From a virus, in the IMG/VR virus record IMGVR_UViG_3300010334_000001, positions 6,450 to 70,449 of that record: DNA of 64,000 nt. The stretch is one strand, 5' to 3'. The notes below the pieces were generated by a model. It searched no databases. It was not told the origin of the DNA and worked only from the letters and a program-made list of their open reading frames with translations. Position 1 is the first letter of the stretch. Each line of letters begins with the position of its first letter. A program made the position numbers and the translations under genes. Below are positions 1-64,000 of this stretch, piece by piece.

Positions 1-5
1 TGACG

Positions 6-893
6 TTGACGTGGCCTGCTATTCCGAATGCCACGGGTTACTTGGTTCAGGTTTCGGGCCAGTCTGCAATTGACGTTGGCAACGTGTTGACGTACTCGGT
101 AACTGGCTTGACCGTGGGAAGTTCGTACACGTTCACGGTTGCCGGTTACGACGCTAGCAACACTTTCTCGGGCATTTGCTCACCCAAAACTCAAACAGTT
201 ACGGCATTCAACGCTGGTTCGGGTGGCACTCTGACGACGGTCACGAATTACAACGGCACAGGTCAGACGTGGAACGTGCACAAATTTACATCTTCTGGAG
301 CTTTCACTGTTACACGAGCCGTAAGTGCATTCAATTTGCTACTTGTGGGAGCCGGATATAACGGAACAGGTTCTTCCACTTCCTCTCAAGTAATCATGTC
401 CGGCGGCAATGGCGGTTATGTTAATAGCACAACTGCCACGTTGTCGGTGGGTTCAAATACGGTAACTGTTGGTGCCGCTAACGGAAATGCCAGCCTTGTT
501 TCTTCGACATCAAGTGCCAGTGGATCAATTGTTGGTAACGGCGGTGGAGCAACCATTATCGGAAATGGCGCGCAATCAGGTGGAAACGGTTATTTGAGCA
601 CTATTACCGGTACTTCAACTTATTACGCCGGTGGCGGTGGCGGTGGCGGTGGCGCAGATGACGGTAACTGCGGATACTCGGGCGCCTCTGGCGGTTCTGG
701 TGGCGGTGGCACTGGAGGGCACGGCTCCGATTTCAATAACAACAATTGCTATTCCAGCGGGTCTGCGGGTACCGCAAACACTGGCGGTGGTGGTGGTGGT
801 GGCGGTAGCGCAGGCGACCGTGGATACAACAGTGGTCATTCCGGTGGTGCTGGCGGTTCGGGCGTTGTCATTATCGCGTACAGGACCGCGTGA
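6..893 (+). CDS. FN3 + glycine-rich domain virion fibre/receptor-binding protein (probably 5'-truncated by the window)
   Basis: N-terminal FN3-like strand pattern (WPAIPNATGYLV...YSVTGLTVGSSYTFTVAGY); Gly-rich domain ending GGSGVVIIAY. Confidence 0.7.
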   Translation: MTWPAIPNATGYLVQVSGQSAIDVGNVLTYSVTGLTVGSSYTFTVAGYDASNTFSGICSPKTQTVTAFNAGSGGTLTTVTNYNGTGQTWNVHKFTSSGAFTVTRAVSAFNLLLVGAGYNGTGSSTSSQVIMSGGNGGYVNSTTATLSVGSNTVTVGAANGNASLVSSTSSASGSIVGNGGGATIIGNGAQSGGNGYLSTITGTSTYYAGGGGGGGGADDGNCGYSGASGGSGGGGTGGHGSDFNNNNCYSSGSAGTANTGGGGGGGGSAGDRGYNSGHSGGAGGSGVVIIAYRTA

Positions 894-1108
894 TGAATCC
901 TGATCTTGATTACGACGATGTCAGTGTCATGACGATGCTGAATCCTTTTGAGGAGTACCTCAGTAGGGCTGACCGTAAGGCACGTCTTGAGGCGTGTAAG
1001 GGATGTGAGTTGTTTAAGTCGTTTACTCGTCAGTGTTCTTCGTGTGGGTGTTTCATGCCGGCGAAGACGTGGCTGGCTCGAGCTAAGTGTCCTCAAGGGG
1101 TGTGGTGA
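890..1108 (+). CDS. small Cys-rich protein (DUF6171-like)
   Basis: RLEACKGC...CSSCGCFMPAKTWL...CPQGVW; translationally coupled to its neighbours. Confidence 0.6.
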   Translation: MMNPDLDYDDVSVMTMLNPFEEYLSRADRKARLEACKGCELFKSFTRQCSSCGCFMPAKTWLARAKCPQGVW

Positions 1109-1110
1109 TT

Positions 1111-2817
1111 GTGGCTATTCAGAAGCTTTCAACAACGTTGAGTACTGGTCCTACGGTGCCTTCGCCTGGTAGTTATGCAGCTATTTCTGGTGGGACGGCT
1201 TCTTCGTATACGTCGAGTGGTGTGACATATAACGTCCAGACTTTTACTGCGTCGGGCACGTTGACTGTCGCTAATTCGGGTGTGGTTGATGTGCTGGTTG
1301 TCGGCGGCGGCGGTGGCGGCTGGACATATGGCAACTCGTCATACCAAGGCGGCGGTGGCGGTGCTGGCGGAATGTGGGACACCACGCAGTCAGGTGGACA
1401 ACCGATTTTTCTGGCGGCTGGAAGTTACACGGTTACCGTTGGAGCGGGTGGACCATACGTTCTTGGCTCAGGAACAATAGTGGTAAATAATGGAACGTAT
1501 TCTGCATTGGGAACTTACACGGTTCCCGGCGGCGGAGGCGGCGGCAATCTTGCTGCCTATGGTCCGGCTCCGGCTGGCGGTTCTGGTGGCGGCACGGGTT
1601 CAGGCAATGGTCCCTATTTGAGTGGATCTGCTATTTCTGGCACTTCTATCGGAAATGCCGGTGGTATTGGTGTGACTGCTGCTGGTGGTGGCGGTGGCGG
1701 CGCTGGATCTGTCGGCGGCAATGGGTCTTCTACTACTGGTGGCGCTGGTGGTTCCGGTAAAGCGTCTTCGATAACTGGCTCCTCTGTCACTTATGCCGGT
1801 GGCGGTGGCGGTTGTGGTTCTGGTGCTGGTGGCGCGGCTGGTTCTGGTGGCGGTAGTGCTGGCGCGGTCGGAAGTGCTGCTTCTAATGCGACTGTGAATA
1901 CAGGTGGCGGTGGCGGCGCTGCGACTTACAACAATGCTTCTGGCAACGGCGGCTCTGGCATTGTCATCGTTCGCACGATCACTGGCATCAGCGGTGCTGG
2001 CCCTGTCGCGTCGGGTGGAACAAGCTCGACGTATGTGGGTAATGGCACGAATGGCGTGAATGGCCGTTCTTATTCGGTGGCGTCGTTTACTGCTTCTGGG
2101 ACGTTTACGGTTACTGCTCCCGGGTTCTTTGATGTGTGCGTTGTGGGCGGAGCGGGAGCCGGTGGTCAACAGTCCACAGGTGCTGGCGCTGGCGGTGGCG
2201 GAGCCGGTGGGATGCTCGACACGACGCAGGCCGGAAACTCGTCGGTGTATTTGGCGACTGGCTCGTACACGGTGATTGTGGGCGCTGGCGGCTCCGGTCA
2301 GTCCTCCAATTACAACGGACAGAACGGCCTCAGCAGCCGCATCGGACCTTTTTATGGCGTTGGAGGTGGAGCAGGTGTGGCGAACGGCAACACAACAGGC
2401 ATGTCTGGCGGCTCTGGTGGTGGTGGAGCGTGGACGCTCGCTGGCGGGACTGGCACAAGCGGACAGGGCAACAACGGCGCTACTGGCGTAAATGTCAGCA
2501 GCACCAACTGGGCCGGTGGTGGTGGTGGTGGAGCGAGCGCCGCAGGCGCAGCAGGCACAGGCACGACGGGCGGCGCTGGCGGTGCTGGACTGGCTTCCTA
2601 CATCACAGGCACAAGCACAACGTATGCCGGTGGCGGTGGAGGCACGGGCTACACCGTCAATGGAGCCGGTGGGACTGGTGGCGGCGGTGCAGCAACTTCC
2701 AGCGGATCGGGCACGGCGGGCACGACAAACACGGGCGGCGGTGGCGGTGCTACTGCTGGAACGACCGGCGGTAACGGTGGCTCGGGCGTCGTCATTATCC
2801 GCTGGGCAACCTCGTAA
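1111..2817 (+). CDS. glycine-rich tail fibre-like protein with two tandem Gly-rich domains
   Basis: Two copies of FTASGT.TV...DV.VVGG.G.GG...GGSG[IV]VI[VI]R; GTG start at 1111 after GGGGTGTGG. Confidence 0.7.
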   Translation: MAIQKLSTTLSTGPTVPSPGSYAAISGGTASSYTSSGVTYNVQTFTASGTLTVANSGVVDVLVVGGGGGGWTYGNSSYQGGGGGAGGMWDTTQSGGQPIFLAAGSYTVTVGAGGPYVLGSGTIVVNNGTYSALGTYTVPGGGGGGNLAAYGPAPAGGSGGGTGSGNGPYLSGSAISGTSIGNAGGIGVTAAGGGGGGAGSVGGNGSSTTGGAGGSGKASSITGSSVTYAGGGGGCGSGAGGAAGSGGGSAGAVGSAASNATVNTGGGGGAATYNNASGNGGSGIVIVRTITGISGAGPVASGGTSSTYVGNGTNGVNGRSYSVASFTASGTFTVTAPGFFDVCVVGGAGAGGQQSTGAGAGGGGAGGMLDTTQAGNSSVYLATGSYTVIVGAGGSGQSSNYNGQNGLSSRIGPFYGVGGGAGVANGNTTGMSGGSGGGGAWTLAGGTGTSGQGNNGATGVNVSSTNWAGGGGGGASAAGAAGTGTTGGAGGAGLASYITGTSTTYAGGGGGTGYTVNGAGGTGGGGAATSSGSGTAGTTNTGGGGGATAGTTGGNGGSGVVIIRWATS

Positions 2818-2852
2818 ACAATCCAACAATCTACCTAAGAAAGGAAACAGTT

Positions 2853-3137
2853 ATGCCATTTCACAACGCGCACGCGGCCAAGGTCAACGAGGACGGGATC
2901 GTTGAGCAGGTCATCGTGATCCCTTACTGCAACGACAATGATGATGAGGTCACGGAGTACTGCAACGCTAACGGTATTCCGGGTCGCTGGCTGGATACCT
3001 CGTTCTTGGGGTCTCGCCGCGGAAAGTACGCCGGGGTTGGGGATCGTTACGACGCGGAGCTTGACGAGTTCGTCAGCCCCGCTCTTCCTGACGATTTCGT
3101 TCCTGCTTCTGCGCCGTCAAAGACGTCAAAGTCGTAA
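2853..3137 (+). CDS. small acidic protein typically adjacent to Gly-rich fibres (possible fibre chaperone)
   Basis: AHAAKVNEDGIVEQVIV...W.DTS...RGKYAGVGDRYD...F pattern; AAGGAAA RBS. Confidence 0.55.
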   Translation: MPFHNAHAAKVNEDGIVEQVIVIPYCNDNDDEVTEYCNANGIPGRWLDTSFLGSRRGKYAGVGDRYDAELDEFVSPALPDDFVPASAPSKTSKS

Positions 3138-3154
3138 CGTGACGGGATTTTGCC

Positions 3155-3448
3155 ATGACAACTATTCAGGCCTTATTTGAAGTAAGCAGCCAAGGTTTCG
3201 ATATGAACGCGGCATCGTCGGTGGCAACTGTTGCCGCTGGTGTTGTCGCAGTTATTGCTGCTGTGTTTCAAATGGTCAGGTTGGCGTCGGCGAAGTTTAC
3301 GCGTGAAGTGACTGAGATTGTGCGGGAGGAGATCGCGAAGGCGACTCAACCTATTCAGCCGGGGTACCGCAATGGCGGGGAGTCGTTGGCTGATATTTCG
3401 CACAACATTGCTCGGCTCCTTGAGCATGCCGGTTTGGACAAGGAGTAG
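3155..3448 (+). CDS. membrane protein (one TM helix), possibly lysis-associated
   Basis: Hydrophobic VATVAAGVVAVIAAVF followed by a helix with NGGESLAD; start could be 3203. Confidence 0.5.
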   Translation: MTTIQALFEVSSQGFDMNAASSVATVAAGVVAVIAAVFQMVRLASAKFTREVTEIVREEIAKATQPIQPGYRNGGESLADISHNIARLLEHAGLDKE

Positions 3449-3450
3449 TT

Positions 3451-3819
3451 ATGCAAGAGCCGGCGTTGATGGACATCACGATTTATCAGGGTGCTTCGTG
3501 GGATTTGTTTTTGACGTGGACTGCTGGTGCTGATCCGGGTGTGCCTGTTGATTTGACGGGCTGGATGGCGGAGATGCAGATCCGTGCGTTGGCGGCAAGT
3601 CGCACGGTGTTACTGACGTTGACCACCAGTAACGATCGCATTGTTCTTGGTGGTGTTGAGGGGACGATTCTGTTGCAGCTTGATGCTGAGACAACAGAGT
3701 CCTTGGAGCAAGGGGTTTTTGTGTACGACCTGGAGTTGAAGGCCGGTAACGGCGGTCAGGTAACACGGCTTCTTGAAGGTTCGGTGACTGTCGATCCGGA
3801 GGTTACGCGGTGGCATTAG
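3451..3819 (+). CDS. LtfC/BppU-like beta-sandwich fibre adaptor protein
   Basis: DITIYQGASWD...PVDLTGW.A.MQIR...YDLEL...RLLEG.V.V.PEVTR. Confidence 0.65.
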   Translation: MQEPALMDITIYQGASWDLFLTWTAGADPGVPVDLTGWMAEMQIRALAASRTVLLTLTTSNDRIVLGGVEGTILLQLDAETTESLEQGVFVYDLELKAGNGGQVTRLLEGSVTVDPEVTRWH

Positions 3820-4040
3820 TCAGTTTTCCGCAGAACAGGCGTTCGCTTGTTGAGGTTGAGCAGGCGTTCGTTATTTCACTATCCAATGTTGGTCCTCAGG
3901 GCATTCCAGGTGTGCCCGGGGGTACGGGTCCTACGGGCCCAACGGGGCCTACGGGTCCTGCGTTTTATGCACCAGCTCAAACAGAAACTCCTACTGCACC
4001 GCGCGATCCCCAACCCGGTGATCGTTGGATCGTTCCCTAA
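3810..4040 (+). CDS. short collagen-repeat protein
   Basis: [23 protein letters not shown]; C-terminal PQPGDRWIV. Confidence 0.6.
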   Translation: MALVSFPQNRRSLVEVEQAFVISLSNVGPQGIPGVPGGTGPTGPTGPTGPAFYAPAQTETPTAPRDPQPGDRWIVP

Positions 4041-4044
4041 ATAG

Positions 4045-4884
<840 letters not shown>

Positions 4885-4911
4885 TTCGTTGCTTCTGGGT
4901 GAGGAAGTGCA

Positions 4912-5067
4912 GTGAGCGATATTCGCTTCTGGGACGGGACCGGTTGGGTCAGCCTTATAGGCCCAACCGGTCCTACCGGACCAATTTTTCAGAACGTTGA
5001 TGCAGGTTCGCCTACCAGTTCCTATGGCGGAGCTCCTGTAATTGATTGCGGAGGAGTTTCAGGCTAA
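4912..5067 (+). CDS. 51-aa mini collagen-associated protein (absent from the ORF track)
   Basis: GTG after GAGGAAG; [24 protein letters not shown]...IDCGGVSG resembles the N-terminus of the 4060 gene; its TAA overlaps the ATG of the next gene. Confidence 0.7.
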
Positions 5068-6527
5068 TGGCTGTCAAAGTTCAGTTCCGTCGAGGAACAT
5101 CAGGAGATTGGTCGGGAAGCAATCCGTTGCTTGCCGAAGGCGAAATGGGCCTTGAAACTGACACAGGAAAGTTCAAGGTCGGTAACGGTTCACTGTTGTG
5201 GAATGCGTTGCCGTATTCCTCTGGAGTGACTGGTCCTACGGGTGCAACTGGAGCGACTGGGCCCACGGGTCCTACAGGTCCTACGGGAGCTCAAGGAGTT
5301 ACTGGGCCTACAGGTTCGACTGGGCCCACGGGTCCTACCGGTGCTCAAGGAGTTACCGGTCCTACTGGTCCTACGGGTGATACTGGTCCTTTAGGTAATC
5401 AAGGTCCTCGAGGTTTTACTGGACCTACAGGTTCTACTGGTGACACGGGTCCTACGGGTCCGCAAGGCAACGTAGGTCCTACGGGTGCTACGGGCCCTCA
5501 AGGAAATCTTGGGCCGCAGGGGTACACAGGTCCGACGGGCGCTCAGGGAGTAACAGGACCTACGGGACCTCAAGGCGTTACTGGCCCGCAAGGAAATCAG
5601 GGATACACCGGTCCCACTGGTGATACGGGACCTCAAGGTGCAGCTGGTACGTCGGTCACAATTAAAGGCTCGTACGCAACGTATGCGGCGCTTGTCGCTG
5701 CTCATCCCACCGGTAGTCGAGGGGATGCGTACATTATTGATCCTGATTTGTGGGTGTGGGATGGGTCTGCTTGGCAGAACGTAGGCCAGGTTCAAGGTCC
5801 TACTGGTCCTACTGGTGCTCAAGGTAATCAGGGCGTGACCGGACCTCAGGGCGCTGTTGGAGCGACTGGCCCTACAGGTGCTGGTGGTTCTCAAGGTCCT
5901 ACTGGTCCTCAGGGTGTAACGGGCCCCACGGGTCCGACAGGTCCTCAAGGCAGCGCATCGACGGTTACTGGTCCTACTGGTCCTACGGGTGCTGCTTCAA
6001 CAGTGACAGGCCCTACTGGACCTACTGGGGCAACGGGTTTGACAGGTGCAACTGGTCCGACGGGACCTACTGGTGCGGCATCCACGGTTACTGGTCCTAC
6101 GGGCCCAACAGGTGCTGCTTCTACCGTAACCGGTCCTACAGGTCCAACAGGTCCTCAAGGAGCAGCTTCAACGGTTACGGGGCCCACTGGTCCTACAGGT
6201 GCAGCGTCTACTGTCACCGGTCCTACCGGACCTACCGGTCCTACCGGTCCTCAGGGTGCCGCTAGCACAGTGACTGGCCCTACGGGACCGACTGGTGCTC
6301 AGGGCGCTGCATCAACTGTCACGGGACCAACGGGTCCGACTGGCGCAACTGGTGCCGCTAGCACAGTAACTGGACCTACTGGTCCGACAGGTCCTACGGG
6401 TGCTACTGGTGCGGCGTCAACGGTGACAGGTCCTACAGGCCCTACCGGTGCCACTGGTGCTACGGGTCCTGCGGGTTCGTCGTCTGTTGATCCGACGGTG
6501 ACCGTGATGTTGCTGGGCGGAATGTAG
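5067..6527 (+). CDS. collagen-repeat tail fibre with Mtd_N (major tropism determinant N-terminal)-like domain
   Basis: [11 protein letters not shown]...W...[23 protein letters not shown]...WNALPY, then extensive GPTG/GAASTVT repeats. Confidence 0.85.
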
Positions 6528-6611
6528 TGCGTTTGTGGGGGTTTGCGGGTGTCGCCTTGCTTGTGGTGGCGGCTGTCCGCATTGTTTTTCCGTGCTGCTA
6601 GGAGGGGTGTA

Positions 6612-7652
6612 ATGAAGATTGCTGTGTACACGATTGCTAAGAATGAAGAGCAGTTTGTGAGTAGGTGGGCTCAGTCGTGCCAGGACGCTGACTACCGGAT
6701 CATTTTGGATACCGGTTCAACGGATGGGACGGTCGCTGCAGCTGAGGCTGAGGGTGTGTCTGTTTCTGTGCAGACGTTTAGCCCGTGGCGGTTTGATGTG
6801 GCCCGTAACGCCTCGTTGGCGTTGGTGCCTGAAGACGCCGATATTTGTATTGCTTTGGACATGGACGAGGTCATACAACCGGGGTGGCGGGCGCACGTGG
6901 AGAAGGCGTTTGCTGAGGGCGCTACCCGTCCTCGCTACCAGTACACGTGGAGTTGGGTCCGGGAGGGCGTTCCGGGGTTGGTGTATGGCGGGGACAAGAT
7001 GCACGCACGTCATGGCTATTTCTGGCGTCATCCGGTCCATGAGGTTATTACTCCGGCTGGTGTGGAAAAGCAGGTGTGGTGTGGTGCGGAGATTCACCAT
7101 CATCCTGATCACACGAAGTCGCGTAGCCAGTATTTGCCGCTGTTAGAGATGGCGGTGGAAGAAGACCCTACGGATGACCGCAATACCTATTACTTGGCTC
7201 GGGAGTATTTCTATAACCAGCGCATGGACGAAGCCAAGGGTCTGTTTTTGCGGCATTTGGACCTTCCGAAGGCGACATGGAAGCCCGAGCGTGCGGCCTC
7301 GATGAGGTGGTTGTTCAAGATCACCAATGACCAGGAGTGGTTGTTGAAGGCGGCTGCGGAGTGCCCTAATCGTCGGGAGGCGTGGGTGGAGTTGGCTCAG
7401 GTGGCAATGAAGGCCCAAGAGTGGGAATCGTGTTTGCGTTATGCCACTCGAGCGTTGGCGATTAAAGAGCGTCCCTTGGAGTATTTGTCGGAGGCGTTTG
7501 CGTGGGGTGCGGCTCCTCATGATCTGGCTGCGTTGGCGGCATATAAGTGTGGCTATTTTGCTGAGGCTCGACATCAGGGCGTGAAGGCCCTGTGCATGGA
7601 CCCGTACAACAGCAGGCTCGTGGACAACTTGCGCTGGTACGAAGCGGCCTAA
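6612..7652 (+). CDS. GT2 glycosyltransferase with C-terminal TPR-like helices
   Basis: MKIAVYTIAKNEE, DTGSTDGT, RFDVARN.SL, LDMDE (DxD), HPVHE; GGAGGGG RBS before ATG 6612. Confidence 0.85.
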   Translation: MKIAVYTIAKNEEQFVSRWAQSCQDADYRIILDTGSTDGTVAAAEAEGVSVSVQTFSPWRFDVARNASLALVPEDADICIALDMDEVIQPGWRAHVEKAFAEGATRPRYQYTWSWVREGVPGLVYGGDKMHARHGYFWRHPVHEVITPAGVEKQVWCGAEIHHHPDHTKSRSQYLPLLEMAVEEDPTDDRNTYYLAREYFYNQRMDEAKGLFLRHLDLPKATWKPERAASMRWLFKITNDQEWLLKAAAECPNRREAWVELAQVAMKAQEWESCLRYATRALAIKERPLEYLSEAFAWGAAPHDLAALAAYKCGYFAEARHQGVKALCMDPYNSRLVDNLRWYEAA

Positions 7653-7732
7653 AAGGAGCCTCACTTCTCAGCAGGCACGGTGCTTCACTTGGTACTCTCG
7701 TGTATCAGAACGCTTCACGAGAGGGCATCACA

Positions 7733-7960
7733 ATGCTTGATAAGTTCTCACCGCAGTTGCGGCACTTCCTGATCGGTCTGCTGGCGGCGCTTCTTGCTGC
7801 CGCATCTCAGCACATTGGTGATCTGAACCTCAATCCTGCCGTGGGCGCCCTTGTGGGTGCAGCAATCGGTTATGGGTTGCTGTGGATCACTCCTCTGACC
7901 AAGCAGTACGGAGTGGACTCAAACAAGGCCGATGCCCCTAACCAGGGAGATCAGTCATGA
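7733..7960 (+). CDS. holin (two TM helices)
   Basis: Two hydrophobic segments and C-terminal TPLTKQYGV; lies upstream of the endolysin. Confidence 0.65.
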   Translation: MLDKFSPQLRHFLIGLLAALLAAASQHIGDLNLNPAVGALVGAAIGYGLLWITPLTKQYGVDSNKADAPNQGDQS

Positions 7961-8151
7961 AGGTGTACACCACCGAAAGCACCCCCGCTGACGCACCGGA
8001 GCCGGTAGAGGTCGTTGAGCATGCAGCTGAGCACGTGGAAGCAGTTGCCGAAATTCACGAGCACGTTGTTGCTGACTCTGCATCTGACGAGGACGCACCC
8101 CTGACGGACAAGGGCGTAGGACAGTTTTTCGACATTGTTGAGGAGATCTGA
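7957..8151 (+). CDS. small acidic hypothetical protein
   Basis: ATGA overlap with the holin stop; GGGAGA RBS. Confidence 0.55.
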   Translation: MKVYTTESTPADAPEPVEVVEHAAEHVEAVAEIHEHVVADSASDEDAPLTDKGVGQFFDIVEEI

Positions 8152-8152
8152 C

Positions 8153-8563
8153 ATGTCTAATTTCCTTGACAAGACCGTTGATCAGGTCATGGCGTTTTCT
8201 ACCGGCCAAATCACGCATCCCACCCAGTCGTGGCAAGGCATGTGCCAGTCCCATTGCCGGCACGCTTATGGCGTTCCTGCGTGGGCCCCGAGCGCTATTG
8301 CCGCGTGGAAGCGCATTCCGAATGAGTTCAAGCACCGCGGGAAGCCAGAAGATGCTCCTCGAGGCGCAATTCTGTATTACTCAGGCGGAAAGTACGGTCA
8401 CGTGGCGCTGGCAGCAGGCAAGACCACAAAGGACAAGTGCCTGTCGAATGACTACATGCGCCCCACCAAGATCGATTACGCCCCGCGCACATTTCCGCGT
8501 TGGGGACTGACGTATCTGGGATGGTCCAATTGGACCCCGTATGGAGTGTTGAAGCTGTCGTGA
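8153..8563 (+). CDS. endolysin, CHAP/NlpC-P60-type cysteine peptidase (catalytic domain only)
   Basis: GMCQSHC (catalytic Cys), GAILYY.GGKYGHVALA (His), WGLTYLGW. Confidence 0.75.
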   Translation: MSNFLDKTVDQVMAFSTGQITHPTQSWQGMCQSHCRHAYGVPAWAPSAIAAWKRIPNEFKHRGKPEDAPRGAILYYSGGKYGHVALAAGKTTKDKCLSNDYMRPTKIDYAPRTFPRWGLTYLGWSNWTPYGVLKLS

Positions 8564-8793
8564 GCCTTCTTGACGAGATTCGCACTCAACAGGCTGAGCA
8601 TCGCAAGGGTCCACGTTGCAGTGTGTGTGTACTGCTGTCTGGCATGAGTAAAGAAGATCGAGAGGATCTGGAGAAGGCTTTTGCTGATTCCAGTTTGTAC
8701 ACGTCGGTTATTTCTCGTGCTCTTGCCAAGCGTGATGTGAATTTGAAGGATCACGCGATTTCTCGTCATCGGTCCGGTAGGTGCGCGGGCTGA
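8560..8793 (+). CDS. small Zn-binding/HTH-like protein
   Basis: CSVC...SVISRAL...ISRHRSGRC; GTGA/TGATG coupling on both sides. Confidence 0.6.
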   Translation: MSLLDEIRTQQAEHRKGPRCSVCVLLSGMSKEDREDLEKAFADSSLYTSVISRALAKRDVNLKDHAISRHRSGRCAG

Positions 8794-9818
8794 TGGGGGC
8801 TTTGGCTGACGACATTGTTGAGCAGGCTGATAGTGACCAGTTGCGGGTGGCGCTTGAGCGTACGCAACGCCAGTTGGCTCAGGCGCGTCAGCGCAATGAC
8901 CGATTGGCTTCTGTCGTGGTGGAGTCTGTTCGTGACGCTGTTTTGGCTCACCCGTTGGACAGGGTTATCAAACCTGCGGCGGACCGCCGTAAGAAGAATG
9001 CGGAAACGGCCCTGTGGCATATGACGGACTGGCAGGGAGCCAAGCTCACTCCTTCCTATAACTCTCAGGTCATGCGCGAGCGTGTTCTGCGGTTTGTGGA
9101 TAAGGCTGAGCGGATCACTGAGATTCAGCGCGCCGATCATCCCGTCAATGATTGTGTGATTGCTTTCGGTGGGGACATGATCGAGGGGCTGTTCAATTTC
9201 CCAACGCAGCCGTTTGAGATTGATGCGACGTTGTTTGAGCAGTTCGTGCGGGTATCGAATTTGATGGTGGAAGTTGTCCGCCGTGCTTTGTCTATTTACG
9301 ACAAGGTTGAGGTCGTGGCTGAGTGGGGTAACCATGGGCGCCTGGGCTCGAAGCGAGACGCGGTTCCCCGTCACGATAACGCGGATCGTATGACGTACGA
9401 GTTGGCTCGTCAGGTGTTGATTGCGTCAGGCACAGACCGGCTGGTGTGGCATGACTGCCCGGAAGATATTCAACGCATTGAAATAGGTAACTATCGTGCG
9501 CTGCTCATTCATGGCGACGAGATCGGTCGTAACGGGTATGCCAGCGGCAATACCATCGTCAATCACGTCAATCGATGGCGGTCAGGTTCGTACGCGTGGG
9601 ACTTCCGTGACGTCTACGTCGGGCACTATCACACCCATTACCAGTCCAGTTTGGCTGATGGTTCAGGGGCTGTGTACGGGACGGGGTCAACGGAGAGCGA
9701 TAACCGGTACGCATCGGTCGGGTTAGCGTCGTCTGCTATTCCGTCTCAAAGGCTCCATTTTGTGGACCCGAAAGGTGGGCGAGTGAGCGCCCAGTACCAG
9801 GTGTGGCTTGATGTCTGA
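8793..9818 (+). CDS. calcineurin-like metallophosphoesterase with N-terminal coiled coil
   Basis: TDWQ, GGDMIEG, GNHGR, IHGD, GHYH motifs. Confidence 0.8.
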   Translation: MGALADDIVEQADSDQLRVALERTQRQLAQARQRNDRLASVVVESVRDAVLAHPLDRVIKPAADRRKKNAETALWHMTDWQGAKLTPSYNSQVMRERVLRFVDKAERITEIQRADHPVNDCVIAFGGDMIEGLFNFPTQPFEIDATLFEQFVRVSNLMVEVVRRALSIYDKVEVVAEWGNHGRLGSKRDAVPRHDNADRMTYELARQVLIASGTDRLVWHDCPEDIQRIEIGNYRALLIHGDEIGRNGYASGNTIVNHVNRWRSGSYAWDFRDVYVGHYHTHYQSSLADGSGAVYGTGSTESDNRYASVGLASSAIPSQRLHFVDPKGGRVSAQYQVWLDV

Positions 9819-10047
9819 GGATGTTGTGGCTACGAGAGCCCAGTCGTATGGGGATGCGCGTCCCAACATGGTGAGGACGGCCAAGTTGTGGTCGGCCTAT
9901 TTGGGTGTGCCGGTGTCAGCTCATGACGTGGCCATGTGCATGATTTTGGTGAAATGCTCACGGGCGTCGGTCAGCCATCATGCTGATAATTACCTCGATA
10001 TTCGGGGGTATTCCGTGATTGCTGAGTCTCTTTCCGAGGGCCGGTGA
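9811..10047 (+). CDS. DUF6378-like protein
   Basis: RAQSYGD...TAKLWSAYLG...AHDVAMCMILVK.SR...DNYLDI.GY. Confidence 0.8.
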   Translation: MSEDVVATRAQSYGDARPNMVRTAKLWSAYLGVPVSAHDVAMCMILVKCSRASVSHHADNYLDIRGYSVIAESLSEGR

Positions 10048-10050
10048 GGT

Positions 10051-10284
10051 GTGGCTCGGGTCAAGATCGTGGCGGGAGCGATTCAGGTCACGGTCGATGG
10101 GATTGAGTACACGCGCCGGCAGGTAACGGCGCTACTGGATCACACGGTTGCTTTGGCGGCGGTTCTTGAGGTGAGTGAAGAGCTCGCAAGTTCTGAATCT
10201 TCTGGGACACCGATTGGGTTTACGGCCACGGTGGAAAGGGCTACGGAGTTCGTGGAGCCGTTGTGGTTTGACAATGAGGAATAG
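10051..10284 (+). CDS. hypothetical protein
   Basis: ORF after GAGG RBS; C-terminal PIGF. Confidence 0.55.
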   Translation: MARVKIVAGAIQVTVDGIEYTRRQVTALLDHTVALAAVLEVSEELASSESSGTPIGFTATVERATEFVEPLWFDNEE

Positions 10285-10372
10285 GTTTACCGATACCTAG
10301 TCTGTGTCTCAGGATGCCTTTTATGGGGCATTGTGAGGCACTACTCTTGTCTTTGAGACGAGGAGGGTTCTG

Positions 10373-10816
10373 ATGGACGAGCTTGTGGAGTGCCTGCGCC
10401 GGCTGTTAGCCAGCAACGTGGCGTTCGCCTACAAGGCCAAGGGCTACCACTGGAATGTCATGGGGCCGAATTTTCCCCAGTTTCATGAGTTCTACGGCAA
10501 CTTGTATGAGGACTTAGACGAAGCCGTGGACCCTATTGCGGAGAACATTCGCAAGTGCGGTGCTTTGGTGGCCCCCACGGTTCAGGAAATCGTTGCGCCC
10601 TCAATCGTGGGGTCGTTGGACCCGGGTACCGATCCGATCAAGATGGCTGAGGATGCGCTGGCGGCTAATCAGGCAGTGGTTGATTGCCTGTATGAGGCTT
10701 TTGATGCAGCCGAGGACGTCAATCTTGAGGGGTTAATGAATTTCCTTGCGGACCGTATTGATACCCACAGTAAGCATGCCTGGATGCTGTCGTCGATTGT
10801 GGGTCGTCAAGTTTAG
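10373..10816 (+). CDS. dps: Dps / ferritin-like DNA-protection protein
   Basis: YHWNVMGPNFPQFHEFYG.LYE...D.IAENIR ferroxidase signature; HSKHAWML; GAGGAGG RBS. Confidence 0.92.
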   Translation: MDELVECLRRLLASNVAFAYKAKGYHWNVMGPNFPQFHEFYGNLYEDLDEAVDPIAENIRKCGALVAPTVQEIVAPSIVGSLDPGTDPIKMAEDALAANQAVVDCLYEAFDAAEDVNLEGLMNFLADRIDTHSKHAWMLSSIVGRQV

Positions 10817-10819
10817 TAA

Positions 10820-10835
10820 TGTTTCACGTGGAACA
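10820..10835. promoter_or_regulatory. parS-like centromere site TGTTTCACGTGGAACA
   Basis: Reverse complement TGTTCCACGTGAAACA matches the ParB/Spo0J consensus TGTTNCACGTGAAACA; embedded in a 22-bp near-perfect palindrome at 10817-10838. Confidence 0.7.
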
Positions 10836-10910
10836 TTAATGCTGCATCGTGACCATTTCGTTACACATGGTTAGTCGCTTTGAGGCATTGTGAGGCACTA
10901 CGCTTCCTTT

Positions 10911-11315
10911 ATGGACCGAGAAGTGATCCGGCGCGCATATGCCTGCTCCATCATGCTCGGAATCAGAGCCGGTGGCCATGCCGTGAACGTAAAAATTGAT
11001 GATTTCAGCGTTGATTACGAAACGGTCTCGTGGCGCTGTTTTGCCGTAGCCAAGGGGCTTCGGGCCGTCATGGCTGACCTTGATATTGCTGCCCCTGTCA
11101 CTCTTGATGAGCTGGCTGCGTGTGCGCGGGTTGAGGACCGCATGTGCGGTTCAGATCTTGAGGTCATTGAAAGCGATCTTGACGAGATGAAGAAGGCCGT
11201 GGGGGAGTCGATTGTGGATGCCCTGGCGGAACTGGTGGATAACCAGCCGTTATTGGAAATGGTTGCGGAGTTCCCCGTGAGCGACTTGATTGAGGAGATT
11301 TCATGGGCAGCCTAA
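10911..11315 (+). CDS. hypothetical acidic protein (start uncertain)
   Basis: ORF fills the gap and overlaps the next gene; alternative starts at 10890, 10953 and 10983. Confidence 0.5.
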   Translation: MDREVIRRAYACSIMLGIRAGGHAVNVKIDDFSVDYETVSWRCFAVAKGLRAVMADLDIAAPVTLDELAACARVEDRMCGSDLEVIESDLDEMKKAVGESIVDALAELVDNQPLLEMVAEFPVSDLIEEISWAA

Positions 11316-11734
11316 GTGACCTGAAGCGTTTCTTGATTTCTAAGGACGACACTGTTCCTGCGTATTTTCCTGCCGGTAAGGCGGCGACGGCTGCTGGTGT
11401 GGGTTCTGCTGGGCTTGGCGCTCTTTTGCTGCAGTCATCTAGACGACTTCCTGAGCGCACGGTAGACGCCCGTAATTCAGTACAAGGTGCTTACAACTAC
11501 CGCAGGGCCGTTTTAGCCAACACCACAGGTAAGAAAGCCACTCAGCGCGCGGCAATCAATGTGACGCAAGCGAAGAACTCTTTGATGCACGCCGACCGTC
11601 TTGTGGCCAGTGCACCTCATCGCCAAAAGCTGCTGCGTTCACGCGGGGCTCTTATGGCTTCAGCAGGCGCAGGGCTGGTGGGTTATGGCGCTTATGCCAA
11701 GAAGAAGAACCGCCAGGCGGGGTATCAGTCGTGA
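11303..11734 (+). CDS. basic Ala/Gly-rich head-region protein
   Basis: GAGGAG RBS; cationic, with AAGVGSAGLGALLL and AGAGLVGYGAY glycine-zipper segments. Confidence 0.6.
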   Translation: MGSLSDLKRFLISKDDTVPAYFPAGKAATAAGVGSAGLGALLLQSSRRLPERTVDARNSVQGAYNYRRAVLANTTGKKATQRAAINVTQAKNSLMHADRLVASAPHRQKLLRSRGALMASAGAGLVGYGAYAKKKNRQAGYQS

Positions 11735-12513
11735 GTCAGAACACTGCAGACAAGTATTCGTCGGCCGCGGCTGGTTCAGCAGTAGCGGGTGCTGCGGGTG
11801 GGTTTGCGTGGCGTAACGCTGCCAAGCGTAAGAATGCGGCTCGTGTGACAGTGGCAGAGCACGCCAATTGGCCGGCTGACCAGCGTTTGTCTGAGGTCAA
11901 TGCAGCGGCTGCCGCGGGAAAGACACGTGAGATCAGGAATCTGCGATCGGTTGCCTCTCGGCGTGAAACCCTAGCCGCCCGTACGCGCGCGCGACTTGTC
12001 CCCAAAGCAACCAAATCCAAGGTAGAGCGCTACACCGAGCCGGGCCGTTCAGGGTTCTATCCCGTGAATCGGCTTCGAGCTATGGACGCGTCTGCTGAAG
12101 GAAACAGGATGCAGGCGCGTGCGTTGGAGTTTGGCGTCAAGGCAAATCAGCGTGATTCCAGCAGGCTGGGTGCTCAAGCGGCTCATTCAAAGGCCAAGCA
12201 TGCGGCAGGGCTTAAAGACGTGGCTCGCAGTAGTCGAATGCTTCGTGCGGGACGAGTAGGGGCTCTCGCTGGTGCTGCAGGTGCTGTGGGGTTTGGTGTA
12301 GCCGCGGAGCGTTCCAAAGATCGTAAGAACAAGGCTCCAGTAGTGGAATTGAAGCGGATGCGTCCGAATGTGATTGATATGGACCGGTATCGGTCTGCTC
12401 GACCGTCTGCCGATGAACGTGGTTCCACGTTGGTTGATTTTCAGGGGTATCGCAAGCCGCTTTCGGCTAATGCCGGATCTACGTGGCTGAAGAACCACGG
12501 GAGGCAGTCGTGA
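11731..12513 (+). CDS. basic Ala/Arg-rich head-region protein
   Basis: GTGA coupling; AVAGAAGGFAW and VGALAGAAGAVGFGV segments. Confidence 0.6.
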   Translation: MSQNTADKYSSAAAGSAVAGAAGGFAWRNAAKRKNAARVTVAEHANWPADQRLSEVNAAAAAGKTREIRNLRSVASRRETLAARTRARLVPKATKSKVERYTEPGRSGFYPVNRLRAMDASAEGNRMQARALEFGVKANQRDSSRLGAQAAHSKAKHAAGLKDVARSSRMLRAGRVGALAGAAGAVGFGVAAERSKDRKNKAPVVELKRMRPNVIDMDRYRSARPSADERGSTLVDFQGYRKPLSANAGSTWLKNHGRQS

Positions 12514-14057
12514 GCATTGATTCATCAAGGCCCGTTGAGTACAACGGGTTTACTGACACGAATGGCGCTGATGATGAGTCGCTGAAGGAAGCCCTCAAGC
12601 TCGGCCCGTTTGTAGAGCTGGGTTCCACGGGTCTGCGTCGCGCCTCGGGCTATTTGGATGAGGAGTTCCTGCCTCAGTTGCGTGGCCGTAAGGCTGTGCA
12701 GATTTTCAAGGAGATGAGTGACAACGACCCGATGGTCGGTGCGCTTTTGTTCACCATCACCAATTTGATTCGTAACGTGGAATGGAATGTTAAGCCTGGT
12801 GGTAAGAGTGCTCAGGACGCTAAGGCTGCGGAGTTTCTTGAGTCGTGCCGCGATGACATGACCAACCCGTGGAGTGATTTCATTACAGAAATCCTCACCA
12901 TGTTGTCGTTTGGTTGGTCGTGGCACGAGATCGTGTATAAGCGCCGCGGCGGCATGTGGGACCGGGATCCTCGTCGCAGGTCCAAGCACAACGATGACCT
13001 CATTGGTTGGCGCAAAATGCCTATCCGCGCGCAGGAGACTTTGCTGCGATGGGTGTTTAATGATTCAGGCGACGTGCAGGCCATGATCCAGTTGGCCCCG
13101 CCTATTTACCGCATGACCACGCTTCCCATTGATCGAAGCCTGCTGTTTCGTTACCGCCATTACAAGGGCTCCCCTGAAGGCGTAAGTATGCTGCGTAACG
13201 CTTACCGGCCGTGGTACATGAAGAAGCGCCTTGAAGAGTTTGAGGCTGTGGGAGTGGAACGTGATCTTGCTGGCCTTCCGGTAGTGAAGGTTCCTGCGGA
13301 GATGCTGCGTGCGAAGGCGGGCACAGAGCAGGCGAAAGCTTTGGATGCGTTTAAGAAGATGGTTAAGAGCGTGCGCCGCGATGAGCAAGAGGGCGTTGTG
13401 TTCCCGATGGCGTATGACCAGGACACGAAGCAGCCGCTGTATTCGTTTGAGTTGATGGGTGGCGGTGGTGGCCGCCAGTTCAATACGGACGCGATCATTA
13501 AGCGTTATGAGGAGCGCATCCTCATGACGGTCCTTGCTGATTTCATTTTGGTTGGGCATCAGTCAGTTGGCTCCTACAGCCTGCACACGGACAAGACTGG
13601 CATCTTCCGTACGTCCTTGAACACGATCGCGAAGTCCATTGCAGACGTACTGAACCGCTACGCAGTTCCTCGCCTGTTTATGGTGAACGGCTGGAAGCCG
13701 GAAACGCTGCCTTATTTTGAGCCTACGGACGTGGATTCACCTGATATCGCGCAGTTGGCTGGGTTCATGCAGGCCATGGCCGGCACCGGTGTTACGTGGT
13801 TCCCGGATGGTGATTTGGAGAACTTCGTGCGTGAGGCCGCGCGTCTGCCCAAGCTTGATAAGGATCAGGTGGAGATGCGGCGCATGCTGCAGCTGCGGTC
13901 GGAAGCAACGGAGTTTGCGACGGCCAATACCGAGTATTTGATGGCCCAGAACAATCAAGCCATGGCTGCCGCTGGCCAAGACCCGATGCAGGCGCAGGGC
14001 GCTACGGGCCAGCAACAGGAATCTGGCAAAGACGAGAAGCCGGGGAGGTCGCAGTGA
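12510..14057 (+). CDS. portal protein (DUF935/Mu gp29-like)
   Basis: ELGSTGL, M.DNDPMVGALL, FGWSWHEIVYK, SPEG.SMLRNAYRPW..KK, VERDLAGLPV, GSYSL. Confidence 0.88.
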   Translation: MSIDSSRPVEYNGFTDTNGADDESLKEALKLGPFVELGSTGLRRASGYLDEEFLPQLRGRKAVQIFKEMSDNDPMVGALLFTITNLIRNVEWNVKPGGKSAQDAKAAEFLESCRDDMTNPWSDFITEILTMLSFGWSWHEIVYKRRGGMWDRDPRRRSKHNDDLIGWRKMPIRAQETLLRWVFNDSGDVQAMIQLAPPIYRMTTLPIDRSLLFRYRHYKGSPEGVSMLRNAYRPWYMKKRLEEFEAVGVERDLAGLPVVKVPAEMLRAKAGTEQAKALDAFKKMVKSVRRDEQEGVVFPMAYDQDTKQPLYSFELMGGGGGRQFNTDAIIKRYEERILMTVLADFILVGHQSVGSYSLHTDKTGIFRTSLNTIAKSIADVLNRYAVPRLFMVNGWKPETLPYFEPTDVDSPDIAQLAGFMQAMAGTGVTWFPDGDLENFVREAARLPKLDKDQVEMRRMLQLRSEATEFATANTEYLMAQNNQAMAAAGQDPMQAQGATGQQQESGKDEKPGRSQ

Positions 14058-14314
14058 CGTACCGCATTCATGAGGCGTCCCGTCGTGCTGGCGTGGGCAT
14101 GTGCGCTCTGGTGATGGAGGGTGATGAGTTCTCAGCCAATCAGTTGCTTCGCATGTACGTCACGGAGGCATCAGATCATGGGGTAGGGCTTCAAGACGCG
14201 CTTGTCATGTTGGCGAAATCAGCATGCGGTATTGCGGTTGGGCTTGCTGCTGACACGAACACAGGCACGGAGTGGTTTCATCGGGTGGGCTTGGGATTGG
14301 CGGCACGCTCATGA
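14054..14314 (+). CDS. hypothetical protein
   Basis: GGGGAGG RBS; coupled on both sides. Confidence 0.55.
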   Translation: MTYRIHEASRRAGVGMCALVMEGDEFSANQLLRMYVTEASDHGVGLQDALVMLAKSACGIAVGLAADTNTGTEWFHRVGLGLAARS

Positions 14315-16458
14315 GTAACGACCGTTTGCATGCTGCTGAGGCGACAGCTATTGGTGCAGGAATGATTGGTGGCGCGTCTGCTGCCAATTACGGCCTTGAC
14401 CGCATGTTGGAGCGTAAGAAGGTTAAAACGCCTCCTCGCGCCATTCTTCACGAGGCAAAAAGGCTTGTGCGCGGTGGCGGTAAGACTGCTGCGCATCCGC
14501 TTCATGTGCCTTATGTGGCGGGCAAGGTGGCTACGACGTCAGTGCGCGCGGTGGGTTTGCCGCTGGCAGCGTACGGGGCGTTCAATTTGGTTTCTCCTGG
14601 GGACAGGGTTGCGCGTGTCCGCCTTAAGGATGATGTGGTGAAGCCGACGGTGCGTACGGCTACGGGTTTTGAGCAGGCTAATCGGGCTAAGTCTCGGATC
14701 AAGACCAATCGCGAGGCCCGTAAGCGCACTCAGATGGTGAAGTCTGCTTTGACTGATAAGGAATACAACCAGTTACAACATCGCAAGACAACTGGTCGAA
14801 ACATCTCTCTTGCAGCAGGAACAATGGGGCTAACAGCGTTGAGTTTGCGCGCTCCTGAACTTGCTAGAGCCACGTCAAAGGTCCCTCGCGTTGGTAAGTT
14901 GAAGGTTTTGCAGAATCTTGCTCGACGAGAGAAGGGCGCCACACAAGCATCCAATGCGCTGGGTATTGCCGCAATTGGTACGGGAAGCGTCGGGTCATTC
15001 AACTATGCCGCGCAGCAGAAGCTTGAGCAGAAGAAGTTTGCCAAGGGACTGCCGAGAGTATTGAAAGTTCCCAACACAAAGAACCTAGATCGGCGGTTGC
15101 AGCATTATGCCCAAGTCCCGGCAAATGATTACGCACTTCGTCGTATTGAGTCGGTGCGCAACGGCAGGTCGATTGCGCGAAACATGAGCAGGAAGGGCAC
15201 TCCGAATATTGAAAGTCTGGAGCCGTTTGATCGCACAAAGTTGACGACAGCCCGACGATTCCGTACACAGTCGCGAAATGCTCTTGCTGGTAAGCCGTAT
15301 TCGGGTCCAGAGTCTGGGCAGTACAAACGATGGAATCCGGTTGCTAAGGCTCAACTGCCCTTGCCGGGTATGCCAGACAAGCCTTTGCGCGCTTTGCGTA
15401 CCGGTAAGCGAGTGTGGGTGAGTCCTGTGGGTCGTCAAGAGGTAGTGACTGATCACGGTCCTACCGTTAATGGGTTGCACAAGATCACCCGGCTTCATCC
15501 AAAGACAGGTGCGGAGACTGCTTATGTCACTGATCCTAAGAAGCTTGGGGCGTGGGTGAAGTTTGGTAAGTCTGCTGCGTGGGAGCGTGCTGCGGGTAAG
15601 AACCCTAAGGGTGGTTTGAACGAGAAGGGCCGGGAGTCGTATCACGCACAGACGGGCGGGACGCTGAAGGCTCCGGTGAAGTCGGGTGACAATCCGCGTC
15701 GGGCGTCGTTCTTGGCTCGGATGGGCAATATGCCTGGCCCAGAGTTCAAGCCCAATGGTGAACCGACACGTCTGTTGCTGTCTCTTCGTGCGTGGGGTGC
15801 GTCAAGTAAGGACGATGCTCGACGCAAGGCGAAGGCTATTTCTGGGCGTGATGGTGTGGGTAAGGCGTTGACGAGTGAGCAGAAGGCTCGTGCGAAGGCT
15901 CGTGCGCGTGCGGCTGGTCGGCCGTATCCGAATGCTTTTGACAACATGGTGGCTGGTGGCGCGCCGTGGCGTAAGGGCGTGCACAAGGCTGATGATCGGT
16001 TTTTGAGCAAGTATCGGGAGAGGATTTCTCCTGAGGCCGAAGCCGGATACAAGTATTTGAAGAGAGGCCGTAACCGGGCTACCGGTAATGCTGCACTAAA
16101 TGCTGCACTTACGCCCATTAATGCTCATGCCGCAGTTAACGGGTTCCGTCACGGTGGCAAGGCGGGTGTTGCGTGGGGCGCAACAGGTGCGGGTTTGACG
16201 GCGTTGACGGGCATGGGTGCGGTTACACAGGGACGTAAGGCTGTCCGTTGGGACAAGCGGATGGCCGGTATTGAATCAAAGGCTAAAGAGCGCGCTGCTG
16301 CTGGCGTGTACGGCCGTGGACGTGTGGTGGAAAAAGGGCTGATTCCGGTGATCAAGCCGCGTATCCCTTTGGCTGCACGTAAGCCGGCTATTAGATCGGG
16401 TCATGTCGCCACGAGCGTTCTTGGCCGCAAATACACCGTTCGTGGATCAGTGAGGTAG
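14311..16458 (+). CDS. large, highly basic modular head protein containing a DUF6321-like domain
   Basis: SAAWERAAGKNPKGGLNEKGR...KAPVKSGDNPRRASFLARMG...LSLRAWG module at 15571-15840; modules bounded by x-x-K-[SAG] motifs. Confidence 0.65.
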   Translation: MSNDRLHAAEATAIGAGMIGGASAANYGLDRMLERKKVKTPPRAILHEAKRLVRGGGKTAAHPLHVPYVAGKVATTSVRAVGLPLAAYGAFNLVSPGDRVARVRLKDDVVKPTVRTATGFEQANRAKSRIKTNREARKRTQMVKSALTDKEYNQLQHRKTTGRNISLAAGTMGLTALSLRAPELARATSKVPRVGKLKVLQNLARREKGATQASNALGIAAIGTGSVGSFNYAAQQKLEQKKFAKGLPRVLKVPNTKNLDRRLQHYAQVPANDYALRRIESVRNGRSIARNMSRKGTPNIESLEPFDRTKLTTARRFRTQSRNALAGKPYSGPESGQYKRWNPVAKAQLPLPGMPDKPLRALRTGKRVWVSPVGRQEVVTDHGPTVNGLHKITRLHPKTGAETAYVTDPKKLGAWVKFGKSAAWERAAGKNPKGGLNEKGRESYHAQTGGTLKAPVKSGDNPRRASFLARMGNMPGPEFKPNGEPTRLLLSLRAWGASSKDDARRKAKAISGRDGVGKALTSEQKARAKARARAAGRPYPNAFDNMVAGGAPWRKGVHKADDRFLSKYRERISPEAEAGYKYLKRGRNRATGNAALNAALTPINAHAAVNGFRHGGKAGVAWGATGAGLTALTGMGAVTQGRKAVRWDKRMAGIESKAKERAAAGVYGRGRVVEKGLIPVIKPRIPLAARKPAIRSGHVATSVLGRKYTVRGSVR

Positions 16459-16467
16459 GGGCAGGCT

Positions 16468-19400
16468 ATGGGCGTGCTGAGTGTTGTGTCGAAGGTCTTC
16501 CGTGAGGATGAGGAGGCTGGTTCTGCGCTGGTGGAAATGGTGGTTTATGACTACCTGACTGATCTGGCAAAGCAGTATCGGCCCGTGTTTGACGCGGTTG
16601 TGGGCCCGTGGGCTTTGGATCGTGTGCAGGTTGCTAAGCGTCAGCTTGCTCGAGGTTACGTATCGAAAGCGGTACAGGGGACGTATCCGGATGAGGAAGT
16701 ACAGCAGGTTGCCCAGTGGCTTGCTGGTCTGGAGCAATTCCTTGTGGCTGCCGTGGAGCCAGAACCTGTGGGCAAGGCGTTTGAGTGGTGGACGTTCAAT
16801 GGAAACAGTCAGCAACGGTCAGTCAACCGAGATGCTCTGGGGCGCTTTTCTCAAAGCATTTCACAGGATCCTGTAGGACGTAGCACGGCTGGACTCAGCA
16901 CGGCGGATTTGCATCCTGAGATTCGCGGGCTTGTTGACACGGACGGAAGCATTAAACCGTCTAGCCTGTCGGGCACGGCCCAAGAGCAGGCTGACCAGGT
17001 CGAGCGCATTAAGTTTGCTCAGGCGCAGTGGCAGGAAGCCGAGCAGTTCATTGGTGAACTTCAGCGAGGTCTCCCTAAAAGTGTCCGCGATGAAGCTGAA
17101 GCGACGCTGTGGGTGCGTAATGGCAATGGTCTTCGAGCCATTCGTATTCCTTTGAAGGATGTCAAGAACGGCAAGATCCCCAATCTTGGAACGCAACGCC
17201 CGGATATCACGGAGACGCTTTCTCACGTTGATATTAATCCGGGGCCTGATGCTGGCCGGGAGACGATTCAGCAGATTGCTGCTTTGAACATGTTGGGGTC
17301 GACTGGGTCAAAGGCTGCTATTGGTGTGGCAATGACTGACCGCGCCAAGTGGAATGCTTTGGCGTCGTCTCTTAATGTGGATCCGAAGTCGCGTGACTCT
17401 AAGCTGACTCGATTCTTTAATCAAATGGCTGCAGGCGGCGGTGTTTTGACGGGTGTGCCTGGTGCTGGCCAGTACGGCCGTTTCGCGCAGTTTGTGGGCG
17501 AGATGGGTCCTGAGGCAGAGAAGGTGCTGGGCCCGTACGTGCAACGTGCGGCTTATCGTTACCGGGGCACGGAGACCAGTCCGGACAAGAATCTTGTGCG
17601 CATGTTCAACGGCGCGGAGATGGGACAGGTTGATGCTCTTGCTTCGGGACGTTTTAGCCGTGAGCAGGAAGCGGCCGCCGCTGCTGCAGTGAATGGTCCT
17701 CGCGCAGCGGAGAAGCTGGGTTCGCGTCTGATGATTGACGCTGTTCAGCGTCGCCAAGAGGGTTTGACCAGTGATTCGTTGAAGATGCAGGTGCGGGCGG
17801 ATATGGCTGGCGCGGAGCTTGCCCAGACGTTGCCGAAGGATCCGATCATTGCGCGCTTGTCTCAAAAGGCGGGCACGATTCTGCCAAGCCAAGGCATTTT
17901 GATTAACGCGGACGGAAAGATTGTTTCTCAGGCTGTGGGGTATGCCGATGACCATTATTTGCCTTTTGATTTGAAGAATCTTTCGGCTTTGCGTGGCGGT
18001 CAGTTTGTGCGTACTCGTCAGGCGGGTGGCCTTACGGGCGAGGACGTGTATTCGGCTGTGACCATGGGTGCTCGGATGGTGACGGTGGTGTCTCCTTCTG
18101 GCGTGTTCACGTTGGAGATGAGCCCTGATTTCCGTGGCGCTCGAGCGATGAGTGATAAGGCTCGTGGCATGTACGACCGGTACTTGAAGATTCTTGACGC
18201 GGTTGAAGGGTCAGGAATGTACCTTGAGGATATTCCGGCTGCTGACAAGTTGAAGATTGAGCAGGATGTTAGGTCGCTTCGCTTGGATAAGGACCGCACG
18301 AAGGAACTGATTGACGAGCGGTTGAATGAGGCTCGTGAGAACGCTCAGCGCCTTAGTCCGGAAGAGATTGAGGGCATTGAGAGTGACCTTCTGGCCGATC
18401 GCTATAACGGTGCGCCGCGCGCGCGACTGCAGGGTGCTGATGCGCGACGTTTCGCTGATGAATTGGCTGAGGCTGTTGATGTTGCTCAGTCTACGAAGGC
18501 AAACAAACTGCGCCTGAATGGTCAGGGGTATGCGGTGGCGTTGCAGACTTTGCAACAGCAGTATCCGTATTTCATTCGCCGTGCTGGGTACGAGACTCTT
18601 AATGATTTTGCGTCCAAGCAGGGTCTGCAGGGGGTTAAGGGTCGCCAGTTTGCGTCTGATCAGGGTTATGTGCGCCCAGGTGGTTTGAAGGCGAACTCAA
18701 CGCAAGAGGGTTTTTATAAGCCTGCTGGTCCGCGTTCATTCAAGAGCGGTGATTCCGAATCGGTTGGTACCGGATCCGGTACCGTTCCTGCTTCGGCTGC
18801 TGCGGCAATTGCTGCTGAATCCAAGCCTAAATCGGAAAGCGCTTCGGATGCAGTTGCTCCTTTGAGCAGCCCTTTGCAGCAGCGGTTGTCTGACCGTGCG
18901 GAAGAGCTGTCGAAGGTGAGGGATAAGGCTGCGACGGATTTGGCTCACGAGTTCGGCAAAATTCCCATGGGCCTGAAGATAGACCCTAATCGGATACCGG
19001 GTAATGCCTTGACAATTATTGATGCCCTGTCAGGTACTAATACCGAGATCGTGGACTGGCTGGTGTCGCAGCCCGACAGCGATTTGAAAGACGCCATGGC
19101 TAATCCAAAGGGTTTTTTGAAATTGGTAGCGGCATTGTCGGATAGGGACGCTGTCACCTCGGTTCTTGCCAGACGCCTTTCTGAGGGCCAGGGGGTCCAA
19201 GACTTCTTTGCGGGCGGAAATGATCTTGGCGGAGCAAGAAATTACGACGACGCAGTTGAGTGGACTGTCCGCACAGCTCGTCTCGCGGCTGACGCTCAGT
19301 TGATGCAGCAGCCTTTCTCTGGCTCTCCGATTGCGGACAAGAACTCGTGGCGTGCTCCTACGGTGGATCCCATTGTGGCTGGCATTTCTGACAAGGACCA

Positions 19401-19923
19401 GTTGCTGGCTTATGCCTCAAGTGAGCCAGAGGTGTGGAATCGGGCTGTTGAACTTGCTACTGCGGGTGATGATTACGACTCTTTGACTGGTGTGGCTCAG
19501 AAGGCGCGGGAGCAATTGGCGTCTCTTGACCGTCTTGCTGACACTAAGAAGCGCGTGGAAGCCGCTCTCAATGACAAAGATCGCAAAGTCCTCCCTAAGG
19601 CGTCGGATTTTGCTGCTGAGGTTGCGCCGGCTTTGGGCAAGCCTGTGGATCAAGTCACTCTGGAAGACATTAGGAGCGTTAATCCTGATGATTTGAAGAA
19701 ACCTATTCTTGTTGCGTGGCAGTTAGCTGCGATGGGTCGGGCTCTGCAGTTTTTGGGAGAAGGTGAGGTGTTCCCAAAAGAGTCGGGCCAGCGTTGGCTG
19801 GTCAAAAAGTCTCAGAGTCGAGTCAGAGTTCTGAAGGCGAGCGACCCGTTGAGCCTGGCAGTGCAGGAGAGGGTTCGCAAGGGGATTCCGTTCGTCCCGA
19901 GCCGGAGACCTTTGACGAAATAA
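16468..19923 (+). CDS. 1151-aa head-region (probably internal/ejected) protein with a degenerate JAB/MPN-like domain
   Basis: Long ORF between portal and protease; PVGKA followed by an RDALGRF motif; LRGGQFVRTRQAGGLTGEDV...MVTVVSPSGVFTL. Confidence 0.65.
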   Translation: MGVLSVVSKVFREDEEAGSALVEMVVYDYLTDLAKQYRPVFDAVVGPWALDRVQVAKRQLARGYVSKAVQGTYPDEEVQQVAQWLAGLEQFLVAAVEPEPVGKAFEWWTFNGNSQQRSVNRDALGRFSQSISQDPVGRSTAGLSTADLHPEIRGLVDTDGSIKPSSLSGTAQEQADQVERIKFAQAQWQEAEQFIGELQRGLPKSVRDEAEATLWVRNGNGLRAIRIPLKDVKNGKIPNLGTQRPDITETLSHVDINPGPDAGRETIQQIAALNMLGSTGSKAAIGVAMTDRAKWNALASSLNVDPKSRDSKLTRFFNQMAAGGGVLTGVPGAGQYGRFAQFVGEMGPEAEKVLGPYVQRAAYRYRGTETSPDKNLVRMFNGAEMGQVDALASGRFSREQEAAAAAAVNGPRAAEKLGSRLMIDAVQRRQEGLTSDSLKMQVRADMAGAELAQTLPKDPIIARLSQKAGTILPSQGILINADGKIVSQAVGYADDHYLPFDLKNLSALRGGQFVRTRQAGGLTGEDVYSAVTMGARMVTVVSPSGVFTLEMSPDFRGARAMSDKARGMYDRYLKILDAVEGSGMYLEDIPAADKLKIEQDVRSLRLDKDRTKELIDERLNEARENAQRLSPEEIEGIESDLLADRYNGAPRARLQGADARRFADELAEAVDVAQSTKANKLRLNGQGYAVALQTLQQQYPYFIRRAGYETLNDFASKQGLQGVKGRQFASDQGYVRPGGLKANSTQEGFYKPAGPRSFKSGDSESVGTGSGTVPASAAAAIAAESKPKSESASDAVAPLSSPLQQRLSDRAEELSKVRDKAATDLAHEFGKIPMGLKIDPNRIPGNALTIIDALSGTNTEIVDWLVSQPDSDLKDAMANPKGFLKLVAALSDRDAVTSVLARRLSEGQGVQDFFAGGNDLGGARNYDDAVEWTVRTARLAADAQLMQQPFSGSPIADKNSWRAPTVDPIVAGISDKDQLLAYASSEPEVWNRAVELATAGDDYDSLTGVAQKAREQLASLDRLADTKKRVEAALNDKDRKVLPKASDFAAEVAPALGKPVDQVTLEDIRSVNPDDLKKPILVAWQLAAMGRALQFLGEGEVFPKESGQRWLVKKSQSRVRVLKASDPLSLAVQERVRKGIPFVPSRRPLTK
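19773..19803 (+). promoter_or_regulatory. programmed -1 ribosomal frameshift signal
   Basis: In-frame C CCA AAA heptamer, 6-nt spacer, hairpin GGCCAGC-GTTG-GCTGGTC. Confidence 0.75.
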
Positions 19924-20873
19924 AAGAGCGTATTAATCGGTACCCGGGGCTTAAGCCTTTGAAAAGTGAGATTGATTCCCTATATGCGCAGGCTCTTAAT
20001 GAGCAGCGCCGTGCGTCTTTGGGCCTTCCTGCATCCGATTCCACTATGCACCTTGTGTTTGCTGGTCCTCCCGGGACGGGCAAAACAACCATGGCGCGTG
20101 AAGTTGGTCGCTTGTACTACTCGCTGGGTTTGATCGACAAAGACCCGGAAACTGATGCAGGGTTTAAAGAAGTGTCTGTTCCTGACCTGATTGCTGAGTA
20201 TCAAGGCCAAACACCCCAGCGGGTGAAGGAATTGTTTGAGGGTAATGCCGAAAAAGGCATTGTTGGTGGTGCTGGTGGCGTAATCTTTATTGACGAGGCT
20301 TATGGCCTTGTGTCAGGTAAGGATGACGTGTACGGCAAGCAGGCTGTGGCTGAGCTGCTGCGTCAGGCTGAAAACCATCGCAATGACACGGTGGTGATCA
20401 TGGCTGGTTACGACAAGGAGATGGAAAACCTGTTCCAAGCCAATCCAGGTCTTCCTCGTCGTTTCCCCAAAACGTTGCATTTCACGTCGTACAACGCTGA
20501 TGAGCGGTTCGAAATCATGCGCAAGTTTATGACTGAGGGCAATTACACCATTGGTCGTGGTCGAGCGGCAGAGAACGTTCGTATGGCTATGAAGGATGCT
20601 ATTCAGGAAACTGGCAGTGGCAATGCTGGTGATGTGCGTAACTTGTGGGAGCAAATTAGGGCCGCTCAGGCGATGAGGCTTTCTTCGCTCAATATTGAGG
20701 AAATGCCGGAGGCCCGTCAGAACAGGATTTTGTCCACGATTTCGGTGGCGGACGTTAAAGCCGGTGCTCGCATGTTTGCTTCGGGCGCGCGTGTTGAGCA
20801 GCCCCTGAAGGGTTCTCTTGTTCCTATGGGTACGTCTCGTAAGAATCCGGCGAGGAAGCGCAGGGTGGCGTGA
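19794..20873 (+). CDS. AAA+ ATPase, CbbX/SpoVK/EccA type (probably expressed as a frameshift fusion)
   Basis: HLVFAGPPGTGKTT (Walker A), VIFIDEAY (Walker B), IMAGY, NPGLPRRF, GNAGDVRNL. Confidence 0.88.
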   Translation: MAGQKVSESSQSSEGERPVEPGSAGEGSQGDSVRPEPETFDEIKERINRYPGLKPLKSEIDSLYAQALNEQRRASLGLPASDSTMHLVFAGPPGTGKTTMAREVGRLYYSLGLIDKDPETDAGFKEVSVPDLIAEYQGQTPQRVKELFEGNAEKGIVGGAGGVIFIDEAYGLVSGKDDVYGKQAVAELLRQAENHRNDTVVIMAGYDKEMENLFQANPGLPRRFPKTLHFTSYNADERFEIMRKFMTEGNYTIGRGRAAENVRMAMKDAIQETGSGNAGDVRNLWEQIRAAQAMRLSSLNIEEMPEARQNRILSTISVADVKAGARMFASGARVEQPLKGSLVPMGTSRKNPARKRRVA

Positions 20874-23434
20874 ACCGTTGGTGGACTGACCCAGAGAAGT
20901 CCCGATGGGCTCTTGGGCTAGTGGGCGATACGGACGTCAGCATGGGCGTGGGTACGGCCGTGTTGGCGTATCACGGGCTTGCGCTGGAGCATTTGAGGCC
21001 GCTAGCAGAGAGCACGCTTGTTGACGGCGGTGAGTTGATTAGCCGCTTAGACAGGGTTGATTTGACTCCCGTTGCTACTGCGGTGGCAAAGGCTGTGGCT
21101 CCGGTGATGGGGGAGGCGTCTGCTTCGTACGGTCACATGTGGGCGCAGGACTTGCATGATAGGTCTTTGGGTACGAGCGTGGATTTGTTTACGTCGTTGA
21201 CGCGTTCAGGGATGGCGTTCCCGCATGCGATTGACCGGGTTATTGCGGTTCATGGGATTCCGTCGGAGCGTTTGGGTCCTGTGGCTAAGCATTTGCGTGA
21301 GCCTCGGGTTACTCCTCGAGTTCTTGATGATTACGCGGATCGCGCGCTGATGGAGTATGCGGCGTATCGGGGCAAGTTAGAGTCGAGTGACGTCACTATT
21401 TCTAAGTCTGGGGCTTTTCAAGAACGGGAACATCCTCGGGATTCGTCAGGGAAGTTCAGTGATAAGCCGTCAGCTTCTGGCGGCAAGACACCCGATAAGG
21501 CGTTTGAGGATCGTCAGGATCGCCGTGGCCGTCGCTTGAGGCGCATGAAGCGTCTGGTGGTTCAGCAGAATCAGATTGAGCAAGCTCAGCGTGAGGCTGA
21601 GAAGCTGAAGGCTTCTGCTGGTCAGAAGATGAAGCAGGTGGTGGCCCCTGTTAAGCCGAAGTTGAAGCAGCGGCCTGTGAACGCGTTGATGACGGGTTCG
21701 CCTTTTGGTGATGCGATACGCCGGCAGGCAATGGGCATGCAGCAGGCTCGTCGTCAGGCCGTGAATGAGGGAATCATTGTTGAGGAGATTCCGTTTGAGC
21801 ATACGCCTGCGTCAGACGAAGAGGTGTATGAGCAGTTGACGTCTCAGCGCTCGCAACGACTACCTGAGCATTCGATGCTGGGGGAGCGCTTTTATATTCT
21901 TACAAACGATGAGTTTGAAATGCTTGCTAGTTCAGGTGTGGACGAGTGGTCTGCGGCGGGTTTCAAAGCGCTGACAGGAAATGGCTTATACGGGTATACG
22001 GCCCAAGATGCTTTGGCTGATCTTCAAAGTCAAGTAAATGACAATTTGGCTTCTGCGGATGATTTTGTGATTCTCCGCGCCGATGGCCGTATTCCGTTGA
22101 ATTTTGGCGAGAGCCTTCATGAAGATGAGGGCAGCGGTCAGATTATTCCTGATTCTGCCATGTTGTCTTTAGGGGACGAACTCAATTTCTTTGATTACGA
22201 TGACCGTTTTCATTTGGAGCAGTACACCAACAATCCTTCATGGGGCGAAAAAGGATTACGCCCTGTCAGAGTTGTGGATATCCAGCTTGTGAATCAGAAA
22301 ATGTTTCCTTTGACAAAGCAAGACAAGGTAACCCCGCTGCGAAGGTATTCACCCAGCGACGTGGACGAAGACGGTTACCCGGGTATCTCTAAGGCCGACG
22401 CGTTCCTTGAGCGGGAACATCCACGCGATTCTGAGGGGCGTTTTAAAGATAAGGACGTTCAGCCGAAGCCTCCGGTGAATCAGGCTTTTTTGGATCGTCA
22501 GGATCGCCGGCGTAGGCGCATGAACCGCCAGGTGAAAGTGTTGGCTCAGTTAGAGCAGATTCAGCACATGCGTGATGTTCAGGCGGCTCAAGAGGCCCAA
22601 GCGCGTGAGGCAGAAAGTCGACAGGCGGCAAGGAAACTGTCAGCGTTGAAGCCTCAGGCAATGGAACGTCCGAAGAATGCGCTTGCTGCTCGCGACGCGG
22701 TGATGCAGCGTATGCGGGCTTTGGGTGCTGCTCAGGTGGCTGACGTACCAGAGGGCGCATGGGAAAGTTTGGGGGCTCTCACGTTTGATTCTGAAGATTT
22801 CTGGACTTTTTACGAGATTACTGGCGGCGATGTTGTCGGTAACAAGGTCGATGATTCTTTTGACATGACCAGCATGGCAAGCATTATGAGTGACCACGAC
22901 GACACCGAACTGTTAGCAAATAAGAACGTAACGTCTGCTAGTGACTCATTGAACAGAATTCTTCGTATTGCCCAAGTCAGCGACAACAGAATTACTAAAG
23001 TAATAAATCCTGTCAACGGGCGAAACGCGTTGTTGAGCCTTGAGGAAGCAGAAGCCGTCGCCGAAAAGGCGGCTATGTTGCTGGAAAGCAAGGATGATCG
23101 AGGAAGTCTTCAACTTCCTTTCCTTGAATACGTGAGCGAAGGCTCAAATAAAGACAATCCGGTGATGAGGGCGCGAGTATTGACGTACCCCAACGAGCCC
23201 GCCGGCTACCAAATTCTTGGCGACCCACAAGCGCTTGCCGCGCTCCAACGAGGTGACAGGCACTTACTGGATTTTGAGGATCAGAGCGTTATTGGGGCTC
23301 GAGATCTTGCTGTTCGCACAGGAAACCTTGACGAATCAGGCATCGGTTTGGAAGAAATTCCTGATCTTCCGATTGGCGTGGTGCTTGTGAAAATGAAGGA
23401 TAATGCTTCACAAAGGAGGAAAAGTGAACTCTGA
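20870..23434 (+). CDS. 854-aa minor head protein with a degenerate MuF-like N-terminus and a duplicated EHPRD module
   Basis: ISK[SA]..F.EREHPRDS.G.F.DK...AF.DRQDRR.RR occurs twice; lies directly upstream of the protease. Confidence 0.6.
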   Translation: MNRWWTDPEKSRWALGLVGDTDVSMGVGTAVLAYHGLALEHLRPLAESTLVDGGELISRLDRVDLTPVATAVAKAVAPVMGEASASYGHMWAQDLHDRSLGTSVDLFTSLTRSGMAFPHAIDRVIAVHGIPSERLGPVAKHLREPRVTPRVLDDYADRALMEYAAYRGKLESSDVTISKSGAFQEREHPRDSSGKFSDKPSASGGKTPDKAFEDRQDRRGRRLRRMKRLVVQQNQIEQAQREAEKLKASAGQKMKQVVAPVKPKLKQRPVNALMTGSPFGDAIRRQAMGMQQARRQAVNEGIIVEEIPFEHTPASDEEVYEQLTSQRSQRLPEHSMLGERFYILTNDEFEMLASSGVDEWSAAGFKALTGNGLYGYTAQDALADLQSQVNDNLASADDFVILRADGRIPLNFGESLHEDEGSGQIIPDSAMLSLGDELNFFDYDDRFHLEQYTNNPSWGEKGLRPVRVVDIQLVNQKMFPLTKQDKVTPLRRYSPSDVDEDGYPGISKADAFLEREHPRDSEGRFKDKDVQPKPPVNQAFLDRQDRRRRRMNRQVKVLAQLEQIQHMRDVQAAQEAQAREAESRQAARKLSALKPQAMERPKNALAARDAVMQRMRALGAAQVADVPEGAWESLGALTFDSEDFWTFYEITGGDVVGNKVDDSFDMTSMASIMSDHDDTELLANKNVTSASDSLNRILRIAQVSDNRITKVINPVNGRNALLSLEEAEAVAEKAAMLLESKDDRGSLQLPFLEYVSEGSNKDNPVMRARVLTYPNEPAGYQILGDPQALAALQRGDRHLLDFEDQSVIGARDLAVRTGNLDESGIGLEEIPDLPIGVVLVKMKDNASQRRKSEL

Positions 23435-24107
23435 GGTAGCAGTTGACGCGCTCATGAACGTCGATCCCGGCTTTACCCAGCTGGTCGAGACGCTCTTTGG
23501 TGATGTCGTGGACTCCCGCGAAGCCTGGGCGTACCTGTACGGGCCCAATGACGTGGTCAAGATGAGCCCCGATATGTCCTCCGTTCACGTTCCCGGATCA
23601 ATGGGCAAGGCCAAGCGCGGCCGGTTTGTGAAGAAGACCGTGGCCATGGACGTTCGTGGTATTTCGTCTCCGATGGCTAAGTCTGATCGCCCCATGGTGA
23701 CGTGGGACGTGGAATTTTCCAAGGTTGATGAGGACAAGCACGAGGTTTTTGGCTGGGCTTCTGTCGTGGAGATGGACGGCAAGCCGGTCGTGGATCGTCA
23801 GGGCGACTGGATCACGCCTGACGAGATTGAGAAGGCCGCGTACAAGTATGTTCTGGATTCCCGTAAGGGTGGCCATCAACACAAGCGCGAGGGCGACGCA
23901 GCTTTCCATGCCTCAAACATGATTGAGTCAATCGTTTTTACTCCGGAAAAGATCGCCAAGATGGGTCTTCCTGAGGATTTCCCTGTCGGTTGGTGGGTTG
24001 GTTACAAGGTTCATGACGGCGAGACGTGGAACAAGGTCAAGTCTGGAGAAGTGACGGGTTTTTCCATTCATGGCTCGGGTAAGCGTGTCCAGGTAGGGCA
24101 GGCGTGA
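23424..24107 (+). CDS. XkdF-like prohead serine protease (core)
   Basis: VFGWASV...VVDRQGDWI..DEIEKAAY.Y, GHQH, GWWVGYKV.D..TW.KVKSGE.TGFSI.G; AGGAGG RBS. Confidence 0.88.
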   Translation: MNSEVAVDALMNVDPGFTQLVETLFGDVVDSREAWAYLYGPNDVVKMSPDMSSVHVPGSMGKAKRGRFVKKTVAMDVRGISSPMAKSDRPMVTWDVEFSKVDEDKHEVFGWASVVEMDGKPVVDRQGDWITPDEIEKAAYKYVLDSRKGGHQHKREGDAAFHASNMIESIVFTPEKIAKMGLPEDFPVGWWVGYKVHDGETWNKVKSGEVTGFSIHGSGKRVQVGQA

Positions 24108-24108
24108 C

Positions 24109-24393
24109 ATGTTTCCTAATGGCGACGCGGTGAGCGTGGGTAAGGCGGATCAGGTGAAGGACCTGCCTATTCCTGAATGGGCGCGTACGTCGTTTTCTAC
24201 AAGTCATCCTGCTGTGGCTAACCCACTGGACATGTACGCAGGCGCCCGCATGATGGCGTTTGGCGGAAACAATATGCGGGGAAAGATCAACTGGCCTTGG
24301 CGGCGTAGCCGCATGGTGCGTGGTGCGCAACAGTACGTGCAAGGCCGGGCAACGGTGTATTCACCCATTGGTGAGGGTAGGGGATCGTTGTGA
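24109..24393 (+). CDS. hypothetical basic protein
   Basis: ORF coupled to the next gene; SVGKA motif near the N-terminus. Confidence 0.5.
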   Translation: MFPNGDAVSVGKADQVKDLPIPEWARTSFSTSHPAVANPLDMYAGARMMAFGGNNMRGKINWPWRRSRMVRGAQQYVQGRATVYSPIGEGRGSL

Positions 24394-25499
24394 GTTCTCA
24401 ACCGGCCAAGGGCCAGTCCAAGGGTGAGTTGAAGACTGCTCGTACGTTGAACACTGTCGCGATTATTGGCGCGACCCATCCGATGTACACGGCTGCGCGT
24501 AATTTGGCATCGCAGGCTCCGGAGGGTGTTAAGGCGGCTGCTGGCCGGTTTGTTCCTAAGAAGGCCGTGTCGGCTGTTCGCGGTGGAGTTGATCGGGTGG
24601 TGACTCGTAATCCTGGTACGAAGGCTGCGGCGAAGTTTGCGGCTAAGCACGGGAAAGTTGCTGGCGCTGCTGCCGCGACGGGGTGGTTGGGTTTTCATGG
24701 TGCTGAGCTGGCGGGTGACGTGTTGGGCCGGCGTAGTATTAATTCTCAGTTGAGGCAGAAGCAGGCTCAGGAGGCTGGCGTGAAAAAGGCGATGACCAAT
24801 AACCACAAGCGCATGATTGCTGGTGGTGCTTCTAGTGCAGCGCTGGGTGCCGGTGTGGGTTACTTCCTCGCTCCGGTGTTTGAGACGGATCGGGCTAATC
24901 GTGTCAAGGTTGCTCGGACAATGGGCCGGGGAGCGTTTGGTGCTAAGAACATGAAGGCGTTTGAGCGGGCTGAGCGGGCAGCGTTGAGTGCTGAGATGAA
25001 GTTTGCGCCGCACAAGGCAGCAGCAACGATGTTGAAGAAGGTTCCTTCGCGTGCGCGATGGGTTGCTGGAGGCGCAGCTGCTATGGGCGCTTTTGGCGCT
25101 AAGTCAGCCGTTGCTAAGTCGATTGAGCAGTCGTTTATGTCCAAGGCGGAGACCGCTCCGGTGACAGGTCACGGGACTAGTATCGAGAAGCGATACTACG
25201 ACTCTGAAGCGGACCGTCAGCGCCGTATTGGTATGGCTACGGGCTTGCTGGGTGGTACGTCAATCGTGACCGGTGCTGCTGCCGCTAATGGTGTAAAAGC
25301 CGAGCGTGGATTGAGTGAGGCCGCTGGCGGAGCACGGCGTGCTGGTGTGCAGGCCGGTTACCTGATTCCTAAGGGTGCGAATGCAAAGAAGGTTTTGGGC
25401 CGCAAGGCTGGTTTGGCAGCGGTTGCTGCCGCCTCGGGTGTGGGTGCGGTGGCGTCATATAAGCGCGGTATTTCTCGCCGTAATCAAACTTGGCAGTAG
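24390..25499 (+). CDS. basic Ala/Gly-rich modular head protein
   Basis: Several glycine-zipper-like segments; VKKA, VAKS and MSKA motifs. Confidence 0.6.
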   Translation: MSSQPAKGQSKGELKTARTLNTVAIIGATHPMYTAARNLASQAPEGVKAAAGRFVPKKAVSAVRGGVDRVVTRNPGTKAAAKFAAKHGKVAGAAAATGWLGFHGAELAGDVLGRRSINSQLRQKQAQEAGVKKAMTNNHKRMIAGGASSAALGAGVGYFLAPVFETDRANRVKVARTMGRGAFGAKNMKAFERAERAALSAEMKFAPHKAAATMLKKVPSRARWVAGGAAAMGAFGAKSAVAKSIEQSFMSKAETAPVTGHGTSIEKRYYDSEADRQRRIGMATGLLGGTSIVTGAAAANGVKAERGLSEAAGGARRAGVQAGYLIPKGANAKKVLGRKAGLAAVAAASGVGAVASYKRGISRRNQTWQ

Positions 25500-25517
25500 G
25501 TCAGATAAAGCATGCCG

Positions 25518-25537
25518 GGGCCACCTTCGGGTGGCCC
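25518..25537. terminator. stem-loop GGGCCACC-TTCG-GGTGGCCC
   Basis: Perfect 8-bp stem with UUCG tetraloop, intergenic; no clear U-tract. Confidence 0.55.
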
Positions 25538-25631
25538 TACTGCGTTAGGTGATCAAAATGCCTAATTTCGTAGAAAATGACGCTCAACTTTTCTGCGGTG
25601 AAGCATTCTGATGCCCCATGATGGGAACATC

Positions 25632-26606
25632 ATGAGTAGGCCAGTAAGCAAGTTGATCGACCTCGACATCGACGAGGTCTCCGTTGTTGACCGCGGAGCA
25701 AACCAGCATTCGCTTATTGCCTTCTCCAAGAGCCTCCAATCCGGGGGCGACGATATGTCGGAGGAACCCATGGCTGATGACGTTCTCGTGTTTGACGAGG
25801 CAGGTCAGGAAGTCGCTGTTGACGAGCTGGAGCACGGTGACACCGTGTTTGACTCTGAAGGCAACGAGTACGTTTTTGTTGAGGACGGCGACGACGAGAA
25901 CGTCGAGAAGGCCGTTCGCTGGGGAAGCATCGCTGGCGCCATGAAGGCCGGACGCAAGGGCTTTAATCGCGAAATGGCTTTTGGCTCCCAGAACCCGATG
26001 AAGGCAGGCGTTCGCGCTGGCCGTTCAGCATTCCGTTCAGCACCGGGCAGCCTTACTGCCGCTGGCGCTGGTCTTGGTGCTGGCGCGGTTGGCGCAGGTT
26101 ACGCCGCTGACAAGATGAAAAAGTCCATGGGCGACTCCATCATTGAAGAGCTCAGCAAGGCCGTGACCGACGCTGATCGCGACGAAGTCATTGCCAAGGC
26201 CCTCAACGAGGTTGAGGTCTACAAGGCTCAGGCCGCCGAGGCACTCGCGTGGGCCGAGCAGGAACACGACACTCGCGTCACCGAGGCGTTCATCTCCAAG
26301 GCCGCTGAGTACAACCTTCCGGTTTCTCCCGAGGTGCTTGGCCCGATCCTGAAGGCCGTTGCCGAGGTCCTCACGGAGGAAGAGCTGGATGTCATCGACG
26401 AGATCTTCAACGCTGTTGGAGACGCTCTGTACGAGGAGATCGGCTACATCGGCGAGTCCAGCAACAGCTCGGTCATGGACCAGGTTGACGCGATGGCAAA
26501 CGAATACGTGGGTAAGTCCGACTTCTCCCACGCACAGATGACCACGGCAATGTTCTCGGAGAACCCCTCCGCGTACGACGCCTACATTTCAGAGATGGGA
26601 CGGTGA
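25632..26606 (+). CDS. scaffolding protein carrying the protease EVSVVD..AN strand at its N-terminus
   Basis: LIDLDIDEVSVVDRGANQH; acidic helical body; ends with a tail typical of scaffolds (NPSAYDAY); precedes the cement and capsid genes. Confidence 0.8.
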   Translation: MSRPVSKLIDLDIDEVSVVDRGANQHSLIAFSKSLQSGGDDMSEEPMADDVLVFDEAGQEVAVDELEHGDTVFDSEGNEYVFVEDGDDENVEKAVRWGSIAGAMKAGRKGFNREMAFGSQNPMKAGVRAGRSAFRSAPGSLTAAGAGLGAGAVGAGYAADKMKKSMGDSIIEELSKAVTDADRDEVIAKALNEVEVYKAQAAEALAWAEQEHDTRVTEAFISKAAEYNLPVSPEVLGPILKAVAEVLTEEELDVIDEIFNAVGDALYEEIGYIGESSNSSVMDQVDAMANEYVGKSDFSHAQMTTAMFSENPSAYDAYISEMGR

Positions 26607-26610
26607 CGTC

Positions 26611-27024
26611 ATGGCTTTTGACGAGAGCCTACGGTCGATCAGCCTGAACGCTGATTCTTCCATTGCCACGTACACGGGCGTTCCGGGCCTTCCTGGCTCC
26701 GCTGACCCGAACTACGGCAAGCAGTACCGGTTTGTGAAGGTTACCGGCGTTCAGACCGCTGGCCTGTGCACCGCCAACACTGACCATTCGATCGGCGTGC
26801 TTCAGTCGAAGCCGCAGGTTGTGAATCAGGCAGCCACTGTCGCTATCCGTGGCGTTTCTTTCGTAATGGCGGGTGCAGCGGTTACTGCCGGCGCTCGTGT
26901 CACGACTGACGCTCAGGGTCGCGCCATTACGGTCCCGGGTTCGGGCACCCCGATTACCTACGGGATCGCCCTCACGTCGACGGATGCGGCAGGGGAGCTT
27001 GTCTCCGTCCTGCTCAAGAGCTGA
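26611..27024 (+). CDS. capsid cement/decoration protein (DUF2190-like)
   Basis: YRFVK...IGVLQ.KP...A.VAIRGVS.V.AGAAVTAGARVTTDAQGRA. Confidence 0.75.
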   Translation: MAFDESLRSISLNADSSIATYTGVPGLPGSADPNYGKQYRFVKVTGVQTAGLCTANTDHSIGVLQSKPQVVNQAATVAIRGVSFVMAGAAVTAGARVTTDAQGRAITVPGSGTPITYGIALTSTDAAGELVSVLLKS

Positions 27025-27042
27025 GAAGGAAGGAACTAAGTC

Positions 27043-28023
27043 ATGCCGTCTCCATCACAGTCAGATCTACACGTCAACGTTCCGTTGACCAACGTGTCGA
27101 TCGCTTACATGCAGTCTTCGGCTGCTTACATTTCGGACAAGATCTTCCCAAAGGTCCCTGTCCAGAAGCAGTCTGACCTGTACTGGCGTTACAGCAAGTC
27201 CGATTGGCGTCGTACCGACGTTGCCCGTCGCGCTCCTTCGACTGAGTCCAAGGGCGTCGGCTGGACGATGGACACTGATTCGTACTTCGCCCACGTGTAC
27301 GCCGTACACAAGGACATTGACGATCAGCTCCGCTCGAACGCTGATTCCAATTTCAATCTGGATCGCGACGCTACCGAGTTCATCACCAACCAGATGCTGC
27401 TCAAGCGCGACATCGACTGGAACTCTAAGTTCTTCGCTCAGTCGGTGTGGAATACCCAGTACGAGGGTGGCGATGACTTCACTAAGTGGAGTGACGCTGG
27501 CTCGAACCCGGTGCAGGATGTGGCTAACTGGGTGCTTCAGTTCCGTCGCGAGACGGGCTTTGCCCCCAACAAGATGGTTCTTGGCGCTGAGGTCATGCTG
27601 TACCTCAAGCAGCACCCAGACATCATCGACCGCATCAAGTACACCCAGAAGGGCATCGTCACCGAGGACCTGATTGCGACGCTGTTCAACATCGAGCAGA
27701 TCTACACCTCGTACGCGACTGTCGCCACGACTCCGCAGATTCCGGACGCTAAGGCTCAGGATGCTGCTGCTTCGTACGACTTCATCGCTAACTCCAAGTC
27801 GATTCTGCTGGCTTACGCGCCTGCGGGACCGTCGCTGATGACTCCTTCTGCTGGTTACACGTTTACGTGGAACGGCTACCTCGGCGGCAACGCTCAGGGG
27901 ATCCGCGTGAAGCGTTTCCGTATGGAGCACATTGCGTCGGATCGCGTTGAGTCGGAGATGACCTACGACATGAAGGTTGTCTGCCCGGATCTTGGCATCT
28001 TCGCTTACAACGTGGTCGAGTAA
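27043..28023 (+). CDS. major capsid protein (lambda gpE-like family)
   Basis: LHVNVPLTNVSIAY...IFPKVPVQKQSD.Y; strongly C-ending codon bias; position after scaffold and cement. Confidence 0.88.
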   Translation: MPSPSQSDLHVNVPLTNVSIAYMQSSAAYISDKIFPKVPVQKQSDLYWRYSKSDWRRTDVARRAPSTESKGVGWTMDTDSYFAHVYAVHKDIDDQLRSNADSNFNLDRDATEFITNQMLLKRDIDWNSKFFAQSVWNTQYEGGDDFTKWSDAGSNPVQDVANWVLQFRRETGFAPNKMVLGAEVMLYLKQHPDIIDRIKYTQKGIVTEDLIATLFNIEQIYTSYATVATTPQIPDAKAQDAAASYDFIANSKSILLAYAPAGPSLMTPSAGYTFTWNGYLGGNAQGIRVKRFRMEHIASDRVESEMTYDMKVVCPDLGIFAYNVVE

Positions 28024-28025
28024 CA

Positions 28026-28550
28026 ATGATTCGAGTTCCTTCGGGATTGGTCACGACCCGCGATCTAACGATCGCGGGCGTGGCCGTTCCTGCTGGTACA
28101 ACGCTTGAGGATGTCCAAATTGAGGCTCTGCACGACTTGCAGGCCCTTTTGGGTAAAGGCTGGGTTGCGCCGGCGGAGGATATTTACGCTCGTAAGACGC
28201 GGCTAGGGAATCCCCAGCCGACGTATCTTGCACCCGTAATCTATAAGGCTGTTATTACTGCCAACGCTCCGTCGGTACCCGGCGCTCCCACGAATCTTGT
28301 GGCGACTCCAGGTAATACGACTGCTTCGATTGCGTTTACGGCTGGTGCCGCGAATCATTCCCACATTTTGAATTACCAGTACAAGGTGGGTTCGGGTTCG
28401 TGGACGGCGTTGAGTCCTGCTGATGCGTCTAGCCCGGTCACGATTACTGGCCTGACTAACGGTTCTCAGGTGGCTATCAAGCTGCGTGCAGTTAATGCTG
28501 CGGGTGCCGGGGCTGAGTCGGCATCAGTGAACGTGACGCCGCGCGCATAA
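28026..28550 (+). CDS. head-associated protein with a C-terminal FN3 domain
   Basis: PGAPTNLVATPGN...YQY...ITGLTNG...IKLRAVNAAGAG. Confidence 0.7.
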   Translation: MIRVPSGLVTTRDLTIAGVAVPAGTTLEDVQIEALHDLQALLGKGWVAPAEDIYARKTRLGNPQPTYLAPVIYKAVITANAPSVPGAPTNLVATPGNTTASIAFTAGAANHSHILNYQYKVGSGSWTALSPADASSPVTITGLTNGSQVAIKLRAVNAAGAGAESASVNVTPRA

Positions 28551-28766
28551 ATGTCTGATCCGGTGATGACGGTGCGCGCGTTTGCGGGGGCTGTGAGCGT
28601 GGAGGTTGCTCAGGGGCATCCGCCTTTCACGGTTTCGTTGGCGGGAATGTCTCAGTCGAAGCCGTCTCGGACGTTCGGTTTCATGAATGTGAGGCCGGGG
28701 GATTACGTGGTTTCTGCTGTGGATGGCAGTGGCCGTTGTTCTGAGGTGGAGGTCGTGGTTCCGTGA
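28551..28766 (+). CDS. small Ig-like (beta-rich) protein
   Basis: GHPPFTVSL...F.NVRPGDYVVSAVDGSG. Confidence 0.5.
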   Translation: MSDPVMTVRAFAGAVSVEVAQGHPPFTVSLAGMSQSKPSRTFGFMNVRPGDYVVSAVDGSGRCSEVEVVVP

Positions 28767-28993
28767 CTACTGACATGTTTGAGCTTGCTGATCCGGCTCT
28801 TGTGAAGCGCCGTAAGCCTCGTGAGGCTAAGGCTGCTCCTGTGGTTGCGGGACCTTCGTATGTGGCTCGTAAGACTCTTCGTTTGAATGGTCGGTTGATT
28901 AAGCCGGGGACTGTGGTTCCTGAGGCTGGGTCGTGGCCTCGTGTGGAGTCGTGGGTTCGTGCTGGCTATATCGATTTGGTGAAGGAGTCGTAG
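28763..28993 (+). CDS. hypothetical virion protein
   Basis: GGAGG RBS; LRLNGRLIKPGTVV..W...GYI resembles the N-terminus of the 28026 gene. Confidence 0.5.
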   Translation: MTTDMFELADPALVKRRKPREAKAAPVVAGPSYVARKTLRLNGRLIKPGTVVPEAGSWPRVESWVRAGYIDLVKES

Positions 28994-28995
28994 TT

Positions 28996-29613
28996 ATGTG
29001 TGCTTCGTGTAAGTGTGGCTGTAAGCCGGGTAAGCCTGCTAAGGGTTGCGATTGCCAGTGCAAGGAGTGTCGTGCGGCTCGCGAATCGGTGGGGAAGTCG
29101 TTTTCGGATTTGTCTTTGATTGCTAAGGCGTCATGGAAAGAGGCAGTAAATCTTTCCAAGGCCATGAAGATGAAGAGCCGTGAAAACTATGTTGCGAATG
29201 CTGGGGCGCTTTCTGGTGCTATCGGTGGTTCGGTACTGGGTGCTCACGCGACTCGTCGTCTACGCCGTCGTCCCGCGGTAATGCTCGGTACTACCGTTGC
29301 AGGGAGCCTTGCTGGGGCTGTTGCTGGTACTGCTGCTACTGGTCCTCTTCGTCGCAAAATGGCGAATAAGAAGGCTGCTCAAATGAATGTGGGTAAGTCT
29401 CTTTCTGACCTTGGTGTTGTGGCGAAGGCTTCCCCGTTTGGTTCTATGGGTAATGCTTTTAAGGGCGTTGGCTCGTTGAAGCCGGTGGGTGGCGACATGA
29501 AGCGTCGCATGACGAACAATGCGGCTGTGGCGTCGGTGCAGCGTAAGCGCCGGATGAATGATTCTGTGAGCCCGTTTAAGGACATGTCGAATCCGCTTCG
29601 GCGAATAATGTAG
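28996..29613 (+). CDS. basic protein with a metallothionein-like Cys-rich N-terminus
   Basis: MCASCKCGCKPGKPAKGCDCQCKEC; repeated VGKS.SDL...AKAS; AAGGAG RBS. Confidence 0.6.
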   Translation: MCASCKCGCKPGKPAKGCDCQCKECRAARESVGKSFSDLSLIAKASWKEAVNLSKAMKMKSRENYVANAGALSGAIGGSVLGAHATRRLRRRPAVMLGTTVAGSLAGAVAGTAATGPLRRKMANKKAAQMNVGKSLSDLGVVAKASPFGSMGNAFKGVGSLKPVGGDMKRRMTNNAAVASVQRKRRMNDSVSPFKDMSNPLRRIM

Positions 29614-29622
29614 TAGGCGGCC

Positions 29623-30117
29623 ATGTCTTGGTCGTATTCAGGTGATCCGTCGTCTAGTGATCGTGACGCGATCCGTTTCCTCATTCAGGATGTGGATCAT
29701 GAGCGTCCGTTGCTGTCCAATGAAGATATTGGTTATTTGATTTCTTTGTGGATGCCGAAGTATGACTCGGTTTTGTTGACGGCTGCTCAGTGTTGTGAGG
29801 TTGTTGCTGGTTCGTTTGCCCGTGAGGTGAGCGTGTCGGCTGATGGTGTGTCTGTGGCGGTGTCTGAGCTGCAGGAGAAGTACAACGCTCTTGCGGAGTC
29901 GTTGCGGGATCAGTGGAAAATTGAGCAGGCGGGCCTTCCGATTGTGGAGGGTGTTTTGTTTGATGAGTATCCGGATCCGTCTATTAAGCCGCTTCGTTTT
30001 GGTGTTGGGTTTATGGACAATTTTCGGGCTGGTCGTGAGGATTACGGTGATTATGATCCGGGGTCTCAGCCTCAGGTGCCGTATCCGGATGATCCGGCCT
30101 GGTGGCCGACGGAGTAG
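29623..30117 (+). CDS. head-to-tail adaptor
   Basis: MSWSYSGDPSSSDRDAIRFLIQD...LLSNEDI. Confidence 0.75.
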   Translation: MSWSYSGDPSSSDRDAIRFLIQDVDHERPLLSNEDIGYLISLWMPKYDSVLLTAAQCCEVVAGSFAREVSVSADGVSVAVSELQEKYNALAESLRDQWKIEQAGLPIVEGVLFDEYPDPSIKPLRFGVGFMDNFRAGREDYGDYDPGSQPQVPYPDDPAWWPTE

Positions 30118-30121
30118 GGCT

Positions 30122-30589
30122 GTGACGTATCCGAAGCCGTTTTCTACGTATATGGCGTTGCAGGTGGCGCGTCGTTATGTGGAGCGGAATATGAACACTC
30201 TTGTGCGGGTCTCTCATATGGCGGCGCCTACGCCTCATGTGGATGGTTCGAGTACGGCTACTTCTGACAATGTGGTGTATGAGGGCCGTGGTCATTTGGC
30301 TGTGTTGTCTGGGCCGATGACGGTGGGTTTGGGTGATGTGCCTCAGTTTTTTGCTACGACGGTGTTGTCGATTCCGGTGGTGACGTCGCTTGGCACGGTG
30401 GATCCGATGATTAACGACATGGTGGAGGTTCTTCGTCAGGAGGACCGGATGGTGGTTGATCGGGTTTTTCGGGTGATGCACGTGGAGACGGCGGGTTTGC
30501 TTCCTGTGGTGCATCGGTTGCAGTTGACGGGTTGGGAGCAGGTTAATTTGAATCAGGATTCGACGATTCCGCCTGAGTGGTTGGTGTGA
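30122..30589 (+). CDS. head-to-tail stopper (DUF6093-like)
   Basis: VVYEGRGHL...LSIP...DMVEV...RVFRV; gene position; GTG at 30122. Confidence 0.65.
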   Translation: MTYPKPFSTYMALQVARRYVERNMNTLVRVSHMAAPTPHVDGSSTATSDNVVYEGRGHLAVLSGPMTVGLGDVPQFFATTVLSIPVVTSLGTVDPMINDMVEVLRQEDRMVVDRVFRVMHVETAGLLPVVHRLQLTGWEQVNLNQDSTIPPEWLV

Positions 30590-30590
30590 T

Positions 30591-30833
30591 GTGAAGCCTG
30601 ATGAATTTGCTGTGCGTATGCAGCAGCTTGCGGACCGTGGCCATTTCGCTGAGTCACAGGCGAAGGCTGCCGGGTTACAGGCGATGGCTCGCACGAAGGT
30701 GTATGGGCATCAGATTTATGGCAATTACACGACGGTTCGAGTGTCGGGTCCTCGAGCGCGCACGGTTGCTCGCTCGTTGACTCGTAGGGCTTCTGTGGCT
30801 GTTGTGAGGGCGTTGAGAGGGGCGTTCAAATGA
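30591..30833 (+). CDS. hypothetical neck-region protein
   Basis: Position between stopper and terminator. Confidence 0.5.
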   Translation: MKPDEFAVRMQQLADRGHFAESQAKAAGLQAMARTKVYGHQIYGNYTTVRVSGPRARTVARSLTRRASVAVVRALRGAFK

Positions 30834-31267
30834 TTGACACAGGTCGTGTTCTTGTGGACGTTTTGGAAGGTTTCAGGGTTCTGAGTGAGCAGCAGGTGGG
30901 GGACGGTATTCGTCCCGAGAATGTGGGTTGGTTGAATGGTGAACCAAATACAGGTGTGTTTGTGCCGTATTCGGTAGTGACGATTGCCGGCGCCACTACC
31001 AGGGATATGCCGCTGTCGTATGACCAGCTCGTAAAGTCGTGGCAGGTGACGTTTCGGCTGACCCATTATGGGGCGTCTCGTGCTCAGACTGATTTCGTGG
31101 CGACCAAAGTGCGCGGTGCCGTTAGTGGCTTTATGAGGCAGCCGGCTGGTGGGTTTGAGGTCACGGGTGCCCGGTGGGCTGGTTTGGGGTCGATGACGCG
31201 TGACGATTCGATTAACCCGCCCCTGTGGAGTGTGTCAGATACCCTCATTTTGATGCTTGACTCTTGA
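30830..31267 (+). CDS. tail terminator
   Basis: VGDGIRP..GW...PYSVV...YGASRAQ.D..A.KVR; position before the major tail gene. Confidence 0.7.
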   Translation: MIDTGRVLVDVLEGFRVLSEQQVGDGIRPENVGWLNGEPNTGVFVPYSVVTIAGATTRDMPLSYDQLVKSWQVTFRLTHYGASRAQTDFVATKVRGAVSGFMRQPAGGFEVTGARWAGLGSMTRDDSINPPLWSVSDTLILMLDS

Positions 31268-31340
31268 GCAGAATGCCTCAAAATGCCTCTAGACTGAGAG
31301 GAAAGTTTCTCGCGCGAGTAACTACCAGGAAGGCACCACC

Positions 31341-31823
31341 ATGGCACGCATTATTCCCAATGAGAAGAGCTGGATTGCTTTTTCTCTGACCAAGCCGGTC
31401 AGCCTGTCGGGTCCTACGGATGCCGAGCTTGCGGCATCCACCGTTCTGACTGCATACGTTGTGTCCATCAACGCTCAGACTCAGGGCAACACGGTCCCCA
31501 CCCCAAGCCTTGCTTCGCTGTTCGAGACGAACATCCCGGGCACCGTTCAGGCATCGTTCACGGGCGACTTCTACCGTGATGATGCGGACGACATTGCGTG
31601 GGAGGCCCTGACTCGCGGCACTGTCGGCTACTTCTACATCTCCCGCTTCGGCGGCACCGGCACGGGCCACATGCCTATTGCCGGTGAGTACGTCGAGGTG
31701 TGGCCCGTGGCCATCACCGCACGTACTGCGTCGGCGATGACGAACAACACTGTTCAGACGTTCACCCTTACTGCTGCTGTGCCGGTTGAGCCGGTTGAGC
31801 ACGCAACTGTTGTTGCTGACTAG
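31341..31823 (+). CDS. major tail (tube) protein
   Basis: PTDAEL..., F.TNIPGT, FYRDD..D.AW.AL..G..GY..ISR.GG, VEVWPV. Confidence 0.8.
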   Translation: MARIIPNEKSWIAFSLTKPVSLSGPTDAELAASTVLTAYVVSINAQTQGNTVPTPSLASLFETNIPGTVQASFTGDFYRDDADDIAWEALTRGTVGYFYISRFGGTGTGHMPIAGEYVEVWPVAITARTASAMTNNTVQTFTLTAAVPVEPVEHATVVAD

Positions 31824-31930
31824 TAATTGTGATCGTTGGTGACGGCCCTGATGGGCTGGGGAAGTCGGACGGGGCCGTCACTAGCAAGCCAAACCGAGGC
31901 CGTAAGGCCAGACCAGTCGGAAAGGACACC

Positions 31931-32350
31931 ATGAGCACGCAAACCCGCAGGCCCGCCACGTTCGCGGACCTTAAGCACAAGCCTCCGCGCACCAAGGAGG
32001 TTGTCCTGGCTGTCCCAGATCAGGACGGCAATGTTATTGAGTACGTTTTCACGCTGCGCGCCATTGGCTCTAAGGCCTATGACGTGCTGGTGGGCCTTCA
32101 TCCTCCGACGTCGGAGCAGAAGAAGGAACAGATGACGTACAACCCCGATTCCTTCGGTCCCGCCCTTATTGCTGCTTGTTCGGTGACCCCGCATCTGACG
32201 CCTAACGAGGCGAAGGAACTGTGGGATTCGGACGAGTGGAGCCGAGGCGAAGTGATGGCGTTGTTCGCGGCGTCGGTTGAGGTGAATTCCAAGGGCCTTG
32301 ATGTCCCTTTCACCGAGCCCGCCTCCGATACGACGCCGCCTTCGCCTTAG
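31931..32350 (+). CDS. tail assembly chaperone (G)
   Basis: Between major tail and tape measure; AAGGAC RBS; HPPT.EQ...YNPDSF.PALIAAC. Confidence 0.8.
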   Translation: MSTQTRRPATFADLKHKPPRTKEVVLAVPDQDGNVIEYVFTLRAIGSKAYDVLVGLHPPTSEQKKEQMTYNPDSFGPALIAACSVTPHLTPNEAKELWDSDEWSRGEVMALFAASVEVNSKGLDVPFTEPASDTTPPSP

Positions 32351-32664
32351 AGGTTTCTTGGTGCGCTGATCACGGCCTGCCCCATTCGCAGTTATTGGAC
32401 TGGGACGCGGAGGACCGGGCAAAGCTCGTCGCTTGGCTTTTGGAGTCAGGCAGCAAGTGCCCGTCTTGTGGGACGGCGCAGTGGGAATGGGAGGAGGATC
32501 GCTTTGCGTACGAGCCGTCAACGCTGCAGTGCCATGGCTGTTACCTCAAAGAAGTCTCCAACGAGACTCAAGAGTCCCTCCCGGGTTCTCGTATCGTCTT
32601 GTTGCCTAAAGACACGGTCGAGCAGTTGCGCTCACAAGCTTCCCGTCTTCCGGGGGGTTTGTAA
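32305..32664 (+). CDS. tail assembly chaperone GT extension via -1 frameshift at C CCT TTC (32305-32311)
   Basis: The -1 frame opens after TGA 32299-32301 and reads PFHRARLRYDAAFALEVSWCADHGLPHSQLLDWDAEDRAK...CPSCG..CHGC. Confidence 0.8.
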   Translation, partial: PFHRARLRYDAAFALEVSWCADHGLPHSQLLDWDAEDRAKLVAWLLESGSKCPSCGTAQWEWEEDRFAYEPSTLQCHGCYLKEVSNETQESLPGSRIVLLPKDTVEQLRSQASRLPGGL

Positions 32665-35600
32665 ATGAGCGAGATGATGGTTGATATCGGCTTGAATGTC
32701 GATGCAACCCAATATTTGCAGACCATGGGGCAGGCTGTTGCTGTCACCAAGCAGTACACGAATGTGGCGTCGGGCCTTAATGGTCGTGTTGCTGACCTAA
32801 ATAAGGGTTTTGTAGGCCTGACGAACCGCATGACGGGGTTCAACAAGGTCAATACGGTTGCTGTCGATACTGCTGCCGCCTACCAGAAGCAGTTGGCTGG
32901 TATTGAGGCTAAGGCCGCTATCACGGGTAAGTCATTTGCGTCTTTGGAGAAGACGACTAAGTCACTTGCGCGTAACTTCCCCATTGGTATGGGCGAGGCC
33001 GTGGATGTGGTCGAGTCGCTCATGAAGTCTGGCGTTAAGTCCGAGAAGCAGATTGATTCCCTTGGGAAGTCGTTTGTTCGTTTGGGCGCGGCAACGGGAA
33101 CTGCGGCGTCCGTGGTGGGCACGGAGCTGCTGCAGCTGAACAAGGCCATGGGTAATGGCATCAGCCAGTTTGACGCGTTGTCAGATTCCGTGGTGGGCGC
33201 TACCGCCAAACTGGGCGGTACGGCCCCAAGTGTGATTGCCTTTTCTAAGGCTTTGGCACCTGTTGCTGCCACAGTGGGCATATCTCAGACTGCTGTGATC
33301 GGTTTGTCGACCGCCATGTCCAGCCTTGGCGAGGACGGCTATCGGGCCGCTAACACGTTTAACAAGGTCATGTTGGATATGAACCGGTCTATTCGCGACG
33401 GCGGTCCTGACCTGAAGGCGTACGCGGATCTTTTGGGCACGACGACGGATCGTTTGTCGGCTGCCTTTAAGAAGGATCCCACGGAGGTGTTGAATCGGTT
33501 TGCTGATGCTGTGGCGAAGCAGGGGCCGAATATTTCTCGCCAGTTGGATGCTCTTGGTTTTGATTCGGTGCGTGATACGAGGTCGTTGACGGCTTTGGCT
33601 CGTGCGGGTGGTCCTCGAGCAGCCATCAACCAGGCTGTTGCTTCGTACGGGTCTGGTGCTACGTCACAGGCTGCTGAAATTGCTATGGGTGGCGTGGTGG
33701 ATGAGGCCACCAAGCTCAAGGAGTCCATGAGCCAGGTTGTGGCAAATGTGGGCAAGCCTTTGCTGGGTATTGCGAAGACTCAGTTGCAGATTGCTGGCGC
33801 GGTGTCAAACACAATGGCGTCGTTGACTGAATCGGGGCCGGGGCAAGCCGCGTTGGGTGTGGCCGGTGGTGCGGGGGTTGCTGGGTCTCTTGCTATGGGT
33901 GCCGTGCAGACCGGTGGAATTATTGCTTTAAGCAAATTTGCTGGCAGCAAACTCTTTGGCAAGGAGTCAGGGTTTGCTGCGGGCCGCGGCCTTGCGATGT
34001 CTGGTGGCGAATACGGGGCTGCTGCTGGTGGAGGTCAGCGCGTTGGCTACTTGGCTCAGGCCGCCATGATGGGTTTGCGTCCAGGCGGTGGAGTGGATCC
34101 TCTTGCCGCTAGCCAGCAATCTTCAGTCAGAAGATTGGCTGGTGCTTCAGCCAGATTTACTTTGTCTGGTGCTGAAAAGCTTTTTAACGCATCAAGCACA
34201 AATTACATTTCCACTGCCGCAGGCCTTCCTCCTGTTGGCAGGACGGTGGAGGGTCAAGCATTCTTGCGGACAATCCAAGAGTCGTCTCGCACCATGGGTA
34301 CTGCGGCGCTTACGGGTAACCGTGAGGCTTTTGCTGCAGCGCAGAAAGCTGCGGATGCGGCTAAACAATCATTTAGTGCACTAGTGAAGTCCGGTGCGGA
34401 AACACCGCTTACGCGTAGTGCTGGTTTGATTGCTCGAGGTGCAGGGCAAGCCGTAATTGGTTCTGCCGAGCTTATTAGAGGCGCAGGTTATAGAGCGGGC
34501 GCATTGGGGTTGGCTGGTCTTGGTTCTTTAGGCCTGACCGGCCCAATGCTTGGTTTGGTTGCCGCTGGCGGTACTGCCTATGCGGGTTACAAGATGTACC
34601 AGGGTCAGCAAGAGAATCTTGGAAAGATTCGCGTTTCCCGTGAGGACATCTATTCCCAGTACAACAGTTTTGCTGAGTCTGTAGGTAAGGCCGGCAAGGG
34701 ATTGGTGTCGTTTTCTGCTCAAGTTGAGGCCAATACAAATGTGTTGTCTGATCAGAACTCCACTATGAAGCAGGCTTTGAGCCTGACTAACAGTGAGTTG
34801 AATCAGGCGACTCAGCCAGGTTACGAAGCGCGGTTCAAAATCCAAGGCGACACAAAGACGCGTCAATCTATTGGTGCGCAGTTGCAGGCAACGCTGGGTC
34901 CCAATGCCTCACCTGATCTTGTTGCCCGCGCTTTGTCGGATGTTGCTAGTCAGGTTGGCGCACCTATGGCGCAGCAAGTGGCAAAGGATATGGAAAGCTT
35001 TTTCCAGCCTAGGTCACAAGGTGGCGGAAACGTCGATTACACGAGCCTTCTAAGAAGCATGGAAGCGAACAAGCCAGCGCTGTCTGGAATTGGTTCGCTT
35101 ATGCAAAAGGGAAGCATGATCCTCCCCTTGGTTGGTCCTCACCTTGCTGTTGCAGGTCAGTTGCTTTCTGGTCAAACAAATGAAGCCCAAACAAATATGG
35201 CTATTCAAATGGCGACTTCTGCACAGCAGCGTGCTACCGAAATTGGAGGCATTTACGGAGGAACAGCCAAAATTGGCGGCAGAGATATTTCTGCTACCTC
35301 TGTGTCAACTATTGAAGAAGCACAGAAAATCTACAACGCGGCCTTGAACGGGTCCGTAGCGGATAGAAAGGCTGCAGCTGAAGCAATCGGTGGATTGTTT
35401 GGATTTTCTGAGGATAAAGCGAACGCAACCGGTATGTCTACTGGCCTGATGGGCCCGGCTGCACTCAACAACAAAATGTCGTTTACGGACTTCATGTCTG
35501 GTGTTGCCGGATACGACGGAGGCGACGGCAAGATCACTGCAGGACTTGATTATCAGGCTCTTGTAGCATCAAATTACAAGTTTGGTTCAAACAACTTTTC

Positions 35601-38600
35601 CATGTTTGGCACTAAGGCTCCTGAAAGTGAAACTGCAGCCAAGAGCCTTGAGTCATCTTTTAATGCTCTATCGGGGTCGGCAGCGAAACTTGTTGATGGC
35701 ATGTTTGAAGCCGAGAAGGCCGCTCGTACATACGGAACTACTGTTGCGGATCTGTCAGCAGAACAGTCAAAGGGCTTGAGCGCTTTAGGCAAAGCGCAGC
35801 GAGCATACGACACTTATGGCGGCGATAATCAACGTTATGTTGCTGGCCAGGCATATGCCGCTAATGCTCGAGCGGGTACTAAAACAGGCGCGGAAGCGCT
35901 ATTTGCTTTGCAATTGGCTGAAGTTGCTGCGCCTACAGATTCAAATAAGCAGCGAGCCGTAAATACGGCTATTGGGTTGCAGCAACAGCAAATGCAACTG
36001 CAATATGCAGGCCGCCCTCAGGCTTTGCAAATTCTTGAAGGTATGCGCGTCGGGCAAATTGCTACAAGCATGCCTATGGGTACTGATAGGAATCAGAACG
36101 GCGTAATCCAGTCAGGCCGAGACTTGGGTGTTCAGTCGCAAGCTCAGGGCAAGGAACTTGTGGCAAGCCTTAACCGTGCTTATGGGGCGATGACGGCACA
36201 GATTGGTTCCATCAATCGGTCCTCGGGTATTCAGATTGGTTCCATTCGTCGTGATGCCCGTTTGAATGAGGGTTATGCACGTCAAGATTTTGGTATCCAA
36301 CGCCAGTACGCGTCTGAGGATATTGGTATTACGCGTCAGCGTATGGCTCGAGATTTTGGTATCAGCGTGCAAAGGTCGGAAGCAGATTTCCGGCGTTCGT
36401 CTTTGTACGCTGAGGAAGATTTCAACAGAACTAAGACGCGAGCTTATGAGGATTACGACCGGCAGGCATTGCGCGCTCAGGCAGATTTCAACGTGCAGAA
36501 GTCGCGCGCTGAAGATGATTATCAGGTGGGGCGCACTCGGGCTTCCCGTGATTTCTTCCTAGGTCAAAGGCGCGCTGAGGAAGACTTCAATAAGTCTCGC
36601 ACTCGCATGGTTGAGGATTTCAATAAGCAGACAGCTCGTATGGTTGAGGATTCTGCTAAGTCGATGTACGACCCGTTTAAGCGTATGAGTGTTCAGATGG
36701 TGATGGACGCCGGGCAACTGGTGACGAATCTGAAAGATCAGACGGCTGCTATGCAAAAGCAGGTTGGCAACCTTGCGACGGCTCGTTCCATGGGCTTAAG
36801 TGAAGAAGCAATCAAGGCCTTGAATTTGTCGGACTCAACAAATGCCCAGCAATTACAACGCCTGGTGTCAGATTTGCAAGGTAACAGCGCTCTTGTGGGT
36901 CAAATCAATGCCTCTGTTAATGCTCGCGGTGCTGCTGCGGGGGCATTGGCGACGGATATGGGTAATACGTCTTACCAGCGTTCTCTTGAAGATTTCAATA
37001 CGGCTTTGGCTCGTTCGGATGCCGATTTTGCTACAAGCATGAGTCGAGCTACGACCGATTTCAATACGAGCATGTCTGACTCACAGGCTGATTTTGATAA
37101 GCAAATGGCTCGCGCTGACGAAGATTTTAAGAGAAGCGTTAGTAGGTCACTGGAGGACTTCAATACAGGTATCACGCGCTTGGACGCGGATTACCAAACT
37201 GGTGTCCTGCGCGCTAATGACGCTCACGCTATTGAGATGGCTCGAGCCACGGAGGAGTACAACAAAACCCTTCAAGATATGGCCGATGATTTTAACAAGA
37301 ACATGTTGCGCTCGGAAAAGGCTCTAAATCTGAGTATTGAGCGCATGAAGGTTCGTACGGCTAATGCGATTAAAGACGTGGGTGCTCAGGCCGGCGCAAA
37401 TATTCAGTCGATGAAAGAGCAGTTTGTTCAGTTGCTGCAGCAGTCAAGTTCTAATGAGGTGGAAGCCGCTAACACTCTTATTGGCAATATTACTGGTTTA
37501 ACTAAAGATCCTAGAGAGTGGGGCGACGACATTAAGGCTGCCCTTGCCATTGCCTACAATTCGGCTAAGAAGGATTTGCCTCCGTATTTGCAGGAGTTTG
37601 ACGTCAATTTCAAAACAAATAAATTGCCGCCGCACGGGGCTCAAGCAGGGGCAGAAGCCACCGGCACGTATACAGATTCGAACAACGTGAGCCCCTACAA
37701 GGACATGGCTGACAATCCGATCTCAGCCTTGGTTGATGTGGGCAAGGCAGCATGGCAAGGATTCTTGGAAGGGTTTACTTCTTCTCTGAAGTCAGATCAA
37801 AACGTGTTTCTGGCTGCATGGAACGGTCTAGTTGGCAGCGTTAAGGGCGCGTTAGGAATTGCTTCGCCATCAAAAGTGTTCATTGAGATCGGAAAAAATG
37901 TTATTGAAGGCCTTGTTTTTGGAATCACGGACACCATTGGTGGCGTGTGGGAACGGATTACCGCGCCTCTGATGAATTTGGACGTTGCCGGCAAAACTAT
38001 CGCAGCTTTTGATGACGTCAAGAGGTGGCTGAGCGGTCTTGGCGGTTCAATCAGTGATTGGGTTGGGGATGCTTGGGACTCTCTTAAGCAGGTTCCAGGA
38101 GATATTGGCAATGTAGTGCTGCATGCTTTTGATGACGCAAAAGCTTGGCTGTCCAATTTGGGTACAAACATTGTTTCGTGGGTAGATGACGCATGGAAAA
38201 ACATTCTCTCCATGATGCCTACAGTCCAAGACGTTCTTAAATCTGTAGAGGACGCCTTTGGTGTTGGTGGCGATGATGCTGGTGCTGCTGGTTGGCTCAT
38301 GGGCTTAGGTGACACCGTTACTGAGTGGGTTGGTGACGCATGGCATCACATCACAGATGATCTTCCTAAGCCTGAGGATGTTTTGAACAAGGTCATGAGC
38401 GTGTTTGGGACTGCTGGTAAGGACGGTAAGGCTGGCACGGGCGTTGTGGGTTTCTTTGGCGATTTGATTAAAACGTTTGGTACATGGCTCCCAGATGTTT
38501 CGGAATTCACAGACTTCTTCACTAAGAGAATCGTGAATCCTTTCATTGAAGCGATGAACCGAATTATCGATAAATGGAATGATCTTTCGTTCAATATTAT

Positions 38601-39003
38601 TGGTGGTGATTTCTTAGGTGTTCATTACGACGGCTTGACGTTAAGCACTCCAGATATCCCTCGTATAACTCCGTTTGCTTTGGGCGGTATCGCTACTCGT
38701 CAGATGAACGCCCTGATTGGTGAGGCCGGTTACCCCGAGGCCGTTATTCCTTTGAACGCTCGTGGCGCAGATGTTCTAGCAGCCACTATGGCTCGTTACT
38801 TGGACAACTCCACTGTGCGCGGATCCCAGACAATGGCTAATTCCAGCCAAGTGGTCAACCATTTCTCCAGCTCGTACGACTATCGCACGCAGTTCTCTGG
38901 GGCTATCACTGTTCAGGCTAATGATCCGGATGCTATGGCGGCGAAACTGGCGGCGCGTCAAAGGATGCAGCGTTTGTCTCAGCCCATTGGTGGTGCTCGA
39001 TGA
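32665..39003 (+). CDS. tape measure protein (2112 aa)
   Basis: TP901-like N-terminal core; 11-aa EDFN-type repeats; Trp-spaced repeats; C-terminal FALGGI...IGEAG.PEAVIPL. Confidence 0.93.
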   Translation: MSEMMVDIGLNVDATQYLQTMGQAVAVTKQYTNVASGLNGRVADLNKGFVGLTNRMTGFNKVNTVAVDTAAAYQKQLAGIEAKAAITGKSFASLEKTTKSLARNFPIGMGEAVDVVESLMKSGVKSEKQIDSLGKSFVRLGAATGTAASVVGTELLQLNKAMGNGISQFDALSDSVVGATAKLGGTAPSVIAFSKALAPVAATVGISQTAVIGLSTAMSSLGEDGYRAANTFNKVMLDMNRSIRDGGPDLKAYADLLGTTTDRLSAAFKKDPTEVLNRFADAVAKQGPNISRQLDALGFDSVRDTRSLTALARAGGPRAAINQAVASYGSGATSQAAEIAMGGVVDEATKLKESMSQVVANVGKPLLGIAKTQLQIAGAVSNTMASLTESGPGQAALGVAGGAGVAGSLAMGAVQTGGIIALSKFAGSKLFGKESGFAAGRGLAMSGGEYGAAAGGGQRVGYLAQAAMMGLRPGGGVDPLAASQQSSVRRLAGASARFTLSGAEKLFNASSTNYISTAAGLPPVGRTVEGQAFLRTIQESSRTMGTAALTGNREAFAAAQKAADAAKQSFSALVKSGAETPLTRSAGLIARGAGQAVIGSAELIRGAGYRAGALGLAGLGSLGLTGPMLGLVAAGGTAYAGYKMYQGQQENLGKIRVSREDIYSQYNSFAESVGKAGKGLVSFSAQVEANTNVLSDQNSTMKQALSLTNSELNQATQPGYEARFKIQGDTKTRQSIGAQLQATLGPNASPDLVARALSDVASQVGAPMAQQVAKDMESFFQPRSQGGGNVDYTSLLRSMEANKPALSGIGSLMQKGSMILPLVGPHLAVAGQLLSGQTNEAQTNMAIQMATSAQQRATEIGGIYGGTAKIGGRDISATSVSTIEEAQKIYNAALNGSVADRKAAAEAIGGLFGFSEDKANATGMSTGLMGPAALNNKMSFTDFMSGVAGYDGGDGKITAGLDYQALVASNYKFGSNNFSMFGTKAPESETAAKSLESSFNALSGSAAKLVDGMFEAEKAARTYGTTVADLSAEQSKGLSALGKAQRAYDTYGGDNQRYVAGQAYAANARAGTKTGAEALFALQLAEVAAPTDSNKQRAVNTAIGLQQQQMQLQYAGRPQALQILEGMRVGQIATSMPMGTDRNQNGVIQSGRDLGVQSQAQGKELVASLNRAYGAMTAQIGSINRSSGIQIGSIRRDARLNEGYARQDFGIQRQYASEDIGITRQRMARDFGISVQRSEADFRRSSLYAEEDFNRTKTRAYEDYDRQALRAQADFNVQKSRAEDDYQVGRTRASRDFFLGQRRAEEDFNKSRTRMVEDFNKQTARMVEDSAKSMYDPFKRMSVQMVMDAGQLVTNLKDQTAAMQKQVGNLATARSMGLSEEAIKALNLSDSTNAQQLQRLVSDLQGNSALVGQINASVNARGAAAGALATDMGNTSYQRSLEDFNTALARSDADFATSMSRATTDFNTSMSDSQADFDKQMARADEDFKRSVSRSLEDFNTGITRLDADYQTGVLRANDAHAIEMARATEEYNKTLQDMADDFNKNMLRSEKALNLSIERMKVRTANAIKDVGAQAGANIQSMKEQFVQLLQQSSSNEVEAANTLIGNITGLTKDPREWGDDIKAALAIAYNSAKKDLPPYLQEFDVNFKTNKLPPHGAQAGAEATGTYTDSNNVSPYKDMADNPISALVDVGKAAWQGFLEGFTSSLKSDQNVFLAAWNGLVGSVKGALGIASPSKVFIEIGKNVIEGLVFGITDTIGGVWERITAPLMNLDVAGKTIAAFDDVKRWLSGLGGSISDWVGDAWDSLKQVPGDIGNVVLHAFDDAKAWLSNLGTNIVSWVDDAWKNILSMMPTVQDVLKSVEDAFGVGGDDAGAAGWLMGLGDTVTEWVGDAWHHITDDLPKPEDVLNKVMSVFGTAGKDGKAGTGVVGFFGDLIKTFGTWLPDVSEFTDFFTKRIVNPFIEAMNRIIDKWNDLSFNIIGGDFLGVHYDGLTLSTPDIPRITPFALGGIATRQMNALIGEAGYPEAVIPLNARGADVLAATMARYLDNSTVRGSQTMANSSQVVNHFSSSYDYRTQFSGAITVQANDPDAMAAKLAARQRMQRLSQPIGGAR

Positions 39004-39434
39004 GCAATCTTGAGGTGGCGTGCAGGGTGACGACCCAGTCGGGGTGGCTGGATATCAATTCTGGCGTGTACACCCTTGGCCGGGATTCGTTTGCGTCGGA
39101 GGGTACGACGTGGCGTCGCCAGGAGGCCGCTAACCCGTTTGTGGAGGGCTCGTGGACGGTGGCTGCTGTCCGGGAGAACACCGTGGTGAATTTGACGGTG
39201 TTTATTCGGGGTACGGAGGCTACGCCGACGTTTGTGGCGTTGCAGGCGTTGACGGATGCTATTTCTCAGCGCAATTTTGTGATCGAGTTCACGGTCAATG
39301 GGGTTAAGCGCACCTATACGTGCAATATGGGTGAGTTTCAGGTGCAGTTGACGACTGAGTTGCGGTCGTCGTCGATGGCTCAGGTGATTGCTCAGATTCC
39401 TCGTAATCCGTCGTTCACGGAGGAGGTGGTCTGA
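39000..39434 (+). CDS. minor tail protein (distal-tail-like)
   Basis: Immediately after the tape measure gene with ATGA overlap. Confidence 0.6.
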   Translation: MSNLEVACRVTTQSGWLDINSGVYTLGRDSFASEGTTWRRQEAANPFVEGSWTVAAVRENTVVNLTVFIRGTEATPTFVALQALTDAISQRNFVIEFTVNGVKRTYTCNMGEFQVQLTTELRSSSMAQVIAQIPRNPSFTEEVV

Positions 39435-39435
39435 C

Positions 39436-39846
39436 ATGGGTGCGTTGTCGACGTGGGGTCGGTCCACGCTAGTGAATGCCTTGTTTAGGCCTGATGCCGC
39501 TCCCGTGCTGGGGACGCTGTGGATTGCTTTGACATCGACTGTTCCAACTTCTACGGACACGGGCGCGTCGTTGTCGGAGCCTTCTGCTTCAAGTTATGAA
39601 CGTACCGCTTTTGGTACTGGTTCGTACTGGTGGTCTCTCACCGGGCCGGGTCAGTTAGTTAATTCAAAGAACGTGGACTGGAGAATTCCAAATGACGACT
39701 GGGGTCAGGTGACCGGATGGGCATTGTGTACGGAGTCGATGTCAGGGATGGTGGTGGCGTACGGCCCTCTTCTGCGAACTATGACGGTAACGGCGGGTAT
39801 GCGCTTGCGGATGCCACCGGGGTCTATTCGCCTCAGCTGCCTGTAA
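39436..39846 (+). CDS. minor tail protein
   Basis: LWIALT..P......EPS..SYER...DWG.VTGWALC....G. Confidence 0.65.
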   Translation: MGALSTWGRSTLVNALFRPDAAPVLGTLWIALTSTVPTSTDTGASLSEPSASSYERTAFGTGSYWWSLTGPGQLVNSKNVDWRIPNDDWGQVTGWALCTESMSGMVVAYGPLLRTMTVTAGMRLRMPPGSIRLSCL

Positions 39847-41063
39847 CTCGGACGGAAGCGTTTGAGGGGATCGTCAATACCCAGTTGCCGTTGTTGGTGG
39901 GGGATTCGGCGGGTCAGTTGCCTCCGTCTGCCCAGGTGCCTGTGGTGACGTTGACGTTGTTGACGGTTGAGGAGCTGATCAACAATCTGACGATTGATTT
40001 GGCGTTCCTTGCCCCTGACGGGGTGGATGCGATTGTGTCGATGGACGCGGCGTTGACCGTGGAGCCGTCTGTCACTCCCGACGATCGTGTCATTCCGCTG
40101 GAAACTCTTGGGTTCACTATCCCGGACTGGTATGCGGTGTCGGGGATGCCTCGGGCAGTGTCTGGGTTAGTGGTGCGTTCGGAAGCAACAGCGACAGTGG
40201 ATGCGTTGCGTCCTTTGGAGACGTATCCAGATCCTAAAGACGTGCTAATTCCGGCATCGTTGAGGTGGATCCCCACTGATCCCACTCTTAACCCGTTGAA
40301 CACGGAGTGGGTGCCGTATTCAAAGGTGACCCCAGAATACGGGTTGACGGTGTGGCAGTTGTCCGAGAAAACCGTGACGCAAGCACAGCAGTACACCGTT
40401 GACGAACTGGCCTTTGGCGAATTCATTGTGCTTCCTAACACACGTAACTACGTGTACTCAGAACCAGGAGTCAACCCGTCTTTCCTCGGCGAATACACGT
40501 ACTGGCGCGGTGGGGACTACGTCAGGTCCCCCGCGTTGGCTTTCCGACGAGGCGACCACATGTGGTGCGATGCCATCAACTGGAACGCTGAACAATTGAC
40601 CGTCATCGCCGTAGCAGTTCTACACCGGCCCTCCACAGGCTGGTATGGGGTACTAGAAACTCAAGGCACTGACGCAACCGGCCTTGACCCGTTCTTCGGC
40701 CTTCGCTACGAAGCAGGAGGCTCCCTTGTGCTGTGGGCTGATTCAGCCCTCCTGCGCATCCCGCTAGATACCGGCGAATCCCGACCCTCCCAACCAGTCG
40801 TCATCGGATTCAGCATCGACATGGCCGCAAACACATGCTCCCTGCTCAGCGTCGACCAAGTCGTCAAAGTGCAAACCACAGCTCTGCCCCACCGATACGA
40901 CAACCGTTCACGACTGTGGCTGGGCCGTTCACCCAAGGGCGAAAAAGCAACAGCCAACCTAGACCTGCTCGAATTCGGCGTCTTTGACTACAAAATGGTC
41001 ACAGGAGAGCTGCAGTACATGCTGGGCCTGTACGACCGGATGTACGGGGTGAGTTCCTCATGA
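39717..41063 (+). CDS. minor tail protein with a probable C-terminal LamG/ConA-like domain (start uncertain)
   Basis: Tail-tip position; beta-rich C-terminus ending LWLGR...LDLLEFGVFD..M...ELQYM.G.Y. Confidence 0.55.
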   Translation: MGIVYGVDVRDGGGVRPSSANYDGNGGYALADATGVYSPQLPVTRTEAFEGIVNTQLPLLVGDSAGQLPPSAQVPVVTLTLLTVEELINNLTIDLAFLAPDGVDAIVSMDAALTVEPSVTPDDRVIPLETLGFTIPDWYAVSGMPRAVSGLVVRSEATATVDALRPLETYPDPKDVLIPASLRWIPTDPTLNPLNTEWVPYSKVTPEYGLTVWQLSEKTVTQAQQYTVDELAFGEFIVLPNTRNYVYSEPGVNPSFLGEYTYWRGGDYVRSPALAFRRGDHMWCDAINWNAEQLTVIAVAVLHRPSTGWYGVLETQGTDATGLDPFFGLRYEAGGSLVLWADSALLRIPLDTGESRPSQPVVIGFSIDMAANTCSLLSVDQVVKVQTTALPHRYDNRSRLWLGRSPKGEKATANLDLLEFGVFDYKMVTGELQYMLGLYDRMYGVSSS

Positions 41064-43237
41064 CATTCCCTGTGCCCCGCATGATCGACGTCGACACGAC
41101 ACTCGGCTATTGGAGAGTGTGGTTCTACCCCAACGGCGCCGGCGGCGAAGTCAAAGACGTCACCTTCTACCGAGACACACCCACATTGGTGTCCTCCCTG
41201 TCCACATCCGACCCATTCGGCCCATCCACGGCATCAATAGAGTTCCCCGCCATCACCCTGCTAGACCAGATCGGCGCCCAAGACCTGTGGTGGCTACGCC
41301 CAGAAACAGATATCGACATCGTCTGGCTGGACTACGACAATGAACAAGTCCTCTACCGGTGGAGCGGATACGCAGAATCCTTCGAATTCGCCTCCACAGA
41401 CGTCGGGGGAGGCCTCACCGTCACCTGCCGAGGAGCCCTCTTCCAAGCCGACTCCTGGCTAGCCAAACCAGAATACGTCTACCAACCATTCCCCTACGAA
41501 ACAGCCATCGCACGCCAATTCGCCGGACACCCCGACTCACGGCTAGGCACCCTCAGCGTCCAATGGCCCACATGGTGGACCAAACGATTCGCCATCGAGG
41601 ACTACACCAACAAACCCAACTACCTACGCCCCGTAGGACTCCAAGACGGACAAGCATGGAGCGGATACGTCACAAGATCCACAGGATCCTTCGACCCAGC
41701 CCTCACCAGCTACATCCAAGGCCTCCTGAGCAACATGCACACCGAATATGGGCAATTCACCGTAATGCTTGACGACGGGCGTAAGCCCGTTCTGCGGCAC
41801 CGCGATCACATCGCGGCACCAGATGCGTCTACGTTCATCGTGAACGTGCTTCAACCGGGCGTAAAGGTCGACGCAACCATTGACTATTCCCAGCGTCTCA
41901 ACGTCGTCTACGGGCAGGGAAAAGCCCTCAACGGGGCAACGTTTTCTGGAATGCGCGTGTCGGCAGATGGTCTGCGCATCACTCACGAACCGTTCGCTTA
42001 CCGGAACGCTGTGCATCCTCTGGAATTGAATGACTGGTATGACCGCAAGGTCATGCGCCGGGAAGTGAACCTGTCCTTTCATGAGGGTGTGTCGGAGGCT
42101 GAGGCGCGCCAGATTGCTAAGTCTCACTTGCAGAGGTTTGCTGATCCTGGCGTGACGGGGTCGATTACGTTGACTACGGACCCGTGGCAAAACCATTACG
42201 TGGTGTCTCGGCATTTGGTGACTGCCGGTGCCAGCATTCAGGTGCAGGGTTTGTTTGGGATGCCTGAAGGTGTGTTGTTTCATGTCACGCAAGCCACGAC
42301 TGGTCCGACGGAAACTACGTTGACAATTGATTCAAAGTACCGGGATCAGTTGACGGTTCAGGAAGTTCGGGCTCGTACGAGGGATTCTCTTGCCCCGGTG
42401 CGTCTTTTGACGGTGGGTCAGTACAAGCCAAACATTCCCGACATGCTGTTTCCGTGGTCGTATGCGGATGGGTCGGGGTTTGTGCCCAAGTCCAGCGTGC
42501 CGTTGTTTCAGGGTGCTCCTGACAATTTGGCGTTTCCGTGGCAGGACTGGACGCGTCAACGACCGCCACGTGATCCTCAGTGGCGTAACTGCTACATCCG
42601 TATCGGACCGGCAAGTGAAAACGCGGACGATAACTGGGCGAACATGCAGGGCACCCGTACTGATTTCAAACCATTCCCGGTGCGTATGGCGCAAGCCGGT
42701 GAAGCGTCCCTGCTTCAAGTAGCAGCGTTTGACCAGAACGGGTCAATTTTGAAGATCCCGTTCCATGTGTCCATTTACCGTACGAATGGTGTGTCGTACT
42801 CGAGCATGCCCATGATGGGTATTGATGACCAAGCAGATAACCCGCCGTATTTGGCTGGGCAGCATTACCCGTTCTTTAAGCGTGCGTGGGAGCAGTTTGA
42901 CGAGAATGGTGTGGCGCTGAATCCTGAGACGGGCCGAGCCGTGACGACTGCCCAGTTGATTGTGGGTTATGGCAACTGGTACGAGAAGGCTGGCTTTTGG
43001 CCGTCAACGAGCGCTAATTCAACAGCCATTGCAACGGGGTTGCTCGTGGATGAAGCAGGGTTTTCGTGGGATTTGACGGATGCCGTGTATGGGGTGGATC
43101 CGCAAAGGAGCGCGGATGAGAATTTGCGTGACCCGAATCGTGCTGATTTGCAGGTCATGGTTTATGCGGATGCGCAGTTGGAACAGGAAGTGTTTTTCCT
43201 TGGGCGGATTTACCGCAAGGAACCAGGTACGGCGTAG
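41060..43237 (+). CDS. minor tail / tail-tip hub protein
   Basis: DPFGPSTASIEFP, LTVTCRGAL, TGSITLT.DP; 725 aa. Confidence 0.65.
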   Translation: MTFPVPRMIDVDTTLGYWRVWFYPNGAGGEVKDVTFYRDTPTLVSSLSTSDPFGPSTASIEFPAITLLDQIGAQDLWWLRPETDIDIVWLDYDNEQVLYRWSGYAESFEFASTDVGGGLTVTCRGALFQADSWLAKPEYVYQPFPYETAIARQFAGHPDSRLGTLSVQWPTWWTKRFAIEDYTNKPNYLRPVGLQDGQAWSGYVTRSTGSFDPALTSYIQGLLSNMHTEYGQFTVMLDDGRKPVLRHRDHIAAPDASTFIVNVLQPGVKVDATIDYSQRLNVVYGQGKALNGATFSGMRVSADGLRITHEPFAYRNAVHPLELNDWYDRKVMRREVNLSFHEGVSEAEARQIAKSHLQRFADPGVTGSITLTTDPWQNHYVVSRHLVTAGASIQVQGLFGMPEGVLFHVTQATTGPTETTLTIDSKYRDQLTVQEVRARTRDSLAPVRLLTVGQYKPNIPDMLFPWSYADGSGFVPKSSVPLFQGAPDNLAFPWQDWTRQRPPRDPQWRNCYIRIGPASENADDNWANMQGTRTDFKPFPVRMAQAGEASLLQVAAFDQNGSILKIPFHVSIYRTNGVSYSSMPMMGIDDQADNPPYLAGQHYPFFKRAWEQFDENGVALNPETGRAVTTAQLIVGYGNWYEKAGFWPSTSANSTAIATGLLVDEAGFSWDLTDAVYGVDPQRSADENLRDPNRADLQVMVYADAQLEQEVFFLGRIYRKEPGTA

Positions 43238-43246
43238 GAGGATGAC

Positions 43247-43612
43247 GTGAGTTCGAAAATTTATGACGCGTTGGCTGCCCAGTGGGCTCAAGTGCTGCTG
43301 GCTGATAACACATATGCGTCGTTGCATTATGAGGTGCCGTCACAAACGGAGCCGGGTGATTCTGAGGTGTCGGGGCCTTCGTATTCGCGGGCTATTTTGT
43401 CGTGGGACGATTCGACCAGTCCGCGGTTGTTGAGCAATGTGCAGCAGTTGGTGTGGCAGAACTTGGATGCCGTGACCATTGTTGGGGTGGGTGTGTGGAG
43501 TCAGCCTACGTCGGGGGACTTATGGGTTTTTGCGCAGCTTGATGCCCCGGTGGTGGTGGCGGAGCGGGGTTCGTATTCGTTGGATGTTGGTTCACTGTGG
43601 GTGTCGATTTAG
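43247..43612 (+). CDS. minor tail protein, similar to the 39436 gene
   Basis: YASLH..P.....SEVSGPSYSR...TIVGVGVW..PTSG; GGAGGA RBS. Confidence 0.65.
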   Translation: MSSKIYDALAAQWAQVLLADNTYASLHYEVPSQTEPGDSEVSGPSYSRAILSWDDSTSPRLLSNVQQLVWQNLDAVTIVGVGVWSQPTSGDLWVFAQLDAPVVVAERGSYSLDVGSLWVSI

Positions 43613-43625
43613 TGCCGTAAAACGC

Positions 43626-43671
43626 AAAAAATTCCCGTAGTGGGGCCACCCGAAGGTGACCCCACTGGGAA
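43626..43671 (-). terminator. intrinsic terminator at the convergence of the two genome arms
   Basis: Minus strand reads TTCCCAGTGGGGTCACC-TTCG-GGTGGCCCCACTACGGGAA-TTTTTT. Confidence 0.75.
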
Positions 43672-43775
43672 TGTCGTGTTGGGCGCAGGTGCGCCTACCG
43701 GTCAGGAGACATATCGTTTCCGGGTCATGAGCGTCCTTGGGCTGTGCGTGATGCCGTTGACGCTCAACACGACGG

Positions 43776-44828
43776 TTAATGGGCCGACGTAGCGGCTTCC
43801 TCATAGAGGAGTTTTCTTGGGATGGAATTGAGAAATTGATAGTGTTGGCGACTAGCAAAGTCCCTTAATTGCCCCTTTTTCGACACGTTGTTAATAGCGT
43901 GTTGAACCCAAAACGGGGAGAACGAATAGCCCATATCCGTGGATGGCTCGTCTTGCTCAATGGCATGTTGACTGCACAACTTCCATCCTTGTTGCCACCG
44001 TTCGCGCGCGTATGCGTACGTTTCCTCCCATAAAGAGCGGTGTTCCTCAATGCCATCGTCAAACGGTTTTGTTTCGTGATCTGTCCACATTTGCGATGCC
44101 ATGTCTTGAATCCCGCACACGCACGAGTATCTGGCTTGAGTTTCGTTCCAGTCCATAGCCAGTTCGTCTACTTCATCCTCTGTTTCAAGTCCGAAGCACT
44201 CAGGATGGTGTGATTCGTAGGACGTTGATCCTTCGATCAGGCTGGCGTAGCGATTGAGCCACGGAAGTTCGTGATTCCAGTAGTTTTTAATTTCTTTGGA
44301 CCACGTTCTCCAGTATTGGCCGTCAATGGGTGTGACGGACCACGCAGGAACGAGAAGAGATTCAGTCCAAATAGGCAGACCGTGTTCGTCTTGTCTGTTC
44401 AAATCTCCTGGTACTCCCTGATTTGCAGGAGTTACTGGGTCTTCTTGATCCGCGTAAATTGAACGGGTGACCAATAGGAGGGGCATGGTCATTTGCTCAA
44501 CTCGATACTGCTCGGGCGTGATATTTTCGTCAAAAGCGATTTCGACATCTGGCCGGGGTTCTTCACTGTTATCTAACGGTGATTCCCACGTGACGAAAGC
44601 CGGGGCCACATACGGATCTCCTTCAGTTGCTTCGAAGAGCGGGTGAATTTGTCCGCAGTCCATGTCGCAGCCAGCGTTGCCCATAACCCACGGAATAATT
44701 CCGTAACCTTTTGTGCCGGGCTTGATCATGGTTGCTGATGATCCGTCGTCTGATGGCGCGACGTACTTGCGCCAGGTGCTGAGCAGGGACCGGGAGTATG
44801 TGCTCCCGGTCCCCTTGCCTGCAGTCAC
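43776..44828 (-). CDS. hypothetical acidic protein with Cys/His clusters
   Basis: 350-aa ORF; CDMDCGQIH, HHPEC, CVCG, CSQH. Confidence 0.6.
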   Translation of the reverse strand: MTAGKGTGSTYSRSLLSTWRKYVAPSDDGSSATMIKPGTKGYGIIPWVMGNAGCDMDCGQIHPLFEATEGDPYVAPAFVTWESPLDNSEEPRPDVEIAFDENITPEQYRVEQMTMPLLLVTRSIYADQEDPVTPANQGVPGDLNRQDEHGLPIWTESLLVPAWSVTPIDGQYWRTWSKEIKNYWNHELPWLNRYASLIEGSTSYESHHPECFGLETEDEVDELAMDWNETQARYSCVCGIQDMASQMWTDHETKPFDDGIEEHRSLWEETYAYARERWQQGWKLCSQHAIEQDEPSTDMGYSFSPFWVQHAINNVSKKGQLRDFASRQHYQFLNSIPRKLLYEEAATSAH

Positions 44829-45853
44829 GAAGCCCGCCGGCGGTTGTTGCGGTTACGGCTGCGCTGGCGCGGCTGGTTGCTGGTGGGGCGACGCAGCTCA
44901 CGCACGATTGAGTCAGCCTCAGCAGTCATGGCCGCAGCAACAATGGTTTCTTCGGGATCAGTGACGATCTCGATGATCTCTTCAGCCGTGTCCGTTGACT
45001 GGTGGTCGGTCTTGGGATCGTGCTGGGCGGCATCAGCAAGTGCCTCTTCGGTTTCCTCAATGAGGGTTTTGGCTGCCTTACGGAAGCCGAACTCACTCAA
45101 GATCTCTTCCTTGAAGGACGGTACCGGGGTCTTTCCTTCGTACACGGCCGTCATTTCTACGGGACGCATAATCCAGCCCCACAAAGTGGACAGCGCGATG
45201 ACGGTGCGAATGGTCAGCCACACGGCACGTCCACCAAGGGACACTGCTGCAAGGTAGGGGCCCACGACGGGGATGCGTGCCAGCAGCATTGCGGAGCGTC
45301 CTCGCGTGATGAACTGCAGGAGCATCAGCCAGCCGATGCTGGTGCTTACTCGCGTGACGGCGCGCGTCACGGTCGGGCTGACCAGAGTGGAGTAGGTAAG
45401 GTTGATAGCGTGGACTGTCAGGCTTTCGAACTGGACAGCGCCAGTAGCGATGAGGTCTGTTGCTGACCACGTAAGCGACTGGATGAACTTCCCGCCTGCG
45501 GGGAACAGGTAGCCCACCAGTTTGGCTGCCACGTGTCCGACGGTGCCTACTGCCTTGCTGACTGCATGAACAGTCAACGCGGCAATACCCACGGTGCACT
45601 TGGCTGCGACGGCAGTGGCCTTGACCATGCCGTGGTAGATCGCAGGGCTGGAAAACGCCGTGGCGAGGAGGCCACCTGCGTGACCGGGGTGCTTGCGGGC
45701 TGCACCTGCTGCTGCCTTACCGGCAATGGTTGCCTTGGTGCGAGCAATGCGGGTTGCCTTGATGGCCTGAGCCATGTGCAACTTGTTCTTCGCTAACTGT
45801 ATCTCTCTTCCGAACAAGGCGGTTACCTGCCCAATTGTGCCTGTAGCACTCAT
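44825..45853 (-). CDS. membrane-associated hypothetical protein
   Basis: AAGGAG RBS before ATG 45853; hydrophobic core with an acidic then Arg-rich tail. Confidence 0.6.
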   Translation of the reverse strand: MSATGTIGQVTALFGREIQLAKNKLHMAQAIKATRIARTKATIAGKAAAGAARKHPGHAGGLLATAFSSPAIYHGMVKATAVAAKCTVGIAALTVHAVSKAVGTVGHVAAKLVGYLFPAGGKFIQSLTWSATDLIATGAVQFESLTVHAINLTYSTLVSPTVTRAVTRVSTSIGWLMLLQFITRGRSAMLLARIPVVGPYLAAVSLGGRAVWLTIRTVIALSTLWGWIMRPVEMTAVYEGKTPVPSFKEEILSEFGFRKAAKTLIEETEEALADAAQHDPKTDHQSTDTAEEIIEIVTDPEETIVAAAMTAEADSIVRELRRPTSNQPRQRSRNRNNRRRAS

Positions 45854-46010
45854 CGCGCTATCTCCTTGGGTTGAATGGTCGGGGTATTTCCACGCGACCA
45901 AAAAGCCCACCAAGCAGGGAATTGTTGGTGGACTTTTTGCTAGCGTGGTTTGGCGCAGGTCCCCCGGACTACGGGGGCCCGGGGGAGCCTGCGTCCATTC
46001 GGTGATCTAG

Positions 46011-46187
46011 TTACATGGCCCGGTAGCAGTTGGGGCACATGTGGACGTTCATGCCGTTGCTGTGGATGTCCCACGCGTTGTATGCGCCTGTAGCGAATAG
46101 TTGTTTTCGTGTTTCTTGCAGGATGGCGTTTTGCTTGATGAGCCTGTAGCCGAGGTATCCGGAAAGCCCTGCGAAGAAGAACCACAT
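46011..46187 (-). CDS. small membrane-anchored protein with CPNC
   Basis: MWFFFAGLSGYLGY; GAGGAAG RBS. Confidence 0.5.
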   Translation of the reverse strand: MWFFFAGLSGYLGYRLIKQNAILQETRKQLFATGAYNAWDIHSNGMNVHMCPNCYRAM

Positions 46188-46414
46188 CACTTCTTCCTCG
46201 ATTCGGTGATTGCTGCAGTGACCGCTAACGCCAGTCCGCTGATGGCTCTTCCGAGGCGTTCGGGTGCTCCTACGGGGGTTGACCTCATGAGGTCGGAGAA
46301 GGTGCGTTGACTGGATGTCCATGTGGTGTTGTAAGCAACGCCTTTCATAAACAGGCCTGTCATGTCGGTGGCGGTGGTGATCTGGTCACCGGTGGGCAGT
46401 TTGAGCTTTTTCAC
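46187..46414 (-). CDS. hypothetical protein
   Basis: AAGGAGAC RBS; coupled to its neighbours. Confidence 0.5.
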   Translation of the reverse strand: MKKLKLPTGDQITTATDMTGLFMKGVAYNTTWTSSQRTFSDLMRSTPVGAPERLGRAISGLALAVTAAITESRKK

Positions 46415-46584
46415 TGCTGTGTCTCCTTGGTTTGTGAGGCGTCAATGGTGTTGTGGCAGGCGCCGTATCCGTGTCCGGTCCAGCACACGTTGCTAGTGGC
46501 TGTTGTAAAAGCAGCGATGGCGATAAGCCACGCGACAGCAATAACGACTTTTCCTCTGCGAGTGAGTTTGATTTGGTTCTTCAT
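46411..46584 (-). CDS. small membrane protein
   Basis: KLTRRGKVVIAVAWLIAIAAF...CWTGHGYGAC; AGGAGAC RBS. Confidence 0.55.
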   Translation of the reverse strand: MKNQIKLTRRGKVVIAVAWLIAIAAFTTATSNVCWTGHGYGACHNTIDASQTKETQQ

Positions 46585-46646
46585 TCGTTGGTCTCCTAAA
46601 ACAACAAAGCCCCCTAGCTTTTTGCTAGGGGGCAATACGGATGTGT

Positions 46647-47270
46647 TTAAAGGCACAACAGCCAATTTTTGAAACTGTCGTTGCTGAGGCATCGTTCATC
46701 GCGCTTGCTGCGGATCGTGTCTATCGCCTGTTTTGGTTCCATGCCTCTGTTTATGAGCACAAGAGCCGTGACTAAACTTGATCTGTTGATGCCGGCTTGG
46801 CAGCGCATTAAAACGGTGGCTCCGTTATCTAATGCAGCGCAGGCTTCGGTTGCAGCCCGGATTGCTTTGTCTTTCACTGTGGGAGTGCAATACCCGTCGT
46901 GAAATTCAAAGCGCCTGTCAACCAGCGGTTGAATCCAGTTTCCGCTGCTTGCTTTAGGTGCCATTGCGTACATAGTGAAAACGATGTCGAACCGATCAAA
47001 AATTGGCGTGTGATCTTCAGGGGTTCCTGATTGCCACAGACCAGGGATTATTTCGTCCTGTCGAGCAATCAACTGGTCTGTCTCATGCCAAGTCAGTGAT
47101 TCTGGTCGGACATTTGTTAAGACCTTGCCTTGGTGACAACCACGAGAAACGCGGAGTCTGTAGCGGCCTTCATGCCTGTATTCTTTTCGTACATATACGG
47201 CCGTTCCATACAACTCGCGGATGGAACCGTGGTATACAGCTTCGTCAGTTTCTCTGATTGTGAAACTCAT
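46647..47270 (-). CDS. dual-specificity/protein-tyrosine phosphatase
   Basis: EIIPGLWQSG; VLMRCQAGINRSSLV (CX5R P-loop); AIDTIRSKR. Confidence 0.85.
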   Translation of the reverse strand: MSFTIRETDEAVYHGSIRELYGTAVYVRKEYRHEGRYRLRVSRGCHQGKVLTNVRPESLTWHETDQLIARQDEIIPGLWQSGTPEDHTPIFDRFDIVFTMYAMAPKASSGNWIQPLVDRRFEFHDGYCTPTVKDKAIRAATEACAALDNGATVLMRCQAGINRSSLVTALVLINRGMEPKQAIDTIRSKRDERCLSNDSFKNWLLCL

Positions 47271-47671
47271 TCAGTCACCAGCCGAAGGACAGGCGCTGCC
47301 TTGTATGCGAGATGCAGCTGCAGGTCGCGTACTTGTGAGGCGATGAGCCAGTTGTTGACGATGGACTTGGCTATGACCATGAAGTTGGCCCAGCAGACGG
47401 TGCCGGCGATGGGGCCGGGGGAGTTGTGGCAGGTACAGCGTTTGTGCCACGCGGATGCCCGATAGCGGTCAAAGCACCCGAGTTTGTTGTCTTCTTCGAC
47501 GTCGGCGAGGATGTCTTGCCAGGTAAAGGCCCGCGCGCTTGGAGGGGCGTAGTGGTGCGTGCGGAGTGTTTCGCGGGGCGGGATGATGCCGAATGTTTCG
47601 TAGTCGGACAGGTCAAATGGGTCGTAGACGTGGTCCGGTATGTGTGTGCCGGGGAATTGAATGACGGTCAT
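47267..47671 (-). CDS. hypothetical protein
   Basis: AGGAGAC RBS; CTCH...C. Confidence 0.5.
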   Translation of the reverse strand: MTVIQFPGTHIPDHVYDPFDLSDYETFGIIPPRETLRTHHYAPPSARAFTWQDILADVEEDNKLGCFDRYRASAWHKRCTCHNSPGPIAGTVCWANFMVIAKSIVNNWLIASQVRDLQLHLAYKAAPVLRLVTE

Positions 47672-48077
47672 GGTGTCTCCTGTTTTTGGGCATGAAAAAA
47701 AGCCCCTCGGCGGGTGCCGGGGGGCTGTGTTGCGGGGTCTCTTCGCGGGCTCTCTGGCCTGCTACTTTGTGAGGAAATGTGCTGCGGCGCGGGGCATAGT
47801 TCTCCCGTTACCGTATGACTTAATGATACACGCTGAAACTATTTGATGCAACGTGTTACATGAGATTTAGGACCCGGGAGCCAATGACGGGGGAGACATC
47901 AGCCCCCGGGTACCTAAAACCTATCAAAAAGAGTCACAACACCGTTGTATTGGCACGTAATACGGTGTCACGCATCCCTGCGAGCCCTAGAAAGGGTCTC
48001 TAGGCTTGTTTCTTGAAGGCCTGGTCTCCTTCCGCTGGAGGGCGCCACACCCCCTCAGGCGCCCTCCAGTCGCCCCT

Positions 48078-49088
48078 TCACAGCAGTTGTAGGACCCGGC
48101 TAGACAGCCCTGCGGGCGGATCAAACACGTTCCTTGTGGCCACGTTTCTATTTCGATCCACAGAACCAATGGCTCCACGTGAGGGAGCCAGCCACTGCTC
48201 GTACTCACTAACGGCGTTCCACATGCCGTAGGCGGTACCTGACCATTCCCCTACCGTGGGGGACCCGAAATACAGGTCAGCAATCTGCTCACGCTTAGCT
48301 GTGCGCACGGTGATCAGACCCGGCTTGTCCTTCTCCTTATCGAAAGGAAGGAGCTTCTCAATCACTTTGTCTGCCTGCTCAGTGGTCAGCGTCGTGTGCA
48401 TGAGCCGGTCGATTTCCTTGGCAAAAGCATCCTGCCCATCCCACGCCAAGCCGATTGCCTCACGGGCGTCGGTCACTCGAGCGCGCGAATTGGTGGTGTG
48501 CTTGACGCGATAGGACGTTTTCGCGCCTTGCAGACTCCACGTGAGGGTGTTGGCACATACGACGCGGGTGCGGGTGATGTACACGGTCAACGGCATGGTG
48601 CCGTCGTGACTGGAGGCCACGACCATGTACGTGTCGATCTTGTCCCCGGAACCTTCAAACGTGAACTCGTCACCCAGTTTGATGGTCATGAAGAATTGCT
48701 TGCCTGATCGGATGGAGCCGCCGGTCTCCCAGATGGCTTGGTTGTTTTGGTCTGTGATGGCTTCGACCAGTTCGGCCGCTTCATGGGTCTGCATGACCAT
48801 GTAGTTGCTGCCTACTGCTCCTAGGCCGTTGATGCGCCCGTCAGGCCAAATACGGTACGTGCCGTAAGCGCTGGGAATAGAAACCTGAACCGTGGCGTCG
48901 ACGCCATTCCAGTGACGAAAGGACAGTGGGTCGTTGGTCTTGAACACGGTGTAGTTCAGGCCGGCTAGTTCAAGGGCGTCTTGAATTGTTTGTGCTTCAC
49001 TAACGATTGTGCCGAGTTGGTGCCATGCGGTGTCTCGTGCGGCAAAAAATGATGCCTTGCCGTCTATTACTTCGAGCTCGTGTGCCAT
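48078..49088 (-). CDS. DUF932/DUF945 family phage-plasmid protein
   Basis: MAHELE...AWHQLGT...ALELAGLNY, WETGGSIRSG, SSHDG, RVVCANTL, HT, GTAYGMWNAVSEY. Confidence 0.88.
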   Translation of the reverse strand: MAHELEVIDGKASFFAARDTAWHQLGTIVSEAQTIQDALELAGLNYTVFKTNDPLSFRHWNGVDATVQVSIPSAYGTYRIWPDGRINGLGAVGSNYMVMQTHEAAELVEAITDQNNQAIWETGGSIRSGKQFFMTIKLGDEFTFEGSGDKIDTYMVVASSHDGTMPLTVYITRTRVVCANTLTWSLQGAKTSYRVKHTTNSRARVTDAREAIGLAWDGQDAFAKEIDRLMHTTLTTEQADKVIEKLLPFDKEKDKPGLITVRTAKREQIADLYFGSPTVGEWSGTAYGMWNAVSEYEQWLAPSRGAIGSVDRNRNVATRNVFDPPAGLSSRVLQLL

Positions 49089-49159
49089 GCTGTTTCCTGT
49101 CTCTTGTTGTGGGACAGGGGCAGGCCGCGGTTGCACCCGCATTGGCCTGCCCCTCTTTT

Positions 49160-49447
49160 TTATTCCTCGACCGCCTCCCTGGTGAATTGGTCGAGTGCCT
49201 GTCCGAGAGCAATGTCGGACAGGAGTGTGGGGATGGGTACTTCGGCGGCGCCTGCCCAGCAGGAAAGGAAGGCGGCAGCGACCAGCCCTAAGTCAAGGGA
49301 CAGGTCGATTAGGTCCGGGACGCTGTCAGGCATGATGCCTTCGGGCAGCCTTTCGGCTCCTAAAGCCCAAGCGGAGATGATTGCTAGGGCGCGCTGGCGT
49401 ACCTCAGGACCGTTTGATGGAATTGGTGATGAAGTCATTGAGGTCAT
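49160..49447 (-). CDS. hypothetical protein (start uncertain)
   Basis: ORF between the excisionase and DUF932 genes. Confidence 0.4.
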   Translation of the reverse strand: MTSMTSSPIPSNGPEVRQRALAIISAWALGAERLPEGIMPDSVPDLIDLSLDLGLVAAAFLSCWAGAAEVPIPTLLSDIALGQALDQFTREAVEE

Positions 49448-49646
49448 CTACGAGGATTCTGTGACGGGGCTCAAGACTTCCCGGACGTGATACGTCGGCC
49501 GTTGGAAGTGCCCCCGATTTGATGAGTCGATACACGTGTGTACGCGAGCAGCCTATGAAATCTGCTGCTTGGTTCACGGTCATAAGCTTGATGAGCGGTG
49601 TGTCAGCCTGAGTCATAATGGGGATTGTAATGACATCTTGACTCAT
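49404..49646 (-). CDS. excisionase / Cro-like HTH protein
   Basis: LMTVNQAADFIGCSRTHVYRLIKSGAL...RI..DDL..FI; divergent from the repressor; start could be 49670 or 49616. Confidence 0.8.
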   Translation of the reverse strand: MSQDVITIPIMTQADTPLIKLMTVNQAADFIGCSRTHVYRLIKSGALPTADVSRPGSLEPRHRILVDDLNDFITNSIKRS

Positions 49647-49884
49647 CCTGCAACTACTTTGGTTGTACACGAAACTGCCCCGTTCTTCCCCCGTTTGATG
49701 TGGATTGGTTTGTCGTGCCGTTTGTTACCTGTGAGTACCGTCACATTCTGCTGAGAATGCCTCACAACGTCAACTCTGTTTGCAAAATGCTCGAACAATG
49801 TGTGTCACGGTGTGACTATGTGTGTCATGATGTTTGATATTCGCCGCTAGATAGGCCTAGTGGCACTGGCACGGAGGATTGATA

Positions 49885-50274
49885 ATGACTCAAAAGGACA
49901 TTCAGCTTTCTGAAGACGCAGCCAGAAAGCTCGGGGGAGCAATAGTCCGTCATCGCGTTGAACGTGGATACCGAAGCGCACGAAAGTTGGGTCTTGAGTC
50001 CAATTTGGATTACCGCACTATCACCTCACTTGAAAGTGCTCGCCGAGCCAGCGTTTCAAGAAGCACGCTTGCTGTTCTGGAGCTGTGCCTTGACCTTCCG
50101 TCTGGCTATTTCCTCAGTCTTGTAGACGGGGATGACATGCCTGCAGACACCGTCGAGCTTGATATTCCAGTTGGAGTTTCGGCTAGTGCGGTGCAGCAAG
50201 CGCGCGTAGTTGCCCAGGCTGCTTTTGAGGCAGCATTACAGCAGTTGAAAGCTGCCGGCCTTCAGAAGGCATAG
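49885..50274 (+). CDS. XRE-family immunity repressor
   Basis: LGGAIVRHRVERGY.SARKL...LDYRTITSLESAR...TL..LE..L; GGAGGA RBS; only + strand gene in this arm. Confidence 0.75.
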   Translation: MTQKDIQLSEDAARKLGGAIVRHRVERGYRSARKLGLESNLDYRTITSLESARRASVSRSTLAVLELCLDLPSGYFLSLVDGDDMPADTVELDIPVGVSASAVQQARVVAQAAFEAALQQLKAAGLQKA

Positions 50275-50391
50275 GCGTCTAACAGCACGCCAGTACCAGC
50301 CAGTCACACGGTGTTGCAGAGTGACACAGGTGGTCGAGAAAATGCGCCGAGAAAGTCGCATTTTGAGCCACTCTGCAACACCGGACTGGAT

Positions 50392-50436
50392 CTCATAATC
50401 TGGTCGTCGTCGGTTCGAGCCCGACCCGCCCCACCA
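50392..50436 (+). other. attP core: 3' half of a tRNA with CAT anticodon (Ile2/Met)
   Basis: CTCATAA anticodon loop, GTCGG-TTCGAGC-CCGAC T-arm, CCGCCCC-A-CCA end; no 5' half; about 1 kb from the integrase. Confidence 0.8.
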
Positions 50437-50531
50437 CGAAAAGTCGTTGCAAGACATAAGTAAAAGCCACAGCGCAGTGACTAGTCGATAGGAATTTGGA
50501 CGTCATATCTAACATTTCATCTAACAGGGAG

Positions 50532-50657
50532 TTAGATGCAACCATCCGGTAGCTCGGGAGTTGCGGAATCATTTTCTGGCTTGAGTGAGCCGCACTCGCG
50601 GCACACTTGCCAGTCGTAAATAGAACTTCCGTAGGTCCACTCATGGCTGTGATTCAT
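50532..50657 (-). CDS. 41-aa CxxC protein (absent from the ORF track)
   Basis: GGAGAACTAGCC-ATG; MNHSHEWTYGSSIYDWQVCRECGSLK. Confidence 0.5.
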   Translation of the reverse strand: MNHSHEWTYGSSIYDWQVCRECGSLKPENDSATPELPDGCI

Positions 50658-50659
50658 GG

Positions 50660-50794
50660 CTAGTTCTCCCCCAGATCGTCGGGCACATGAGTCCAGCAGT
50701 AACGAGCACCGGCATCTGTGATACCCGCTTTGTTCTGGCAGTAGTCACACTTGAGCCAGTTCTTGCGAAGTGGCGGTAGTTCTGATTTCTTCAT
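50660..50794 (-). CDS. 44-aa Zn-finger-like protein (absent from the ORF track)
   Basis: GGAGAACTAGCC-ATG; KCDYC...YCWTH. Confidence 0.5.
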   Translation of the reverse strand: MKKSELPPLRKNWLKCDYCQNKAGITDAGARYCWTHVPDDLGEN

Positions 50795-50796
50795 GG

Positions 50797-50937
50797 CTAG
50801 TTCTCCTGTTCCGTGATGTCTACGTTGTCGGCCATATACGGCAGCGCTGTAGCCAGAAGAGTCATCACCGCGTGGGTGACGTGTCGGTCATTCTCATCTT
50901 CGTCCGTGTCGTATGACACTTCGATTGTTACTCGCAT
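50797..50937 (-). CDS. 46-aa hypothetical protein (absent from the ORF track)
   Basis: AAGGAGAACTGAG-ATG; MRVTIEVSYDTDED. Confidence 0.5.
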   Translation of the reverse strand: MRVTIEVSYDTDEDENDRHVTHAVMTLLATALPYMADNVDITEQEN

Positions 50938-50938
50938 C

Positions 50939-51106
50939 TCAGTTCTCCTTTACGGCTGCTGTTTCGCAAGCAACATGGTTGCCTGTATCGCCATTCCATT
51001 CCAGTGATTCGTCGGCATATTGCATTACCCCACAGATATCGCAGGTTGGGGTACTGCATGTGTCGCATACGGTGTCATCTGTCCAGCAGATGTGTTCCTG
51101 ATTCAT
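50939..51106 (-). CDS. small Cys-rich protein
   Basis: AGGAGAAGCC-ATG; CDTC..CDICG...HVAC. Confidence 0.5.
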   Translation of the reverse strand: MNQEHICWTDDTVCDTCSTPTCDICGVMQYADESLEWNGDTGNHVACETAAVKEN

Positions 51107-51408
51107 GGCTTCTCCTGTAGGGCACGCAATGCAGTAACGGCTTTCCATAGCGCGGCACGTTGGTCGCCATACGCTTCACCAAACACGTAGTCGTGCAGAT
51201 ACTCAACCGTTTCGATGCACTTGGCGAGCATGTCCCGCTGGCCCTGTTCGTAGGCCCGCTTGTTCGTGTCAGACAGGACGGCCTGCCAGGTGGCGTTCAT
51301 CTTGGAGATCTGCAAACTGACACCGGTGTCGATTAGATTGCACTCGCAGTGAACGGTTATGTCGCCACCGTTGGTGACGCATAGAACATGATGATGAAGG
51401 TTGCTCAT
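51103..51408 (-). CDS. hypothetical protein
   Basis: GGAGGAG RBS; CEC.LI...YEQGQRDMLAKC. Confidence 0.55.
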   Translation of the reverse strand: MSNLHHHVLCVTNGGDITVHCECNLIDTGVSLQISKMNATWQAVLSDTNKRAYEQGQRDMLAKCIETVEYLHDYVFGEAYGDQRAALWKAVTALRALQEKP

Positions 51409-51429
51409 TGTGCTCCTCCATATTGAGGG

Positions 51430-52590
51430 TTAGGGCTGCCCTGATGACAGCCATTTAGCGTAGGCGTCAGCGGCCTCGTCTTGTTGTTTAGCGGTTACGT
51501 GCGCATAAACCTTGAATGTTGTTGTGACGTCTTTGTGACCTAATCGTTCTGCCACTACGTGCGCCGGCACGCCTGCTTCCAGCAGCAGTGTTGCGTGGGT
51601 ATGACGAAGTGCGTGAGGTTTGATGTAGGTCACGTTGGCTTGCTCAATGATGGTTTTCCAATACCGAGCCATGTTGGAAGGGTTCAGTGGGCCACCGAAC
51701 ACGTTCGGGAAAACGTAATCGGCATCTAGCCATCGAGCGCCAGCTCGTAAACGATCTTCTTTTTGTTTAACTCTGTGTTCTTTCAAAAGGAGGACAGTCG
51801 CCGGGTCAATTGTTACTCGCTTAGACAAGCCACTTTTCAAACTGTGCTCAACCATGCCGCCGTGCACTTTGACCCTGTTGGTGTGGAAAGTAATCACTCC
51901 GGCTTCTAGATCAATGTCGCTCCAACGGAGCCCCAACATTTCGCCTCGCCTAGCGCCTGTTGCCGATTGGACGACGAACATTCGGCCGTATCGATCTTGC
52001 CGAATAACGTTGATAAGCCTGCTCATTTCATCAGGCGACCAGATTTTGGTTTCGGTGTGACGTGGCCGAGGGATAGCAATGTGTTCTGCTGGTGAATCTC
52101 CTCTGAGCCCGTATTCAGTCATGGCATCACGGAAGGCCTTCTTCAGCAATGTGCCTACGAATTCAACGGTACGTTTGCTTAAACCAGTCTTGTTAACCCC
52201 ACCTTTGGTCAATAGGTCGCTGTAGAAGCGCTTGATGTCGATTGGCTTGACTAGCTGTAGTTGCATCTGACCAAGAGTGTGATTACTTACGTATGAGATT
52301 TTTTCTTTGTAGGAGTCAATTGTTGAGGTTTTTAGGTCTTTTGTTAGTGCGTGGGCGGGCAGCCATTCGCTCAAGTAGTCACTTACGGTGATCTTGTCTC
52401 GAGCTGCTGCCCGCCCTACGCGCAAATCTTGGCGGCGTTGGTCACGCCATGCCAGGGCGGATTCTTCATCGTTGAAGCCGTAGGTTGTTCCTGCGTGCCA
52501 TACGACTTTCTTCCGGCTTGGGTTGAGTGGGTCTGGTTCGCGCAATACGACGTAAACCCGGTCGCCTCTCCAATGAATTCCTTCTGGCAT
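51430..52590 (-). CDS. int: tyrosine integrase
   Basis: TGARRGEMLGLRWSDID, HALRHTHATLL, ERLGH, TFKVYAH. Confidence 0.95.
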   Translation of the reverse strand: MPEGIHWRGDRVYVVLREPDPLNPSRKKVVWHAGTTYGFNDEESALAWRDQRRQDLRVGRAAARDKITVSDYLSEWLPAHALTKDLKTSTIDSYKEKISYVSNHTLGQMQLQLVKPIDIKRFYSDLLTKGGVNKTGLSKRTVEFVGTLLKKAFRDAMTEYGLRGDSPAEHIAIPRPRHTETKIWSPDEMSRLINVIRQDRYGRMFVVQSATGARRGEMLGLRWSDIDLEAGVITFHTNRVKVHGGMVEHSLKSGLSKRVTIDPATVLLLKEHRVKQKEDRLRAGARWLDADYVFPNVFGGPLNPSNMARYWKTIIEQANVTYIKPHALRHTHATLLLEAGVPAHVVAERLGHKDVTTTFKVYAHVTAKQQDEAADAYAKWLSSGQP

Positions 52591-52599
52591 GGCGTCAGG

Positions 52600-52848
52600 C
52601 TACCCAGCCAAGCGGGCTTTGGATATGAAATGTTCGTCTATGTGATTCATGACGATGTTTCTGTAATTGTTTAGAAGTGACGTTGCCCTGCAGTCATAGC
52701 AATATGTCCCTATGGCAGGCGAATGGTCCCCGTAATCGGTGTCACCCGTATAGTCAATGGTCTCTCCGGCCCAACAATCAGACGTGTTGATTGAAATGTT
52801 GACTTCGATGGCTCTTACGCTGTTGCATTCGGGGTTATGGCATTTCAT
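52600..52848 (-). CDS. Zn-ribbon hypothetical protein
   Basis: CHNPEC...CYDC. Confidence 0.5.
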   Translation of the reverse strand: MKCHNPECNSVRAIEVNISINTSDCWAGETIDYTGDTDYGDHSPAIGTYCYDCRATSLLNNYRNIVMNHIDEHFISKARLAG

Positions 52849-53092
52849 TGGCGGCCGCCTTTGCGCAAATATTGATGCAATCAGCCATGAGTTCCACGAA
52901 GCTTTCCACGCTAATCATGGAGCCTTCCATGGACGTTCGTGCTAGGTCAGCTGCTTCTGATTGAAGCCAGCTAGTTCCGTGGGTGAAGACGCGCTCTTTG
53001 GCGTTGACGCGCTCAATATCCACGATGCCCTGGCTTAGATTCTTAACGATCTGGCTAGCAGATTCTTCCGTTATTAGCTCTTCTGCAGTCAC
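52835..53092 (-). CDS. hypothetical protein
   Basis: AAGGAGAC RBS; coupled. Confidence 0.45.
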   Translation of the reverse strand: MTAEELITEESASQIVKNLSQGIVDIERVNAKERVFTHGTSWLQSEAADLARTSMEGSMISVESFVELMADCINICAKAAANEMP

Positions 53093-53298
53093 TTAACTGG
53101 TCTCCTTGTAGGGCAGGGGGCTAGAGATTCCACAGCAATCCCAGCCACGACCGGGTTGCTGCTTCGTACGGCTTGAAACATCTCCTCTCGCAGGTCAGGA
53201 TCAACAACGTGATGAATTAGGCATCTACATCCGTCTTGCCGCTTGAGGTATTCACGCTGGCGAGCAAGCTGCTCCTCGTGATCTTTGATTACTGTCAT
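53089..53298 (-). CDS. hypothetical protein
   Basis: GGGAG RBS; coupled. Confidence 0.45.
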   Translation of the reverse strand: MTVIKDHEEQLARQREYLKRQDGCRCLIHHVVDPDLREEMFQAVRSSNPVVAGIAVESLAPCPTRRPVK

Positions 53299-53299
53299 G

Positions 53300-53566
53300 T
53301 CACTCCCAACTGTGGATTAGCCATCCGCGTTTTTGAGCCTCCTCGGGCTCTCGGGTAATGAGGTCGTGGCAAGGACGGCACAGACACACCAGGTTGGTTT
53401 CGTCAGTAATGGAACCGCCTCGTGCTCGACTTTTGCGCTCATGCACATCAACTGAGCGTTGTTTCCAGCATCGCTGACAAATGGGATGCTGGGTCAGCAA
53501 CCGTACGACTAAGGGAATGCGTTCCTTGTCGTAGATTCGTTGCCTCTTGGCGCTGCGATATTTCAC
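53300..53566 (-). CDS. HNH endonuclease
   Basis: CQRC...DVHE..SRARGGS..D..NLVCLCRPCHD. Confidence 0.85.
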   Translation of the reverse strand: MKYRSAKRQRIYDKERIPLVVRLLTQHPICQRCWKQRSVDVHERKSRARGGSITDETNLVCLCRPCHDLITREPEEAQKRGWLIHSWE

Positions 53567-53817
53567 ATAGCACCTTCGGGAACCATGTACGTTGCCCTGC
53601 GGACGCACGCATCACACAGCTCTCTTTCGGTCCATGAGTCTTTCCACACATGACCGGTTGGCACCAAGCACTCATCGCAGTACACGATGTCAAGGCCGCT
53701 TGCTTGCGACGCGTTCTCGCTCATCGCACTGTTCTGATCGTTGATGCACGGGCCGCCCCTGTGTTTGCGTTGGTCACAATGCAGACACCGGTCTTCGTAG
53801 TTGTACGCGTGGGGCAT
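53563..53817 (-). CDS. Cys-rich Zn-finger hypothetical protein
   Basis: CLHC..H..C, CDEC, CDAC; AAGGAAA RBS. Confidence 0.5.
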   Translation of the reverse strand: MPHAYNYEDRCLHCDQRKHRGGPCINDQNSAMSENASQASGLDIVYCDECLVPTGHVWKDSWTERELCDACVRRATYMVPEGAM

Positions 53818-54518
53818 GTCTTTCCTTTGTTAGGTGTCGGTCTACTAAGTGCCGGTGTGGGGTTCTTTGTGATGCGGCCGGTTGTAACTACAGGGATGGT
53901 GGGAGTTGGCTCAGGTGATGCAGACGGCTCCAGAGTTACTGTTGGCGTTGGTGTTGGTGTAGGTGTTGGTGTAGGTGTTGGGCATGCTGCTACGCATGTG
54001 GGCCTGTTATTTGCGTCTGGGTACGCCAAGGGAATTTCAAGAGTTGTTCCGTTTGCTCCTGGCATGGTCCATTGGCCTGAGGTGAAGTTGTAAGAGCCAC
54101 CTGAGTAGCCCGCAACGTTTCCTACGCCATTCGCCGCTCGTGCTGCCTCAGCAGGATCTTGAAGTGTTTGCAAAACAACACGCATGCCAGCAAACCAGCC
54201 GCTGCCGCACACTTCGGGCGTGCACACAATCACTCCGCCTGTTTGACGGCCAGTAGTGGGATCAACAATTGCCCAACCGCCATGCTCGCCGGGGGACATT
54301 CCTGGCGCGTAAGTGGCGGATGCTAACGGTGTCGGCGTGGGAATTGGAGTTGCAACTGGGGTAGGTGTCGGCGATGGTGATGGTGCCGTTGATGCGCTTA
54401 CCGACGGTGTTGGGGTGGGTACCGGGTCTGCTGAGCTGACAGCAGCGTTTGATACGGCAACAAGTGATGCGATTGTGGTGAGTGCTGCTGTGGTGGTGGC
54501 AATGATTGATTTCTTCAT
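53721..54518 (-). CDS. secreted Pro/Thr-rich surface protein
   Basis: Signal peptide MKKSII...SSA; PTPTP linkers flank a domain GGWAIVD...GVIVCTPEVCG. Confidence 0.65.
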   Translation of the reverse strand: MKKSIIATTTAALTTIASLVAVSNAAVSSADPVPTPTPSVSASTAPSPSPTPTPVATPIPTPTPLASATYAPGMSPGEHGGWAIVDPTTGRQTGGVIVCTPEVCGSGWFAGMRVVLQTLQDPAEAARAANGVGNVAGYSGGSYNFTSGQWTMPGANGTTLEIPLAYPDANNRPTCVAACPTPTPTPTPTPTPTVTLEPSASPEPTPTIPVVTTGRITKNPTPALSRPTPNKGKTCPTRTTTKTGVCIVTNANTGAARASTIRTVR

Positions 54519-54531
54519 GCGGTTTTCCCCT

Positions 54532-54882
54532 CTAACTCCACTGTCCAGTGGGTTCTGCCATGAATTGGACGCGTTGTCCTGCGGCGGTCGTACGCAGGAT
54601 TTCCATTTGATCGCGCAAAGTTCTCAAGCGCTCTTTGATTGCTCGCACCTTGGCTTCGCTTAGTTCGCGATCTCGCAGAGACAATATGGTTTCGTCGTCT
54701 GCCGTGTATCGACGCAAGTCCATAGAACCGGTTGCGTCCAAGAAGGCGCGAGCGTATGCCTTGATGTACTCAACCTTGGCTTCCACCGATTCGTTGTCTG
54801 CTAACGCCAAATCGTCTGTTGCTGTGTCTAATAGACGACTGACGTCAGCAAGTTGGGTGAGCGTTTGCTCTAGTGAATTCAT
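54532..54882 (-). CDS. coiled-coil hypothetical protein
   Basis: Helical; AKVRAIKERLRTLRDQMEILRT; AGGAGAC RBS. Confidence 0.55.
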   Translation of the reverse strand: MNSLEQTLTQLADVSRLLDTATDDLALADNESVEAKVEYIKAYARAFLDATGSMDLRRYTADDETILSLRDRELSEAKVRAIKERLRTLRDQMEILRTTAAGQRVQFMAEPTGQWS

Positions 54883-54891
54883 CTGGTCTCC

Positions 54892-55356
54892 TTACGGCGT
54901 GCATGTCCACCGGCCCCCAGCCCAATGGCGTGCACCTGAATTTTTTCCATTCCAATTGAGCACCGTGGCAAAAGCCATGTGCTGATAGAAAGGTCCCCAC
55001 TTCTGCATTGGGGTCTTTCGAAGAGTCACAGCAATGTCGTGACCTGTCGTCTTGCCAAACATGGTTTTTAGCTCAGGTTCGATCATCCACGACGCACCTT
55101 TTGTCAATGCGTAAGAGAATTGGAAACCACCTGCGTAGCCGCCTGATCTGTTTGTAGAAAACCAATGGTTGTTGGATTCTCTTTTCAATACACATAACGT
55201 GAATTCGCGTTGACCGGGTAGTGCGTACTTGCCGTTGTAGAGCAAGACAGGCGCGCTCATCTCTGGCGCAGACTTCGACATGGTGATTGCCGGAGGTGCT
55301 GGAAGGGACGGGGTTGTAATGCTCAACATCAAGCCAATGGCAAGTACAGGGATCAT
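54892..55356 (-). CDS. secreted Rpf/transglycosylase-like (lysozyme-fold) protein
   Basis: N-terminal signal; CVLKRES (catalytic Glu)...N.SGGYAGGFQF...Q...G.RHW. Confidence 0.7.
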   Translation of the reverse strand: MIPVLAIGLMLSITTPSLPAPPAITMSKSAPEMSAPVLLYNGKYALPGQREFTLCVLKRESNNHWFSTNRSGGYAGGFQFSYALTKGASWMIEPELKTMFGKTTGHDIAVTLRKTPMQKWGPFYQHMAFATVLNWNGKNSGARHWAGGRWTCTP

Positions 55357-55427
55357 GAGACCTCCCTTAACGCAGTTCGTGGTGTTGACCAACACACCAC
55401 CGGAATATTCAGTTGTGATGCGGTTAT

Positions 55428-55616
55428 TTACTGTTCAGCGATCCAGTTTTGGATGGCTGTCTTCAGGGCAGCAAGCGTGTCGGCTGCTGCAATCTGGCCT
55501 TGCACGCTCTGACTTGGGACCTTCATGAGCGTGTCTACGTTGAACAGGTCTGTGAGTGCGTGACCGTGTCCTTTAAGTCCTCCGGTAGGGCTGATGCGCC
55601 CCTTGTTCATGTCCAT
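55428..55616 (-). CDS. hypothetical protein
   Basis: TGATG coupling to the upstream FN3 gene. Confidence 0.45.
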   Translation of the reverse strand: MDMNKGRISPTGGLKGHGHALTDLFNVDTLMKVPSQSVQGQIAAADTLAALKTAIQNWIAEQ

Positions 55617-56659
55617 CACGACACCGTGATCTTCAGGTCTCCTACTCGAGGAGACACGGTGATGTCGGCGTAAAGACTGGACTGGTATCGCTCGGGTGTG
55701 CCGCCCCATGTGATGCCGCAGGCGTAAGTACCGTCTACAAGCGTTTGACCCATGGAAGTTGGGAGGTCAACCCATCCGTACGCTCCGCGGGCAAATTGGC
55801 CAACATCTGTTGTAGCTGCGGGGGCTTCCGGTTCTGAACCAGGCTTATCGGTGTAGTTATGCAGTCCCCATTGGGATAGGACAACGCCCGGATCTCCTGT
55901 GGGACCGTTGCGGTCAAGGTAAACCTGTATGCGCGTCACAGTTCCGCCGGCAAGGGCAATAAAGGGGTTTGGGCTTCCGAAGAAAAAGTAGGTGGTCATG
56001 ACTCCGCGGTTATCGCCCCACGCGCTTCCTTCACCCGCGTACCAGTCACTTACTGACGACAGCCACGCCGGGTCTGTGGACCCTGCTTTTCCTGCGGACC
56101 AGGTGTAAATGTTGGAAGGGCTGAAGTCATATGTGCCGGGGGTGACGGTCGTCGACGCGTTGGTGAAAAACGTCACGGGCGCACTCCACGAGGAGCGAAT
56201 GTTGTTGTAAACCGTGCGCACAGCTCTGGAATAGCGCGTGGATGGAGTTAGTCCTGTTAAAGCCTGTGTTGTAGGTGAAATGGTGTCAAGAACTGCGTAC
56301 GACTGCGCTACGTCAGCGATTTCATATGACGTGGCCCCTGAGACTGCAGTCCAAGACAACGATGCTGTTGTGCTGGTGATGGAACCAGCAGCTAGTCCAA
56401 CGGGGGCGGGAAGGGTTGACGTGTAGGTCATGATGGTTTGTGAATACGTGGTTCCGTCTACCGTTGTTTCTAAGCGGTAGTCACCTCGCGTATTTGGGGT
56501 AGAGGTGATCTCGTAGGTGTAGTTAGCACCTGTGTAGAGAGGCGTTGGGTTGTTGACCTGATACAGCGTCCAGTTAGTTCCGGTGCCACCCCATGCGAGC
56601 ACGATGTCTTTCCACGGGCTGGTTCCGTAATACGAAATGAAATAGTCAAGGGGATTCAT
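55616..56659 (-). CDS. FN3-domain, minor-tail-like protein
   Basis: PAPVGLAAGSITSTTASLSWTAVSGATSYEI...LTGLTPSTRY; beta-rich C-terminus GWVDLP. Confidence 0.65.
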   Translation of the reverse strand: MNPLDYFISYYGTSPWKDIVLAWGGTGTNWTLYQVNNPTPLYTGANYTYEITSTPNTRGDYRLETTVDGTTYSQTIMTYTSTLPAPVGLAAGSITSTTASLSWTAVSGATSYEIADVAQSYAVLDTISPTTQALTGLTPSTRYSRAVRTVYNNIRSSWSAPVTFFTNASTTVTPGTYDFSPSNIYTWSAGKAGSTDPAWLSSVSDWYAGEGSAWGDNRGVMTTYFFFGSPNPFIALAGGTVTRIQVYLDRNGPTGDPGVVLSQWGLHNYTDKPGSEPEAPAATTDVGQFARGAYGWVDLPTSMGQTLVDGTYACGITWGGTPERYQSSLYADITVSPRVGDLKITVS

Positions 56660-56660
56660 G

Positions 56661-57140
56661 TCAGACTCCTGTCATGGCTTGAAGCGCGGCCACGTATTCG
56701 GCCGGGTTTCCGGGCACGACGATGGTGTTGTTGGTGATTTGCTTTCCTGTTGTTGCGTCCTCAAGTCCCAGCAGTTTGGATCGATGGGTCATGATTTTTA
56801 GGACGCTTTCAACTGAACGCGAGTCGCCTGCCATGGCGGCCGGCCACACAGCCCTTTGCAGGGCATCTAGCCTGTTGAGTTCCACTGTCAACATTTGATG
56901 CTTTGCGCTTTCATCTACAAGCGTGGCTGCATATCGAATAGCTTCAGAAACAAGCCCGGCAGCTGCTGTCTCAGTGATCTTTAGGGCTTCGGCTATCTGC
57001 CACCACGTTTGGCCTTCAAGACGCAGGTCGTGGGCCTTCTTAGCAAGCTTTGCTCGCTGCTCGGCTTCGTTGGCTTCAGACAGAGCTTTGTTTGTACGAG
57101 CCAATGCTTTGGAGGTGGTGGTGCTTTTTCTGGCCGTCAT
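56661..57140 (-). CDS. HTH DNA-binding protein (terminase-small-subunit-like)
   Basis: A.DLRLEG.TW.QIAEAL; ELNRLDAL..AVWP.A..GD..SV..VLKIM..RSKLLGL. Confidence 0.65.
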   Translation of the reverse strand: MTARKSTTTSKALARTNKALSEANEAEQRAKLAKKAHDLRLEGQTWWQIAEALKITETAAAGLVSEAIRYAATLVDESAKHQMLTVELNRLDALQRAVWPAAMAGDSRSVESVLKIMTHRSKLLGLEDATTGKQITNNTIVVPGNPAEYVAALQAMTGV

Positions 57141-57442
57141 GCTGGCCATCCGTCTTTTACAGCCTGTATGGCTGCTTTGATGGTTTTGTATTCCTTCATG
57201 ACTGCGCGTCGCTCACGCTCGTCAAGACCACCCCAAATTCCCCAATATTCGCGGGTAATGAGGCTGTGCTCAAGGCAATTGAATTGCACAGGGCATTTCT
57301 TGCAGATGTCTTTTGCTTGAGCTCTTTCAGTATGGGTGAGGGGGTGTTCTTCGGTGCCGTAGAAGACTTCTACGGGGACGGTGGTGCATCCTGCGTCGTC
57401 AAGCCATGAGTCCCTTGGCGTGGAGGGCAAGGCAAGTAGCAT
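57137..57442 (-). CDS. whiB: WhiB-family transcription factor
   Basis: W...AGC...VFY...AKDICKKCPVQFNCLEH...GIWGGLDERERR. Confidence 0.92.
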   Translation of the reverse strand: MLLALPSTPRDSWLDDAGCTTVPVEVFYGTEEHPLTHTERAQAKDICKKCPVQFNCLEHSLITREYWGIWGGLDERERRAVMKEYKTIKAAIQAVKDGWPA

Positions 57443-57854
57443 CGATGGCGTCTTGGCTGGTGCACTTGGCGTACCAGATCGGGTGATGAAGAAGGAGCCA
57501 GGATGCGACTTCTTCTTTGTTCGAGTTGCCACGTCCGGTTACCGCCTTTTTCCATGTTGCTGGGGGCGCTAGAGCAACGGATGCTCCAGTTTGTCTCGCG
57601 GTGATGCAAATTGCTCCAGCAACCATACCGAGTGATACACCGACACGTAAGTTGCGACTCGCCCCGATGATGGGTGATTCCACTGATACGTGGGTCGCTT
57701 CGCCCGTTTTGAGTGCATTCCAGACTGCATCGCCGATGACGGTGAGAGATTCCAGGTTGTCTTTTGGCTGGAGCACGATGTCGTCAAAGATGCCTGCTTC
57801 TGGAATAGAAATGGCTACCTTGGCGGTTCCGTAATCGATTCCGGCGTAGGTCAT
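57399..57854 (-). CDS. ruvC: RuvC-like Holliday junction resolvase
   Basis: YAGIDYG, VESP, P.TWKKAVTGRGNSNKEEV, DAIDA. Confidence 0.85.
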   Translation of the reverse strand: MTYAGIDYGTAKVAISIPEAGIFDDIVLQPKDNLESLTVIGDAVWNALKTGEATHVSVESPIIGASRNLRVGVSLGMVAGAICITARQTGASVALAPPATWKKAVTGRGNSNKEEVASWLLLHHPIWYAKCTSQDAIDATCLALHAKGLMA

Positions 57855-57856
57855 TT

Positions 57857-58021
57857 TTAGCCCGTGCTTTCTATGGTGAGAACGATCCACTCGTCTCCAT
57901 GTTGGGATTCCATGGAGTACAGAGCTGCGCAGAAGGCGCAGAAATACGTGGCTCGGTGCTTTCTAATTAGACACGTACTTGACGGCCTGGCGCAGGTTTC
58001 ACAGGGGATGTAATGACTCAT
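57857..58021 (-). CDS. 54-aa Zn-ribbon protein (absent from the ORF track)
   Basis: MSHYIPCETC...YFCAFC. Confidence 0.5.
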   Translation of the reverse strand: MSHYIPCETCARPSSTCLIRKHRATYFCAFCAALYSMESQHGDEWIVLTIESTG

Positions 58022-58023
58022 GG

Positions 58024-58164
58024 CTAGACGTCTTGTTTCGCTAATTGGCTGTCAATGGCGTCAATGATGTGATCGAAATACGCAAAACGCTCACTGTCAC
58101 GAGCGTCAGTAAGAATCATGATGACTGTGTTCCAGTCACCATGCGGCATATCAACTTTTGCCAT
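58024..58164 (-). CDS. 46-aa hypothetical protein (absent from the ORF track)
   Basis: GGAG RBS; MAKVDMPHGDWNTV. Confidence 0.45.
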   Translation of the reverse strand: MAKVDMPHGDWNTVIMILTDARDSERFAYFDHIIDAIDSQLAKQDV

Positions 58165-58166
58165 TG

Positions 58167-59015
58167 TTAACTCCAGTCTTTTGGGTTTGCCTTATGGCAG
58201 ATGTGCTTGTAGTCGCACCAGCGTTGGCCGGCCAACCATGAATCAACAGTCTTTTGATCGTGTTCTGCTGGATCCCAGCCTTCTTGCAACATTTCGCAAC
58301 CAAAGAGTCGGGCAGGTAGTTTGCCTTCGGCGATACGGGAAAGCGTATCGGTGGCTTCAACGTCCATCTGTTCCAACAATTTCTTGTCCCGTTGAATACG
58401 GAATTCACGGAAACGCAATCCGCCTCGATCCAGATACACAATGGAGGCCTCGGTTTCCCCTGTAGCGGCCATGTAGGCGTGTACCTGCTTGATGTGCGAT
58501 TCGATGGCTGTTTCCATGGCTTCCACGGCAGGCATTCCCCGCCACCCGTTGTACTTTTCTGTGGATACGGTTTTAAGCTCAAAGATTGAGCCGTCTTTGC
58601 ACACACCGTCCATGGCGCCCTTGAGGTGCCAGCGCTTGTATTCGACAGGAACCTCAATGTCGGTCAGCCAGCCGGCGCTCATGCCTTCGGCTTGGAACCA
58701 GTAATGCGACAACGTTCCGGCCTTGGCTGCATCCAAATACGGGCTCTCAGGGTCGTCTTCTGTTGGCGCCCCTAAATAGCTCATTGCTTGGGCTCGCCAG
58801 CAGGGGTTCCCAATCATGGAAGGGCGCAGTCTGCGAGAGCCGTCCGATCTGCTTCCTGACGTGAGGTCGCGAACCATGGCCTGATAAGCAATCTCAAGGC
58901 AGTCCATATTCATGGGAGAGCCTTCTTTTTTGTATTGAGTGATCCACGCTGTAACCGGCTTGTCGGTGCCGCGCTCAAGCGCTAATGCGGCGATGGCGTT
59001 TTTCTTGCTAGTCAT
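58167..59015 (-). CDS. Cas4-like PD-(D/E)XK exonuclease
   Basis: LRPSMIG.PC.R, GTL.H, GAMDG, IFELKT, QVHAYM, WCDYK.IC. Confidence 0.8.
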   Translation of the reverse strand: MTSKKNAIAALALERGTDKPVTAWITQYKKEGSPMNMDCLEIAYQAMVRDLTSGSRSDGSRRLRPSMIGNPCWRAQAMSYLGAPTEDDPESPYLDAAKAGTLSHYWFQAEGMSAGWLTDIEVPVEYKRWHLKGAMDGVCKDGSIFELKTVSTEKYNGWRGMPAVEAMETAIESHIKQVHAYMAATGETEASIVYLDRGGLRFREFRIQRDKKLLEQMDVEATDTLSRIAEGKLPARLFGCEMLQEGWDPAEHDQKTVDSWLAGQRWCDYKHICHKANPKDWS

Positions 59016-59239
59016 TGGCTCAACTCCTTGTATCGATCAGAGAATCCAGGCAAAAGGTCATTTGCTTGGGAGATGTGTGTGTCGATTTGTTGGGCTGATA
59101 AGTAGCCTGCGTACTGCTTCAGGATGTCGAAGCGACCTGCCCACACAGCGGCTAGTTGTGTGTCGCTGTTCGGTGGAGCGGTTAGCACTAGCCAATTGGC
59201 TGCGTCGTGCGCTGTCTTGGCACGTTGGCTTTTGATCAT
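59012..59239 (-). CDS. hypothetical protein
   Basis: AAGGAG RBS; ATGA overlap with dnaE. Confidence 0.5.
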   Translation of the reverse strand: MIKSQRAKTAHDAANWLVLTAPPNSDTQLAAVWAGRFDILKQYAGYLSAQQIDTHISQANDLLPGFSDRYKELSQ

Positions 59240-61881
59240 GCAACTTTCTCCTTCGTAGTGGCAAGGTCGCTTAAAGCTCCAACTTCCGCCAGGGCAGCAA
59301 TAACGCCGCCGCATGCTTCGGGGGAGTGGCCTTTGCGAAGTGACGCGGATCCTGTAACTGCCCGGCCGTTGACTTTGTTGGCGAGGTCAGCCAGTGACGC
59401 AAATGGCGCCTTTTCTTCTAACTCAAGCGCGGCCTTCATGCCAACGCCTTTGACGCTAGTCAAGCCCTTTCTGATGGCGTTGGATTGGAAGTCGGCCGTG
59501 TAGAACGGCCCTGATTTGTTGATGTCCGGCGGTCTGATTGACACACCTTGCCTACGTGCGGCAGACAGATAGATGCCTTCCTGATCGTCACCGATGTAGG
59601 CGTTCAACTGACCTGTCCAAAACGCGACAGGATGATTTACCTTGAACCAGCCCGTGATGTAAGCAACTAGCCCGTATGCGGTGGCGTGAGCGCGGTTAAA
59701 CGAATACCCCGCAAACTCCAGCAAAGCGTTTTCTAGCCACGCACGGTCAGCGTCAGAAAGACCCTGAGCGGCCTTTTCTACTTCGGAAATAACCTCGGCC
59801 ATAACGGACGAAGCATCACCGACGTTCTTGTTCGACGCCTTGATTGCTTTTCTGGCCTTTTCAATGAACGCAATGGGTAGACCAAAATTGCGCATGATGT
59901 CCATGGCCTGCTCCTGAAACAGCATGACCCCGTATGTGTCTTTCGTCTGTTCCATGATTACGTCGTGGCGTTGAACAATTTCTTGGTCACCTGATTTGCG
60001 TGCCATGTAATCATCGGTTGCGCCAGACTTCATAGCGGCAGGTCGGAACAGTGCTACGGCGGCAATGATGTCGCTCATTTTGGTGACCTTCATTTGCCTG
60101 ATTCCTCGAGCAGATGCCGGTCCTTCTAACTGAAAAATGCCTTCGACCTGCCCTTTGCTGAGCATTTGAAACACATTTTTGTCGTTCATAGGAACAGTCC
60201 ACGGGTCAACTCCAGTCAGGGCTTTCATCGTTGTGAGCGCCGTGAGTGTTTTCAGACCCAAGACATCAAGCTTGACCAGCCCCATAGACTCCACATCTTT
60301 CATGGGAAAGGCCGACACCATTGTTTTGCTGGACGCCACCCATTGCAGTGGGAGCCCGGACAGGCTGGACTCGTCGGGGGCTACTACTACGCCTGCGGCA
60401 TGCACGCCCACCCCTGAATACGGTGAGTGGGATGACAGAACTCGCAGCTCTTGCATTTCTTCTTCGGGGATTTCGGCGTGCGGATCCCCACCTGTGCGGC
60501 GTTGCTGCTGCTTCCACCGCACAATTAATGAACCCTTGGACTCGTCCTTTTCTGACAGTCCGAGGGCAAGCCATGTTCCGATGCGGTACGTGGTGTACTG
60601 CTCGTCAAGCATGGCCAGCACTTCGTCACGCCTTGCATCTTCCACGTCGATATCGATGTCAGGCATAGACGCCCTATCGGTTGAAAGGAAACGTTCGAAT
60701 GGAAGTTTCCACGTGATGGGGTCAAGCCTTGTGATACCAAGCAGGTAGCACAGAAGCGATCCTGATGCTGATCCTCGAATGTTGTAGGCAATGTTCTGCT
60801 TCCTAATCCAGTCACAGACTTTGGCTGTGAATAGCAAATATCCGGAGAATCCTGCTCCGGCAATGACATCGATTTCTGCGTCAATGCGGTCGCTGTATTC
60901 CTTTGTCTTTGACTTAGGAATCTTTCCTTTGATTGACAAGTCAGTCATGGCATCGACTGCGCGTCGCAATAGTTCGTCGTCAGGGTCTTTACCTGGCGTG
61001 ACGTCGGGTATGGCTGCCTTGAAAGTGTCTAGTTCCTTGATGCGCACTTTGGCTTTGCTCAGAAGGTCTTGGAGCCCTTCCATTCCTGAGTTGTATACGC
61101 GGGGAATGTGATGGTCTTCCATCCACGCTGAATCCACCATGTGGTAGCCGTCGCCAGGGAACACGGCATCGTCAGGGTCGTCTGACCACGAGACTAGGCG
61201 CTTCATTGTTTCGTGCGCGCCTTTGTCGATTTCGTGGCAGTAGTGCGAGTCCTGTGTGATGACTGTGGGCAGTCCTAATGAATCTGCCACGGCTTGCAGG
61301 GCTATTGACACTTTGGTGTCGTCATGATCGTTTGTGTAAATCATGTGGTTTTGGATTTCGACGTAGCACCCTGATCCGAACCAGCCTGCAAGGGATTGGA
61401 CAACGTTCTTGACGCCACGCATGTCTCCACCAGAGCGCATAAGAGTGGGGGCTAGACCAAACCAGCAGCCGGTGAGGACGCTGATGCCTTTAGTGGCTCC
61501 GTCTTCTGCTGCCTGTGCTAGGTCTGCGAGGTCAAGGATGGGCTTGTATTTGAAGTTTCTTTGTGATGCGTTGACAAGGGCGACAAGGTTTCTGTATCCC
61601 TGTTCGGTGGTGGCGACCATTCCAAGGTGCATGGTGGAGGGGCGTGGCGTGTTGCGGTCGAAGGCAACGTAGGCCTCGACGCCGGGTAGCGGTTCGATGC
61701 CGGCTTTGCGTGCTTCTCTGTACAGCTGTGCGGCTCCTCCAAGGGTTCCGTGGTCAGTGAGGCCAATGGCGGGGTAATTGAGTTCTACTGCCCGATCAAC
61801 GATGGCCTTGGGGGTGGGTAATGCGTCTTTTGCGCTGAACATTGAGTGTGTGTGAACACTCCAGAACGGCATGCCGCTCAC
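59236..61881 (-). CDS. dnaE: DNA polymerase III alpha subunit
   Basis: PHP domain HTHS..S..DA, TDHG; RGSASGSL..Y.LGIT.LDP; FERF; PDIDID; HAAG; KLDVLGL; YSFNRAHA. Confidence 0.95.
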   Translation of the reverse strand: MSGMPFWSVHTHSMFSAKDALPTPKAIVDRAVELNYPAIGLTDHGTLGGAAQLYREARKAGIEPLPGVEAYVAFDRNTPRPSTMHLGMVATTEQGYRNLVALVNASQRNFKYKPILDLADLAQAAEDGATKGISVLTGCWFGLAPTLMRSGGDMRGVKNVVQSLAGWFGSGCYVEIQNHMIYTNDHDDTKVSIALQAVADSLGLPTVITQDSHYCHEIDKGAHETMKRLVSWSDDPDDAVFPGDGYHMVDSAWMEDHHIPRVYNSGMEGLQDLLSKAKVRIKELDTFKAAIPDVTPGKDPDDELLRRAVDAMTDLSIKGKIPKSKTKEYSDRIDAEIDVIAGAGFSGYLLFTAKVCDWIRKQNIAYNIRGSASGSLLCYLLGITRLDPITWKLPFERFLSTDRASMPDIDIDVEDARRDEVLAMLDEQYTTYRIGTWLALGLSEKDESKGSLIVRWKQQQRRTGGDPHAEIPEEEMQELRVLSSHSPYSGVGVHAAGVVVAPDESSLSGLPLQWVASSKTMVSAFPMKDVESMGLVKLDVLGLKTLTALTTMKALTGVDPWTVPMNDKNVFQMLSKGQVEGIFQLEGPASARGIRQMKVTKMSDIIAAVALFRPAAMKSGATDDYMARKSGDQEIVQRHDVIMEQTKDTYGVMLFQEQAMDIMRNFGLPIAFIEKARKAIKASNKNVGDASSVMAEVISEVEKAAQGLSDADRAWLENALLEFAGYSFNRAHATAYGLVAYITGWFKVNHPVAFWTGQLNAYIGDDQEGIYLSAARRQGVSIRPPDINKSGPFYTADFQSNAIRKGLTSVKGVGMKAALELEEKAPFASLADLANKVNGRAVTGSASLRKGHSPEACGGVIAALAEVGALSDLATTKEKVA

Positions 61882-61906
61882 GCGATCTCCTTTGTGTCAA
61901 GAAATG

Positions 61907-61941
61907 GTGCAGGGGGCCGGTTGGTCAGTCCGGCCCCCTGC
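61907..61941. terminator. GC-rich stem-loop between the SSB-like gene and dnaE
   Basis: GCAGGGGGCCGG...CCGGCCCCCTGC inverted repeat. Confidence 0.5.
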
Positions 61942-61951
61942 GGCTTGTGTG

Positions 61952-63352
61952 CTAGGCCGCGGCTGAGTTCATAAACTCCAGCAGCGCGTCCTCGTGCTCG
62001 GTTGCCAAAGCGATGAGCTCGTCCTTCTTTGCCGTGGGGGCGACCTTCACCCCAATGGCTGTGAGCATTTTCTTCAGACGAGCAGGAACTTCCTCGCTCC
62101 AGTCGTGACCGTCGGATCCACTGTCGGAGGAGGCCACTGCTTCCTCGAACTCGGTGATGGCCTCGTCGTCTTCTTCGACGCTGACGTCGTCGTCTTCGGG
62201 TTCTGCCTGATGGGGGTTGAACATGATGTCCGTTACCCCATCAAGTGCGTTGACCCAAGCCTCGACTTCGGCGCGCTTGTTCTCTGCCCAGTCATGAAGA
62301 TTGATGGGATCGGGCAGCGGGATTGGTTCGCCAATCTCGTCATCGGCATCAAAAGCAAGGTTTCCGTCCTTGAATGAACCGGAAATCTTCAAGGTCCACC
62401 GTCGACCAGCGGGTGAATAGTCCTTGTTCTTCTTGCGGTCGCGCACCATGAGACGCTTCCAGTCCTCGTACCACGAGGTAGCCATTCCCAGAAGGATGTG
62501 GTCACCTGGCTTGGGGTCGTACTTTGCCTTGTCACCGTCATTGAGCCGTCCTTCAATGAAGATGCAATTGACGTAGGTGACATCCTTGGGCTTGGTGTGC
62601 TTGGGCGGCTCCCAGTCATCTGGTGCTTTGAAAGGCTTCATGCACTCGTACTTGCTAGGTGCAAGCCGCTGCAGAAGGGGATCAGTTGCGTACTGGCGCT
62701 TCATTGATCCGTCGCGACCACGAACGATCACGAAGTCGGATACGGGAAACACCACAAGTCGACCGGGGAGATCTACGGGCTCCTTCTCACCGGCAATGCG
62801 TACGCCTCCAAAGGCCTTGACCTCGCGAATGGACGCCCAGCCGCCATCAGCAGAAGACGTCATGTAGTCCGTCAGGGGAATGACGGTAATGGGCTTGCCT
62901 GCAGCGAGTCGGACGACGCGCACCCTGCTGGCACGGTCTGACTCCCAGCCGCCAGCACCCTGCTCTGTTACCTCGTCAGGAATGGTGAACCTACTCATGT
63001 CATCTTCTTTCTGTGTGATGTGTTGTTGGACGGGAATGAGGTAGCCGGCTTGTGTCGGGAACTGAATGAACCCTCCGACTGTTACCCCTTCGTGTGTTGT
63101 CGTGTTGATGACGTGGGCTGTGAAAGCCCGTTCTGTGTCCTTCTCAATGACGCGTTTGGCTACGTCACGTGCGATGTAGCCGACGGTGTCTCCGTTTTCT
63201 TTAGTGACCTTCAACGCGTTTGCGTCGTACGCGTTGTCGGGTTCGTGTTCGACCAGCAGTTGCTGGCCTATTTCGAGGTCGCGGACTGCGTCGGCGTACA
63301 CCGATACGCCAACGAGTTTGGTTTGCAGCCCGCGAATGCTGCTAGTTGTCAT
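61952..63352 (-). CDS. HIRAN domain fused to a probable ssDNA-binding/annealing protein with acidic tail
   Basis: KLVGVS...L.LEHEPDNAYDANALKV...VGYI (HIRAN); possible internal start at 62998; acidic C-terminus with a HeH/LEM-like tail. Confidence 0.65.
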   Translation of the reverse strand: MTTSSIRGLQTKLVGVSVYADAVRDLEIGQQLLVEHEPDNAYDANALKVTKENGDTVGYIARDVAKRVIEKDTERAFTAHVINTTTHEGVTVGGFIQFPTQAGYLIPVQQHITQKEDDMSRFTIPDEVTEQGAGGWESDRASRVRVVRLAAGKPITVIPLTDYMTSSADGGWASIREVKAFGGVRIAGEKEPVDLPGRLVVFPVSDFVIVRGRDGSMKRQYATDPLLQRLAPSKYECMKPFKAPDDWEPPKHTKPKDVTYVNCIFIEGRLNDGDKAKYDPKPGDHILLGMATSWYEDWKRLMVRDRKKNKDYSPAGRRWTLKISGSFKDGNLAFDADDEIGEPIPLPDPINLHDWAENKRAEVEAWVNALDGVTDIMFNPHQAEPEDDDVSVEEDDEAITEFEEAVASSDSGSDGHDWSEEVPARLKKMLTAIGVKVAPTAKKDELIALATEHEDALLEFMNSAAA

Positions 63353-63782
63353 CACTAGGGGCGTTTATGCTGCGTGACTTAAACCGCAGGCTCGGCGAAC
63401 TGGACTTGTAGGACAGCGCCTTGGCTGCCTGTTTGCCTGGGCCAAACATCCCAAACTCAATCAACTGATTGAGGGCTTCACGGTCAACGACCGTCTTAGT
63501 GGATGACACCAGTTCGTACACCTTGGGGTCCAGCTCTTGAAGGGCATCCAAGTCAACTTCGGCTGTTGTGGGGCGTACGACCGTAACGGTCATGACGTCT
63601 GTTCCCTGCTGCCAAAAGGCAGTGTGCTTGACGCGGTCGGCAATCCACCGAGTGATGTCTTTGCGTTCAGCCTCGAGGGATTTGATTTGGGCATCAAGTT
63701 GCACCCAGCGGTCCATCTCCAAGCGGATGGCGTCGAGTTCTTCCTGCGTGTACAGCTCTTCGCTGATGGTGTCGGTACTCAC
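63342..63782 (-). CDS. hypothetical replication-region protein
   Basis: AAGGAG RBS; coiled coil, then VD...L. Confidence 0.55.
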   Translation of the reverse strand: MSTDTISEELYTQEELDAIRLEMDRWVQLDAQIKSLEAERKDITRWIADRVKHTAFWQQGTDVMTVTVVRPTTAEVDLDALQELDPKVYELVSSTKTVVDREALNQLIEFGMFGPGKQAAKALSYKSSSPSLRFKSRSINAPSDDN

Positions 63783-63794
63783 GGTTTCTCCTTG

Positions 63795-64000
63795 TTAGTG
63801 GGCGTATTTGCTGTACCCGTTGGCGGCCAGATGTGCTGACAGGCCTTGCACGGCCTGCCCGTCTGGCACGTCTCCGGGGTCTTTCCCCCCGATGCTGCCC
63901 CATAGGTATGACAAAGAATGCGTCAAAGTACCTAATAGGTCGCTTGAGCGACCCATTGCGGCACGGCCTGCATCATCATCATCAAAGGCTAGGACGATTA
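63795..64000 (-). CDS. DNA primase, C-terminal part of TOPRIM domain (partial)
   Basis: Translation IVLAFDDDDAGRAA...GGKDPGDV. Confidence 0.75.
   Translation of the reverse strand, partial: IVLAFDDDDAGRAAMGRSSDLLGTLTHSLSYLWGSIGGKDPGDVPDGQAVQGLSAHLAANGYSKYAH

Follow-up and report, generated by a model that had tools for sequence, protein, structure and literature searches.

The locus analyzed here raises the question of whether a giant head-module protein of an uncultured phage and the ATPase encoded directly behind it are two separate products or, in a part of the copies, a single one. The window, that is the whole 64,000-nt stretch of DNA under analysis, carries the two overlapping reading frames that the initial annotation had reported, one of 1151 aa starting with ATG (16468-19923) and one starting nominally with TTG (19794-20873), both on the plus strand. 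A programmed -1 frameshift near the end of the first gene, fusing the AAA+ ATPase to its product, had been proposed from the letters, and this proposal is supported by the conservation of the heptamer and the hairpin and by natural in-frame fusions. The probability of this reading is put at roughly 0.85. The features are collected in Table 1.

Table 1. Features of the junction between the giant head-module gene and the AAA+ module, in window coordinates
Feature	Position	Strand	Basis
Giant head-module protein ORF, 1151 aa, ATG; short product without slip	16468-19923	+	ORF
Shine-Dalgarno-like purine stretch GGGAGAAGGTGAGG, candidate 5' stimulator	19755-19768	+	sequence; pairing energy
TGA, last -1-frame stop, 6 nt 5' of heptamer	19764-19766	+	sequence
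Slippery heptamer C CCA AAA (X XXY YYZ in frame 0)	19773-19779	+	sequence; conserved in homologous loci
-1-frame linker, Gly/Ser/Pro/Glu-rich, slip site to AAA+ module	19779-19913	+	translation
Frame-0 tail of short product, 47 codons and stop	19780-19923	+	translation, alignment
7-bp hairpin, candidate 3' stimulator, TTG start in loop	19786-19803	+	sequence; RNAfold
CbbX/EccA/SpoVK-type AAA+ module, -1 frame	19914-20873	+	Pfam, profile matches
Walker A	20064-20087	+	motif
Pore-loop EYQG	20196-20207	+	motif
Walker B	20283-20300	+	motif
NPGLPRRF	20442-20465	+	motif
C-terminal GSLVPMG, resembles G-x-L-V-P-T-G of relatives' linkers	20811-20831	+	motif

Probable slip site and flanking signals

The bases at 19771-19782 read TTC CCA AAA GAG in the frame of the giant gene, and the heptamer C CCA AAA is therefore in frame. 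As 16468 equals 1 and 19794 equals 0 modulo 3, the downstream ORF lies in the -1 frame. This frame is open from the TGA upstream of the heptamer to 20873; across the loci compared, it opens 3-12 nt 5' of the heptamer in 14 of 26. In the 64-kb window, CCCAAAAG has 4 matches vs 2.6 expected, and a single occurrence is thus unremarkable. The same heptamer, C CCA AAA, is reportedly that of the structural genes of Lactobacillus phage A2.

Candidate stimulators lie on both sides of the heptamer. The pairing energy of the upstream purine stretch falls within the lowest 10% of the 20-nt windows of the same gene in 25/26 loci (median fraction 0.007), computed with a 16S 3' tail that may differ from that of the host. 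Downstream, after a spacer of 6 nt (19780-19785), GGCCAGC and GCTGGTC form seven pairs, including one G-T, around a GTTG loop, and RNAfold returns the identical stem at -13.1 kcal/mol in a 30-nt window. When the 30 nt starting 4 nt 3' of the heptamer were compared with windows of the same gene, the folding was more stable than in 90% of them in 22 of 26 loci (median 0.017), as is expected of a downstream stimulatory structure. Among the loci, the hairpin starts 4-8 nt 3' of the heptamer with differing stem sequences. The mononucleotide-shuffle z-score of the 45 nt 3' of the heptamer is weak (mean z -0.77). The heptamer, the closure of the -1 frame by the TGA and its openness through the AAA+ domain, the Shine-Dalgarno-like stretch just 5' of the slip site, the 6-nt spacer with its 7-bp hairpin, and the TTG (19794-19796) within the loop had all been described in the initial annotation, and each of them is present.

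In the proposed mechanism, ribosomes decoding CCA-AAA at 19774-19779 would slip back by one base onto CCC-AAA, aided by the upstream Shine-Dalgarno-like stretch and the hairpin 6 nt downstream. Without the slip, the 1151-aa protein with its conserved basic tail would be completed; with it, translation would go on through a flexible linker into a complete CbbX/EccA-type AAA+ ATPase. Frame 0 up to the slip ends with ...GEGEVFPK at residue 1104 and the -1 translation continues from its residue 5, so the predicted trans-frame product is of 1104 + 364 = 1468 aa. Both the length of about 1,470 aa and the junction peptide given earlier agree with this computation. The same protein would also result if RNA polymerase slipped on the A run instead of the ribosome, which is highly improbable. 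Transcriptional slippage, as far as known, depends on runs much longer than the four A's here or the three T's at one related locus (L030), and the conserved X XXY YYZ phase, hairpin spacing, and Shine-Dalgarno-like element fit the ribosomal mechanism.

The signal resembles that of E. coli dnaX (tau/gamma), where a Shine-Dalgarno-like element precedes a slippery heptamer with Lys codons at its end and a hairpin follows about 6 nt downstream. The three-part arrangement is shared, whereas the heptamers differ and the dnaX slip truncates the product; the slip in the window would extend it by 364 residues.

The carrier protein and the ATPase module

The site lies between the genes of the portal (12483-14057) and the head protease (23403-24107). 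The portal 5' and the protease 3' show a head-module position, in line with the head-region location first claimed; a 2112-aa ORF is found at 32665-39003. Tail assembly chaperones of the G/GT type come from a pair of short ORFs that overlap and are located between the major tail gene and the tape-measure gene; the site was not assigned to them, as its neighbors are the portal and the head protease and not tail genes.

A word search gave 82 homologues of the giant protein (805-1236 aa), none with a Pfam domain, and a profile search gave a family of 611 representative clusters at E<=0.001. The giant protein itself had no match in Pfam and PHROGs or in profile searches against PDB sequences, and the ESM Atlas returned nothing usable. 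The BFVD search returned only its own family, plus weak 'minor capsid protein' rows (E 0.02-0.04). A minor head protein of the MuF or SPP1 gp7 type was considered and rejected, with no Phage_Mu_F match at E<=0.01 in the window protein and eight relatives. The AlphaFold model has a mean pLDDT of 81.1, and Foldseek with VIA-align on the whole model found helical-hairpin matches only (best Z 7.9). For the core model, Rpn11, AMSH, CSN5, JAMM1, and cytidine-deaminase folds dominate the Foldseek matches, which are weak (E 0.07-0.7); VIA-align gave Z 4.6 for JAMM1 and Z 5.3 for a deaminase toxin. The catalytic metal-binding motif of JAMM proteins consists of two His and an Asp. In the corresponding stretch of the conserved core, the invariant residues (D, Y, L, P, F, G, G, R, T, R, G, G, T, E, and D) include no His pair.

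The downstream module matches Pfam AAA (3e-19) and AAA_lid_6 (3e-07). Its closest similarity is to CbbX (3syk, E 1.8e-39, residues 50-344 of the -1 translation) and EccA1 (9lur, 6.4e-35), and it belongs by this architecture to the CbbX/EccA/SpoVK group. The motor appears intact, as had been claimed, with Walker A, Walker B, the pore loop, and the arginine-finger region with NPGLPRRF all located; the Walker motifs, the pore-loop Tyr, and NPG..RF are kept in 24 aligned relatives. The module thus shares AAA, AAA_lid_6, and the conserved motifs with CbbX (the red-type Rubisco activase), EccA1, and SpoVK, but it stands in no Rubisco, ESX, or sporulation context and would be tethered to a head-module protein. 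In GenBank phages, the ATPase query retrieved only unrelated AAA+ genes, for example those of Mycobacterium phage Adler, Bacillus phage G, and Brevibacillus phage Emery.

The homology to CbbX starts at residue 50 of the -1 translation, which is exactly the frame-0 stop. The only candidate starts in the window are TTG 19794 in the hairpin loop, TTG 19959, TTG 20019, and ATG 20046. The last is not a credible start because it lies 6 codons before Walker A, well inside the CbbX-aligned region. A conserved -1 ORF without its own initiation signal is characteristic of frameshift sites, and for an ATPase lacking a credible start the slip would be the main or only route of expression. It is very unlikely that no frameshift occurs and that the ATPase is a separate protein, made from an internal start or by re-initiation, with the heptamer kept for Pro-Lys only. 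Gene callers do give two ORFs, and in many relatives a Met is conserved 41 residues ahead of Walker A, 10-20 codons past the frame-0 stop. That ATG, however, is missing from the window as well as from at least five further loci, and the starts that the window does offer have weak Shine-Dalgarno pairing (-1.8 to -5.0), or lie in the loop, or stand 6 codons before Walker A.

Conservation of the junction among relatives

Wherever an AAA+ gene follows the giant gene in related loci, it does so in the -1 frame (35/35 locus rows, representing 27 distinct junctions). The loci are related, and such counts are therefore not independent events; by identity of the conserved core, the 27 junctions fall into 21 clusters at a cutoff of 70% and into 15 at 60%, and the median pairwise identity is 46%. 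In 26 of the 27, C CCA AAA is found in frame at the homologous place, and the remaining one (L030) has C CCT TTC in frame at the same place. An in-frame heptamer of the X XXY YYZ form, required of a programmed -1 site, is hence present at 27/27 distinct junctions, which by comparison of these loci is far beyond chance. In a further case (L006/L027), the heptamer is also in frame and the contig ends before the ATPase. The alignment of homologous loci had been suggested as a check of heptamer and hairpin, and its outcome is favorable for both (26 CCCAAAA and one CCCTTTC; 22/26 loci in the lowest 10% for folding), so the signal is conserved across diverged homologues. The case that would speak for independent initiation, namely homologues without the slippery site in which the ATPase has its own start, was looked for among these loci and none was seen.

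P1103 and K1104 are nearly invariant (78 homologues) within a poorly conserved C-terminus. A point against the slip is that in 4/78 proteins (P0037, P0038, P0042, and P0049) D-L-K replaces P-K at the site. The base 3' of the heptamer is always G. The codon 5' of it is one of nine codons for nine residues, yet it ends in C in every case, and the constraint read from these alignments is therefore on the nucleotides and not on the amino acids. This invariant C argues against a heptamer kept for Pro-Lys with a separately made ATPase, and so does L030, which has another slippery heptamer and not another Pro-Lys spelling.

The relatives without an AAA+ gene served as a negative control. Among 32 distinct ones with a complete giant ORF, CCCAAAA occurs in frame within the final 300 nt in only 3, and a fourth carries G GGA AAA. 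In each of these four, the heptamer opens a -1 ORF of 193-276 codons, that is, a different, non-AAA module attached at the same slip site, with no match in Pfam. These alternative modules suggest an exchangeable cargo system at the junction.

Of the 929 substitutions 3' of the overlap, 502 affect a third codon position in the -1 frame; within the overlap, substitutions are spread over the phases and rarer (0.27 per site vs 0.44 upstream). A motif G-x-L-[VAI]-P-T-G is encoded in the -1 frame within the overlap at 15/26 loci (18/26 with a looser pattern), and the frame-0 reading of the same bases is variable. The alignments indicate that the -1 frame is read as protein inside the overlap. In 12 of the 15 motif loci, no ATG, GTG, or TTG precedes the motif in this frame, which again counts against a separately initiated ATPase.

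In-frame fusions, another check that had been suggested among homologous loci, occur in two lineages of distant relatives (L078/L081, 1451 aa; L085/L086, 1481 aa). Here, the giant homologue is N-terminal and Pfam AAA and AAA_lid_6 are C-terminal in one ORF, and the fusion genes occupy the same head-module position. They are a further argument against an ATPase that is only made separately. The 82 word-search homologues include no AAA domain, and the best 150 of the 611 profile matches are of 350-1287 aa, so none of these is long enough for a fusion. Three proteins of about 1,470-1,485 aa (P0150, P0164, and P0087) were compared and are not giant-protein fusions; bacterial tandem-AAA proteins took up much of the search for long forms that started from the ATPase. 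The in-frame versions would also be expected if the gene were in truth a single ORF and the frame break came from an error of sequencing or assembly, or marked a pseudogene, but the probability of this is negligible. The same -1 layout is found at 27 distinct junctions from separate assemblies, contigs of four other runs show no indel across 19600-20100 (rare variants being invisible in contigs), and the frame-0 tail past the site is conserved as protein.

Slippage may also coexist with a second route, in which the fusion is minor and most of the active ATPase is free through re-initiation or proteolytic release. This is conceivable though rather unlikely. The conserved Met past the frame-0 stop in many loci makes some free ATPase by re-initiation possible, the gene of a head protease is found 2.5 kb downstream, and in one locus (L039) the linear motif stands on both sides of the ATPase. 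The window itself, on the other hand, lacks the conserved Met, and the two in-frame fusion lineages indicate that a fully tethered ATPase is viable.

Known systems and possible roles

The programmed frameshifts known in tailed phages are mainly those of tail chaperones and of small capsid or tail extensions. A frameshift tying an enzyme to a particle protein is familiar in retroviruses and, to our knowledge, not in tailed phages. The literature searches found no description of a frameshift fusion between a giant head protein and an AAA+ ATPase. Likewise, GenBank phage records contained no relative (megablast of the region; tblastn of P0049 and P0001), and neither the genome-contig scans with queries A1 and A2 nor the first metagenome scan with A1 gave a match. 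Viral scans for two variant groups retrieved none for A2 and only an N-terminal fragment (L026) for A3. RNA runs containing the stretch were also looked for, and none was listed.

Several described systems share a part of this arrangement. For example, Lactobacillus phage A2 has two -1 frameshifts in structural genes, with the head product being essential, as described in PMC5009743. The likeness is that a structural gene has a -1 slip close to its end and thereby gives a longer second product; in A2, however, a small structural domain is added to a major capsid or tail protein, whereas in the window a complete 320-aa enzyme would be added to an 1100-aa non-capsid protein. In lambda G/GT-type systems, the proportion of short to long product is determined by a conserved -1 slip within a morphogenesis gene (PMC5009743). 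The window would likewise yield a short and a long product from a phage morphogenesis gene, but its site belongs to the head module, with products about ten times as large and an ATPase on the long one. In the Gag-Pol logic, the frameshift places an enzyme on a minority of the particle-protein copies (outlined in PMC5009743). The retroviral and totiviral likeness would consist in an enzyme fused to a particle protein with a protease gene nearby; in contrast, the window belongs to a tailed dsDNA phage, and its enzyme is an AAA+ ATPase and not a polymerase. Similarly, MuF-like/VIP2 ADP-ribosyltransferase genes are predicted to be frameshifted and also occur as single fusion genes, according to the PRFect paper (PMC10885494). 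They too pair a head-associated carrier with variable C-terminal enzymatic modules, but the giant protein has no Phage_Mu_F match and its cargo is an AAA+ ATPase or a helical module.

The conserved slip site very probably causes a part of the giant head protein of this uncultured freshwater phage to be made as an ATPase fusion. Through its N-terminal part, the fusion may take a sub-stoichiometric number of ATPase copies into the head during assembly, in the way that Gag carries Pol. Once in the head, the ATPase may have head or cargo proteins as its substrates, or it may be passed on to the host. The initial annotation had further suggested that a fixed fraction is made as the fusion and that it could be packaged in virions and serve in remodelling or ejection. 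The signal is kept in at least 21 diverged lineages of uncultured phages, at least that of the window being from freshwater. If the fusion is made, it would represent a new recoding family with a three-part signal, and annotation pipelines would be wrong in calling a separate ATPase gene, whose assigned start would be arbitrary. The fusion would also raise the question of why an unfoldase is tied to a head protein, with assembly, cargo loading, maturation, and early infection as candidate answers.

A broader and tentative reading is that this large head-protein family may use the slip site generally as a modular junction for attaching cargo. The -1 modules, mostly AAA+ and otherwise unrelated helical domains of 190-280 aa, would then be borne by a minority of the carrier copies and taken into the procapsid, perhaps on into the host. 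In such a system, G-x-L-V-P-T-G, which is found flanking the modules and again at the C-termini of ATPases, could be a release signal for the head protease or a docking signal inside the shell, and the whole would amount to Gag-Pol-like packaging in tailed phages with an unfoldase as the main cargo.

The frame-0 tail is basic and conserved, with the pattern S-x-S-R-V-x-V-L ... D-P-L-S ... V-Q-x-R. Against the frameshift, its 47 codons past the slip site make it longer than in many known cases.

The proposed slip junction and its conservation

A -1 ribosomal frameshift that joins the giant head-module protein to a downstream AAA+ ATPase, as proposed in the initial annotation, is strongly supported by comparative evidence, which includes an in-frame heptamer at 27/27 junctions and natural fusions of the two parts. 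The probability that the head protein-ATPase fusion is made in this way is put at about 0.85 from the sequences compared. The junction had been described by its heptamer phase, the TGA, the hairpin and the Shine-Dalgarno-like stretch, all of which match the window sequence exactly. Translation of the window finds the -1 frame open over 19767-20873, and the predicted slip product has 1104 + 364 = 1468 residues. The string CCCAAAAG matches the window four times against 2.6 expected, so that a single occurrence is not rare; the argument for frameshifting, as drawn from the sequences, is based on phase and conservation and not on mere occurrence of the heptamer.

Coordinates of the junction, its neighbourhood and related features (window positions unless a locus is named)
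Feature	Position	Strand	Basis
Giant-protein ORF, 1151 aa	16468-19923	+	ORF listing
Second ORF, -1 frame, listed start TTG	19794-20873	+	ORF listing
TTC CCA AAA GAG, placing C CCA AAA in X XXY YYZ phase	19771-19782	+	sequence
TGA closing the -1 frame	19764-19766	+	sequence
7-bp hairpin, 6 bases 3' of the heptamer, TTG in loop	19786-19803	+	sequence and folding
Purine-rich Shine-Dalgarno-like stretch	19755-19768	+	sequence
Mu-type portal gene	12483-14057		
DUF6321 protein	14272-16458		
Conserved core, residues 310-746	17395-18705		
Predicted disordered linker, residues 747-797	18706-18858		
Motif at ATPase C-terminal tail	20811-20831		
GTGA overlap	20870-20873		
XkdF-type head protease	23403-24107		
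G-x-L-[VI]-P-[KR]-like string	25356 region (ORF 24390-25499)		
Major head protein	27043-28023		
Mtd_N tail-fibre-like protein	5046-6527		
L048, -1 ORF lacking AAA+	2363-2941		-1 ORF from slip site
L049, -1 ORF lacking AAA+	9084-9725		-1 ORF from slip site
L077, -1 ORF lacking AAA+	2125-2952		-1 ORF from slip site
L094, -1 ORF lacking AAA+	8943-9533		-1 ORF from slip site
L008, G-x-L-[VI]-P-[KR]-like string	about 3234		
L039, G-x-L-[VI]-P-[KR]-like string	12944-12968		
Adler (L004), EccA-like ATPase	8011-9912		

Related loci were collected from viral and metagenome contigs and all were scored with tblastn, by which the AAA+ match adjoining the giant gene lies in the -1 frame in 35/35 locus rows. 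Removal of duplicates left 27 distinct junctions (21 clusters when the best-conserved core is grouped at 70% identity), the median pairwise core identity among junction loci being 46%. C CCA AAA is in frame at 26 of them, and the 27th (L030) reads C CCT TTC in frame at the corresponding position, with its own hairpin downstream. The in-frame heptamer is also present in one further relative (L006/L027), whose contig stops short of the ATPase. The codon that supplies the first base of the heptamer is C-ending in all cases, through nine codons for nine amino acids, and the base directly 3' is G in 26/26 loci. In an alignment of 78 homologous proteins, Pro1103 and Lys1104 are near-invariant within a poorly conserved C-terminus. 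Judged from these alignments, the slip-site pattern is a nucleotide-level and not a residue-level constraint. Four of the aligned proteins (P0037, P0038, P0042 and P0049) carry W-D-L-K-E-G at the slip position in place of x-P-K.

Candidate stimulators flank the heptamer in most loci. A 30-nt stretch starting 4 nt past it, compared with every 30-nt window of the same giant gene, falls within the most stable 10% in 22/26 loci (median fraction 0.017), and the stems vary in sequence from locus to locus. Likewise, in 25/26 loci the 20 nt ending 3 nt 5' of the heptamer outdo 90% of windows from their own gene in pairing with an assumed 16S 3' tail, which may not be that of the host. As the loci are related, the trials behind both counts are not independent.

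The window stretch is contained in freshwater metagenome runs, with no RNA run among those listed. Contigs from four runs have no insertion or deletion over 19600-20100, and one of these contigs is of a variant strain with 12 substitutions. A natural G>A change at 19785, the final spacer base immediately 5' of the stem, leaves heptamer and stem unaltered; it is present in the contig of the variant strain and in an 89%-identical viral contig (L002, 9325 region).

Predicted translation of the ATPase module and the overlap

The product of the -1 ORF is an AAA+ ATPase (Pfam AAA 3e-19, AAA_lid_6 3e-07). Among solved structures it is closest to CbbX (3syk, E 1.8e-39, over -1-translation residues 50-344) and EccA1 (9lur, 6.4e-35). 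It has both Walker motifs (A and B), a pore-loop Tyr and the arginine-finger region NPG..RF, all kept in 24 aligned relatives. The CbbX homology begins at residue 50 and the frame-0 stop falls at about residue 52; hence the -1 frame of the overlap encodes only a linker rich in Gly, Ser, Pro and Glu. The cultured Mycobacterium phage Adler encodes a 633-aa EccA-like AAA ATPase among hypothetical genes, with 31% identity to the window's module; its neighbours include no detected homologue of the giant protein.

Only four candidate starts exist in the -1 frame of the window: TTG 19794, which is weak in upstream pairing and sits within the hairpin loop, TTG 19959, TTG 20019, and ATG 20046, six codons 5' of Walker A. 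In many relatives a Met stands 41 residues before Walker A, soon after the frame-0 stop, and some ATPase could arise there by re-initiation in the relatives that have it. However, this Met belongs to a conserved helix, and the window and several further loci have Leu, Ala or Tyr instead.

Entry into the -1 frame by frameshifting is further indicated within the overlap, where this frame reads L-[VAI]-P-T-G in 15/26 loci, mostly as G-x-L-V-P-T-G (18/26 with a looser pattern), from bases that are widely variable when read in frame 0. In 12 of the 15 motif loci, ATG, GTG and TTG are absent upstream of the motif in the -1 frame, which implies translation only by ribosomes coming from frame 0. A six-frame scan of 14 loci gave just two other occurrences of the motif, one as I-A-P-T-G in a different ORF of L009 and one at the C-terminal end of the L039 ATPase. 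Of the 929 differences counted 3' of the overlap (13 pairs, some loci reused), 502 are at third positions of the -1 frame; inside the overlap, differences are scattered over the phases and rarer, at 0.27 per site versus 0.44 in the upstream 300 nt (13 pairs). The substitution phase agrees with a -1-frame reading of the overlap. The frame-0 tail after the slip site is likewise conserved as protein, and hence the short and fused products both look functional.

G-x-L-V-P-[TM]-G with basic residues after it, which could be a protease site or docking peptide, occurs in the linker (18/26 loci) or at the C-terminal tail of the ATPase, as in the window and in L028, L033, L039 and L041; L039 has a linker copy too. 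Similar G-x-L-[VI]-P-[KR] strings recur towards the ends of further head-module ORFs of the window, L008 and L039. The frame-0 context of the slip site, G-G-D/E-V-F/L-P-K, resembles these strings, and a processing site may lie at the slip site itself. The TGA that ends the ATPase shares bases with the GTG start codon of an 854-aa ORF (GTGA); this suggests translational coupling, by which expression of the downstream gene could partly need slipped ribosomes.

In-frame fusions and other -1 modules

In two distant lineages a single reading frame spans both the giant homologue and the AAA+ module (L078/L081, 1451 aa; L085/L086, 1481 aa). These fusion genes have Pfam AAA and AAA_lid_6 at the C-terminus and lie immediately 3' of the portal gene and 5' of minor-head-like and XkdF-like protease genes. 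The control set comprised 32 distinct relatives in which the giant ORF is complete and no AAA+ gene adjoins it, and 28 of these lack CCCAAAA in frame within the final 300 nt. It is present in L048, L049 and L077, and L094 has G GGA AAA; in all four the -1 frame continues for 193-276 codons into a linker and a helical domain without Pfam match. The slip heptamer thus travels with a -1 extension regardless of what this encodes. The helical modules look like alternative cargo at the same junction.

Known cases treated in a review (PMC5009743) include -1 frameshifts in head and tail genes of phage A2, the lambda G/GT case and the packaging logic of Gag-Pol. In the PRFect study (PMC10885494), MuF-like and ADP-ribosyltransferase genes are predicted to be frameshifted and are also found fused. 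Literature searches turned up no account of a phage head-module protein linked by frameshifting with an AAA+ ATPase.

The putative carrier protein

The giant gene follows the portal and DUF6321 genes; the ATPase and the 854-aa ORF come after it, with the head protease and the major head protein further downstream. By this position it is a head-module gene. Going by gene position and analogy, the role of the fusion would be to carry an unfoldase into the head, possibly released or docked via G-x-L-V-P-T-G. The giant protein has no family match in Pfam or PHROG; its own family comprises 611 representative clusters at E<=0.001, with no relatives in the searched GenBank phage set.

Modelled with AlphaFold, the giant protein reaches a mean pLDDT of 81.1, and the slip site falls in coil after helix 1073-1095. 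A predicted disordered linker rich in Ser, Ala, Gly and Pro divides the N-terminal 746 aa from a helical C-terminal portion, ~300 aa long, which extends as far as the slip site. The core, where conservation across the family is highest and which relatives without any -1 module also share, gave pLDDT 89.3 and pTM 0.83 when modelled alone. Foldseek, VIA-align and BFVD searches with the giant-protein and core models returned no significant match. The weak Foldseek list of the core consists mostly of JAB/MPN proteins and cytidine-deaminase folds (E 0.07-0.7; VIA-align Z 4.6-5.3; beta-rich subdomain), and a catalytic His pair of JAB/MPN type is absent from its conserved residues.

Elsewhere in the window lies a collagen-repeat tail-fibre-like protein that begins with an Mtd_N domain (major tropism determinant; Pfam 8.6e-14) at its N-terminus and might be part of a diversity-generating system.
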